The notes under the pieces are model-generated. The model searched no databases. It saw only the letters and a program-made list of their open reading frames with translations, and was not told the DNA's origin. The position numbers were made by a program, and so were the translations under genes. DNA of 53,928 nt, the filler included, from Jimgerdemannia flammicorona (lineage: Eukaryota), in the NCBI GenBank assembly GCA_003990765.1. It is 2 parts of 2 records of this genome, joined end to end, with 100 filler letters (N's around TTAATTAATTAA, not from the genome) between each part and the next. Parts side by side here need not be neighbours in the genome. Positions count along the whole stretch, not along the records: positions 1 to 26,914 come from RBNJ01000680.1; 1 more part is not named here. One strand, given 5' to 3'. The stretch's first letter is position 1, and each line of letters begins with the position of its first letter. Shown one piece after another: positions 1 to 53,928 of this stretch.

Positions 1-38
1 TTTTTTTTTTTTTTTATAGTCACTTGGACTCCGCCTTT

Positions 39-3000
39 ATTACCAGTCTATGAATAAATATACATCATTCCAACCCACTATCCAATCCCCACAGGGGGGC
101 CCCTCCCTACTTCCTCATGAATGAAAATCACCCTTTCACCAACTACCCCAACTCTCCCCCCACTTTGCCCACAGATTTTCTCCACCAAGCAGCGCCTCTG
201 ACCACCCCACATCTCCCAACCCAGCCACCAGCCTGTTAAGGTGTCTTCCATAAGCCTATGCCATCACAGCAGTCAGTCCCCCAAGCTCTGTCTCCTCCCA
301 TTCTCAAAAACAAATAGCCAATGACTGGCCAGCCCCACCCAAATAGCTAAAGCCCAACCTAAAGTAAGCCACTCCTTCCCTATCCCCCCTACCAATCTAT
401 CTCTCAAGTCCTCCCACTGCCCCCATACTTCATCACCCCTACCCCGTACCCCTAAGTGATCCCCAATTTTCTGCCAAAAATCCCCCAACACCTCACACTC
501 TCCTAGCCAATGTTCTGGCATCTATACGTAACCCCCCTCCTGCCCTACATTATGGCACTCCTCACAGTCGAAGCAACCCCCTACAACAAGGTGCCCTGAG
601 CGAAAGTTGAGCATAATGTTCCTCTGCAGCATGCACCACCAGACCACCCAGTACTTTGGTGGTAGCTATGCTCTCACTGCAGCACTCCAGGTCCAAACAC
701 CATACCAGTTCCACTCTTTGCCAATTCCAACTCCTTGCCAACTGCTAGGCCACAGATCCTGGCCTGGTCCCCTTTGGTATTCCATTCCATCACTAATGTC
801 AAACTCAACTAAAGGAGCACCACCCAGCAGTATACGATCCCATCTCCACATTGCTGGGTCCCAATCCTCCTCACCTTCATTCTTCTGCTAACAAATACCA
901 ATGCAGTGCACTCCTTCTGCAATCCCTTACCAAAATCCTTTATATCGTAGTTGGGCAGTGTTCTGAAGCCCAACTAAGGAGAGGAGATTGCCAGTTGAGC
1001 CTCTTGGCGATGCCTGCCTCTCCTATATCTTCTGTAACAGAGGAACCCATCTATCTCCTCTCAACTCCACCGCCCTCTTCAGCCACCATGCTCTCAAGCA
1101 GTGTAACCATTTTGGGAAGTCAATCAGCCCAAATCCATCCCTTCGCCGACTTTATCAATCTCTTCACTACCCAGGCTGGGAAGTCCAGATGATATGCCAG
1201 GTACCACAACTTTGGCAGCCAGTAGACATTCAAAATCAAGACCCGCTCTACCAGAGAAAAATGTCTTCCCCCCAACTCTGCAGAGCCTCCTCCCAGATTC
1301 TAATCCTCTGCTCCCACCAAAGCTTAGGCAGAACTGACCCATAGACTGATAAGTAGATATCTAAGTACTGCACTGCTTCACCAGTGGGGACAATTGTTCC
1401 TATAACTTCCCCTCCCACCAGGCCATTACCAAGCACCATTGTCTCACACTTATGCCAATTCAGCTTAGCCCCAGAATACTCCTCATACCACTCCACAGTC
1501 CTCTTAAGCTCTTCAACATCAGCAATCGAACCCAAACCCACCACCATGTTGTCAGCAAAGGCCCCAACCTTCGATCCTATGCCAAAGACAGAGAGCCCCA
1601 CTATCCTCTGCCTAATTCAGTCCATAAGTGGTTCCAGGGAAAGGGCATACAAAATGGGGGACAATGGATCCCCCTGGGGCACCCCCCTACCCAAGGGGAA
1701 TGCTACCCCTCTATGTCCATTACATGTGAGTGCAGCCCTACTCCCTTTCAGTAGGCTGACCATTGTTGACTGGAATAGATGCAGTACCCCCATTCTATCC
1801 AAAACTTTCTCCAGCCAGACTCTTTGCACTCGGTTGTATGCCTTCTCCTGGTCCAAGAAGACTAGATGCCCATCCAGTCCACAGGCCCTTGCCCCTTTGA
1901 TAATGCCATGCACCTAGGCAGTGCCATCCCTGATGAGCCAACCACCCACAAATCCCCTCTGCTCAACACCCATGACTTGCTGGGCCACCTTCTGTAGTCT
2001 CACCACCACCACCTTAGTTACCAACTTTCTGTCCATATCTAGCAACATTATCGGCCGCCAGTTCTTCCAATCCTCCTGCCTTTCTTTGTTTTTGTAAAGC
2101 AGTGTCACCAGCCCAAGGTCCTGCTCCCCCACCCACCTCTCTGTCTGTAGAATAAGGTCACACAATGCTGTCATCTCTCCCATCACCTCTGGAACTCCAG
2201 CCATTCACTTCCAAAAGTCCCAGGGCAGACCATCCTCCCCAGGTACTATACCAGGCATTGTCGTGGCAAGAACCTGGTGGATCTCATCCTCCTGTATAGG
2301 CATCACCAGGTCCCCAAGCCCTTTGACTTGTGGTGGGTGCCAATCCTCCAATGTTCATTCAATTGTAGCGGCATCTGCCCCACTCTCCTCCTTACTTCAC
2401 AATCCACTCCATCTCTCCTTCAGCGATCCAAGAATGTCCTGTACACCATGCACCAGTATACCATCAGAGTCCAATACCCCTTCCCACTGTAGCTGGACCC
2501 GCCTCGCCCTAAGGGCCCTTGTAAGAAGCTTGGAAGGCCTCTCTCCTTCCTCCAGATCCTGCCAGCAAAGACATGCTGCCAAGCTCTGTACCCTTGCCTC
2601 TTTCTCCTCCCACAGCACCTGTTGAAGTTCCCCAACCTCTATTTTCGCCCTCATTAATCTCCAATCTTCTTCTCCCTCCAACATTGTCAGCCTTGCCCAC
2701 TCCTCCAGGAGCCTCATCAATCTAGCAGAGGCCCAGCGCACTCTTTGTTTTCACTGCTTCCCTGCCTCCTTGCCAGCCTCCCTCCAGTAAATTCTGGCCA
2801 TTTCCTTCATCCTCATTCACCGAGTCCCAACTGAGGTCCCTTCCTGCCTCCAGTTCTCCACCCTCAGTTGAATGTCTTTAGCCCACTCATCCCACCAGAT
2901 CTTGTCATCTAACAAAGAGGAATTGAGGCAGGCCCATCCCTACTTCCCCCAAAGCATCTCTGTCCCAAAAGCCCCCAGTGATCTGACCATGGATACCATT

Positions 3001-3658
3001 CCACCTCCAATGACTTCCAAATATCTAGTCCCCAGTAGCAGGCTGTCAAAATCTAGTCGATTCTAGTCCCCAGACCCCCTGCCCAATGTGTATAGACCCT
3101 CCTACTCCCCCAGCACTCCCTTCTAGCATCCAATAGTGCACTTAGTCTTTCTACCTCCTCCCACGCCACCAGTCCTCCACTCCTGCTCTCAGCACCTCAT
3201 TCTCCATCTGTTCTATCCAGCAGTATATCCCTAACCATATTGAAATCTCCCCCAAGCACATCCACCCCAGCCTCCGCAAGTAATCTACTCTCCTGTAAGC
3301 CTTTCACCCAATCTACTCTCTCACTCTGTACTGCAGAGCAGTAGCAGGAGCCAACCATAACTGGCCCCCAGCCTGCCCGAATCCACTCTCCCCAGACCAG
3401 TCTCTCCCCCCAGCACTGCACATTCTGTATCTCCCCTCTGCCTTTCCTAACCAAAATCTCAACCTTGCCTTTCCAAATCACCACACCTCCCCATTCCTTT
3501 GTCCATTCTAACCTATCAGAGTCATCTTCGTACTGGACATCCTGCAAGAGGAAGAGATCGGCCTCCAATCTCTTCATCCAAGTAAAAATATTCCTATGTC
3601 AAGAAGTGCTCCATAACCCATTCACATTCAAAGAGAAAATATTGGTTGTACTGTTCAT
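39..3658 (-). pseudogene. LINE ORF2 (AP endonuclease + reverse transcriptase + C-terminal Cys/His knuckle)
   Basis: Motifs MNSTTNIFSLNVNG, FLLQDV, VLGGDFN, WKNWRPIMLLDMDRK, LDQEKAYNRV, GRGVPQGDPLSPILY, AFADN (FADD-type), SGAKLNWHKC and C-terminal CEEC...EHWLGEC. Broken by several stops and frameshifts. Confidence 0.92.
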
Positions 3659-3691
3659 ATTGATGATATATGTGATGTTGTCAATCAGCCT

Positions 3692-5716
3692 CTACTGCTT
3701 CATGCTCATCTCCTTCTGTGCCTTGTCTAAATTATATTCCACAGCCACCTCCTCCTCTTCTGCCCTCTGAGCCTCCAATCCAGCCAGCAGTTCATTCATC
3801 TCTCCATCAGCCTTCTCCTCGAACTCCTCTCAGTATTCGATGCATGCCTCCTGCCAGAGCTATAGTCCATGTCACTTGTTCCAGCAGTATTCAGCCCTTT
3901 CTCCAGCAATGACCACCATCTCCTCCTCTCTCTCCTTATCCACCTCATACCCTTCCTCCTCCAGGTACACCGCAAGAATTTCCACCTTCAATGCCTTCAT
4001 TATGCTATCCCCCTGCAGTATTCCTGCCCAATGCTCATCACTCATCACTCGCAAGTCCACTTCCCCCAACTCTTCCGCCACCAGGTTATTCATCATCCGG
4101 TATATCCAAAGCAAATTCCCCACCTCTTTCCCCCCTGGAGTCGCCGGCCTCTCTCCATCCAATATTGTGGTGTCAGCTCCAGTACTTGCAGACTCATCTC
4201 ATACTTCCAGGACATCCACCAGTTCCTCCTCGCCAGCCACCACCACCTGTCCCCCATATGCTACCTCTGGAACTCTGAATTGCACCCTCTGGGCTCCTCG
4301 CATTAGCACATCTTCTACCACCCTATTCCGGGAAGCTGGGCCATGCCTGATGAGAGGGGTAGGGGTAGGAGAGCCCACCCAGTCCTCCTCCCACACCTCC
4401 AGTGTACCATCTGCATATGGGTCCTTCCCAGCCTTCTTCTTGTCCTCTCCCGCCTCCTTCTTGTCCTTCCCCTCCCCCTCGCCAGCCCAGACACTCACTT
4501 CTGCTCCCCCTGTGCCCTTCACCTTGCTCGCCTCCCCCAGTGGTCTGCTATCCAGCTTGGCCAGCAACTCCTTCTGTCTCTTATGCCTCTGAGCTCTTTC
4601 CCACTGCTCCTTGATCACTCGAATCTGCTTTCCATCCACCACCTCCAAGTGTGTCGCCTCTACAAAAGCCTCCCAAGCCTTCGCTCGCCTCTCCACAGCA
4701 CCACCCAGCTCTTCTAGTACTTCCAGTAAATCCTCCTCCTCCTCCTCACTTCCCTTCACCCTTGTCACCTTACACAGAATTGCTCCCCAGACCATCGCCG
4801 AAGGCCAATCCCTTGCCTTCCCAGTAGCTTCTTTCCCAGCCAGCCAAATCCTCACATCCACATCACCAGTCCTGAGCGAGGTCCCTTCCCAGACCCTGAA
4901 CCTGATATCCACCACCTCACCATATTCTGCCATGAAATCCTCAACTCTCTTCCTGGTCTCCATCACCATCACCATCAGCACTCCTTTCACCAGCAGTTGG
5001 ACCACCCTGGGGTCCCACTTCAGGCACTGTGCCATTGGAACACACACCTCCCCAACTACCAATCCAACCTTCAGCACCTCCTCCAGCAGTACCGCCTCCT
5101 CAAAACCCACTTCCACTCCTTCCAGTCCCTTCAAAAACTTCACAGATGCCGCACCTGCCACCTGCTTAGTGATGAGCCCCAGCACCATTTTCGCCATCAC
5201 TGCCAGGCCCCAGAAGCACAGTGTGACTGCGAATGCCGAAATCGATTTCTTGAGTAATGGGGCCACTGCCAGACCCATTACACCATCCGCCAAGTCCCCT
5301 TGTCTTCTAAGCCTCAGCCGCTCAGCCTCACCATCAGCCGTCACATATGGATTTTTTTCCAGATCGACCATCCCAATACCATCAGCAGTCGCACCCCCCC
5401 CAGCCACTACTCTCCCAGCTCCACTGCCCCCCCTTCCAAGGGCCGCTCCCCCCAGCACTGTCGCCTTCTCAGTCTCCTTGCCCTTCCTCAGCCAGCCCTC
5501 CAGCCCTAATACCTGCTGTCTCCCCTTCACCATCTCTGCAAAGCTTGCTCTCCCAGATCCTGATCTTCCACCACCTCCTCCACCCCTTCCATGTCCACCC
5601 ACCAGCAGGCCCCTCATACCTCCCCCCAGGCCTGGACCCCTCCCCACCTGCTGCCAGTCGAAAGTGCTTGGGCCACCCTGCTCAGTACGTACCTCAGGTT
5701 GCCTGTCGATTGCTAT
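3692..5716 (-). pseudogene. LINE ORF1 (RG/G-rich N-terminus, RRM-like segment, charged helical C-terminus)
   Basis: The 482-aa frame at 4199-5647 continues through 3872-4162 to a TAG at 3692-3694; a TAG occupies the same position in the other copies. RRM-like YGEVVDIRFRVWEGTSLRTGDVDVRIWL. The probable start codon has decayed to ATA at ~5716. A 33-nt spacer separates it from the ORF2 ATG. Confidence 0.8.
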
Positions 5717-5804
5717 GTTGTTAGTCTCTTTTCACTAAAAATGATGTCAAAAGTACCTTCCAAAGGTTGTGTAACCTGAATGGTACTGGAAAGAGATGAC
5801 TGGC

Positions 5805-8800
5805 CACCCACTGCTCCTATCAAAGTCATAATAGGACTGACCCATATATCAAAAGATAAATATCTAAGTATCTTATAGTCTCTCCAGTAGAGACAATTGT
5901 TCCAATGACATCCCCTCCCACCAGGCCATTGCTCAACACCATCATTTCACACTTGTACTAGTTGAGTTTAGCCCCAGAGTATACCTTATACCACTCTACT
6001 GTTTTCTGGAGTTCCTTGATATCAGTAATCAATCTCAGGCCAACTACTATATTATCTGTAAAGACTTCAACTTTCCATACAATTCCAAATACTGAGAGCT
6101 CTACTATCTTCTGCTGAATCCTATTCATCAAGGGCTCTAAGAATAAAGTATACAAAATAGAAGACAGCAGGTCCTCCTAGGGAACACCCCTACTCAGAAA
6201 AAACATCACTCCTCAATGTCTATTATATATAAGTGCTGCTCTACTCTCTTTCAGTAGGCTGATTATTACTATTCAGAACTACTGAGAAATACCAATTCTA
6301 TCTAGTACCTTTACTAACCAGATTTACCAAATATAATTATATGCCTTCTTCTAATTCAAGAAGACCAATCTCTCATCCAGTCTACAGGCTTAAGCCTCTT
6401 CAATAATGCTATATACCTAAGTTATATCATCCCTAATGAGCTGGCCCTCTATAAAACTTTACTGCTTCTCACCCAAGACTTACTAGGCCACCTTCTGCAG
6501 TCTCACTACTACCACCTTGGTGATCAACTTTCTATCCATATCTAGAAGTATAATAGGCCACCAGTTCTTTCAGTTCTCTCTCCTGTCTTTGTTCTTATAA
6601 AGCAGTACCACTAGCCCTAGATCCTGCTCACCCACCCATCTCTCTGACTATAGTACTAAGTCATATAGTATCATTAACTCTCCTATCATACCTGAGACTC
6701 CCAGCATCTTCTTCCAAAAGTCCCAGAGCAGATCATCCTCTCTTAGTATCATATCCAGTATAGTCATAGCAAGAATCTGGCAGATCTTCTCCTTCTATAC
6801 TAGTATTATCAAGCTGCCTAACCCATCTACTTATGGTAGATGACAATCCTCCAAAGCATATTCAATAGTAGTAGCATCAGCCCCACCCTCCTCCTTACTC
6901 TATAAACTACTCTACCTCTCCTTTAGTAAGCCTAGAATATTCTATAGACTATATACTAGTAGTCTATCCAAATTCAGTACTCTCTCCCTGACTCTCCTTG
7001 CCCAAAGGATTCTTGAAAGGTACTTAGAGAGCCTCTCTCTCTCTTCCAGCCCCTGCTAGTGTAATTATATAGCCAAACTCTTCACCTGTAACTCCTCCTC
7101 CTCTCTCAACACCTATTGTAACTCTGCTACCTCCAGCTTAGCCTGCATCAACCTCCAGTCCTCTACCCTCTCCAGGGCCAAAAGACTTGCCCAATTTTCC
7201 AAAAGTCTAGCTAATTTAGCAGAAGCTCAGGACACCCTCTTCCTCCTCTACCTTCCAGCTATCTTGCCAGCCTCTCTCTAATAAACCCTAGCAGTCTCCT
7301 TCAACCTTATCCATTAGACACTAACTAGGGCACCCTCATATATCCAACTCTCTACTCTCTGTCAAATATCCTCAGTCCACTTATCCTACAATGCCTTCTC
7401 AGTCAATAAAGAGGAATTAAGATACCAATGTCTAGGCCCATCTCTGCTCTCCCTAAAATAACCCTGTCCCAACAGCCCCTAATGATCAGACTATAGATAC
7501 CACACAGCCTCTAGTGACTTCCAAACATCCAAACCCCAGTAGTCTGCTGTCAGTACTCAGTCAATCCTCATCTCTAGGCCATTTGCCCAGTATGTGTACA
7601 CTCTCCTATCTCTCCAAAATCTCCTTCCAGCATCCACCAGAGAGTCCAGCCTTTTTATATCCTCTTACATCTCCAGGCTCCTGCTCCTACTCTCAGCCCC
7701 CCACCCTCCATCAGTTCTATCTACCAGCACATTTCAGACCATATTAAAGTCTCCTCCAAGAATATCTACTCTAGTCTCTGTGAGGGCCCCACTCTTCTAG
7801 AGTCTCTTCATCCATTCTACTTGCTCACTCCACACAGTAGAGCAGTAGCAGGAACCCACTATAACTAGCTCCCAACCTGGTCAAATCCACTCTCCCCAAA
7901 CTAGCCTGTCTCTCCAGCTCCTCATATCTTGTATCTCCCCTCTGCCTCTCCAGACCAGGATTCCAACCTTATCTCTCCAAACTGTCTCACCTCCTCATTT
8001 TTTCATCTATTCTAGTCTATCTAAATCATCTTCACATCTAATATCCTACAAAAGAAAGAGATTAGCCTCCAAATACTTTAGTTAAGTAAAAATGTTCTAA
8101 TGTCAAACCAATCTCCATAGCCCATTTATATTCAAAAAAAAAAAAAATTACTGTACTATTTATAAGAAATAATATTAAAAGTCATATATATTCTCTATAA
8201 CTCTATATTTATCTCCTGTACCAAGTCCAAATTGCATTCATTAGTCATCTCCTCCTCTTCAACCCTCTTAGTCTCCAATTCCACCAGAAGTTCAGCCAAC
8301 TCTCTATCCTCCTTTTCCTCAAAGTTTTTATAATACTCTAAGCAGACTTCCTACCAGAGCTGTAATTCATGTCTCTCTGCCTACCAGAGGATAGCCTACT
8401 CTCTAGCAATAACTACCAGCTCTGCCTCCCTCACCTTATTGACCTCATATCCTTTCTCTTCTAAGAAAACTGCAAGCACCTCCACCTTCAGGGTCTCCAC
8501 CACACTATCTCTATATAGGATTCATACTCATTGATTATTACTAAGTACTCTCAGGTCCATATCACCCAACTTCTCAGCTACTAAGTTGTTTATCATCTGA
8601 CACATCTACTGTAGGTTTTCCACCTCCTTACCACCTGAAGTCAATGGTCTCCCCTCTCTCAGTATTAAGATATCAGCTCTCACACTTGCAGTCTCATCTC
8701 ACTCCTCCTCAGAGACATCTACCAGTTCATCCTTACCAGTCACCACTACCTATCTCTCTTTTACTATCTCAGAAACTCCAAAGTATACTCACTGGGCTCC

Positions 8801-10400
8801 TTGTATAGACATATTCTCTGCCACCCTACCCCTTGAGACTGGATTCTTTCTGATAAAAGAAGGAGTGTCCTCCTAGACTTCAAATATACTATTTACATAT
8901 GGGTTATTACTTGGTGCCTTCCTGATCTCTTCCAGACCCTTCTCTATCTTTTCTCTACCTTTACTGGCCCAGACACTCACTTTGACTCCCCCAGTACTCT
9001 CAATGTCACCAGTATTCCTCTTTGTCTTCCTCTCTAGACTTGCTAGCAACTCTCTCTATCTCTTGCATCCTTAGAACCTCTCCTATAGTCCCTTATCAAT
9101 ATAGATGCACTTTCCATCCACTACCTCCAAATATATTAACTCTACATATATCTTCCAAGCCTTTACCCTCTGCTCTATTATACTACTCAACTCCTTCAAT
9201 ACCTCTAACAAATCCTCCTCCTCCTTCTTACTCCCCTTCACCCTTGTCATCTTACATATGAAGACCCTCTATACTATTACTAATAGTCAACTCTACATAT
9301 ATCTTCCAAGCCTTTACTCTCTGCTCTATTATACTACTCAACTCCTTCAATACCTCTAACAAATCCTCCTCCTCCTTCTTACTCCTCTTCACCCTTGTCA
9401 CCTTACATATGAAGACCCTCTATACTATTACTAATAGTCAATCACAAGTCTTCCCAGTAGCCTCCCTCTTAGCTAACTGAATCTGAACATTAATATTTCT
9501 GATCCTGAATGAGATCTCTTCTCAGATCCAAAACCCAACATCAACTATCTCTCCATACTTGGCCATGACCTCCTCAACTCTCCTTCTCATCTCTACAGTA
9601 GTCACTATGAGTACTTCTTTTACCATAAGTTGTACCACTCTGGGGTCTCATCTCAAGCAATATACTATTGGGATACACAACTCACCAATAGTTAGCTCAG
9701 CCTTCAGTATATTCTCTAATGGCCCAGCCTTCTCAAAGTCCACCTCTATCCCTTCCAAACTCCTTAGGAACTTTACAGATAATGCACTACCTATCTGCTT
9801 AGCAATCAGCTCTAAGATTATTTTTGCTATTACTACTAAGCCCTGGAAGTATAAAGTAACCACAAACTCCAAGATTAACTTTTTGAGTAATAGGGCCACC
9901 ACTAGGCCTATCACATCATCTATCAGGTCTCTCAATCATCTAGGCCCTATCTTCCCAACCTCACTATTAGCAGTTACATTTGGATTTTTTCCAAATTGTT
10001 AGTTACTGTTCTATCAGTAGTCACACTCCTAGCTATTATACTATCAGTCCTACTCTCTAACACTCCTAAGGAAGCCCCTTCTGGCCCCCCAACAGCAGCC
10101 TTCCCCTTACTACCCTACAGCCATCTATTCAGTCTAGCTGCTATACTCCTCTACTTGATCTTCTCAGCAAAGCTCATCTACTTCCCCTCTAGCCACACTA
10201 TGCCTCCTCCTCTACTGCTGCTGACCCCTCTTTCTTTCAATAAAGTGCTCAGTATTCCCAACCCTGCTCCCTGCCCCCTCTCTATATACTGCCAACCAAA
10301 TATACTGGGGCTACCCTACTCAGTACACTCTATAGAACTCCAATTTGAGGACATGTTCCTAAGATATTTCTCCAAAGAATGGTATAAAAATAGTTGATAT
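5805..10400 (-). mobile_element. LINE copy 2, same family, heavily decayed; its 3' ~1.3 kb is absent at the junction with copy 1
   Basis: Colinear with copy 1 from ~1305 upward. Remnants YTLFLEPL, VFTDN, YSGAKLN and ORF1 segment VIGLVVALLLKK...EGIEVDFE. Confidence 0.9.
9138..9441. repeat. 151-bp tandem duplication inside LINE copy 2
   Basis: AACTCTACATATATCTTCCAAGCC starts at 9138 and again at 9289. The units differ at about 3 positions, all C/T. Confidence 0.92.
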
Positions 10401-13400
10401 ATATTTGTATAATATGAGGTATATCAGGAAGAGGTTATAGCTCTGTATTGTACTTTATCCTATATATCTACTTGGATCCAATTACTTGATAGTTTAGTAA
10501 AAGAGATATTAGATCCTAGATACTATTCTTAATAAGCAAATCATATTTCTCATCTATCATATGTTTCCATTTCTTACTGTCCAGATATTGTATAGCCTTA
10601 TTATATGTGCTTGACTTACCAGAAGATATCACAATATATATACATTTGTATGCTTTGGTATTGCTTATATAGTCTTGATATTACTACTATCTAGAGCTTA
10701 CTGATATATCCCAATAACTTCCTAATTCTGAATACATCTCTCAGTATATATTGGAGTGTTTTTACATTTGTTTATCATTTATAGAAGATTCTTTACCATT
10801 AGAGGATTCACTATCATCTTCATCTTTAATCTCAGTGATCCTTAGCTCAGATAACTCTAGCTCAGATATATATAGTAGTTGAAAATAGTTTTAATTAACT
10901 ACTGGAATCATTGAAGATATTGGCAGTACCAGTTGTTGCACTAGCTAGAACATAGATGTAGAGATCTCTATAGATATTTCTATATAGATCTCCTCATTAT
11001 TTCCATTTTTATTAAATTGTACATTATGTGAAATTACTACATATATCTTATATATAGATTTCAAAGCCTATATAATTTTCCACTATATTCTAGAAGTATA
11101 TGCTTGACTACCTTTAGCTTGAATTTATACTAATTGATATTGTTTTTGTTGAGAATATATATTTTATAACTAAATATATATAGATAGGATATATTTGGCT
11201 TAGATCTACTTTATAATTCTTTAAGAGTAAAATTATCATCCTTATGTTTATTGTTGCTAGCTTTCTTACTTAGTGATCAAGATATATACTGATTGTGGAT
11301 ATATATCACTATGTTGATGGCTTCAGCCCAATAGGAATATCCTAGACTAGTGACATTGATCATTATATATGACATTTCTATAGCTATATGGTTAAATCAC
11401 TTGGCCACATCATTTTGCTGAGATATATAAGGAGCTATTATTTGATAACTTATACTGTATTTTGTCAAAAATTGTCTGAATACATTATTGATATATTTGT
11501 ATTCATTATCTAAGTATATAGTATATATTCTATATTCTATTTTATTCTTGGTAATTGTTTTAAATTTTTTAAATTTCTTTAAGACTTTGCTTTTCACTAA
11601 TAGGAAATATACATATGTCTTATATGTATAATTATTAATAAATATCAGAAAATATCTTTTACCAGAATATAATGGAATATATATTAGACTATATATATCT
11701 ATATGGATTAGATTGAGAATCTCTAAGATATACTTTAATCATTCTTTGAACAGTTACTAGGAAGCTTTGTTTTTCACATATACCTTACAAAAGTTATTCT
11801 CCAGATATATATATATATACCAGCAATATACTTACAGAGTTACTTCTTATCATACATATGTTTGAGGCTCATCTTGCTGATATATCCTAAGTATTGATAT
11901 TATATATTAAATATATTAAGTATAGTTATTATATAGAGAGGCTTTTATGTCATTTGGTATTCTATTAATTATATAAAGATTACTATATTTCAAGACTGTT
12001 ATTAGCTCATTGTCATGTGAATCATATGTATATTGTAGTACTCTTTGAATATATATAGATCTCCTTATTATTATGAGTCATCATTTTGCTAATAGAGAAG
12101 AGGTTCTTTCTTATCTCTAAAGTATACAGTATATCTATAAAAGTAGTAGTAGACTTGATGACATTTCTATAGAGATATATCCTCATATTTCTCTTTTCTT
12201 AAGCATAGATGACATTATTATCTCTTAGTTTGATAGGTACAGAGTACTTAAAAGACTTATATATAGAGAACTATTCTCTATATAGTATTATACATTGAGT
12301 GGCTCCAGAATCTATTAGCCAGATATTATTATCATTAGCTATATTGGTAGTATATTTATTAGATATATACTTGAAGAATATATGATTATTGATGATGTTG
12401 ATATTATTACCACTTTTTGTCAAATAAAAAGTATTTTGCTATTGACCAGAATTTATAGATAATAGGTTGGTAGATTTGGCAGTAGATCTTATACTGGCAG
12501 AACTAATATTAAAGATAGTAGAACTAGTAGCTTATATAAAAAATAGATTATTACTTTTATTAGTTTTAGTGGTATTTGTATTACTATACTTTTCTTAATA
12601 GTTCCTGTACCCATATTACCAATACTAGCTGCTTATTTTTATCACTCTCTATATCATTTTCTCAGCTATAGTAATAGTATTTCCTATGTCCATACTTACT
12701 GCAGTAATCACAGTAACCATCATACTTGGTTGATTGGCTAGACTGATTATTACATTGTTAAGCTTAGGGTTGGGTTTGTCCTCTTTAGTCTTATTGTTGA
12801 TTATACTTTTGACCTTATTTGACACTATGTCTGCAGGACTTATAGAAGGTGTTTTTGGTATTGTTAGCACCACTTCCTTGGCTCATTTCCTCATTTATAA
12901 GGCTTATTATTATATAGACAAAATCTGAAAGTCTCCCACTCTTATATATGGCTACTACTACAATATTATACATATCTAGAAGTTCTCTTATGAGTGCTAT
13001 AACCTTGTCTTTATTCTCAATACAATCTGCAGACATGCTGAGAGAATTCACTTAATTTACCAGATCATTGACATGACTAATATATTTATAGATGCTCTTC
13101 TTAAGCTTTATTTGAAGATTAAATAACTGAGATTTCAGATAGAATTAATTCAATATAGATGCTTATATGTAATGATTATATAGAGCTTTCTATGTCTCAT
13201 GAGCTATTATAGTATATATTATAAGCTTCATTTATAAGTTTAACAATATGAATACAATCTTATATAATGCTCAGTAATTATTTGTAATATTATAATCTTG
13301 AATTAGTACTTGTGGTTTTGTATACTCTGCCAAGCTACATTTGTTAAAGAGATTCATCATATGAAATATCCAAATGGTATAGTCTCTCTCATTGAAGATT

Positions 13401-13750
13401 AGGATAGACCTCTTGGCTGTATTTATACTAATAATTAGAACTGTATTTCTTACATATATCTATTGAGGTTATACTCATAGTTGGCAGAATGTTTGTAATT
13501 GGCATATCTATTTTCATACTTATATTACTAGGCTGATCATCAGACATTTCTAGTATAATATATTTTAAAGAGATATATTTATTTGCTATAGCTACTTAGT
13601 ACTAGTAGAGCTCATAACCTTTATTATAAAGAAAGGGGCATTTTATTGAAGTTGTATAAGTTACATATTTTATGCTTTATTAATGAATGATATAAATCTG
13701 ATGAAATAGCATAAGGTTACATACTGATATATTGAGTTGTTATTTCAATA
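10400..13750 (-). mobile_element. Ty1/Copia LTR retrotransposon relic (PBS, gag, protease, integrase, start of RT), truncated by LINE copy 2
   Basis: Minus-strand AGGTTATGAGC at ~13610-13620 is a typical Copia PBS-region motif. Gag PIFNERDYTIW (~13375-13410), protease IWLIDSGATQ (~12295-12325), integrase LIHIDI...GKRYFLIFINNY, KSKVLKKFKKFK...APYISQQNDVAK and YWAEAINIVIYI. Order PR-IN-RT. A short LTR at ~13621-13750 is uncertain. Confidence 0.85.
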
Positions 13751-13941
13751 CTCTCTTTGTTTTCTTCAGCTTTTTGATTTCTATAATCTTAGATTATAAT
13801 ATTGAAAAAATTAGCATCTATACTAATTAAATATTTTTATTTATAAAAGAGATTATAGAGTTGTAATTTCTGTAATAAATAGAATTTCTCTAATATAATC
13901 TAAATTGATAACTCTTTTTTCAATAAAGATTTCACTTTTGG

Positions 13942-16900
13942 TTTTTTTTTTTTTTTATAATTATTTAGACTTTTGCATTTATTACCATACTAATCTATAT
14001 CTATATAATATTATAACAAAGTTCTATTCTCTATCCAACTCTTCTGTAAGAACTATCTCTAACTACTTTTTGATTAAAAGTAATTACTCTCTCTACTTAC
14101 TTGAATCCTCTTTCCACTCTTTATATATTCTTTTTACTAGCCTATAGTATAGACTATTTCTAGGTCCTCACTCAGTCTACCACTCATTCAGCAACTCTAA
14201 CAATAGCCACTCCCACCTTGCTATTCTTATACCTAGAAATAATCTCTAGCTATTCTCAAAGATATATAGCTAATACCTAAAAAGACCAACCTATACTATG
14301 AGGGTCTACTCTACAGAAAGCTATTTATTGTCAACCTCTTCTCCATCACCAGTCATAACTATAAAGCACCCCACTGTCCTCCACCTACTCTTCTTAAAGA
14401 CTATACTCTCAACTAGCTCTCAATTATTAATATCTGACAGTATTTTGCACTCACCCAGTTAATGTTCTGAAGTCTGTACTACTCTACTCTCCTGTCTAAT
14501 ATTACTATAGCCTGGTAATGATAACTTTCATAACCAGCTTTTGATCTATATCCAGAAGTATTATTAGATACCAATTCTTCTACTTCTCTCTCATCTCCTT
14601 GTCCTTATACAGAGAGTCACCAGACCCATACATTGACCACCTATCTATACTCAGAGTCCATGACCTCATCACACATTAACTCTATTTCTTTCAGGACTAC
14701 CTCTACCCCTGCTATCTATTTTCAGAAGTTTCAGGATAAGTTATCCTCTCTGGAGACTGTTCTAAGACTAACCTCTACCAAGACCTTGAGGATCTCCTCT
14801 CTCTATACTGGATCTCAATCCTTCCAACCCCTCTGCTAAATCTGGATACCAGTCCTCCAAGTACTGCTCAATGGCCTGTATATTCTCACATCCATCTACC
14901 CCAGTAGTATAAACCCCTTCAATGATACCATATACTTAGACTGTCTCATCTCTGATTATATAACTCCCTACAAATCCTCTCTATTCAGCCCCTAGTACTT
15001 ACTGAGCCACATCTTGTAGCCTAGCCATCAGTATCTTCATAACTAGCTTGTGATCTATATCTAAAAGTATGATTGATCTCTAGTTTTTTTACTCCTCTCT
15101 CCTCTCCTTATTCTTAAACAACAGAGCCACAAAGTCCAAGTACTATTCCCCAATTTACTCTTCTGAACTAATAACCTCTTCTCACATATTGCCATTATCT
15201 CTTTCAGAATTAACTCAACTCCTACTATCTTTTTTCAAAATCTCATAGTAGGCTATCTTTCTCTAGTACTATCTCTGAGCTTATCATTGTCAGTACCTGC
15301 TGAATTTTCTCCCCTCAGACTGATGTACCAAGGTCATCTAAGCCCTCTACTAGATCTGAGTACCAGTCCTCTAGGTGCCTTTCAATGTCTAGTACCCCTA
15401 TCTCTCCTTTCTTCTCACTCTACAATTGCCTCTACTATTTGCTTAACTGGTCCAAAATCTCCAGTATCCTAATAACTAACTCTCTTGCCTCATTCAATAT
15501 CCCCTCCCATTACTGTTGTACTCTCCTCACCTATAGAAGTTATGATAAAAATTTTGTAGACTATTTCTCCTCTTCTAAACTCTGCCATCTCAGCTAGACC
15601 ACCATACTCTTAATCTGTAAGTCCTCCTCTTGCCTCAGCATATCCTTCAACTTCTCCACCTCCAGCCTAATCTGCTGTATTCTCCAATTCCTCTCTTCAC
15701 CATTATTCAACAGATCAGCCCAAGATACTAATAATCTCATCAACCTCCAGGAGGCCCACCTCACTTACTTCTTTCTCTAAGTACCCCACATTCTTTCTGC
15801 CTCTCCTCAGTACCATTGTGTATCTGATTTTAATCTCTGTCAGTAATCTCTAATTGCCAGCCCCTCTACTCTCTAGCTAAATATCCTAGAGCTAATGTTT
15901 ATCACCCATGTATCCTATAGAGAGACCTCTCTAAGCAATGAGAAATTTAGGCACCAATATCCAGGCCCCTCCCCACTTTCCCCTAAATATCCCTCTCCTA
16001 GAAGACTCCAGTGATCTGACCACAAGTACTGAATAGTTTTCAAAGTTCTCTAGATATCAACTCCTCAGCATTCAGTAGTTACATAACACTCAGTCAATCC
16101 TCAAGCCCAACTCTACCACTCAGTAAGTATAGACCCTACAATTCCCCTATTCAAGCCTCTCAGTATCCACTAATGAGCTCAGATGTTTGACTTCCTTTCA
16201 GACTTCTATACCATCATTCTTACCAGTCATTCTCCTTTCTCCATCAGTTCTGTCTATCTTTCTATCATATATTATATTAAAGTCTCTACCTAGACAGTCA
16301 ATCTCCACCTCTACCAATACTCTAGACTCCTGTAGTCCTCAAATCTATTTCACTCTCTCCCCTCTTTCTGCTGGACAATGATATGACTCAATTATTAAGA
16401 GCCTCTAGCCTGGTCTCTTCCAAACTCTCTATACTATCTTTTCTTTCCAATATCTAATATCCTCAATATCACTCCTATCCTTCCTAATCAGAATGCCTAC
16501 ATACTTATACCAAATTGCCACACTATCCCATTCCTTTGTCCAGTTCAGAATATCTAAGTCTCCCTCACATCTAACATCCTATAGTAGAAATAAATCTACA
16601 TCCAGCCCTTTTAGCCAGCTGAATATATTTCTATATCTCACTGCTCCTCATAATCCATTGATATTCAAAGAGAAGATTCTAGTTATACTGTTCATATTAA
16701 ATAATATTTTCAAAGAACAACTACCTACTCTATAATTCTATACTTATTATATCACCAGCAATATTCAGATTTCTTTCTGCCTCAAGCTCATCTGTCTCTC
16801 CCTGCTGAGTCTCCAATACCTCCAAGATTTCCTGATAATCTGCACTATCTACAGCTTCCATATTAGTCCAGTATATCTCACATACTACCTGCCACTTTGC

Positions 16901-17283
16901 TAGCCCCTTTCTTAGGCCCCACAGATAAGCAGCCTAGTCATTTGCAATTGTCTGAAGTATAGCTTCTCTTTCATTATCTACTTGATACTTCTCAGCTTCC
17001 AGCAAAGCTACTATTATCTCATCTCAGAGTTTCTGCAGCACCTCTTCACCTTACAGGATTTCTCTCCAGTACCTCTTACTAAGTACTCAAAAGTTCTCCT
17101 CTCTCAGCTCCTCAGCCACTATATTCTCTAGTATATTCCACAGCCACTTCTTCTCATCAATCATCTCCTCTACTCTCTGGGCCACTCCTTTTCCCCCTTC
17201 TACCTGCTCTCTCTCTCCATTTATCTTTGCTGACTCATTTCAATTCTTCTCTAATATATTCTGTAGTTTATCATCTCCTCTAG
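13942..17283 (-). mobile_element. LINE copy 3 (diverged subfamily; probably two nested or deleted fragments), cut in ORF1 by Gypsy A
   Basis: T-run at 13942-13957 followed by a 3' end resembling copy 1. The RT N-terminal segment appears twice (~14500-14860 and ~15010-15370). The endonuclease start ATGAACAGTATAACTAGAATCTTCTCTTTGAAT lies at ~16663-16695. Confidence 0.8.
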
Positions 17284-19316
17284 TGTAAGAGGGTTACTTT
17301 TTAGAGTGACCATTATGTAGTTCTGGAAGGGTTTTCTGGAAGTTCTGGATATTCTGGAAGACTGTTTTCTTATGGTCAAGATCAATTTTGTATGGAGTAC
17401 ATCCTCTATGCTTATTGATTTCAAGATTGAGTTGACATCTCAACCAAAGTCCTTTTTTTGGACTAGTTCTGGATGTTCAGAATTTTCCGTATTTCAGAAA
17501 GTTCAAGAAACTAAGACCAGCTTAGTTGAATTGGCATATCGCTGCAGACAACACCCAATTAGGAAATTTCGTGATGGGGTTAGGAGTAGGACCTAACAGG
17601 GAGCGGATTTACTTAAGAGTGGTTTGTGGGTTATGGAATAGGTTTATTTGCTATTCATGATATTGCTATACTAGGAGTATTTGTGTGAAGGGATATTGTG
17701 GGGAAGTGCTCAGGAGTTGTGTTCGGATTGTTCAAGTCTGAGATTCTGAGGTCTGGGGGAGGGGGTATTTATACTAGTGAGGGGCTATCTGGACTATGCT
17801 AGATATGGATGTAGCACTAAGTGCCTTGCTGAGTCGGAATGCAGTCACGTAGTATAAGTGTGATCTGACATATCAAGAGATTGTCTGACTGCTGAGTCAG
17901 TTCACAGTCACATCGTACAAGGCTAATCTAAGTATACTATGACTGCTAGGCTATTTATGGGTTTAGGCACTGTCTGGGTAGTCTTCAATGACATCACCAT
18001 TGATTGCATCATCTCTGATGAAGTAGTCATCTAGGAAGAGTGGTTCGCGGATTACTTCTCCTTGTTGGCTGAGGTAGTAATACATTGGGACTTCATCTCT
18101 GTCCCACAGGATAGCATTGTCTGTCTCGTAGGCTGGATAAGGTGTTGGTGGATGAAGGATGGGTGTATTGTCTTCGCTTTCATCAGATTCACTATCTGCG
18201 TACCTTATATAGGTTACAGCACTATGAGTTGCAGGGTTGTAGTAAGCTGGTAGCTATGGTTCATGTCACTCATATTCAGGTGGTGGGGTTGTTGGTTCGA
18301 TCTCTAGGGTTGTCTGGAGGTACAGGTTGTGTTCTCCAGTCTCTTCATTATAATTGAAGTAATCAGGGGTGAATGCGGGTTGGTATTCATACCAGTGATC
18401 ATTGTCCCAATAAGTCTCGTATGTAGTTATGAACTGTTGCAAGTTCATCGGTAAGTTTGGTGGTGTGATCAGGGTTGGCAGAGATCCTTGGCTAGAGGTC
18501 ATGTTGGCATCAGAGGGATCATTGTCTTCTGCTTCATCTTCGTTGAAGTGGATTATATCGTAGATGTCCTTTATGGCGTATCTGACTTGAGGCATTTGCA
18601 GGATGTAGTCATCAGGGTGCAGGAAGGTTCTGTCTGTGGTTTCGACATACTTGAGGTACTTGTGGTTGAGTTCTTGTATCATGTCATCAATTTGGCCATA
18701 GGACAGGGTAGCAACCATTTCGCTGGTAGTAACTCGGAGGTGGGGAATAAAGGTGTTGTACTCATAGAAGAGTTCTCGATGTTTGCGGGCGATGAGCTTC
18801 TGGTGTTGAGACATCTGGGTAATGTCTGTATCATGGTGGTGTTCGACCATGTCTTCCAGGAGGCGGCTGATCTGGTAGTAGCTTGAGATTTGTCCGATTT
18901 GGTGGGCCTTACTAAGTATGTTCAGAGTGTTCCATCGGGCTTCCATGAAGTAGAGGGGTGCTAGGCTATGGATATTCATGAGGAGCAGAGGGGGTGTGGC
19001 TCGGTTGACAATGGCATTCCAAATGTCAGCACAGATGTGGTTGTAGATCTCAGTGGTCATGTTTATGTGTTTGGAAGTTGTGGTTGTTGTTTGTTTTGGT
19101 TCTCTGATTCAACGCATCTCGGTGCTCAGTATATATGCATTTGGTCCTGATTGGTAAGATTCCGTTTGTGTAGATCTTGTGTTCCGTGACTTCATATTGA
19201 CTCAGCTTTGTGCACTGTGACTTTGGTTTGACTCAGCTTCGTGATCAAGCAGGTGATTTCCAGATTTGTTCGGAGATTGCGTGTGATTTCAGTGGCTTGG
19301 AGGTTGTGCGCTTACA
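17284..19316 (-). repeat. 3' LTR of Gypsy A (2033 bp)
   Basis: Minus strand reads TGTAAG...CTTACA. It follows the PPT directly and is colinear with 22868-24943. Confidence 0.95.
17963..19060 (-). pseudogene. LTR(U3)-encoded accessory ORF of unknown function; 264 aa open, ~365 aa reconstructed
   Basis: ATG at 19060, open to TGA at 18266. The same frame continues to TAA at 17963 (1098 nt total). The homologous frame is present in the solo LTR. Confidence 0.8.
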
Positions 19317-19330
19317 ACTCTCTCCTTCTT
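19317..19330 (-). other. Polypurine tract of Gypsy A
   Basis: AAGAAGGAGAGAGT abuts the LTR-initial TG; the same arrangement recurs at ~32824-32837. Confidence 0.85.
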
Positions 19331-19741
19331 AGCTTTCGACGTCCTCATCAGGGCCTTCTAATTTGTTCTAGTGTTGTTACACTGTTTGGGAGGTCAAAAG
19401 TCTGGTAAGGTCCATTTTTTCAGAAAGTGGCATACTCGTAGTACAGTTGCCTAATGCATTGGATTCACACGTTAAAGGGTCATGTATTCAATGCCGTGCG
19501 CCGGAAGTGATTCTGACATCATTCACTGCTGGAGAATTTCCTCTAAGGAATCTTCTTAAATGTCTATGCCTCGTTTCCCACCAGTGGTACAGGGAGAATA
19601 GGCTTGCTTTCAGTTTTGCTATTTTTCCAGAGGGTCGGTATTCTTGTCTTATTTTGCTGAGTTCGTGATTTGGTTTGTGATAGTTATAATGTTCAGGAGG
19701 GTAATATATAGTATGTATGGATAGGTGCAGAGTATTTGGTT

Positions 19742-19910
19742 CTAGTTGTTCAAGGAATCATATTCTTGAACTAGGTCAGTAGCATTCTGGAGATTGGTCT
19801 TGGGTTCCCAGGTTGCATCGTGGATCGGGTAACCTTTCCATTTGACAAGGTACTCGGGATGGTTCTTGTTACCATGTTTGTTGAGGATTTGTTCAACTTC
19901 GTATTCTTCT
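19742..19910 (-). pseudogene. Chromodomain at the integrase C-terminus
   Basis: Minus-strand translation EEYEVEQILNKHGNKNHPEYLVKWKGYPIHDATWEPKTNL. Confidence 0.92.
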
Positions 19911-22862
19911 TGGTCATTAATGATGATAGGTGCAGGTGGTTTGGTAGTTCAGTTTGGAAATAGCTCGTCATCATTGTCATTGTATCGCTTGAGACGTTGA
20001 ACATTAAAGACTGGGTGAATATTAATAGTGTCTGGTAGCGCCAATTTGTAGGAGGTTGGAGAGACTTGTACAATGACTTCGAATGGTCCAATGAACTTGC
20101 TGTTCAGCTTTGTGGATGGTCTGTGCTTGAGGTTGTCAACTCGGTATCCTCTGATGTCCAGTAGGACTTTTTCTCCAATATCAAAAGTTTCTTCTTGGCG
20201 GTATTGGTTAACATACTGTGACTGTTGTTCTTGAGCTCGTGATAAATTCTCAATTGCGATCTGGCTTAGATTGCACATTCGGAGTAGGAATTCTTCAACA
20301 GCTTCGACTGTGGAGGGTTCTTCAGTAGTTCAGATAAGTGTCAAAGGGGTGTTCGGGTTTTGTCCAGTATTGGCGAAGAATGGGGTCATTCCAAGAGAGG
20401 CTTGCTTACTGTTGTTGTAGGCAAACTCAACTGCGGTGAGGTGTTCATGCCAATCATCTTGTCTATAGGAAACATAGTTCCTTAGCATTTGTTCCAGAGT
20501 TTGGTTCATTCTTTCGGTTTGGCCATCAGTTTTAGGGTGAAAGGCTGTGGATAGTGCAAGTTTCGTTCCAAGGTGTGCATGGAGGGCTTTCCAAAAGTGA
20601 CTGGTGAATTTCAGATTTTGGTCACTAACAATGATCTTGGGGAGACCATGATAGCGGAAGATGTTGTCAAACAAGAGTGTGGCTATGTCTGGTGCTGTTG
20701 CAGTAGTGGTAGTAGGTACAAAGTGGGCTTGTTTGCTGAGATAGTCCACAAAGACAACAATTGCATCCTTCCCGTTCTTGGTTCGGGGTAGTTGTACAAT
20801 GAAGTCCATAGAGATTTGTTCCCAATTTGCGGATAGTACTGGAATAGGGTGGAGTAAGCCGGGTTTTGCTAGTGTTGAGGACTTGTTTCGTTGGCAGGCA
20901 TCACAGGAAGTGATGTAGGTTTTGAGCTGATCTGCTATGCGGGGCCAAAAGAAGTTTCAGGAGATAACTTTATAACATTTATCAAATCCTAAATGTCCAG
21001 CTGTAGGGGCATCATGACATTCGAATAGGATAGTCCTTCGGAGGTCTCGGTTGTTTGGAACATACAATCTGTCCTTGTAGTAAATCGCATTGTCCTTGAG
21101 TTGGTATTGATTGTACCGGGTATGCTTGTCAGCATCATCATTGTTCAGGATTTCTCGGAGTGCTTGAGCTTCTTTATCATCAATACATGCTGCGATGATT
21201 TATTCCATGATAGTGTTGGTAACCAAGGTCAGGGTTTGGATAACCTCTTTGATTGGTGATCTGGAGATTGCATCAGCAACAATATTTTCCTTGCCAGGGC
21301 GGTACTGAATTTCGTAGTCAAAGTTGGTGAGGACTTTCATCCATCTGGCTTGCTTTCAAGAAAGGGTAGCCTGGGTCTTGATGTTGACTAATAACTTGTG
21401 GTCGGTCAATACAGTGAAGTGTGCTCCTTCTAGATATGGTCGCCATTTGATCAGAGTGTCTACGATGGCTAGCATTTCTTTTTCGTGAGTTGCGTAGTTG
21501 ATTTTGGCATCATTGAACTTGCAGGAGTGATAGGCTACAGGGTGTCCTTCTTGCATGAGCACTGCTCCAAGAGCTAGGTCAGAGGCATCAGTGGTGACTT
21601 CGTATAGTAGGGCAGGGTTTGCCGCTTGAAGTACTGGTGTGGTTATCAGAGCATCTTTCAGTGCTTGGAAGGCGGTATCTTGTTCGGGTCCCCAATTTAC
21701 AAGATTGTTGAAGTCTTTCTCTTGTTTCATGGTCCAAGGTTGTTCTTGTTTCTTGTTGTGCTTGGTCATTTGGGTGAGGGCAGTAGCGATTTTAGCAAAG
21801 TTGGCAACGAATCGCCTGTAATAGTTTGCTAATCCCAGGAATGACTGGAGGTCTTTCAGCTTCTTCGGTCTGGGCCAATCTTTGATTGCAGAGATTTTGC
21901 TGGGGTCCACTTTGATTCCATTTGGAGTGACAATGTGTCCAAGGAATTGAATTTCTTTCAGAAGAAATTCACACTTGCTGAGTTTTGCAAAGAGTCGGTT
22001 TTCTCGGAGTTTCAGTAGTACTAGTTCAAGGTGTTCGAGATGTTCCTCTAGGGTTTTGCTGAAGACCAGGATATCGTCAATGTAGACAACAATGAATTTG
22101 TCCAGGTATGGATGTAGAATAGTGTTCATCAGAGTCTGGAAGGTTGCTGGAGCATTAGTTAAGCCAAAGGGCATAACCAGGAACTCGAAGTGTCCATAGC
22201 AAGTTCGGAAGGCTGTCTTGTAGATGTCTTCTTCTTTCATAGCAATTTGCCAGTAACCATTTCGCAGGTCAAAAGAGCTCATGAATTGTGAGTTGGTAAG
22301 TCTATCGAATATTTCATCGATCCTCGATAGTGGGCAACAGTTCTTGATGGTCTGCTCATTGAGATCACGGTAGTCAATGCACATTCGTAGGTCTCCTCCT
22401 TTCTTGACAACAAAGAGAACTGGTGCACCATAGGGTGATACGCTGGGTCTGATGAATCCTTGTTCTAGGAGTTCGTCGATTTCCTTCTTGAGTGCATCAA
22501 TTTCTCTTGGAGACATGTGGTAGATTGACTTGAAGGCTGGTTTGGCATCTTGTATAGTTTTGATTGCATGGTCTACTACTCGTTTGGGAGGTAGGCCTTT
22601 CAGGAGCTTCTTTGGGAATATGTCTTGGAATTTCTGGAGTAGTGGTCTGACACGGCTGTCAACTTTGGAAAAATCTTCTTCAGAGTTCTCGGGTTCTCCT
22701 TTGGATGGTCGGATGGAGATAGCGAAGAGAGGGCATTTCTTGGCCAATTTCTTGAGTTGTAGCTTGTTGATGTAAGTGATCTTTAGTCCAGGGTCACTGG
22801 AGTTGCGTGGGTCCTTTTCGCCTTGTAGTTTGAAGTTGTGGTGTCCTTTCTTGATGGTCAGA
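19911..22862 (-). pseudogene. Gypsy A pol: RT, RNase H, integrase
   Basis: ORFs 21356-22747 ([38 protein letters not shown]), 20330-20809 and 19949-20278, with a few stops. Confidence 0.95.
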
Positions 22863-22867
22863 GAATA

Positions 22868-24943
22868 TGTAAGCGCACAACCCCCAAGCCACTGAAATTA
22901 TACGTCGCCCTCTGAACAAGCCACTGAAATCACACGCGACCTCCAAACAAATCTGGAAATCACCTGCTTGATCATGGAGCTGAGTCAAACCGAAGTCACA
23001 GTGCACAAAGCTGAGTCAATACGAAGTCACGGAACACAAGATCTACACAAACGGAACCTTACCAATCAGGACCAAATGCATATATACCGAGCACTGAGAT
23101 GTGTCGAATCAGAGAACCAAAACAAATAATAACCACAACTTCCAAATACACAAACATGACCACTGAGATCTACAACTGCATCTGCACTGACATTTGGAAT
23201 GCTATTGTCAACCGAGCCACACCCCCTCTGCCCCTCATGAATATCCATAGCCTGGCACCCCTCTACTTCGTGGAAGCCAGATGGAATGCCCTGAACATGC
23301 TTAACGAGGTCCACCGAATCGGACAAATCTCAAGCTACTACCAGATCAGCCGCCTCCTGGAAGATATGGTCGAACACCACCATGATACAGACATTACCCA
23401 GATGTCTCAACACCAGAAGCTCATTGCCCACAAACATCGAGAACTCTTCTATGAGTATAACACCTTTATTTCCCGCCTCCGAGTTACTACTAGTGAAATG
23501 GTTGCTACCCTGTCCTATGGCCAAATCGATGACATGATACAAGAACTCAACCACAAGTACCTCGAATATGTCCAGACCACAGACAGAACCTTTCCGCACC
23601 CTGACGACCACATTCTGCAAATGCCTTAAGTCGGATACACCATGAAGGATGTCTACGATATAATCCACTTCGATAAAGATGAAGCAGAAGACAATGATCC
23701 CTCTGACGCCGACATGACCTCTAGCCAAGGATCTCTGCCAACTCTGATCACTCCGCCAATCTTACCAATGAACTTACAACAGTTCATAACTACATATGAG
23801 ACCTATTGGGACAATGACCACTGGCACGAATACCAACTCGCGTTCACCCCGACTACTTCAACTATAATGAAGAGACCGGAGAACACAACCTGTACCTCCA
23901 AACAATCCTAGAAATCGAACCAACAACCCCACCACCTGAGTACGAGTGACTTGAACCACAGCCGCCAGCTTACTACAACCCCGCAACTCATAGTGCTGTA
24001 ACCTATAGAAGGTATGCAGACAGTGAATCCGATAAAAGTGAAGACAGTACACCCATTCTTCGCCCACCAACACCTTATCCAGCATATGAAACAGACGATG
24101 CTATCCTGTGGGATGGAGATGAGGTCTCAATGTATTACTACCTTAGCCAATAAGGAGAAGTAATCTGCGAACCACTCTTCCTAGATAACTACTTCATCAG
24201 AGATGATGCAATCGATGGTGATGTCATCGAAGACTACCCAGATAGTGCCTAAACCTATAAATAGTCTAGCAGTCATAGTATAGTTAGATTAGCCTTGTAC
24301 AACGTGACTGTGAACTGACTCAGCAGTCAGACGATCTCTTGACATGTCAGATCACACTTGTACTATGTGACTGCATTCCGACTCAGCAAGGCACTTAGTG
24401 CTACATCCATATTCAGCATAGTCCAGATAGCCCCTCACTAGTATAAATACCCCCTCCCCCAGACCTCAGAATCTCAGACTTGAAAAACAGACTTGAACAA
24501 TCCAAACACAACTCCTGAGTACTTTCCCACAATATCCCTTCACACAAATACTCCTAGTATAGTAATATCATGAATAGCAAATAAACCTATTTCATAACCC
24601 ACAAACTACTCTTAAGTAAATCCGCTCCCTGTTAGGTCCTACTCCTAACCCCATCACAAAATTTTCTAATTGGATGTTGTCTGCAGCGATACACCAATTC
24701 AACTAAGCTGGTCTTAGTTTCTTAAACTTCCTGAAATATGGAAAATCCTGAACATCCAGAACTAGTCCAGAAAAGGACTTTGGTTGAGACGTCAACCCAA
24801 TCTTAAAATCAATAAGCATAGAGGATATACTCCATACAAAATTGATCTTGACCATAAGAAAACAGTCTTCCAGAATATCCAGAACTTCCAGAAAACCCTT
24901 CCAGAACTATGTAACAGTTACCCTAAAAAGTAACCCTCTTACA
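22868..24943 (+). mobile_element. Solo LTR of family A (2076 bp) inserted antisense into Gypsy A pol between PR and RT
   Basis: TGTAAG...CTTACA termini. TSD GAATA (22863-22867) / GAATG (24944-24948). The pol frame rejoins across it (MIDWVNHS|LTIKKG). TATAAATA at 24442-24449. Confidence 0.95.
23156..24252 (+). pseudogene. Second copy of the U3 accessory ORF
   Basis: MTTEIYN...DYPDSA*. Interrupted by TAA at 23627, a 1-bp deletion near 23850, TGA at 23947 and TAA at 24151. Confidence 0.8.
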
Positions 24944-24948
24944 GAATG

Positions 24949-25270
24949 GTTTACCCAATCAATCATGGAGTTCTCTTGTTTTAACATAGAGTTCCAAGAA
25001 TGATTTCATTATCAGGGAGTAGTACGATTTGGAGGGTAATATGTACTCAGTAGTCGCCAATTCGGAAGGGTAGATTGCGGACTTCTTTGCTAATAACATG
25101 TGAGGTTCCATTAGCTGTAGCAACTGCTTGAGTTTGCTGTACTGGAGAGATGAAGACCTTGAGTCTGTTGGCTGATTCTTCATTGATGAAGTTGCCTGAG
25201 GCACCACTGTCTATCATAATCTTGACAGGTGCTCTGTTGACAAAAGCCTTAAGGGTGAGTAGTTTGTCTG
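24949..25270 (-). pseudogene. Gypsy A aspartic protease
   Basis: APVKIMIDSGASGNFINE...VATANG...IILG. Confidence 0.9.
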
Positions 25271-25481
25271 ATCTAATGGTGGTGATTTCCGTTGTAGGAG
25301 CCTTTCTTCTGTTGGTTCTTCTTTGAGCCAGTTCGTTGACATAAGAGAAGCAATCATCAATCATTCGGGAAGAGTACATTCCAATACCATGAGGGCATCG
25401 GCCACTTGGTACATATCCATCTTCTATCTTCTTGTAGAATTGTTCTTCTTTGCTCACAGTAGGTTGGGCTGGGGCCTTGTT

Positions 25482-25889
25482 TGATGAGCCAAATCCTTTG
25501 GATTCTCAGATGGTAGGTAGTAGTTCAGGGACTTCCTTGACTGTCAGGGTTGACTCGATTTTTTCGAACAAGATCTGGGCAATGCAGAAGCCAATAGGGA
25601 TCTTGAAGGGTGTCCAACTGTGGTTTCGGATGAGGACAATGATTTCGCCTATGTAATCCTCATCAATGACTCCTCCTTCTACTGAGAGTTCTTTCAGTGC
25701 TAGGCTACTGCGACAGCATATTCTTCCAACATATTCTTCAGGGATTTGGATACTGATTCCTGTATAGACTTGTTTGACTTCTCAGTTGGAAACAGTAGCT
25801 TCTTCGGCTGCATACAGGTCATATCCGACTGCTTTTTGACTTCCTTTGGTTGGGGCCTTAGCAGTTTGTCTTAACTTGACAAAGTCTAG
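25482..25889 (-). pseudogene. dUTPase domain of Gypsy A, between the nucleocapsid knuckle and the protease
   Basis: Translation gives AVGYDLYAA, RSSLALK, GGVIDEDYIGEI, IAQILF and KGFGSS (motifs 1-5). It is in frame with gag and has two TGA stops. Confidence 0.92.
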
Positions 25890-25949
25890 TGTTCTGGTGG
25901 TCAGATTGTTGAGGTGGTGAAGAGTGGTAACAGTTGCTCATGTTGCTGT

Positions 25950-26909
25950 TCAGGGTTTTCGGTTGGGGCAGGCACTGACCATGTGTCCTGTCTTTCGGCA
26001 ATAGAAGCATGCTCTGCTTCTTCGAAGTTCATTTCTTTCACCTTCAGTAAGTTTCTTGAAGGTACTGGGCTGGGTGGGTTCAGGATTTCTGGGCATCCAA
26101 GAGGTGGATGTGGAGGGAGCTTGGGATGCTTCATGCTTGGGTTCTTCTTTCTTGGTCCAAGTCTTTTCCTTGTTGTTGAATTGCCTTCGGGGCAGAATTG
26201 GTCCAGCTGTTAGAATTCGCTTGACCATGGTCTTGATTTTTGCCAGACACCATTGTTGGTGATTGCAACCAACTGGGCGGCCTTGTTCTTGGATTTTTCT
26301 AGTGAGCCATTCAAGCAGTGCATCGAATAAATGGTCTGCTCTTGTACCATTTCATGCTTCATCGTTGGCAATATATCCTAGGCCAACAGTATTCAGGAGT
26401 GACTCGAGTTTTATACAGAAGGTTTCGAATTCTTCTTTGCCATGTACATCAAATTTGAGATTGCGGAGTTTTACTCGAGATTCGGCAATCATGGTCTCGC
26501 TGCGATATTGAGCAATCATGAGTTGTTTAAGTCCAGGGGCTGCAGGATGGGCTCCATATCCTGGGGCATTGTTTGCTGCATTCTGAGCAACTACTGCAGG
26601 TCGGGTATCCCATGGGAGGGGTTTTTCAGGAAGGGTTCGCCACCATTCTTCGGCAGGTCCTCGGAAGAATGTAACAACTCAGCAGACATAGGCTGTAGTT
26701 GTAGCAAAGAGTTGTTCCAGGGTGTGGTCTTGATTGTTTGTCAGAACGCGGTCAGCAACTCGTTCATTAGTCCATTGATTGGCTTCAAAGTTGGTGTCAA
26801 CTACACTAATGAAGCTTTGGACTTCTTGTGCAGTACCATTGAAGGTAGGTAGGCTCAGATTTTTGGTAGGTCGGATCTGTTCAGCTAAGGCAGTAATGGT
26901 TGCTGCCAT
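25950..26909 (-). pseudogene. Gypsy A gag
   Basis: Starts MAATITALAEQIRP...LPTFNG and ends KLTEGERNELRRSRACFYCRKTGHMVSACP. Confidence 0.88.
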
Positions 26910-26914
26910 TATAG

Positions 26915-27014
26915 NNNNNNNNNNNNNNNNNNNNNNNNNNNNNNNNNNNNNNNNNNNNTTAATTAATTAANNNNNNNNNNNNNNNNNNNNNNNNNNNNNN
27001 NNNNNNNNNNNNNN
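26915..27014. other. Assembly gap with artificial linker
   Basis: 44 N + TTAATTAATTAA (stops in all six frames) + 44 N. Confidence 0.97.
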
Positions 27015-30000
27015 TCCCATTGAAGAACCCCCCCCCCCACCCCTTCATACTTGGAAATCACTCTATCACTCACTATCCCAACTCTCCTCCCAGATGATAA
27101 GCCAAATATCACAACTTTGGCAGTCAGTAAATATTCCAAATTGAGACATTCCCTGCCAGAGACAAGTGGTGGCCTCTCCAACTCTGCAGGGCCTCCCCCC
27201 AGATTGCAACCCACTGCTTCCATCAGAGTTTTGGTAGGACTGATCCATAAACTAAGAGATAGATGCCCAAGTATCTCACTGCCTCCCCAGTAGAGACAAT
27301 TGTTCCAATGATAACCCCCCCCACCAGGCCATTACCTAACACCATTGTCTCATACTTGTGCTAATTGAGTTTAGCCTCAGAGTATGTCTCATATCACTCT
27401 ATAGTCTCCTTGAGCTCCTCAACATCAGTGATTGAACTCAGGCCAACCACTATATCATCTGCAAAGGCACTGACTTTCCACCCAATACCATATACTGAAA
27501 GCCCTACTATCCTCTGCTGAATCCTATCTATCAAAGGTTCCAAGGAGAGAGTATACAAAATGGGAGACAGTAGATCTCTCTAGAGAACATCCCTATTCTG
27601 AGAGAAGGCCACCCCTCAATGCCCATTACACATGAACACAGCTCTACTCCCTTCCAGTAGGCTGACCATTGCCACTCAGAACTACTGAGGGATGCCAATC
27701 TGATCCAGTATCTTTGCTATCCAGACCTACCAAACACAGTTATATGCCTTTTCCTGATTCAGGAAGACCAGACACCCATCTAGTCCATAGGCTTGTGCCC
27801 CTTCAATAATACCATATACCTAAGCTCTGCCATCCCTGATGAGCTGGCCCACTACAAAGCACCACTGCTCCTCTCTCAAGATCTGGTGGGCCACCTTCTG
27901 CAGCCTCACTACCACTACCTTAATAATAAATGTTCTGTCAATGTCCAGTAGTATGATTAGCCTCCAGTTCTTCCAGTCCTCTCTTCTACCCTTATTCTTA
28001 TAAAGCAGTGCCACCAGCCCCAGATCCTGCTCACCCACCCTTCTCCCAGACTGTAGTACTAAGTTACAAAGTGCCATCAGCTCTTCCAGTATGCCAGAGA
28101 CACCTACCATTTTCTTCCAAAAATCCCAGAGCAGGTTATCCTCCCCAGGTACCATGCCTAGCATAGTTATGGTAAGAACCTGGCAAATCTCCTCCTCCTA
28201 TACTGGCAACACCAGTCTGCCCAGCCCTTTCACCTGTGGTGGGTACCAATCCTCTAAAGTATGATCAATGATGGCAGCATCTGCCCCACCCTCCTCCACA
28301 CTCTACAAATCACTCCACCTCTTCTTTAATGATCTGAGAATGTCTTGTATACCATACATCAATAGCCCCTCAGAATCAAGAACCTCCTCCCACCTCTGCT
28401 GAACTCTCCTTGCCCAAAGGGCCCTTGTGAGAAACTTAGAGGGCCTCTCTCCTTCCTCCAGCCCCTACCAATGTAGCCATACTGCCAAACTTTACTTCTG
28501 CACTTCCTCTTCCTCCCACAGCACCTGTTGCAACTCAACAATCTCCTTTTTCCCCCATAGCAATCTCCAATCCTCCACCCCCTCCAGGGCTAACAGACCT
28601 GCACAATCTTCCAAAAGCCTTGTCAGTCTAGCAGAAGCCCACATCATCCTCTTCCTCCTCTGTCTACTGGCTACCTTACTGGCCTCTCCCCAATAGACCC
28701 TAGCAGCTTCTTTCAACTTTATCCACCTAACTCCTACTGGGGCACCTTCTTGTATCCATCCCTCCACTCTCTGCCAAATGTCCTCAGCCCACTTGTCCCA
28801 CAGTACCTTGTCATCTAGCAAAGAGGAGTTGAGGCACCAATATCCAGATCCATCTCCACTCTCCCCAAAATGACTCTATTCCAGCAATCCCCAATAATCA
28901 GACCATAGACACCATTCAGTCTCCAGTGACCTCCACACATCTAAACCCCAGCAGTCTACTGTCCAAATCCAGTTAATTCTTGTTTCCAGGCCACTTAACT
29001 AGTGCATATATACCCCTGTTACCCCAGAACCCCCTGCTGGCATCCATCAAAGCACTCAGCCTCTCCACTTCCTCCTATGCCTCCAGACCTCTACTCCTGC
29101 CCTCAGCCCCCTGCCCTCTATCAGTTCTATCCATCAGTACATCCCTGACCATATTAAAGTCTCTGCCAAGCATGTCCACTCCAGCCTCTGCAAGGGCTCC
29201 TCCCTCCTGGAGACCCTTTACCCAGTCTACATACTCTCTCTGTACAGTAGGGCAGTAGCAGGATCCCACTGTAACTGGCTCCCAATCTGTACAAATCCAC
29301 TCTCCCCAAACCAGTCTGTCTTCCTAGCTTTGCATATCTCATATCTCCCCTCTGCCTCTCTGGACCAGAATCCCAACCTTGCCCTTCCAAACTGCCTCAC
29401 CTTCTCATTCCTTTATCTATTCCAGTTTATCTAAATCTTCATTGTAACTGACATCCTGCAAAAGAAAGAGATCAGCCCCCAATCACTTCAGCTAAGCAAA
29501 AATATTCCAACATTGAAACAAACCCTCTAACCTATTCACATTCAAAGAAAAAATATTGGTTATACTGTTTATAAGGAATATTGTGAAATAACAAGTGTAT
29601 CCTCTACTGCTCCATTTCATCTCCTCCTGGCCAAGTCCAGATTGTATTCAACAGCCACCTCCTCCTCTTGAATCCTCTTAGCCTCCAGTCCAACCAGTAG
29701 TTCAGCAAGCCTCCAATCCTCCTTCTCCTTGAAATCCTCATGTACTCCAGACAGAGCTCCTGTCAGAGCTATAATCCATAATGCTCTGTCCAACAGAAGG
29801 TAGCCTGCTCACCAGCAGCAACTGCCAGCTTGGCCTCCCTCTCCTTATCAACCTCATACCCTTCCTCCTTCAGAAAAACTGCAAGAACCTCTACCTTCAG
29901 TGCCTCCACCACTCCATCATCATGCAGGATCTATGCCCAATGCTTTTCACTTATCACTTGTAGGTCCACCTTTCCCAACTCCTCTGCTGCAAAGTTGTTC

Positions 30001-31682
30001 ATCATCTTGCACATCCAAAATAGGTTTCCCACCTCCTTCCCCTCTGGAGTCGCTGGCCTTCCTCCATTCAGCATCAGGGTATTAGCCTCTATACTCACAC
30101 TCTCCTCCCACTCCTCCTCTTGGACAACTACCAATTTATCCTCACTAGCTGCCACCACCTATCTCTCCTTTGCTACCTCAGAAACTTCAAAGTGTACTCA
30201 CTGGGCCCCCCACATGGATACATCCTCTGCCACTCTGCCCCTTGAAGCTGGACCTCATCTAATAAGAGGGTAGGAGTTGGAGAGTCCTCCCAGACCTCAA
30301 ATGTACCATTGGCATATGGGTCATTCCAGTCACCTCCTTAGCCACTTCCAGCCCCTTCTCTGCATTCCTTCTATCTTTACTGGCCCAGACACTCACTTTG
30401 GCACCTCCCATGACCTCAATTCCACCAGCATCCTTCTTTGCCCTGCTCTCTAGGTTTGCCAACAGCTCTCTCCGCCTCTTGTATCCTTGGGATCTTTCCC
30501 ATAGCCCCTTATCCATATGGATCCTCTTTCTATCCACTACCTCCAAATGTCTCGACTCTATATATGCCTTCCAAGCCTTCACCCTCTGCTCCACTGTACC
30601 ACTAAGCTCCTTCAGTACCTCTAACAAATCCTCTTCCTCCTCCTCACTCCCATTCACCCTTATTACTTTGCATATAAATGCCCTCCAAACCATCACTAAA
30701 GACCAGTCCCTAGCCTTTTCTATATTCTCCTTCTCTGCTAATCAAATTCTAACATCAATATTTTCAGTTCTAAATGAGGTCCCCTCCCAGACCTGAAACC
30801 CAACATCAACGACCTCTCTATACTCAGCTATGACTTCCTCGACTCTCCTACTCATCTCCACAGTGGTCACCATGGGTACTCCTTTCACCAGCAGCTGCAC
30901 CACCCTTGGGTCCCATCTCATACAGTATGCCATCAGAACACACAACTCTCCAAAAGTCAGCCCAGCCATCTGTGCTTCCTCCAATGGCTCAGCCTCCTCA
31001 AAGCCCATCTCCACTCCTTCCAATCTCTTCAGAAACTTCATGGACACTGCTCCAGCCACCCACTTAGCAATCAGCCCCAACACTATTTTCACTGTCACTG
31101 CTAAGCCCCAGAAGTACAAAGTAATCATGAACTCTGAGATTGACTTCTTGAGAAATGGGGCCATCACTAGGCCCATTACACCATCTACCAGATCCCCATC
31201 CATTCAAGCCCCATCCTCTCAGCCCTGTCATCAGCAGTCATAACTGGATTTTATTTTTAGATTAGCAGTCTCATTGCCATCAGCTGTCACACCTACCCCA
31301 GCCACTATACCTCCAGCTCTACTGCCCCTACTACTAAGGACTGCTCCCTCATACCCTACTGTCTTCACCTTCCTCAGCCAGCTCTCCAGCCCAGATGCTG
31401 GCTGTCCCCCCTTCACTATATCTGTGAAACTTGGCCTCTCTATCTCCTGTCCTCCAACCCTGCTCCTCTCCATCCATGTCCTCCTGTCAGCAGACTCCTC
31501 ATACTTACCTCCAAGCCCAGGCCCCTCTTTATATGCTGCCAGTTGAATGTACTAGAGCCATCCTGTCTAGTATGTATCTCAGAATACACATTGATCACTA
31601 TGTTACTAGTTGCTTTTCTCTGAAAATAGTGTTGTGAGTGCTGCCAAAGATTGTGTAACCTGAATGTTACTGGAGAAAGATG
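27015..31682 (-). mobile_element. LINE copy 4 (3' part lost at the gap), abutting a family-A Gypsy fragment
   Basis: Colinear with copy 1 from ~1110 to 5797. Motifs DWKNWRLIILLDIDR, LGRDFNMV and ORF1 WDPRVVQLLVKG. Confidence 0.92.
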
Positions 31683-31687
31683 CAAAA

Positions 31688-34068
31688 TCAACTGAGTTGA
31701 GTTTGTTTATAATAATATCAAACAAGCTTCCCTCAGAATAATCTCATTCTTTATCAATATAGAACAAAACTCAACCACTTCTCTGATCCTTATCAGAACT
31801 ACAGATAAACTCTCTACTGTTGAAGCTATTGAGGAATTCTTACTTTGAATATGCAACCTGAGCTAAATCACAATTGAAAACCTATCTCAAGCTCAATATC
31901 AATAATCTTATATCAATTAGTACTACTGAGAAGAAACTTTTAATATTAGAGAAAAAGTTCCACTAGATATCTGAGGATACTGAGTTGATAACCTTCAGCT
32001 CAGACCCTCTATAAAGCTGAACAGTAAGTTCATCAGACAATTAAAAATTATTGCACAAGTTACTCCAATATTCTATAAACTAGCCCTACTGAATTCTATT
32101 AAGACATACTAAGTCTTCAATGTTCAACATCTCAAGCAATATAATGAAAATGACAATGGACTATTCTCAAATCAAACTACAAAACCACTAGTACCTATCA
32201 TCATTAATGACTAAGAAAAATACAAAGTTGAGCAAATTCTTTACAAATATAGCCACAATAATCACCTAGAATATCTGGTCAAATGAAAAGATTATTCAAT
32301 CCACAATGCTATATGAGAATCTAGAATAAACCTTCAGAATACTACTAACTTAGTTCAAGAATATGACTCCTTAACCAACTAGGCCAACTCACTCTGACAT
32401 CTACCATTACTATACTATATTACCTTTTCTGAACACTGTTATAGTATTCTTAAAATTATCATGAACAAAATCAAAGACTCTGCTATATCTTAGCAAAATG
32501 AGACAAAAGAAATACAGATCCTCTAGAGAAATAGCAAAACTGAAAGTCAGCCTATTCTCCTAATATCACTGATAGGAAATGAGATATCAATATTTAAGAA
32601 AATTCTATAAAGGAAATTCTCCAGCAGTGAATGATATCAGAATTACTTCTGGTGTACAGTATTAAATACATGACTCTTGAATATGTGAATTCAATATATT
32701 AGGCAACTGTACTACAAGCACACTACTTTCTGAGAAAAAAGAACATTATCAGACTTTTGAGCATCTCAATGGTGTAACAACACTAGACCAAATTCGAAGA
32801 TCTTGATGAGAATGTCAAAAACTAAGAAAGAGAGAGTTATAAGCATACAATCTCTAAGCCACTGAAATTGTACATTACCCTCAGAACAAATCTGGAAATT
32901 ATATTCAAGATTACAAAGATGAGTCAACTTGAAGTTACAGAATACAAGATATATAAAATTGAAACCTTACTAATTAGGACCAAAAGTATATATACTAAAT
33001 ATACAGTATATCAAAACAGAGAACCATAATGAACCAAAAACTATAACTATAAACTCTCAAACATATACTCAGCCACAATTACCAAAGTCTACAATGCTTC
33101 TATACTGACATTTAGAATACCATTATCAACTACACTACAGCACTTAGGTCTCTTATGAATATTTATAACTTAGCACCTCTCTATTTTGTAGAAGTATGAT
33201 AGAATACTCTAAATATACTTGGTAAAGATAAAATACCTCTTCTCTGCTCACCAACATTATACTCAGCATATGAAACTGATGATGCTATCCTGTGAGATGA
33301 CAACTTTATTCTAATATACTACTATATGAATGAATAAAGAGATATAATCCAAGAATCCCTCCTTCCTAAAAACTACATCATAAGAGATAATATTATTGAT
33401 AGCGATCTTTCAAAGAGTATCCATATAGTGTCAAAATCTATAAATAGCTTAACAGTTATTAGCATAATTAGATTAGCCTTATACTAGATAACCATATACT
33501 AACTCAGCAGTCAGTTGATCTTTTGACATATCAGTTTACCTTTTGTATTATATAACTGCATTCTGACTCATTAAGCACTAAAGTACTATATCTATATTTG
33601 GCCTAGTCCAGCAAGTCCCCCATTAGTATAAATATCTCTATCACTAAACCTCAGAAACTCACAAGAATACTGATAAGAATACTTTCCCACAAATATTCCT
33701 TCACATACTTCTCCTAGTATTAGCCAATAGAAATATTATAAATAGTAAATAAATCTATTTAATAACTCACAAATCACACTTAAGTAAACTTATACTATAT
33801 TATATCCTACTCCTAGCTAGATCTAGAAAATACCTAATTGTATATTGTCTGCAACAATATGTCAATTCAACTAAGCTGGTCTTAGTTTCTTAAACTTTCT
33901 AAAATAAGAAAACCTAAATATTTAGAATAGATCCTAGAAAGGACTTTGGTTAAGAAGTCAATCTAATCTTAAAATTAATAAGTATAGAGGATGTACTCTA
34001 TATGAAATTGATCTTGAAAAATAGTCTTTCAGAACTATGTAACAGTACTCTAATAAATACTCCTTTAT
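31688..34068 (+). mobile_element. Decayed 3' fragment of Gypsy family A (integrase end, chromodomain, PPT, LTR ~32838-34068 with internal deletion)
   Basis: Colinear with the reverse complement of 20435-17284. The LTR starts TATAAGCATAC (= TGTAAGCGCAC). About 0.7 kb of the U3 ORF is missing near 33227. Confidence 0.9.
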
Positions 34069-35445
34069 TGTAAGTAAGTTCAAAATATATATATCCTATC
34101 TATAGACCTACTAGTTCACTTGTCTCTTTACTTTTAAACTATTTCAATCTGAGGTTTTTTCACTCTAGATACTAGAGATATTTTTATATATTTGATATCT
34201 ATATAGTAGCTAAGTTATGGCTTCTTTTTCTATAAGTTACTTTGTATAGTTGTGAGCTTTATACATCTGTATATTTGGCATAATTATGAGTTTATTTATA
34301 TTTATTTTGTATAATTATACAAATTATATAACTATAAAATCAGAGAACTGCTAACTATAATACTATATTATATCAGATATCAGATTCAGATGCTTTGATC
34401 AAATGTCTATTCTTCTAATTATTGTTCCTAATTTTGATCAACTATAATAATATATTATTAATTTTCTATTTTAATATCTTTTATATAAATAAAATATTAT
34501 ATGTTATATAACCTTAAGAATTATTAAAAAGTTGAGTTTCAATAAATATATTTATTCTATAAAATAATAGTAAATTTATAATAAAATCTCTTCTAAAAAT
34601 TAATTCAAATAATATACTTAGTAAATATCCCTTATGATACTTGGTAACTTCTTTATATAATTTCTTCAATAATGTGTAATTGTTACTCTCTTTTATATAT
34701 ATAATACTTTTTTTATTTTTGAGTATGATATCATTCTAAGCTTTGTACATGACAATATTTATAGCTTTATATCACTTGATTTTATCTCTATTTCCTGCTC
34801 ATCATTTATTTGAGTTATTTAAGATATCTTTTCGATTGGAAGTGGTGAGATATTGGGTAACTTGAGATGTATCATATGTCATTTTTTATTGCTTGTGTAT
34901 GGACGTCATCAATTAGAAATCAGTTGTGCGTAAAAGCGTATTGTTTGCATTATCAATAAAATTCGATTACGATTTACAATGGTCTCAAACTGCGTTGTGT
35001 TATTAGCCGCGCTTATGCTATTTGGACTTTTATTTTATTACTCTCCATATCACTCAACAGTACCAGCATCAAGCCAGGCGGTAGCAAAGCACTGATACGA
35101 CGAAACATTGAGACCCTGACCTACAACCAGGGTCACACACAGGTTAAAATAAATTAAGTCATGTTCAACTGAATACTTTGGTGCCATTTCGCTCAGTCAA
35201 AGCAGGATAGGCATAAAGCTTTGCCATATAAAGGTCTGTATTGTAGTCTAGAGTATACAAACCTAATTAATTACATATTTGACTTATATTTTATGTACAT
35301 TCATTGCACATGCATAAAATTGTGCAGTTTTGTCATAATATATACGTGCCTTACTATTGTAATAAATCATATACATTCATAAAATTAAAATAATCCTAGG
35401 TTTTTTTAGCATATTAGGTCGGTAAAAGGTTGGTGGGAATGGAAT

Positions 35446-35955
35446 TCAAGGACTGTCATCCTTGCCCTTGTCACAATTTCTCCCAACTTCGGTACAGCGT
35501 TTGCAAGGAAATCCTTGGCATTTTTTCCTGTCCTTTTTGCATCGAATGCACCGATTTCCAGGAGAGTTCCGTTTTGTTGTCTTGCTGGTAGCATGATTGC
35601 GACATCGTCTCTTCTTCCTCAAGCAATCTGGACATTCCCTGTATCGAATCGGTCCTGGAATGACATTTACAATAGAAATTGGCCCTTCCGGCGTTGCTCG
35701 ATTTATCGTTTCGTTGTTGGCAAAGTTGCTGGTGCGGGCTTCTTCCGAGACGATGTATAATTCATCTGTTGGAACGGTCTCGTTATAGTCCATAAAACAT
35801 CCATAATGTTCCGACGCGGAATGGTCTCGAAATGTATCCAAGTTACATCCTGCGCTACTTGCATCACCAAGGCCGAAAAGACACCATGCGTCACAACAAT
35901 GCATGTCAAACGAGCCGAGTCCGATCTGCGGAATATGCAACTGCTCTCGAGGCAT
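35446..35955 (-). CDS. Small zinc-binding protein: CCCH-type module + Zn(II)2Cys6-like cluster (paralog A)
   Basis: CPDCLRKKRRCRNH, then CIRCKKDRKKCQGFPCKRCTEVGRNC (C-x2-C-x6-C-x4-C-x2-C-x6-C). The Met at 35904 aligns with the first ATG of paralog B. Introns are not excluded. Confidence 0.72.
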   Translation of the reverse strand: MPREQLHIPQIGLGSFDMHCCDAWCLFGLGDASSAGCNLDTFRDHSASEHYGCFMDYNETVPTDELYIVSEEARTSNFANNETINRATPEGPISIVNVIPGPIRYRECPDCLRKKRRCRNHATSKTTKRNSPGNRCIRCKKDRKKCQGFPCKRCTEVGRNCDKGKDDSP

Positions 35956-36157
35956 TGGGAAAGCGTTAGAATATTGTGTTGTTTGAATTGTTATCCACGT
36001 TCCCTTTCAAATAATTTGAGGCGAGGTTCTATATTATACGTACGATTTTGTCCGCGGAATCTATGGAGATTAGTCGTCTGGCGTAGAGTGAAAAGAGAGC
36101 GTAATGGAGGGATGCGGGTGAGCACGATCAAAAGTTCTAGGTGAAAAATAATGGACA

Positions 36158-36166
36158 TATTTATAA
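36158..36166 (-). promoter_or_regulatory. Putative TATA box of paralog A
   Basis: TTATAAATA on the minus strand. TTATAAAT is conserved at the matching position of paralog B (41618-41625), followed in both by TACGCTCTCTTTTCAC. Confidence 0.45.
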
Positions 36167-38574
36167 CACTTTTTAAGTTGCGGAAGGGATTAGTGGCTTC
36201 TCTGGAATGTCGTTAGTTAATCAGAAACTGCGTATTTCTCTTTTTTTAAAAAACAAGGGGGGGGAGGGGGAGGCGGAAAAATGGAAAAGTCGTGTCATTG
36301 TTGTCCCGTGATTATTTTTGCATATGATACTATTCTTTCAATGGAATTTAAGAATTGGCGGACCCGTAGACTACGGCTGGAAGCCTACGGCTGGATAGAT
36401 TTAGCCAAGTTTTTTAACTTAGTTCGGTGCCAAAGTCATAGGAGGTGTTTGGTGTGCTATAATAATAATTATGCTATAATTACCATTCGCAAAGCGTTGG
36501 AATGCAGAAGGTTCTATCGAAATAGTGGCATTGAGGCACAACCGAGCAGCCCAATAAATGGTAGCCAAAGCATGCATATTACGCGGGGGCAGTGTGACTG
36601 AAAATTTCTCTCTGAGGTCTGAATCCATTGTGGATTTTGCTGAATGAATAGATAAAAGCTCAAATGAGGCAAACCTGTACAATCACTCTAACAATATCTG
36701 CACATGTGGATGATTCAAAGAGGGGAAGATGACATGATATTGCAAGCGAGTGCTATTACTATTGCACTAACGAATTATCGCAAAACATCCGGGTGGGGGA
36801 AGGTGATGATACAAATCATAGGGTTTCACTTATCTGGCAGCTTGGAACGGCCCACTCTGGCCTTCGGGAGAGGCAAATCGGTACATCACTGCACTCCCAA
36901 AAAATGTCTCTCCGCGTTAGACTGCGGTCTCGAAAATGAAACCTCCCGAAATAAGCGCAAATGCATAGCACGACTACCTTTTATTTGATTGGAATTGTGA
37001 CCGATCATTGTTCAATTATTTCTACATGCCCGTGTTCTGGAGTGCCGTGCCCGATTTCGCCACATTTACTCCTTCCAATCTTAGAGATTTCTCCTTCAGC
37101 GATCTTTGGTGCTTGATAGTTTAAAAAATATAATTTTCATTGAACCAGCTGATTCTGACACAGCCTCATAACCACAGGGAATATTCATCACCGCGCAGAT
37201 GGCTTGGAAAAGTTACACAGTATTCCAATGGAAAGCATCTTTCCATGTTAAAAATGACAGGTAGCATATCCGCAGTATCAGCCGGCGCCGCCCTCGCCCA
37301 TGACTTACACATTACATCGTGAGATCCTAGATTCCTTGCTATTGGAGACGCTATGCCGTCATACCTATTTCGAGAGTATTCCTTTCACCTCGCATTTCCG
37401 GAACCAAAAAAAAGTTGGCGAAGTTCTGCAGCTATCATCATGACATACATATGGTACCGATTAACGGACCCCGATAGCCGGGATCGGCCATTCCAATTGC
37501 CGGATACGATTACGGAGTTCCCGCTGATTCGTGTCAACATCTCTATCACCTGGGTGTTCGAAATTGGCCCTCCACAGTTCATTACTACAATTAGGATACG
37601 ATCGTGACCCCAGTACCTAAATTCCATGCCCGCGTAAATCAAACAAACCAATTAACAGGACGAAGCTTGTCGGGGTGCCCACAATGAAAGTTTGTTTAAT
37701 TCTAATGCTCTTTTATCATGGGTTATACGCGAGGAAAACGGCAAAATTGTGTTCCGCAAAATGACAAAACCGTAATAATCCGATTTAATTCACGCAGAAG
37801 CACTACTAAATGCCTGTACTTCACTTTGCTTGTAGGCAGACGGGTTGAACACCCACATAAAGTCGTTTAACGAGGGCACGAAAATGGGAGACGTTGTGCC
37901 TCGAGGCAAAAATTCATCGCCGCTTGAAAGTCGCTTCCGCGAGTGACTGGCATACTCTTGACAGGGCTTGTGTACGCGATTTGGGCCCTTTTCAATTTTT
38001 TACTCACCATATCTCTAAGCGTTATTGTCGATAACTTTCCTTTTCAACTTTTCAATAACATTACAACACAATCCATCTCCGTCGGCGTCAATCAGGTGTA
38101 GATCCCTTCGTCATATATTACTCAAAATCGGACGTTCTATTGTCGTCCTCCAGTCAAAGCGCGCTCTCAAAGATGCGCTACAATCGTGGTAAAGGAAAGA
38201 GTCACAAATACGCGTTTATCGCGCTCAAGAATGGCATAAGCGTCTCTAAAGTATTCCATTGGCTCAACACCATCCCGCAACGTTTGACATAGCCATCGCG
38301 AGGCAACCAAAAATGCATGGTGTCTCATTAATCCACAAGAGCTCGCCATCCTTTAATGGAAACCACCTGTCAGACTGGAACGCAAACGAATGGATCGCAA
38401 ACAAGCTGAAAAATGACGACACGCGCCATACAAATTTAGATTTAAAACTGGAGCCAAAACATGCCGAAAGATGATGCAAAACCTAAGGGGAGGCATGAAT
38501 ATATGTTTAATAACAATTAGTATGTCAAGAGATGGACAAGATTAAATCCAACGGCCGCATCACTGACTAAACAA

Positions 38575-39960
38575 ATCTAAAATCCTGAGTCGGAATCCAC
38601 CATGGATCTTGTAAGACCTAAAATGAGGCAAACCTGTAGTATCACTGTAACTAGCTCTGTTAATGGGGATTATTTTGAGAAAGATGCGATAATTTTTCAA
38701 GCTAGTGCTATTGTAATTGTTCTGCAGAACTGTCAGGTAAAATTTCCAAAACCGGGTGAGAGAGATAACGACACGAATCAGCTCAATGAATAATGTCCGA
38801 TTTGTATTTTTATGACTTTAAATCTGTTTATTTCAAGCCATAAATCATAAAGACTTATATATGCAATCCTATATATGTACTCTATATTACGGCCACGTCA
38901 TAGCCAACTGACACCATGTCTCGATTCTTTAGCTGAACTTTCTCATTTCAAGGCTCTCTATTTAGCCTTACATACCTGTGCTTTGGGTCGGCCTACCTGC
39001 GGAAACGACTTCTGTTTCTCAAATGTGCTTTCGTAATATTTTATTATGAATTATTTAAATTTCCTTTATGCTTTCTAAGTTTAAGGGGACCTTTCATAGA
39101 ACTAGATGATAATGATCTCATTAAACTCGTGCTTGACACAGCCTCGGACACTCATCATTGCACAGCGCAAATTCCTTTTTTTTTAATAAATAACGCAGTA
39201 CATCTACGAGTATCACTAACGGAACTAACAAATTCTAACAGGAAATATCATTCCGCGAGAACAATCAAAGTTTGTTTCTCCGCAGAATGCCCTCGCCTGT
39301 GACTCGCAGGTCACATTGTGCGATCGTATATTCTTTGCTATTCGGACCCGCTATATCACTGCGATTGTTTCAAGAAGACCCCGTTTCAACTCGCACTCCC
39401 TGAACCTAAAGATATCGTCACGGAACGGAATGACTCATATATGACAGCTGTCATCATGACATGTGCGTATTGACGTATCCCGATGTCCGCAGCAGACCGC
39501 CCCAGTCTGCCTGATACGGTGTTCCGCCCTGATCAGTGTCAACAGTTCCCGAACCTGTTTGTTTGGTATTTGGATATTGACGCCCACCGACTATTATTAT
39601 TTATTGGTTCGAAGGTCGGAATTCCAACTTGCTCCGAGGGGAAAAAACCCCGATATTTCCGTTGGAACAAATCGAATCGACTATGAACGGCGCGAAAGTT
39701 TCGCGATGCCCACAACGTAGCGTTTGTTTTATCTCAATTCTTTGGATATGCAAACGAAGAAAATGCTAAAATTGTCGCCCCTACCGATTTAATTCCCGCA
39801 GCAGCCCTACTAAATTTCCGTGCATTTGGTATGCAGGCACGTTGATCGCACACATACGTTTTTTTGCGAACGCTCGAAAACGGAAAACATTGGGTGAAGA
39901 CAAAAATTCCATTGGGGCTTGTTCGGTGGCGGAGAGCGAAAAGTCGCCTCCGCAAGGACA
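38575..39960. repeat. Segmental repeat unit C (partial, no zinc-finger gene)
   Basis: AAATGAGGCAAACCTGTA, TGACACAGCCTC, GCCCTCGCC, TCATCATGACAT, CCGATTTAATTC and CTACTAAAT match unit A 36610-37940 in order. Confidence 0.82.
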
Positions 39961-40679
39961 TAATCGCAGTCACAAGCCCGTCAAACGCCAATCGAGAGCT
40001 GGTGGATTTGTGACTGCAATGGTATAAAAAGGAGTGCCTATTTGAGTCAGTGGCGCGAGGGACCTTAGAAATCGCTCTATGGAAGCCCAACGGTTCCATG
40101 TGTATCCCCAAAACCATTACAGAGGCGTACACGTCCACCTTTAGGTATCTATAGTATTGGAGGAAATTAATAAAGACCACATTAGAACTACAGGAATTCC
40201 GGTGCATATTTTTCAGGCTTGACAGGTTTCATTGCGACGTTTTATTTAACGAATTTACTTGGGATAGGTCCGACTTTTTCAGGCTACAGACATTAGCGAC
40301 AAATTTCTATGTGAGATCTCGCGCGCGAGATCAAGTCTCAACACTCAATAAGCGAATAAAATTTCCAACTAATTCGCGTTCCTTTTCCGCCGGTTTCTGA
40401 CGCCCGATTCGGTGCTGTTTATTTATAAATGCATTGTTGTAATATGGGTTTTTTAAAGAAAGCGAACAGAAGAAGCGATTTATTGATATTGCAGAGTAAC
40501 ACGCTTTTTCGTGGGATGTGGCGTGAAGTCACGTGCCTTGTAATTTCAACATGCATTACCTATATGCTCACGTCGTTCTACACCTATCGCTCTGCGCTAC
40601 ACACATTACAATCCTCGCTCTACACGACATGGTCTCCACATTTCTTCCTCACCCGCCTCTCCTCTATATCTAGATTCCT

Positions 40680-43345
40680 GCATGTCATTCGGAATTTACT
40701 TTGCTCAGTCAAAGAAGGACATGTATAAAGCTTCCTTATACAATTCTAATCATATGGTATACAAATCTATCTACTATGAATTTGCCTTATATATATTACA
40801 TATGCATAAAGTTGGATAGTTTTACCGCATAATGTATACATGATGTACTATCGAAATACATAAATTCACGCAATTTATTATTATTTTCAATAAAGCGGAT
40901 CCGTTAAATTTCCGTGAGTTTATCTCTAAGTTTGAGATCTAGGACAGCCTTACTTACTATCCACACGGAAAATCATACAAAAAGGTTTACAACGTCTGCA
41001 GTGCATTCCCCGATATCCCGTCTTGTCCAATTTGCATTCGATGCACACCTTTCGGGGAGAATTCCGTTTTGTTTTCCTGCTGGTAGAGTGAACTCGACAT
41101 CGCCTTTTCTTCCTCAAGCAGTCTGGACATTCCTTGTATGGGATCGGTCTAGGAATCAAAGTGGCTCTGTTTGCGGTTTGGGTTTGTAGGACATCACATA
41201 CGCTAGAAGGGGGACCGGCAGGGAGTTGCTGCAAAATTGGCTCAGGCTCCGACGTTGCTTGATTTGCTGTGTCGCTATTAGCCAAGTGGCCGGCGCAGGT
41301 TTCCGTGGTGAAGCGAAATTCATCTGTTGGAAGGATGTCGTTGTTGTCCATAAACCCTTCATAATGCTCTAATGTGGAATTCTCATGAAGGGTATCTAAT
41401 TGTCCTCCTGCGCCAATTGCATCTAGGCAGAAAAGACACCATGGGAAACAAGGAGACATGCTACAAGAGCTGGTGATATTATTATGTCTTTTGGACCTAA
41501 AACGATTGACCGCGCTGCGCAAACGACAAGAGTCTTTTGATGTGTATGTGAAAAGAGAGCGTAATAGGGGATGGGGGTGGGCAATATGAAAAGTTTTGGT
41601 TGTACAGTAGTGTATGGATTTATAACCAAAAATTTAGTGGCGTCTTCCGAGTGTCATTAGTTATTCGGAAACAACATATTTGTATAACCAGCGCTCTCTT
41701 ACGTTTTTATATTTTTATATTTATTTATTTTATTTAAAGAGCCGTGTCAATATTACACCGGAGGGAATCTTTGCGCATGGCAGAATTCTTTCAATGGAAA
41801 TTAAGAAGCGGAAGGGTATTGTCGGAGCCGAAGACTATTGTCGGAAGCCGAAGGCTGGGGATGTTTCGTGCAATTCGTTATTACATAAATTTAGTCCCGT
41901 GGCAATTACAATTATGCTATTATTCAAATCACACGGACATTCGTAACAGAAGGTTCCATATATATTATGTCATCACGCCGCAACAGATCAGTCCCACCAG
42001 ATAATGAACAAATCCCCCGGGTTAACAGTAATCTACGCATCTAGATATCATGCAAAAATAATTACCTCACCCGGAATAGATCCAACGGTCCCTTTGCAGA
42101 AAAAATGAGCTTCGAAAAATTTGCCTGAGATCTGAATCCTGCATTGATGTTGCAAAATGTGTTGCAAAGTTAAAAGATTTATTTGAAAGAGAAGATAAGA
42201 ACTCGAATGGAACGACCCTGTACAATCATCCTAACTAGTTCTTCACACGTGGGGATGACCGAAAGAAGGAAGATGCCATGGATTGCCGACGAGTGCTATT
42301 GCTAACGAAATGTCAGAGACAATTTTTAGTCCACTATATCCAACAGCTTGGAACGTCCTATTCCAGCCTTCGGCATAAGCAAATCGTTACATTTTTGCCC
42401 TTGCAAATATATCGATCCGCGTTCAATAGCGGTCATTAGAAACCGAGATTTTCGAAAGCAGAGCACAGTTACTTTTCTATATTTGGAATTGAGGCCCATC
42501 TTCGTTCAATTATTTTTATACGCCCCGTGTTCTCGGGTACCGTGCCTAATTGCCTTTTACACGTCAGTGTTTATGGGTCAGCATTACAGCGGAAGCGACT
42601 GCTATAAATTACGCTTCTACTCGGATTTGGAACTCGTCCCTGGCTAAGACTCAAAATCACATGGAAATTCAATCGTCACACAAACGGCTTCGAAAAGGCG
42701 ACACATCCGCAAGCTCAACTAACGGAACGAGCAACTAAAAATGAAAAAGAATTATTCTGGGAAAACAGCGCCGGTATTTCAGGGCACCGACTCGCCCATG
42801 TCTCCTGCCTCCCGTCATGCGACCCTTGATCTTGGCTCTTCGGAGCCGAGTATCGCGCTCACTCGAAAAAGTCTCGCGCTTCCCGAACCGAAATATGTCG
42901 CTACGGAGTGCGGATTGACGCAGTAGCCTTTGGCTGTCGTCATGGCATGACGTACATGTTTACGAGCCCCGAAGAACGGAGCATGTGGTGATTCGAGTGT
43001 TTCGAAAATGGCTTCCACAATTGTATTAGTGTTGATGGTTCGGAAGTCGGAATCCGACCTCGCACAGACGGAATAAACTCGACGCTTCCTTTCCGCCAAT
43101 CGGTTCCATCAATAAACGGGACTAAGATATTTATGATGCACTATGCAGCGTTTGTTCAATGTCAATTTTCTATGCGACAAGAAAAATCCGTATTTAGCAA
43201 AATGGCGAAACGGTAATAATCCGATTACATTCGCCCGGCAGCGCTACTAAATTTTCGTGCACACTTTTATCGCACACATGAAGTTGCTTTACCGACAAAA
43301 TTCCTTTGGTTTGCGTAGAGCGAAAATCGCTTCCGCAATGTCACA
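40680..43345. repeat. Segmental repeat unit B
   Basis: Colinear, diverged copy of unit A in the same orientation. Confidence 0.85.
40950..41459 (-). CDS. Zinc-binding protein paralog B (CCCH module intact, Zn2Cys6 cluster degenerate)
   Basis: WCLF...LDT...EHY.GFMD...PTDE and ECPDCLRKKRRCRVH...KRNSP are shared with paralog A. The third cluster Cys is Tyr. First ATG at 41459. Confidence 0.65.
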   Translation of the reverse strand: MSPCFPWCLFCLDAIGAGGQLDTLHENSTLEHYEGFMDNNDILPTDEFRFTTETCAGHLANSDTANQATSEPEPILQQLPAGPPSSVCDVLQTQTANRATLIPRPIPYKECPDCLRKKRRCRVHSTSRKTKRNSPRKVCIECKLDKTGYRGMHCRRCKPFCMIFRVDSK

Positions 43346-44109
43346 TGATCCCAGTCACAACCAGCCACAACCAGGCTTCAATCTGTTTACCAATCAAGGG
43401 TTATCTATAATTGACAGCGGGAATTGCATAAATTTATTTACTCTCACATCACTTGTCCTTCTTCTCTTTTCTCCTATGTATTTCCCTCAAACCTTGCTGT
43501 TATTGCCCACAATTTCCAGATATAAAAAAACAGCTTAATTCTCCTCATTGCAATGGCAATATTATATATATAACAAAGACAGGTATCATTATAAAAATAA
43601 TTCAGCATTCTCACAAAATTCTAATACATTTATAGTATTTTTCAGAACTCCGGAATGCCAGTATATTATATAAATAAGAATATAGATTATATAGACCAGA
43701 ATGTAGTAAAAAAGGAATAAACTATAATTCATCTAGAATATTGATAAATTATATAAATATGAAGGCAGATTACATATCTAAATACTCAGAATTATTATTA
43801 AAATCAGGCAGTATATCGAACATATCTGAATATACTAAGATATAAATGTTTTTAGTATATAATTAGAAGATTACTATAGAAAAAAATATATATTAAATAA
43901 AATAAATAAAAAGTATATATCTCATAATTATATTTTAATATATTGAAATAAGTTAAGCTTCAGAGATGAGAGTAGTATAAATATTATTCTTAAGTATATA
44001 TATCATCTTTGCCATAGGCTCATAAATAAAATGAGATAGATAGTTACTATTAGTTATATATAAAAGAACTAATGATAATGAGATCTAATATAGTATACTA
44101 TATATATAT

Positions 44110-45312
44110 TGTGACAAGCAAGAGAATTGCACTAACGAAATCATAAATTAGCCATATACCATATCTAGTGCACCAAGCAACCAAGACTACTTTGCTGCAC
44201 CAACCTGTATATTTAGCCAGAAATACCAGAAACAGTATGTTTACCTATACCCTCAAGATACACCATACCCTCTCAAAGTACACCATACCCTCAAAGTACA
44301 CTGTACCCTCAGGGAACACTTGCCATAGTTAGCAATCTATAGTTAGCCATATAGCAATCAGATAGCAACCAACTTGTATAAATTACCCCAGAGATAAGAG
44401 TGAATAAAACCTCAGTCCGAAATTGAAGCAAAAGACAAGTCTGCCTACCACACTTCGAGAGGAACTCTACAGCCACTGCTAGGAGATTGTGAGCTTATTT
44501 CCCTACTCCGGTCCACTTTCTGATACAAAGAACAAGTCCGTTTTTGGTTCGCTTGCCAGATAAAGCCTGAAAATTTCCACCTTTCTGCCGCCAAAGAAAA
44601 TGCCTGCCTTTCTTGCTACAAGCCAGTCTATCTGACGCAACATCGCAGTAGAGTCAGTCTATCGACGTAACTCCATGCAAACGAAGCCAGTCTTGACGTA
44701 ACTTGCCAAGAACCTGAGTTAATTCCCAGTTAAAGCCGCCAGCACATTTCCCAGTTGAAACTGCCGTTTTCGAATTATCCGCATCCCCAGAGAACCCTGC
44801 CGATTCAGGAAGAATCCGTGATATCCAAGTTATCCGAGTTATCCAAATTATCTGCGTCATCTGAGTTATCCGAGCTATCCATGCCATCCGAGTTATTTCC
44901 CAGAAGCCTGCCGATTCAGGAAGAATCTGCGCCAGTACTGTTCTCAGTGAGCCAAATCGAGTTGTCCGCCAAATCCACATAAGGAGTATTGCCAAGATCG
45001 TCACGCATAAGGAATCCGCCTCGCTACACAAAATCGTCACCTACTTTTGGAGATCGTCGCGCTACACACGAATTCTACCAATTCCGAGTTGACCCAAGAA
45101 GGAAACCCATTCACACGAATCGCCGCTACACCCAGAGAACCATCCCAATTAGGAAATTGACATACAAATCACTCGCAGATATCCAATATTGACTATTATA
45201 CCACTAAACACCAAGAACATTTTGTTGCTTTTAACAAAGTAACTGGGGGCTCAAGCCAAACTACATCAACCCCCAACCTTGTAATTTGCCTCCATTGAGC
45301 CGGCACATTACA
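44110..45312 (+). repeat. 5' LTR of Gypsy B
   Basis: 44110-44419 matches 52860-53169. It ends GGCACATTACA just before the PBS. It has internal TACACCATACCCTC repeats (~44259-44310) and a 9-mer array. Confidence 0.88.
44812..44892. repeat. Nine tandem 9-mers (consensus TTATCCGAG) bracketed by a 21-bp direct repeat
   Basis: Units gaatccgtg/atatccaag/ttatccgag/ttatccaaa/ttatctgcg/tcatctgag/ttatccgag/ctatccatg/ccatccgag. CCTGCCGATTCAGGAAGAATC occurs at 44796 and 44907. Confidence 0.9.
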
Positions 45313-45314
45313 TT

Positions 45315-45332
45315 TGGGGGCTCAACTGGGAA
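45315..45332 (+). other. Primer-binding site, tRNA-Pro-like
   Basis: TGGGGGCTCAACTGGGAA lies 2 nt after the LTR-terminal CA and resembles the retroviral tRNA-Pro PBS TGGGGGCTCGTCCGGGAT. Confidence 0.7.
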
Positions 45333-45399
45333 AGATTTTAAAATCAATGTGACTTTTCAGCTCATAAGAACCCATAGTCAAACTGGATACATTTGATAC

Positions 45400-46900
45400 A
45401 ACACCATTCTCTGCCACCACAGGAGAACCAGTTATTACCAGCATCTGGACAGGAAGAGAAATAATCACCTCAAGACTTGCCAACTACCCAGCATCAGAAG
45501 GATCCCAGCCAGAAAATAGTATAGCTGAAAATCCCCAACCAGATCAACCAGACAATACAGGTGGCCCAATTGGAGATTTTGAAGAACTTGCTCAAGAACT
45601 AGAAGATCTCATCACACAAGCCCAAGATCATACAGCCAGGCACTCCATACCAGTCCCATCAATCTCACCAATAGAACCTTTACCACAAACCTTTGCAGAA
45701 GTGGAAGTAGCTCCCACAAGAATACCTAGACCTATTCTATATCATCCAAGATCCAGAACCCCATCTTTAGGATACCCAAGCACCCCTACTTCCAGTGATA
45801 GTTCAGGATCAGAATCAGGACCAGAACCAGAATCAGAAGAAAGTGATGATGAAATGGCCACCTCATTGCCAACCTTTGCAGGATACCCAGAGGAAGACCC
45901 CAGAGAATTTCTTGATAGAATTGAAGGAATTGTAGCTCTGAGAAATCTCTCAGATAAAAGAAAAATTGTCATTTATAAGGCCCAGCTCAGAGAACCAGCT
46001 AGAGGAATTTTCCACCAAACTGCGGATGACCCGAATTCAGAACTAGCAAGACAGATACAAGCAGCAGTGTCCAAAGAGCTAGAATATTCAGCCATGGTCT
46101 ACTGGCTTATTGAAAAGTATGCAGGGAATGAGACCCACCACAAGGCCCAGGAATCCATCATGGGAATGAAGATGAATCTTGGTGTATCACCCAGAGCCTT
46201 CTTCACAAGAATTCAGAAGAGAATGTATACTGCCAGGTTCAATGCCACCAATCAGGACATTATAGGTCCAATGACTTTCATGAATGGGATTCTACCAAAC
46301 ATTGCTCAGCATGTCTGCACTCTGGGCATCAGAAGGTCTGAGGAGCAAGTAGATGCAGCCCAAGGATTCTTTGATGTCAGTTAAGGAACCACCTGGAGTG
46401 ACCATGACAAGAAAGAAGATAAAGAAGACATTCTGGTCAAAGCCCCACAAGGACTCCTCCAAGAACAAGAGAGGTCTGAAGAAAGAAGGCCAGCCAAAGA
46501 AGGAAAGAAGGACAGAAGTGAAATCCAAGACCTCAGCTCCAAGTTGGATCAATTGGTTGAACAGATTGAAATACTCACTATATGTGAAAATTGGAGCTAC
46601 CAAGACAACAGAGGATACCCACCACAGAGGAGCCAAGGTTATCCACCAAGAGATAATAGGAGCTATCAGCAAGAGGAAAGGAGGTCCCTGTCCAAGATAG
46701 AGCCCAAGTTCAATATTTCTACTGTGGACAATTTGGACACTATGCCACGGAATGTGACAACAAAAGAAGTGAGTGAAGGGAATCAGAACCACCAAGCCGA
46801 AGAAATGACACCCAGCACAAGAAGGCAGAGGCCCATCCTGTTGAAGATTTTGAGGAAGCCAGTAACAGTGAAGATTACAGTAATCTAGATTTGTATCCTA
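45400..46900 (+). pseudogene. Gypsy B gag
   Basis: LPTFAGYPEEDPREFLDRIE capsid-like start. A frameshifted knuckle (Y<C)FYCGQFGHYATEC lies at ~46713-46755. Boundaries are approximate. Confidence 0.8.
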
Positions 46901-47369
46901 CTAAGATTACAACTCAAAAAACAGTCTACCCAGCAGAGAAGAGGAAGAGATCTGTTAGAAGGCTATCCAGAAATGTCAACAGAAGGATTATCCAAGAAGG
47001 AGACGAAGAACATGAAGAAGAACAGACAGAAACACCTCCCTGAACTCCCTCACCTTTTGTCTCTGAGACAAATGAGCTGCCACCAGAAGATGAAGAAATG
47101 GAACAAGAAGAACAGGAACCTGCTGCCCCAAAGCCCAAGAAGAAGTACACCCCAAAGACTATGCCTAGAGATATCTATAATGAAGTCTGGCAGAAGATTC
47201 AAGAAGCCAAGATGGAAGTCCCTCTCCTACAGTTCCTGCAACTGACACCAGCTGGAGTCCAAAACAAATTACTGAGGACCACCAGGTGTAGCACAGGCAG
47301 AGTTCCAATTCCACAGCAAGAGTCAGCTACCATTCCTATCCAAGCTGCAGAAAGACATGTCAGTACTTA

Positions 47370-47720
47370 CCTACATAGAGATATTAGAGGACAAAAGGCG
47401 AAAATTCTCATAGACACAGGAGCAGCTGTCTGTGTCATTGCCAAATGATTCCTGGATACCCTCCAATGGCCCATTGATGGACCATCCAACCTCAGCATCA
47501 TAGTAGCAGATGGAGCCCGAACTCAACCCATTGGAGAAGTACAAAACATCACTATTTCCCTTGAACACATTCAGTTCTCCATCCCAAAAGCTGTTGTTAC
47601 CAAAGCTATCACTTATGATATGATCCTTGGTACCAACTGGATGAAAGAGATGAATGCAGTTGTTGATATTGGTCAACAGGTACTCAAGTTTGACTACTGA
47701 GGCAAGAAGTACAGAGTCAA
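47370..47720 (+). pseudogene. Gypsy B aspartic protease
   Basis: KILIDTGAAVCVI...IVADG...PIGEV...YDMILGTNWM. Confidence 0.9.
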
Positions 47721-47904
47721 GGTGACCAGCTATGAGCAATCAAAGAAGAAGAAGAAGGTCACTATCCAAGAAAAATATGCCAGCAGTGAAGAATCTACCA
47801 CAGAGGAGAAAGAAGAATCCGAAGATGGAAACAATCCCAGACTTAATCCCTGGATCAACCTAGTGGATGATAGGCCAGAAGACAATGTATGGGTCAAGAA
47901 TACT

Positions 47905-48066
47905 GTTCCTATTACCATTGGAGCTATTGCGGGAGAAATCAAAGGATGCCCTACCTGCCTCAAGAGACACAGGTGTCCCAAGCACTCCTCCAAGATCATA
48001 GGAACAAGGAATTCGCCTGGCACAGCCTGCCCTGAGTGCAGAAGGAAGAAAAAGAAATACAGACAT
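47905..48066 (+). other. Tandem Cys/His zinc-finger insert in the Gypsy B polyprotein
   Basis: VPITIGAIAGEIKGCPTCLKRHRCPKHSSKIIGTRNSPGTACPECRRKKKK(Y<C)RH, in frame with the protease. Confidence 0.8.
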
Positions 48067-49029
48067 GTCCCAAAGACATCTGCAGCTGAAGCTGCAGAAG
48101 TACAAGCAATTTGGAATCAGGAATTATCAGAGGAAGAAGAAACCCTGGAATAAGAAGTTCCTGAACAAGAAACACCGAAAGAGGAAGAAGAAGTCCCTGA
48201 ACTCATCCCCTAGGATGACCCCTGCTGGACACTGCCTGAAGATGATGACCCATGGAAATATGAAAGAAGGACCCAGCACCACCCCCACTATTCCCAAGAA
48301 AGAAACTCATCAAGAAAGAGCTTTCTAGCTAGAAAGATGTTCATACCAAATGATCTTCCACTCACCCTGAGACTACTGTTATCAGTGCCACCTACTAGAC
48401 CAGCAGGAAAAACAGAAACCCCTGGAACCAGAATACCCAATGACAGTCATACAAGCAACTACCTTTCAAGAAGTAACTACCAAGTTATAAAGTAGATTTA
48501 GAGGACAAGGTCTCTTTATCTGAACAGAAGTATACCCATTATCTACCCTTCCCCAAACCTATGATCAAGATGGGTACTGATTCTCGAGACAACAGGAGAT
48601 CAATAACCAGGAACAACATTTCCGAGCAATGGGATATTGTAACCATGGCAGACATCCAGACTGCCGAGACTGCAGATACCAGAAAATTCACCTCAGTCAT
48701 GATGTTGTGATCCATACTTTGAAGAGAGAAGACAATAGAAGTCAGATTTGAAAAAGTCAGACCAAGAAGCCAAGGAAAAGGATTCTCAAGATCTATGATC
48801 TAGGAGAAGACCTCCTAGCCCTCATCAGACATACAACTCGCCAAGGATGGGCAGAAGATGCCACCAATTTCATGGAAGCCTTGGACCCTACAGGAAGAAG
48901 AGGAATCAATTATCTCTGAGATCCAACTACTGGAGCCAGGTGGCCACACCTCAATCTGAGAACCTGGAGGCTTTCCCCCAGTGGAGCCTCCGCCCTAGGT
49001 CAGCCCAAACTCAGCAGGGATATTGCCCA

Positions 49030-49433
49030 GTATGCTATATTGCATCCCAAGGCCAAACCCCTAACCAAAGCCCATCCAGAAGATGTAGGATATGACCTTT
49101 ACAGTCTGGAGGACCAGTCTATCAAGCCTGGAAAAACATTCATAGTCAGAACTGGACTAGCCATACAGCCACCTCAGGGAGCTTACATTCAACTGACCTC
49201 AAGGTCTGGGCTTGCCCAACAAGGAATAACAGTAGAAGGAGGAACTATTGACCCAGGATATACAGGCGAAATCAAGGTCATCCTACACAACAGTGGTACA
49301 GAATGGCACCAAATTATAAAAGGGCAGAAGATTGCTCAAGCAGTCTTCATGAAGGTCAAGACCCCACAGTTATAAGAAGTCTCTGGACTAACTGAAGGAA
49401 CAAGACAAGCCAAAGGGTTTGGAAGTTCAGATA
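49030..49433 (+). pseudogene. dUTPase domain of Gypsy B, between PR/ZnF and RT
   Basis: DVGYDLYS, SRSGLA, GGTIDPGYTGEIKV, GQKIAQ and RQAKGFGSS; one TAA at 49373. Confidence 0.93.
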
Positions 49434-49824
49434 AGAAGGAAGTACACCTCCTCCAAGTCAACCATCTCAAGAGGAATGTCCCTCAGCAAGTGTACTGCCA
49501 ACTAGTTAGATTGCACAAGAATCTCATTCTGGAGCCTGGAGAACAAACCACCTTCGAAATATTTGCACCACCTGATCCCAGAAACCTTTTCTTTGAACCC
49601 AGTGAAGATATCCCTCACCTAGACATAGAAGGACATACATTCCCAGACAAGATGAACCCAGTATACTCCCAAGGAACCAACTAAAGTTGGGAAACCATCA
49701 TCTTACTGAAAGGAATCATCATAGGACATCTGGTGCCGTTCCTAAGCTGAACTCATAGAGAAGTTTATAAATTAAACCTATCGGGAAATGGCAAAAGGTT
49801 CCAGAAGAAAGGAAAGGCCCCTCT

Positions 49825-52323
49825 GTGACCCAGGAGACAGTGAAGCCTTCCACCAACATTGGAGAAGAATTGACACCCCAGCAGCAACAACAACTAGTAA
49901 AACTCCTCAACAAATATCAAGATATCTTCACCACTGATTATGGCAACCTGCCATACAACCCATCATATCACCACAGTATAAATACAGGAAATGCAACACT
50001 CATCCAGAAGAAACCATATAGGATACCCCATCATCTAAAGATATTCAAAAAAGAACACATTCAAGAACTTCTGGATAATGGAGTCATCCAACCCTCAACC
50101 AGCCCCTGGGCTAGCCCTATACTTATTGTACCAAAGAAAGGAGGATGGAGACTCAGTGCAGATTATAGAAAACTCAATTCAGTTACTGAGAAAGATGCTT
50201 ATCCTCTGCCCAGAATCAATGATCTCTTGGATCAGTTACAAGATGACAGATACTTCAGCAGTATGGATCTTTTTGCAGGATTCCATGAGATCCCCATAGA
50301 CCCCAAAGACATTCAAAAGACAGCCTTCCTTGCTCTAGAAAAACTGTTTGAATACCTCCGAAAGCCTTTTGGACTTTGCAATGCACCCCCCACATTTCAG
50401 AGGATGATGAATTCAGTCTATGCCCCTTTGATCCACCACTACCTGATTGTATATATGGATGATTCCAACATCTATTCAGCAAACTTTGAAGAACACCTGC
50501 ACTACCTTGAACAATTTTTCAAGCTCACCCATAAGAACCACCTGAGACTCAATGCAAAGAAATGCTACTTTGGAAAACAGAAACTCAAATTCCTTAGATT
50601 CATAGTTTCAAAGGAAGGAACCCATGCAGATCCAAAGAAAACTGAAAAGATCAACAATTGGCCAGTATCCAAGACTCTCAAGAAAACACTATCATTCCTG
50701 ATGCTAGTATCCTACTACAGAAGATTTATTAAGGACTTTGCTCAAATCGCTGCCCCAATCTGAACCCTTCTCAAGAAAGGAGTACCTTACAAATAGACAC
50801 AATCACAAGAAAAAGCCTTCAAAGAACTCAAGAACTGTATGACTACAGCACCAATCCTTGTGCGCCCCAACCTACAGAAGCCATTCATCTTGTACACAGA
50901 TGCTTCTAAAGATGGCCTGAGAGCAGTTCTAGCCCAAGAAGGACCTGACCAACAATACCATATGATAGCTTATTCAAGCTGAGCTACCAATCAGCAACAG
51001 ATGAACTATGGTAGCACCAAATTGGAATGCCTTGCAGTCATATGGGTGGTTACTCTGTTCAAGCATTACCTCATTAGAAAAAGGTTTACCCTGATCACAG
51101 ACCATATAGCAAATGGCTATTCAACCGCAAGGAACCCACCAGAATCCTAGTCTGCTGGTTCCTTATCCTTCAAGATTACAAAATCACCATTATCTACAAA
51201 GCAGGGAAAGCTCACAACAATGTTGATGTACTTTCCCACCAGCCCCAATGAACTAGAAGAAGGGTGTCCCAAGGAACTATACCCTAAAGGAAGCTCCTCA
51301 GACCATCAAGACACAAGAAGATCTTATTTGAAAAGAACATCAGAAAGCCCACCAAGGACAAGCAAATATAGAAATGAAGCTGCAAACAACACACCAACAT
51401 TGGCCCAACCTCAGAACACAAGTCTGGGACATACTTAAGAAATGTGATACCTGTCAGAAGTACCAAGGAAAGAAGAATTATCAAGCACCACTGCAACCAA
51501 TTGCACCACCAGACAACATCTTTCAGAGATGGGGAGTAGATATAATTGGACCTTTACCAGTTATATCAAGAAGAAATAAGTATATTCTCGTATTTGTGGA
51601 ACATCTGACCAAGTGGCCCAAGGCTTTCCCAATGGAAATCATAGATGTCTTGACCATTGTAGGCCTTCTCCATAGACTCTCACTATATATGGACCTCCAG
51701 AAGAGCTTATCTCTGATCGAGGCACAGAGTTCATCAACAACATAATTATGAGTTATGTCAGAATTCACAAGATTCACCTCAAATAAACCACATCATACCA
51801 TCCCCAGACCAATGGCATAACAGAAAGAATGAATGAGACCATCAAGAGAGGACTTGCCCAAGTCAATCCTACCAACTGGGACCTCTGCTTACCTGAGATC
51901 CTATGGAAAATTCAGAACATCTCTGCTGCCTCTACCAAACAAAAGCTATTCGAAATGATGTTTACTAAGAAGAGTAGAACTGCTGACCAAGAGAACCTCA
52001 GAGACCTCCTCAAGAAAGCAGAAGATTTACATAATCAGGCCCAAGTTCAGATTATCAAAGCCCAAGAAAGACAATAGAAGGACTATAATCAGAAGCAGAA
52101 GGATCAGGAGATCAAGATTGGAGATCAAGTACTAGTTTGGAGAAGCATGATCAAAATAAACTTTACCACCAAACTGGAGCCCAAATGGGAAGAACCTTAT
52201 CTTGTGCATAATATCCAAGGAACCAGCATCTATTTAAGAAGCATGGAAGGACAACCCCTCAGGACACCAGTATATATCAACTGCCTCAAGATATACCTCT
52301 CTCATCATGAACCAGACCATTGA
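49825..52323 (+). pseudogene. Gypsy B RT, RNase H and integrase (no chromodomain)
   Basis: SPWASPILIV, DYRKLN, PFGLCNAPPTFQ, YMDD; YTDASKDG; CDTCQK, WGVDIIGP, HPQTNGITERMN, KLEPKWEEPY. Confidence 0.95.
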
Positions 52324-52819
52324 CCAGTGCCTCCAGACCCTTGTTCTGAGTTTATTCCAATTACTCCCAGTTTCCCTTCCACAATTCCAACAAGCTGATG
52401 GAAACCCCCTTCAGCAAATCCAGACTCATCAACAGAACCTCACCTTGGCCAGACATTTACTATAAATTCACCAGCTGCAGGCCTACTATGTAATTGGAGA
52501 ACAGTTGCAGAGCCTCCCAATAGCAGGCCTGACTTACATCAGGAACTCCACTGGCCTCACCCAGAAAAACACCACTGCTGTAGACAGATTATACACAATC
52601 TACAAATGAAACATCCCAGTCTTGACATAAGCACAATTCCTTCTGAATGACATTCAGAATATGAACCCTGCCACCTACTGAAGCATTATCAATCATGTCG
52701 AAATCCTGTTTCCAGAAGAAGAAGAGGAACCTGTTGAGTAAAGCAATTCTGATCCAAATGAAGATACCAGTTCAGGTATTGATGCTGAAGATGCTTATGC
52801 ATACTGGAATGATGACTAA
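52307..52819 (+). pseudogene. Extra ORF3 between integrase and the 3' LTR, function unknown (170 codons)
   Basis: One frame MNQTIDQCL...QLQAYYVIGEQL...VDRLYTIYK...AYWNDD* with five internal TAA/TGA stops and no frameshift. Confidence 0.7.
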
Positions 52820-52859
52820 AGGATTGTCTGAGAACAGACCATCCTTTAGTGGGGGCTGA

Positions 52860-53749
52860 TGTAATGCGCAAGAGAATTGCACTAATGAAATCATAAATTA
52901 GCCACATACTATATCTAGTGTACCAAGCAACCAAGACTGCTTTGCTGTGCCAACCTGTATATTTAGCCAGAAATACCAGAAACAGTATGTTTACCTGTAC
53001 CCTTGAGGTACACCATACCCTCAAGGTATACCATACCCTCAAGATACACTGTACCCTCAGAGAACACTTGCCATAGTTAGCAATCTATAGTTAGCAATGT
53101 AACAACCAGAGAGTAACCAACTTGTATAAATTACCCCAGAGACAAGAGTGAATAAAACCTCAGTCTGAATGCTCATGCCAATGAAGCCAGTCTTTAACAT
53201 AACTTTGCCAAGAGACCTTTCTCAGCCAAGCTGCCAATTCAGAAGAATCTGCATCATCTGAGTAGTATTCCCAGTTGAAGCTGAATCTGCATCATCTACT
53301 GTTTCTAAATTATCTGCCACATTCCCAGTTGAAGCTGCCGATTCAGAAAGAATCTGCGATATCTGAGTTATTTGTTTGTTCCCAATGAGCTCATATGGAA
53401 GAAACTACTGCTGGTATCTTTCCCAGTAAGAAGAATCCACACCATATAATTCCCAGTGAGCCGAATCAAGATACTACCAGAAATCACATACTTTTGGAGA
53501 TCATCGTGCTATACAGAGATCATCACACCAAGATCATCATGCTACATAAGAGATCATCTTACCAGAAATCACATACTTTTGGAGATCATCACACTATACA
53601 GAGATCATTGCACCAAGATCATCATGCTACATAAGAGATCATTATACCAGAAATCACATACTTTTGGAGATTGCCTTGCTACACCAAATTGAAGGGATCC
53701 CAAAGGGATAGCATATTAAAGATGTGTATTACTCGATTAGGCAATTACA
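52860..53749 (+). repeat. 3' LTR of Gypsy B, containing an 85-bp tandem repeat (53476-53671)
   Basis: TGTAATG...AATTACA. CCAGAAATCACATACTTTTGGAGA occurs at 53477, 53562 and 53647. Confidence 0.85.
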
Positions 53750-53928
53750 TATATATATATCATACAATTACAGAATTCATTGTATGCCCAACATCTTGTC
53801 CCCTTTTCCTTATGCTCCATTATCTTCACTATCATACAGTTCTACTCACACATTCATCATTAAAGTATAGTTATCATTACAACCACCAATAACTACAATA
53901 GTAACATACAAATATGTAGATATAAAAA

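Follow-up and report, generated by a model that had tools for sequence, protein, structure and literature searches.

We describe here a protein-coding gene, now inactivated, that lies wholly within the U3 region of a chromovirus long terminal repeat (LTR) in the fungus Jimgerdemannia flammicorona, and whose reality is supported by shuffling tests, by the pattern of substitution between LTR copies and by protein homologues. The gene was found in a 53,928-nt stretch of DNA (the window) in which two parts of assembly GCA_003990765.1 are joined by 100 filler letters; the host is of a kind common in soil and most likely subjects its DNA to RIP-like hypermutation. We consider it highly probable that this is a real, selected accessory gene, and reasonably likely that the 2-kb LTR of this dUTPase-bearing element carries it as an extra gene of the element's own. 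That the LTR holds a promoter belonging to the gene itself is a tentative reading of the motifs present, and a specific role in regulating how the LTR is transcribed or silenced is doubtful.

The chromovirus and its LTRs

The element is decayed, and its recognizable domains are an NC finger, dUTPase, PR, RT-RNaseH, IN, SH3 and a chromodomain. The pol order PR-RT-RNaseH-IN with a C-terminal chromodomain, all on the minus strand, identifies it as a chromovirus (Pfam families Asp protease, RVT_1, RT_RNaseH, rve, Integrase_H2C2, SH3_Tf2-1 and Chromo). Its upstream part (25047..26351, minus strand; Pfam and tblastn) comprises the CCHC zinc knuckle of NC (25950-26351; Pfam/tblastn), a dUTPase with one stop, read as X (25551-25904; Pfam, E 1.1e-29), and the aspartyl protease (25047-25505; Pfam), such that the dUTPase is placed between the NC finger and PR. 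The pol part (19949..22897, minus strand; Pfam) contains RT and RNase H (21356-22897), the integrase (20330-20956) and SH3_Tf2-1 (19949-20329), and ends in the chromodomain (19745..19948, minus strand; Pfam Chromo, E 5.4e-18). An ESM Atlas query with the RT matched a mixture of taxa (Chordata, Arthropoda, Streptophyta, Basidiomycota and Ascomycota) and points to no particular host. A polypurine tract, AAGAAGGAGAGAG (19318..19330, minus strand, read directly), is located directly upstream of the 3' LTR. The TG..CA LTRs, the polypurine tract that adjoins the 3' LTR and a target duplication within the expected 4-6 bp are likewise those of a chromovirus (Ty3/gypsy, Metaviridae), the duplication being known for a solo LTR only, with the element's 5' LTR outside the window. 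Elsewhere in the window, 4.5-kb repeats at 1300-10300 contain S/T/P-rich long frames that are open on both strands and are composition-driven.

Three copies of the LTR are present. Copy A, the 3' LTR (17284..19316, minus strand; 2033 nt, TG..CA), was delimited from its sequence and by alignment with copy B, and contigs from other public runs diverge exactly at 17284 and 19316; it contains an AATAAA that is a candidate poly(A) signal (17643..17648, minus strand, read directly). Copy B (22868..24943, plus strand; 2076 nt), aligned to A with 92% identity, interrupts this same element between its PR and RT, in the inverted orientation, and so is a solo LTR. It is flanked by GAATA (22863-22867) and GAATG (24944-24948), a 5-bp target duplication with one transition. 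Copy C (32840..34034, plus strand, from alignment) is about 72% identical with strong C>T/G>A hypermutation, and lacks LTR positions ~409-1166, so that most of the ORF is missing; it is preceded, at 31909-32738, by a piece of the 3' internal region of the same element in inverted orientation.

An ORF within the LTR and its breaks

In copy A the ORF occupies 17963..19060 on the minus strand (LTR positions 257-1354; 365 codons plus stop), reading in the element sense from an ATG at 19060 to a TAA at 17965-17963, and its identification is based on the shuffle test, codon-position bias and homologues described below. As the earlier note had claimed, it is wholly inside the TG..CA LTR, in element sense and upstream of the TATA box, ending 190 nt before the TATAAATA box (17773-17766). 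An in-frame upstream ATG (19117-19115, minus strand) is situated 19 codons before the annotated start, and the gene is thus about 365 codons long, or 384 counted from this ATG. In copy A the frame from the upstream ATG is closed by a private TGA (19111-19109, minus strand), where copy B and ~98-100% of the contig depth of runs X1 and X2 have CGA.

All three LTR copies in the window are broken, the breaks consisting of stops of the C>T type, one frameshift and one large deletion. Copy A has a premature TGA at codon 265 (18266..18268, minus strand), common to copies A and B, and a TAG at codon 269 (18254..18256, minus strand) that is CAG in B; the homologue P0002 (see below) has Gln at each of these positions. 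Copy B of the ORF (23156..24252, plus strand, from alignment) has TAA at codons 158 and 333, both of which are CAA in copy A, TGA at codon 265 (23947-23949), and a 1-nt deletion in codon 232. The solo LTR does then carry a copy of the ORF, as had been expected of solo LTRs, but the equal length of 1098 nt claimed for the 3' LTR and solo copies is not upheld, since the frame in copy B is 1097 nt. Similarly, single C>T changes, proposed in the note for the stops, do not cover every break, the copy B deletion being of another kind.

The stop at codon 265 merits separate consideration. CGA is plausible as the ancestral codon, and we estimate that ~10% of ancestral CpG sites would change to TG in both copies independently; a TGG>TGA change would likewise be a single transition, and P0002 carries Gln. 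As A and B both have the TGA, the frame of their immediate ancestor may have been cut to 264 codons already.

Coding potential and selection

A run of at least 264 open codons was seen in none of 1000 dinucleotide shuffles of the LTR (maximum 206), and at least 365 codons with at most two stops were likewise seen in none of 1000 (maximum 274), while the other five frames of the LTR contain 17-57 stops. These observations bear on an alternative in which there is no gene and the long frame simply results from a sense strand that is G-poor and A/C-rich. Long composition-driven frames do occur elsewhere in the window, in the repeats at 1300-10300, but the shuffles and the stop-laden alternative frames, together with the homologues, the periodicity of the codons and the signal of selection, make this explanation scarcely credible.

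Within the ORF, 98 sites differ between copies A and B, distributed over codon positions 1, 2 and 3 as 27/16/55, and the differing codons comprise 46 synonymous and 43 nonsynonymous. We compared these with a context-dependent neutral simulation (n=2000), in which 38% of differences are expected at position 3 and 35% to be synonymous; the observed 55/98 was reached in 0/2000 simulations and the observed synonymous value in 1-2/2000. The earlier note had raised the prospect of neutral substitution, and the A/B differences depart from it in both their third-position and synonymous excess. The position-three bias persists past the shared TGA (9/5/16 in codons 266-365), and is weak in the first 114 codons (7/7/12). 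In view of this weak bias in codons 1-114, and because P0002 starts at Met115, the N-terminal portion may be under less constraint or may not in every case belong to the gene.

ORF variants from other copies in the public runs show a similar tendency, in that eight of the 13 best-supported are third-position and synonymous, among the 40 variants listed of 376, which do not include codons 265 and 269. Among the indels listed (12 of 16), four inside the ORF make up two compensating +1/-1 pairs, one contig each, and eight others fall outside it. The codon-position composition of the ORF is that of the element's RT and IN, and its codon frequencies correlate with those of pol at 0.62 in frame versus 0.21 and 0.11 out of frame. 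At the level of sequence comparison, the A/B differences show that purifying selection acted on the gene in the active lineage.

Homologues and family assignment

Among 1.84 billion representative proteins searched, only two real relatives were found. P0002 (247 aa) is 65% identical and 82% similar across residues 115-364; its two gaps are in frame, Gln occupies both stop positions, and its C-terminus coincides with that of the ORF. P0003 (128 aa), at 88% identity, has the same starting Met as the ORF. Both are in the protein database because they are open, and their intactness is subject to ascertainment bias. The DNA of the homologues had no match in metagenome, viral or genome contigs, and a search of proteins of 30-69 aa gave no relative.

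These relatives are pertinent to a second alternative, that the ORF is a captured host or foreign gene fragment without element function, conserved only through recent amplification. This would be in keeping with the broken state of every copy in the window, the tiny size of the family in databases, and copy C, whose lack of most of the ORF indicates that LTRs without it can persist. However, it does not account for the third-position and synonymous excess over a context-matched neutral model, nor for an open relative at 65% identity with in-frame gaps only and the same stop; moreover, the codon usage is that of pol and no related cellular protein is seen among the 1.84 billion representatives. 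We give the captured-fragment explanation a small chance, and favor a selected gene belonging to the element.

Pfam has no family for the ORF protein at E up to 10, and none for P0001, P0002 or P0003, the core LTR-element domains (Gag/CA/NC, PR, RT, RNase H, IN, Env) included. A tblastn search of the window with the ORF protein matched the LTR copies and nothing else. A match to a known LTR-element core domain, which the earlier note had specified as counting against an accessory gene, is therefore not seen by Pfam or tblastn. A PDB sequence search gave no match better than E 0.49; this top profile match, SKA1, covers just 26 residues and was rejected, as were unnamed ESM Atlas clusters with a top score of 0.82, below the 0.9 lead level. 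P0004 (E 5.6e-6) is spurious, being a protein of 70-aa repeats in which one 38-residue stretch is matched six times, and it also has 24 unrelated weak Pfam matches. An AlphaFold2 model of the read-through protein from a four-row alignment has a mean pLDDT of 32.5 and a pTM of 0.28, too low for use, and a relationship with a known domain at the level of the fold is conceivable. By the sequence searches, the protein appears to represent a new family with no homologue of known function.

Properties of the ORF protein

The ORF protein has a pI of 4.4 and is acidic and hydrophilic, without a transmembrane segment (peak 19-residue Kyte-Doolittle mean of 1.02). Neither a DNA-binding domain nor a basic cluster is seen by Pfam or in its composition. 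As the earlier note described, the C-terminal half is acidic and proline-rich, with 34 acidic and four basic residues, 27 aromatic residues and 19 prolines among 163. The N-terminal half is probably helix-rich, and the very acidic, aromatic/Pro-rich C-terminal half probably disordered.

PPxY motifs bind WW domains, and the earlier note had proposed that the protein uses two of them to recruit a Nedd4/Rsp5-type ubiquitin ligase, in the style of a late domain. The motifs themselves were correctly described: PPEY is present at residue 260 in both copies, and ten residues further on is LPAY in A and PPAY in the aligned frame of the solo copy B. Recruitment through them is nonetheless very improbable, as P0002 has no [LP]PxY anywhere, with PLSEY and PLAY at the corresponding places, and when the C-terminal half is shuffled, one or more PPxY appear in 22% of trials and two or more [LP]PxY in 5%. 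In addition, a conserved HPPTPYPAY block is incompatible with the [LP]PxY pattern.

Promoter-like modules and transcription

The ORF is situated between two promoter-like modules. The main LTR promoter module, read from its motifs, is downstream of the ORF (17766..17899, minus strand) and includes a TGACTCA (17899-17893, minus strand) and the TATAAATA box (17773-17766, minus strand). The upstream module (19130..19235, minus strand), whose motifs are read and whose promoter function is putative, contains two TGAGTCA sites (19235-19229 and 19204-19198), a CCAAT (19154-19150) and a TATATA (19135-19130) located 70 nt before the ATG, all on the minus strand, and these motifs are kept in all three LTR copies (A, B and C).

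Four public runs, all as contigs, bear on transcription, of which two are merely guessed to be RNA, and contig depth cannot rank the parts of the gene. In the presumed RNA runs, depth is >100-fold higher just downstream of TATAAATA (17585-17738) than at 17739-17815, which is weak evidence; in the DNA runs contig depth is flat across the same bins. One contig runs into sequencing adapter at 17721. The ORF part is covered in the presumed RNA runs by few low-depth contigs only, with heavy cover downstream of TATAAATA. These data point weakly to the TATAAATA box as the start of the genomic RNA, placing the ORF in U3.

A different arrangement is conceivable in which the TATATA at 19135-19130 is the genomic promoter, and the ORF is within a very long R and is the first cistron, as are ORF0/ORF1 of plant Tat/Ogre elements. 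The attraction of this model is that a complete promoter-like module, kept in all LTR copies, stands 70 nt ahead of the start codon. By established LTR structure, however, an R of about 1.5 kb would be unusual, and there is a second, stronger TATAAATA box with its own TGACTCA downstream of the ORF, past which the depth in the presumed RNA runs rises more than 100-fold and a contig ends in adapter at 17721, although this last evidence is weak. Plants are known to have extra 5' ORFs located upstream of gag, Retrosat2 ORF0 being an example (PMC3485330). Overall we see only a slim chance for a long R, and prefer the placement of the ORF in U3.

With the ORF in U3, we propose that it would be transcribed from the TGAGTCA x2/CCAAT/TATATA promoter within the LTR, using the LTR poly(A) signal. 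Each LTR, solo LTRs included, would then be a self-contained transcription unit, and the protein would act in trans on the element family. Our best guess is a regulator of transcription or silencing in which the acidic/aromatic tail could be an activation or host-factor-recruiting region. Taken as a whole, the model in which the LTR is a complete Pol II gene (bZIP-site/CCAAT/TATA promoter, ORF and poly(A)) and its protein activates or de-silences the family LTRs in trans, in convergence with MMTV, is unlikely. If true, the accessory gene would be present twice per retrotransposon and each solo LTR born by recombination would stay a working copy, giving a fungal retrotransposon's equivalent of the regulators of complex retroviruses, in a host where repeats are methylated and hypermutated.

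Relationship to known systems

The closest architectural parallel is MMTV, which has an ORF (sag) in the U3 of its LTR and a dUTPase upstream of protease (PMC3026287). The parallel drawn in the earlier note holds as architecture, with a ~1 kb protein ORF inside an unusually long LTR and a dUTPase (25551-25904) upstream of the protease in the same element. The ORF protein nevertheless has neither sequence similarity to Sag nor any Pfam match, and its bearer is a Ty3/gypsy chromovirus without env in a fungus, whereas the host of MMTV is a mammal. Sag is a type II membrane glycoprotein with one transmembrane segment, and the ORF protein, with its peak hydropathy of 1.02, differs in having none.

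Other accessory genes also make use of LTR sequence. Foamy-virus Tas/Bet and HIV Nef are encoded by genes that start in the internal region and overlap the 3' U3, so that LTR sequence doubles as gene as it does here, but those genes merely overlap U3. Tas, expressed from an internal promoter, is a transactivator whose activation region is acidic, and the composition of the ORF C-terminal half (34 acidic, four basic and 27 aromatic residues of 163) would by analogy fit Tas/Tax-like transactivators. The LTR of Cassandra TRIMs carries an independently transcribed 5S RNA gene (Pol III), again a gene in an LTR, although an RNA gene transcribed by Pol III and not a protein gene.

The brtn gene of Botrytis cinerea, which Zhao et al. 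are said to have reported in 2011 as antisense and internal, is comparable, by description alone, as an extra gene in a fungal gypsy element, but differs in that the ORF here is LTR-borne and in element sense. In PMC8365987, brtn of Boty/BcGypsy1 is given as an extra gene of unknown function. Plant Ty3/gypsy elements with long LTRs (Retrosat2/RIRE3/RIRE8 ORF0, Ogre/Tat) have additional ORFs (aORFs) that are lineage-specific and of unknown function, evolve faster than pol and have no homologues outside their family (PMC3485330 and PMC7264820). The ORF described here is similar in being lineage-specific and without homologues outside its family, in an element with long LTRs. The plant aORFs are, however, internal (either separating the 5' LTR from gag or following pol and preceding the 3' LTR), single-copy and lost on solo-LTR formation; the present ORF is encoded by the LTR itself, beyond the polypurine tract and downstream of the TG end, and does not have the location of an internal aORF.

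A full-text literature search returned MMTV sag alone and no LTR-borne protein gene in a retrotransposon, and we note that a table of fungal chromoviruses with an 'add. ORF' entry (PMC2864245) could list a comparable element. Known extra genes of LTR retrotransposons occupy the internal region, and a selected gene wholly in the LTR differs in its consequences, as it is present in two copies per element that are homogenised by reverse transcription, and it stays behind in thousands of solo LTRs when elements are removed by their main route, LTR-LTR recombination. If the protein regulates its own family, at the level of transcription or of silencing, it would provide a tractable fungal model of counter-defence encoded by a transposable element, and a striking convergence with a complex retrovirus, a dUTPase and a U3 gene being combined in both.

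Results and discussion

The locus is a nest of retroelements. The minus-strand element is a decayed Ty3/gypsy chromovirus in which we recognize, all on that strand, a CCHC knuckle (the NC zinc knuckle, 25950-26351), a dUTPase (25551-25904; Pfam E 1.1e-29, one internal stop read as X), an aspartyl protease (25047-25505), RT with RNase H (21356-22897), an integrase (20330-20956), an SH3_Tf2-1 domain (19949-20329), a chromodomain (19745-19948; E 5.4e-18) and a polypurine tract (19318-19330), directly after which LTR copy A begins (19316-17284, 2033 nt, TG...CA). Its ends at 19316 and 17284 are marked independently, as contigs of other public sequencing runs depart from the alignment exactly there. 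LTR copy B (22868-24943, plus strand, 2076 nt, 92% identical to copy A) is inserted between PR and RT of the chromovirus that carries copy A, and because it is flanked by GAATA and GAATG, a 5-bp target duplication, it is a solo LTR. The partial copy C (32840-34034, plus strand, about 72% identity) lacks LTR positions ~409-1166 and is preceded by an inverted fragment of the chromovirus 3' end. The chromovirus 5' LTR is absent from the window; two short N runs at 26352-27206, at the gag-side end of the element, make its 5' end and 5' LTR untraceable. The dUTPase has the NC zinc knuckle on one side and the protease on the other, the betaretrovirus position. Chromoviruses with a dUTPase have been described in basidiomycetes and in Tuber (PMC2864245).

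Copy A encloses an ORF of 365 codons, reading in element sense from the ATG at 19060 to the TAA at 17965-17963 and spanning LTR positions 257-1354, with TATAAATA (17773-17766) beginning 190 nt downstream of its end. The earlier note had proposed this ORF as an accessory gene in U3, and direct reading of copies A and B bears out its coordinates and motifs, while adding a frameshift in the solo copy that had been overlooked, a 1-nt deletion in codon 232. Copy A carries premature stops at codons 265 (TGA) and 269 (TAG), copy B at codons 158 (TAA), 265 (TGA) and 333 (TAA), and every copy of the LTR gene in the window is dead. Upstream of the ATG at 19060 the frame extends 19 codons to another at 19117-19115, with a single TGA between them (19111-19109) that is private to copy A, since the codon reads CGA in copy B, as it does in 98-100% of the contig depth of two public runs (X1 and X2). 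Either Met (19117 or 19060) may be the true start, and the database protein P0003 starts at the downstream one. The longest of three frames antisense to the gene is open for 143 codons (18455-18886, plus strand), and we attribute it to mirroring of the sense ORF.

Several lines of evidence argue that the ORF was a gene. When the LTR was shuffled 1000 times with its dinucleotides preserved, no open frame of at least 264 codons arose (maximum 206), nor did a frame of at least 365 codons with two or fewer stops (0/1000, maximum 274), and the remaining five LTR frames have 17-57 stops each. Base composition at each codon position is that of the RT and IN of the element, with G at 0.27 in position 1 vs 0.10-0.13 in positions 2 and 3, and C at 0.39 in position 3; codon frequencies correlate with those of pol at 0.62 in frame vs 0.21 and 0.11 out of frame, and the non-coding remainder of the LTR is devoid of such periodicity. 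Copies A and B differ at 98 ORF sites, by 91 transitions and 7 transversions; 27 of these sites are first, 16 second and 55 third codon positions, and 46 of the differing codons are synonymous and 43 nonsynonymous. We compared this with a neutral model in which the mutation rate of each site follows its dinucleotide context, with rates taken either from the entire LTR or from the LTR outside the ORF. Under this model 38% of the differences should fall at position 3 and 35% of the differing codons should be synonymous; the observed 56% was attained in 0/2000 simulations and the observed 52% in 1-2/2000. Because these excesses surpass the neutral simulations, purifying selection acted during part of the divergence of the two lineages. 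By segment, differences at positions 1/2/3 number 7/7/12 in codons 1-114, where the position-3 bias is weak, 11/4/27 in codons 115-264, where it is strong, and 9/5/16 in codons 266-365, where it is also present. Among other copies in public runs, 8 of the 13 best-supported ORF variants (within the best 40 of 376) are third-position and synonymous, and of the indels seen in 12 of 16 rows, four lie within the ORF and form two compensating +1/-1 pairs, with eight more outside it. The shuffles, the position-3 excess and the pol-like codon usage, together with the relatives described below, support the proposal of an accessory gene in U3.

When 1.84 billion representative proteins were searched exhaustively with phmmer, the ORF protein had three matches, and word-indexed protein searches yielded no further relatives. 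P0002 (247 aa) aligns to ORF residues 115-364 at 65% identity and 82% similarity, with two in-frame alignment gaps of two residues each, and ends one residue from the ORF C-terminus; it has Gln at both stop positions. P0003 (128 aa, truncated by a contig end) is 88% identical and has the same MTTEIY start. The third match, P0004, is a spurious repeat match. The TGA at codon 265 is common to copies A and B. The CpG observed/expected ratio is 0.45 in one copy and 0.56 in the other. CpGs retained in one, both or neither put the share of ancestral CpGs lost from both at an estimated one third, and about 10% would be expected to have turned into TG independently in both. Given that latter expectation, the parallel CGA>TGA change suggested in the earlier note is plausible at this codon, although an inherited stop or a TGG>TGA change could also account for it. 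Coding-type substitutions downstream of the TGA and the open homologue P0002 lead us to favour an ancestral frame of ~365 codons.

The protein itself is acidic (pI 4.4), and residues 201-365 include 34 acidic, 4 basic and 27 aromatic residues and 19 prolines, with neither a transmembrane-grade hydrophobic stretch nor a basic cluster in the whole protein. It matches no Pfam family at E up to 10, its best match in a PDB sequence search has E 0.49, it has no neighbour in the Atlas at 0.9, and a window-wide similarity search finds the LTR copies only. With a mean pLDDT of 32.5 the AlphaFold2 model is unusable; it draws helices in residues 3-170 and little structure beyond. The window copies carry PPEY and LPAY/PPAY, replaced at the same places in P0002 by PLSEY and PLAY, and PPxY arises in 22% of shuffles of the C-half; since the motif is not kept and chance supplies it this often, we have dropped the idea of ubiquitin-ligase recruitment through PPxY.

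Near the start of the LTR, within its first 256 nt, a short direct repeat holds two TGAGTCA sites; CCAAT comes next and then TATATA, placed 70 nt before the ORF ATG, and a similar module of TGACTCA and then TATAAATA lies 3' of the ORF. TGAGTCA is the bZIP/AP-1/Gcn4-type consensus. All TGASTCA sites are kept in copies A and B and two remain in the hypermutated copy C; window-wide the motif is not enriched (13 found vs 10.8 expected). A transcript from the first module would traverse the ORF and could end via the LTR's own AATAAA (17648-17643), a candidate poly(A) signal, and given such a transcript each LTR would be a self-sufficient gene. Contig depth, which cannot rank parts of a gene, is 0-22 over the ORF and 300-8900 at 17277-17738 in two runs whose RNA label is a guess; in two DNA-type runs it is flat. 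A sequencing adapter terminates one contig at 17721. These observations fit a main start at the downstream TATAAATA, with ORF-containing RNA low at best in those samples, and the contig depths are a weak pointer to the ORF lying in U3 rather than R. Our best guess is that the protein would act in trans as a regulator, with the LTR itself driving its expression.

Among the public runs listed, 20 from 12 studies, for the most part soil metagenomes, have contigs with parts of the LTR, and the pieces are very numerous (3954 matching in X1); we conclude that the family is high-copy in an organism common in soil. Differences between copies are overwhelmingly transitions, and in copy C they are polarised, with C>T (104) and G>A (60) far outnumbering the opposite changes (16 and 12) and favouring CpA/TpG, a RIP-like pattern. 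Together with the fungal records of dUTPase-bearing chromoviruses, these features suggest that the host is a fungus, probably an ascomycete.

A full-text literature search brought up sag of MMTV as an LTR-borne gene, and no retrotransposon whose LTR contains a protein-coding ORF. The likeness to sag is one of position only; the LTR protein shows neither homology to Sag nor a matching membrane topology. The brtn gene of Boty is antisense and internal. Boty, of Botrytis, carries this gene (PMC8365987), and plant extra ORFs such as ORF0 of Retrosat2 are found in the internal region upstream of gag (PMC3485330). The searched text of a review makes no mention of LTR-located ORFs (PMC7264820), and the MMTV LTR, at 1.3 kb, is described as long because it encodes Sag, in a virus that also encodes a dUTPase (PMC3026287). 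We file the LTR gene under the 'additional ORF' phenomenon, with both its location and its protein family new.

A second LTR retroelement occupies 44118-53169 (plus strand), with LTRs of about 300 nt that are 91-93% alike, spaced 8750 apart and devoid of an ORF; its RT is at 49771-50763 and its dUTPase (48920-49375) is 36% identical to that of the LTR-gene chromovirus. A ~4.5-kb unit is present in three copies, 61-80% alike, at 1300-10305 and 27206-31708, two of them in tandem (spacing 4503). The units have an extreme GC skew (about -0.5 on the plus strand) and long S/T/P-rich frames open on both strands that look composition-driven, and weak minus-strand RVT_1 fragments (27397-27579, E 2e-6; 1251-1616, E 1.6e-3) suggest that they are decayed copies of a non-LTR or other retroelement. 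Blocks of 23-30% G+C lie at 10300-14200, which has no detectable similarity elsewhere in the window, and at 32000-35000, which is the hypermutated copy C. Finally, a pair of 169-nt direct repeats (35493-35661 and 40988-41156, 76% identical, 5.5 kb apart) may be another decayed LTR element, and frames near them show weak similarity to one in the second element (47701-48153).

Follow-up and report, generated by a model that had tools for sequence, protein, structure and literature searches.

A predicted zinc-cluster module common to two tandem genes and a decayed Ty3/Gypsy element of Jimgerdemannia flammicorona

Background

The sites and mode of integration of LTR retrotransposons, and the control of these elements, depend on accessory domains, of which the chromodomain and dUTPase are the textbook examples. 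Among DNA-binding domains, the Zn2Cys6 cluster has six Cys with the consensus CX2CX6CX5-12CX2CX6-8C, in which the loop between the two halves is usually 5-12 residues long, and holds two zinc ions and recognises DNA at CGG half-sites. The zinc knuckle of retroviral and other gag proteins is instead of the CCHC type, with the spacing CX2CX4HX4C. Endogonales, the lineage considered here, is an under-sampled early plant-symbiotic lineage of fungi. In fungal Gypsy elements, a dUTPase located between protease (PR) and reverse transcriptase (RT) is known from the available parts of two reports (PMC2864245, PMC6431247).

In this work, we describe a locus in a window of Jimgerdemannia flammicorona DNA, by which we mean the whole stretch analysed (53,928 nt, filler included). 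It contains two tandem genes (ORFs A and B), which together with their duplicated surroundings are called the island, and a neighbouring retrotransposon, Gypsy B. The original prediction, made from the sequence of the window, was that the same zinc-finger module occurs in both genes and inside the Gypsy polyprotein. The coordinates are given in Table 1.

Table 1. Features of the island and of Gypsy B in the window
Feature	Position	Strand	Remarks
Island duplication unit 1, with ORF A	35188..37915		blastn blocks 67-82% identical to 40700-43261, spacing ~5.5 kb
ORF A	35446..35955	-	169 aa; N-terminal part acidic, C-terminal zinc module
ORF A Cys/His core	35473-35634	-	CxxC-x6-C-xx-H, RNSPG, CxxC-x6-C-x4-CxxC-x6-C
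Partial third island-unit copy, without module ORF	38612..39909		blastn blocks, see text
Island duplication unit 2, with ORF B	40700..43261		blastn blocks shared with unit 1
ORF B	40950..41522	-	190 aa with TTG start, 169 aa with ATG start at 41459; tandem paralogue of A
ORF B core	40977-41129	-	Tyr (TAT) replaces third Cys of Zn2Cys6 half
Gypsy B, decayed Ty3/Gypsy LTR retrotransposon	44110..53690	+	~9.6 kb; LTR pair, Pfam map
5' LTR (end approximate)	44110..45068	+	weaker blocks reach 45068
Presumed gag ORF	45368..46384	+	338 codons stop to stop; presumed from position in element
Aspartic protease	47044..47700	+	DTGA and ILGTNW motifs; broken by a stop
Gypsy zinc module, inside pol	47905..48066	+	outside HMM 50.2 bits, E 1.5e-14
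Gypsy module core	47947-48060	+	CxxC-x5-C-xx-H, RNSPG, CxxC, then Tyr (TAC) at next Cys position
dUTPase, between module and RT	49040..49375	+	PF00692, E 5.9e-25, 88 bits
Reverse transcriptase	49825..50763	+	RVT_1, E 1.5e-29
RNase H, two pieces split by stop	50797..51147	+	RT_RNaseH_2, RT_RNaseH
Integrase, H2C2 finger and core remnant in two frames	51332..52077	+	Integrase_H2C2 E 2e-5, rve_3 E 9e-4
3' LTR (end approximate)	52860..53684	+	three 85-nt tandem units at 53475-53684

The element and its zinc module

Gypsy B is assigned to Ty3/Gypsy by an LTR pair that flanks PR, RT, RNase H and integrase (IN) in this order; the full order is gag, PR, zinc module, dUTPase, RT, RNase H and IN. The two LTRs share 91.4% identity along 304 nt (44118-44421 versus 52868-53169), a purine run lies 5' of the 3' LTR, and no target-site duplication was identified in the flanks. 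The presumed gag ORF has no Pfam match, and PR has weak matches to RVP and gag-asp_proteas (E 0.04-0.05, under the cut-off); a Snf7 match on a PR piece (E 0.0019, also under the cut-off) was dismissed as chance. Pfam detected no chromodomain in the element. The pieces of Gypsy B lie in frames 1, 1, 2, 1, 1, 1, 2 and 1 with in-frame stops, i.e. the gag-pol frames are broken, and the frame changes, the stops and a Tyr at the position of a conserved module Cys mark this copy as dead.

The module lies 200 nt downstream of PR, on the same strand and in the same frame, with two stops between them. Its third-position composition is RT-like and unlike that of the neighbouring genes: the frequency of A at third positions is 0.34 (Gypsy ORF) and 0.32 (RT), versus 0.25 (ORF A) and 0.24 (ORF B), so that the predicted difference in codon usage is genuine, though modest. 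By strand, frame and composition, the module is part of pol. It is foreign to normal Ty3/Gypsy pol, as had been supposed, since none of the 120 RT relatives listed (547-2000 aa) carries it.

Homology of the three copies

Both peptides on which the prediction was based were confirmed by translation: GPISIV...KKC corresponds to residues 91-146 of ORF A, and VPITIG...YRH to residues 62-115 of the plus-strand ORF 47722-48153, i.e. 47905-48066. BLASTP aligns A and the Gypsy module with 24 identities in 75 positions (E 3e-9). Such a short segment, rich in Lys and Arg and with regularly spaced Cys, might resemble another basic Cys-rich peptide by chance. We compared the Smith-Waterman scores with those of 5000 shuffles in which every Cys and His was kept fixed. 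No shuffle reached the score of either pair, which is 108 for A-Gypsy (shuffles: mean 41.0, sd 9.2, maximum 84) and 93 for B-Gypsy (mean 41.2, sd 9.5, maximum 88). In addition, an independent profile (the outside HMM), built from 12 family members outside the window alone and run on 1675 six-frame pieces of the window, recovers all three segments, with 74.3 bits for A, 54.8 for B and 50.2 for the Gypsy piece (E 1.5e-14). The next best piece scores just 7.8 bits, which means that a fourth copy is absent from the window. Chance resemblance is thus already refuted by the shuffles and the outside HMM, and the similarity among A, B and the Gypsy module is, by these alignments, homology that extends beyond the Cys spacing.

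The upstream match described as PI(S/T)I..I.G.I was not confirmed, as it requires a one-residue shift. N-terminal of the first Cys, the flanks are similar marginally at best, their scores being reached by 108 of 5000 shuffles for A-Gypsy and 601 of 5000 for B-Gypsy. All other Gypsy pieces match the island at E >= 0.02 only, so that the module alone is common to element and island. Within the core, the Gypsy module is only 31-33% identical to A and B and is hence no recent copy of these neighbours.

The tandem genes

A and B are 46% identical (75/163, E 5e-41). The partial third copy of their duplication unit is represented by three blastn blocks (36653-36757/38612-38712, 37290-37354/39289-39354 and 37780-37915/39784-39909), and no module match was found there. 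All five indels inside A/B are multiples of 3, compared with 7 of 48 in the flanks; in a simulation of 15% neutral divergence per lineage, the frame was still open in 5.9% of copies. The dN/dS ratio of 0.61 (bootstrap range 0.38-0.96) indicates weak constraint. Judged by these measures, one small family member was duplicated in tandem long ago to give A and B, and selection has held both frames open. In the family tree, the branch of A is the shortest of all (0.18) and that of B is long (1.1); A is accordingly placed near the family consensus, and B, which has lost one ligand Cys, appears to be degenerating. From their acidic N-terminus and basic zinc domain, both are presumably small nuclear DNA-binding regulators. 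The idea that the island is itself a unit derived from a transposable element (TE) found no support, as none of its 82 six-frame pieces has a Pfam match at E <= 0.01.

Architecture of the module

The second half of the module was predicted to be a fungal Zn2Cys6 cluster, and both predicted fold and remote sequence matches agree that it is of this (Gal4-type) fold. The fold test covered the module of A alone, using an AF2 model of middling confidence (pLDDT 72.7), and this model matches Zn2Cys6 domains only. All 15 Foldseek matches listed are Zn2Cys6 proteins (the best rows superpose 28-38 columns at an rmsd of ~1.5 A). In a structure comparison with 48,161 chains, all nine with Z >= 2 are Zn2Cys6 domains, and Pho7 ranks first (Z 4.7; 48 residues at an rmsd of 2.8). 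A profile search of PDB sequences gave five matches, again all to Zn2Cys6 proteins (E 0.08-0.33). The weak Z and E values of these matches are due to the small size of the domain.

The Pfam Zn_clus profile (PF00172) has a gathering cut-off of 21 bits; A, B and the Gypsy ORF gave nothing at E <= 0.1 and missed it, and just one of the 13 relatives described below passes it (P0006, 23.7 bits), with P0012 (15.4) and P0015 (15.9) falling below. In the ESM Atlas, the best scores for A (0.80-0.84) are under the usable level, so that a Zn_clus cluster at rank 3 is taken as a lead only, and the Gypsy ORF has no usable match. In A, all six Cys are present with the spacing C-x2-C-x6-C-x4-C-x2-C-x6-C, whose loop of 4 is one residue shorter than the consensus. 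The Gypsy copy has the first two only, then Tyr, after which the remainder of the Zn2Cys6 half is missing; in B, the third Cys is replaced by Tyr.

The first half is, from the alignments, an extra basic CxxC-x5/6-C-xx-H unit, joined to the second half by a conserved R-x-x-P-G. It aligns with the first half-cluster in hhalign (probability 86%, E 5.5e-6, 14 columns) and looks like a duplicate of it; in the Foldseek and 48,161-chain comparisons of the model of A, the first half had no structural match. We rejected a retroviral/gag CCHC zinc knuckle, because the spacing here is CX2CX5-6CX2H and the module is downstream of PR rather than in gag. Taken as a whole, the module is probably zinc-binding and DNA-binding, as its sequence and model suggest.

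The family outside the window

The family search gave 15 matches at E <= 1e-3 among 1.84 billion protein representatives, and 13 of these were accepted as real, judged by their sequences. Pfam matches no TE domain in any of these 13; Myb domains are present in one protein, and another has a C2H2 finger below the threshold. Nine carry an organism name (eight J. flammicorona and one Endogone sp.), and five relatives have the UniProt label 'Zn(2)-C6 fungal-type domain-containing'. All family members found outside the window thus lack TE domains, and those with an organism name all belong to Endogonales. Together these matches delineate a real domain of ~55-70 residues in a small family restricted, by its sequences, to one fungal lineage.

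The Endogonales hypothetical proteins, such as RUP13587.1 (P0004), RUS32295.1 (P0002), RUP49734.1 (P0006) and RUS15077.1 (P0008), have the same two-part module as the window copies, with cores 26-48% identical, but they are 174-713 aa long with unrelated flanks, and none lies within a polyprotein. In the 15-sequence alignment, seven columns are invariant in all sequences (C..C, H, R..P, C..C). A and all 12 outside members retain the third Cys of the second half, where B and the Gypsy copy have Tyr. The final two or three Cys are missing from about half of the family, P0004 and the Gypsy copy among them. The motif RNSPG is restricted to A, B (as RNSPR), the Gypsy copy and P0004, the last being the nearest neighbour of the Gypsy copy.

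Searches for further members added nothing. The family profile found just five matches among longer proteins, all of which were already known, and a word-based search of longer proteins with the Gypsy ORF confirmed none of 1296 candidates at E <= 0.01. In metagenome contigs, neither the 127 pattern matches of a 4-sequence alignment nor the 518 of the Gypsy ORF alone contained a confirmed one, and the protein collection holds no exact match to A, B or the Gypsy ORF. No Gypsy-borne relative thus appeared in the protein or metagenome searches, of which the protein library may under-represent TE polyproteins.

Origin of the copy in the element

The original prediction left two directions open, namely capture of a host domain by the retrotransposon and domestication of a TE finger by the host. 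We think it rather probable that a Gypsy lineage captured a lineage-restricted Zn2Cys6-type module of its host, and that the adjacency to A and B is coincidental and involves no functional pair. Capture is the likelier direction because no related polyprotein among the 120 has the module, because the 13 real matches lack TE domains and come, where named, from Endogonales, and because the domain stems from a host transcription-factor fold. Gypsy B would then carry a third, very divergent family member in the pol frame, between PR and dUTPase. Its ancestor most probably gained the module from the mRNA of a host family member, e.g. by template switching in reverse transcription, and this would be an event of the kind already known from the acquisition of dUTPase. 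In an active element, the basic zinc/DNA-binding peptide, free of or joined to Pol, might, speculatively, have served nuclear import, target tethering or LTR binding.

In the reverse direction, the finger would have arisen in the Gypsy lineage, and the host genes, including A and B, would descend from a co-opted TE fragment. A lineage-restricted, fast-evolving family of variable architecture, in genomes that are very TE-rich according to the available part of one report (PMC10386755), and a tree without a root, are compatible with this. However, the host transcription-factor fold, the 13 of 13 matches without TE domains and the 120 RT relatives without the module all argue against it, and the Gypsy copy is a tip beside P0004 rather than a deep branch; we therefore regard domestication as highly improbable.

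Since no database search found a Gypsy-borne relative, and the only TE-borne copy seen is a decayed one, the module may also have entered this copy alone and never have been a working part of a transposing lineage, e.g. as a fragment of a family pseudogene introduced by gene conversion or repair, either while the element inserted or later. The missing distal Cys and the Tyr at a ligand position fit such a private chimera, and family genes 4-12 kb away make a local donor conceivable. On the other hand, the module shares strand and frame with PR and reads open throughout, for which the chance is 1 in 6; its third-position composition fits the element rather than A/B; the low core identity excludes a recent copy of the neighbours; and no repeat or composition boundary is seen around it. 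We consider a chimera possible but less likely than capture.

The tree bears on the relation to the neighbours. The best tree joins the Gypsy module with P0004, a Jimgerdemannia protein (support 92/87), and places A+B apart (85/77), but it is based on ~61 columns, is unrooted, has a very long Gypsy branch (3.05), and no branch reaches the strong-support threshold of the tool. Phylogeny thus places the Gypsy copy away from A+B, yet a clade of A, B and Gypsy is not rejected (AU p 0.19), as the domain is too short to settle its pairing with P0004 versus A/B.

The non-rejection of this clade, the common RNSPG and the distance of ~12 kb or less between A/B and the element are what speaks for the proposed TE-host regulatory pair, in which the DNA recognised by A/B and by the Gypsy module would be identical, with the free genes as regulators, decoys or restriction factors of the element. 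Against it, the best tree parts the Gypsy module from A/B, the flank similarity is marginal at best, and the element is dead. Moreover, more than 77% of the J. flammicorona genome consists of repeats according to the available part of a genome report (PMC10386755), and in such a genome a gene near a Gypsy copy is unremarkable. The Gypsy copy beside A/B is hence best read as coincidence and not as evidence for a functional pair; the pair is unsupported, and we hold it to be the most improbable of the evolutionary readings considered here.

Significance

Apart from the origin of the Gypsy copy, the analysis defines a small unannotated domain family in which an extra CCCH unit is fused to Zn2Cys6, so far in Endogonales only. 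One may go further and propose that Pol of a Ty3/Gypsy lineage of Endogonales had a functional DNA-binding domain of the Zn2Cys6 type, taken from the host and located between PR and dUTPase, as a sequence-specific tether or self-regulator; that small free paralogues such as A/B compete for or mimic the same sites; and that the family represents a new zinc-cluster architecture of three units (CCCH unit plus Zn2Cys6). This proposal is a long shot. If true, the tether or self-regulator would be of a kind undescribed for LTR elements, a Gal4-type zinc cluster within pol would be a new type of accessory, and the element would clearly exemplify how a fungal TE took the DNA-binding domain of a transcription factor from its host. 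With the TE copy being a single dead relic, the practical weight of this is modest at present.

Comparison with known systems

Like the Zn2Cys6 domains of Gal4, PUT3, PPR1, Pho7, Leu3 and HAP1 (PF00172), the second half of A has six Cys, a basic first helix and the predicted fold. The window family differs from them by the added N-terminal CxxC-x5/6-C-xx-H unit and RxxPG linker, by the lack of the last two or three Cys in about half of its members, and in that A, B and the Gypsy copy miss the Pfam cut-off.

A literature search, which in part matched terms loosely, gave no report of a Gal4-type zinc cluster within pol. Chromoviruses have, like Gypsy B, an accessory host-type domain for chromatin or DNA recognition, as described in the available part of PMC10799480; their chromodomain, however, is at the C-terminus of integrase and lineage-wide, whereas the Gypsy B module lies between PR and dUTPase in one dead copy. 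The dUTPase-bearing fungal Ty3/Gypsy elements (Tmt1 of Tuber, PosPlaTy3-5 of Postia placenta and Phanerochaete elements) are also LTR elements with dUTPase between PR and RT, according to the available part of PMC2864245. Unlike in Gypsy B, a zinc-cluster domain is not described for them in these texts, the word 'zinc' occurring 0 times in the main text, as available, of PMC2864245 and PMC6431247. They nevertheless provide a precedent for extra domains gained in the PR-RT linker, where the module of Gypsy B is located.

Homology of the three module copies

It had been predicted that a Cys/His zinc module is shared by two small genes of a duplicated island, ORF A and ORF B, and by a Ty3/Gypsy pol region (the Gypsy copy). 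All three segments were found at the predicted positions and are listed below with the surrounding features.

Coordinates of the module copies, island units and Gypsy-type elements
Feature	Position	Strand	Description
ORF A	35446-35955	minus	169 aa
ORF B	40950-41522	minus	ATG at 41459
Gypsy copy of the module	47905-48066	plus	inside ORF 47722-48153
Island duplication unit 1	35188-37915		holds ORF A; DNA blocks 67-82% identical to unit 2
Island duplication unit 2	40700-43261		holds ORF B; DNA blocks 67-82% identical to unit 1
Partial third island unit	38612-39909		without the module
LTRs of the module-bearing Gypsy element	start 44110 and 52860		91.4% identical over 304 nt
Second, different Gypsy-type element	18266-26000	minus	RT/RNase H 21356-22747; integrase 20330-20809

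ORFs A and B are 46% identical (75/163, E 5e-41), and BLASTP aligns ORF A with the Gypsy ORF at E 3e-9. As a control, we used 5000 shuffles in which all Cys and His residues were kept in position: the A-Gypsy score of 108 (shuffles: mean 41.0, sd 9.2, max 84) and the B-Gypsy score of 93 (mean 41.2, sd 9.5, max 88) were each reached by 0/5000. In addition, an HMM built solely from 12 family proteins from beyond the window was run on the 1675 six-frame pieces of the window, and it detected ORF A (74.3 bits), ORF B (54.8 bits) and the Gypsy piece (50.2 bits, E 1.5e-14). The next-best piece scored 7.8 bits, so the window contains exactly three copies. At the sequence level the similarity is above chance, and the predicted homology beyond the Cys/His spacing stands. 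The upstream motif that had been included in it, PI(S/T)I..I.G.I, does not: N-terminal of the first Cys, the flanking sequences are marginally alike at best, the A-Gypsy score being reached by 108/5000 shuffles and the B-Gypsy score by 601/5000. Apart from the module, no similarity was found between the Gypsy element and the island.

The module family

A profile of the three window copies, searched against 1.84 billion representative proteins, gave 15 matches at E <= 1e-3. Two of these (P0010 and P0011), repetitive proteins in which several weak stretches matched, were set aside; the full module pattern is present in the remaining 13. The family consensus is C-x2-C-x5/6-C-x2-H, a spacer of 7-12 residues, R-x-x-P-G-x-x, and then C-x2-C-x6-C-x-G-x-x-C; about half of the members have an additional C-x2-C-x6-C arrangement, which completes the Zn2Cys6 pattern. 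A TE domain was found in 0/13 family proteins, and the extra domains are Myb domains in one and a sub-threshold C2H2 finger in another. Nine of the 13 are named, eight from Jimgerdemannia flammicorona and one from Endogone sp. The family is lineage-restricted and Zn2Cys6-derived. The closest outside relative of the Gypsy module is the database match P0004 (RUP13587.1, J. flammicorona); by eye, its zinc module is followed by an acidic unit of ~60 aa (...SPNESCEEYDHDMVS.EFDD...), repeated in tandem about three times.

The second half of ORF A had been read as a Zn2Cys6 cluster, and sequence and structure searches bear this out. A PDB profile search gave five matches, all Zn2Cys6 proteins (E 0.08-0.33). 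With an AlphaFold model of the ORF A module (mean pLDDT 72.7), Foldseek matched Zn2Cys6 DNA-binding domains in 15/15 of the matches listed, and a Foldseek-independent search of 48,161 chains gave nine with Z >= 2, again all Zn2Cys6 domains, the best being Pho7 (Z 4.7, rmsd 2.8 over 48 residues). Within the model, the matches at Z >= 2 are confined to residues 41-81. The very small size of the domain keeps the scores low; since the matches are exclusively Zn2Cys6, we assign the second half to this class. Pfam Zn_clus stays below threshold on all three window copies, and its threshold is passed by 1/13 relatives. The first half aligns over 14 columns with the first half-cluster of the Zn2Cys6 part (hhalign probability 86%, E 5.5e-6). 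This is suggestive of an internal duplication, and is taken no further given how short and basic the segment is.

The island ORFs

The duplication that holds ORFs A and B is local and old, with a period of ~5.5 kb. A repeat of ~77-125 nt occurs at three island sites (36633-36757, 38592-38712 and 42176-42300), one per duplication unit and one in the partial unit. Between both units there is also a 157-aa ORF (39734-40207, minus), rather long for DNA of 42% GC, to which Pfam gives no match. TE protein domains were found in 0/82 island pieces at E <= 0.01, and the proteins of ORFs A and B are absent from a collection of 15 billion proteins.

Both frames are still open despite a DNA identity of 70.5%; indels are multiples of three in 5/5 cases inside the ORFs vs 7/48 in the flanking alignment, and in a neutral simulation with 15% divergence per lineage 5.9% of copies remain open. 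These observations argue for selection on the reading frames, although the dN/dS of 0.61 (bootstrap 0.38-0.96) means that the constraint is weak. In the family tree the branch of ORF A is short (0.18) and that of ORF B long (1.1), and ORF B has Tyr (TAT) where 12/12 outside members retain Cys; ORF B is probably degenerating.

The Gypsy element carrying the module

The element is ~9.6 kb long. Pfam and reading of the translation give the order gag, protease (motifs DTGA and ILGTNW), module, dUTPase (Pfam E 5.9e-25), RT (Pfam E 1.5e-29), RNase H and integrase. The module lies ~200 nt downstream of the protease in the same frame, with two stop codons intervening. The pol pieces are in frames 1,1,2,1,1,1,2,1 and contain additional in-frame stops, so this copy of the element is dead. 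The 3' LTR contains three 85-nt tandem units (53475-53684) and the 5' LTR one related 40-nt stretch (45028-45067); the two LTRs are therefore unequal in length.

Other features of the window

The second Gypsy-type element is without the zinc module, and is flanked by an inverted pair of related ORFs, 18266-19060 (minus) and 23099-23629 (plus), both starting MTTEIYN.... Strand-asymmetric blocks at 1-10000, 14000-17000 and 27000-31500 have a GC skew of -0.34 to -0.55, that is, C is ~2-3x G on the plus strand; a corresponding AT skew is absent. These blocks carry related long minus-strand ORFs (4199-5647 and 30259-31203), in which no Pfam match was found; blocks and ORFs together look like a repeat family. 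AT-rich blocks at 11000-14000 and 32000-35000 (GC 0.23-0.31) adjoin the repeat-rich and island regions.

Direction of transfer

The element's RT is related to thousands of sequences, the best 48% identical, and the module occurs in 0 of the 120 related polyproteins listed, in line with the original statement that it is not part of the canonical Ty3/Gypsy PR-RT region. No polyprotein is among the profile matches from the 1.84 billion representatives, and two metagenome scans for the module gave no match. On these grounds the module looks like a host family acquired by one element rather than a TE invention. The frame and strand of the module agree with pol, and its ORF has a third-position A (0.34) similar to that of the RT (0.32) and unlike that of ORF A (0.25) or ORF B (0.24), a faint hint of long residence in the element.

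Of the two routes originally proposed, capture from the host is thus likelier than domestication of a TE finger, but the tree does not support the tie to the neighbouring ORFs. A 61-column tree groups the Gypsy copy with P0004 (support 92/87) and pairs ORFs A and B elsewhere (85/77), with the caveats that the Gypsy branch is very long (3.05) and that 0 branches reach the tool's strong-support threshold. In the core, the Gypsy copy is 36% identical to P0004 and 31-33% identical to ORFs A and B. A constrained tree that unites ORFs A and B with the Gypsy copy is not rejected (AU p 0.19). Genomes of this lineage are reported as ~240 Mb with >77% repeats and Ty3/Gypsy dominant (PMC10386755), so the closeness of the three copies is unremarkable in itself. 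The shared module is real and its interpretation half right. The window holds two tandem paralogues under selection and one probably captured, now dead copy in a dUTPase-bearing Gypsy element.

Comparison with known fungal Gypsy elements

A dUTPase between PR and RT is reported for fungal Gypsy elements in passages of two sources (PMC2864245; PMC6431247). Among the papers listed by literature searches on Zn2Cys6 and retrotransposon polyproteins, none was seen to describe a zinc-cluster domain within Gypsy pol, and the terms 'Zn2Cys6' and 'Zn_clus' have 0 occurrences in the main text of a fungal TE co-option screen (PMC10799480).
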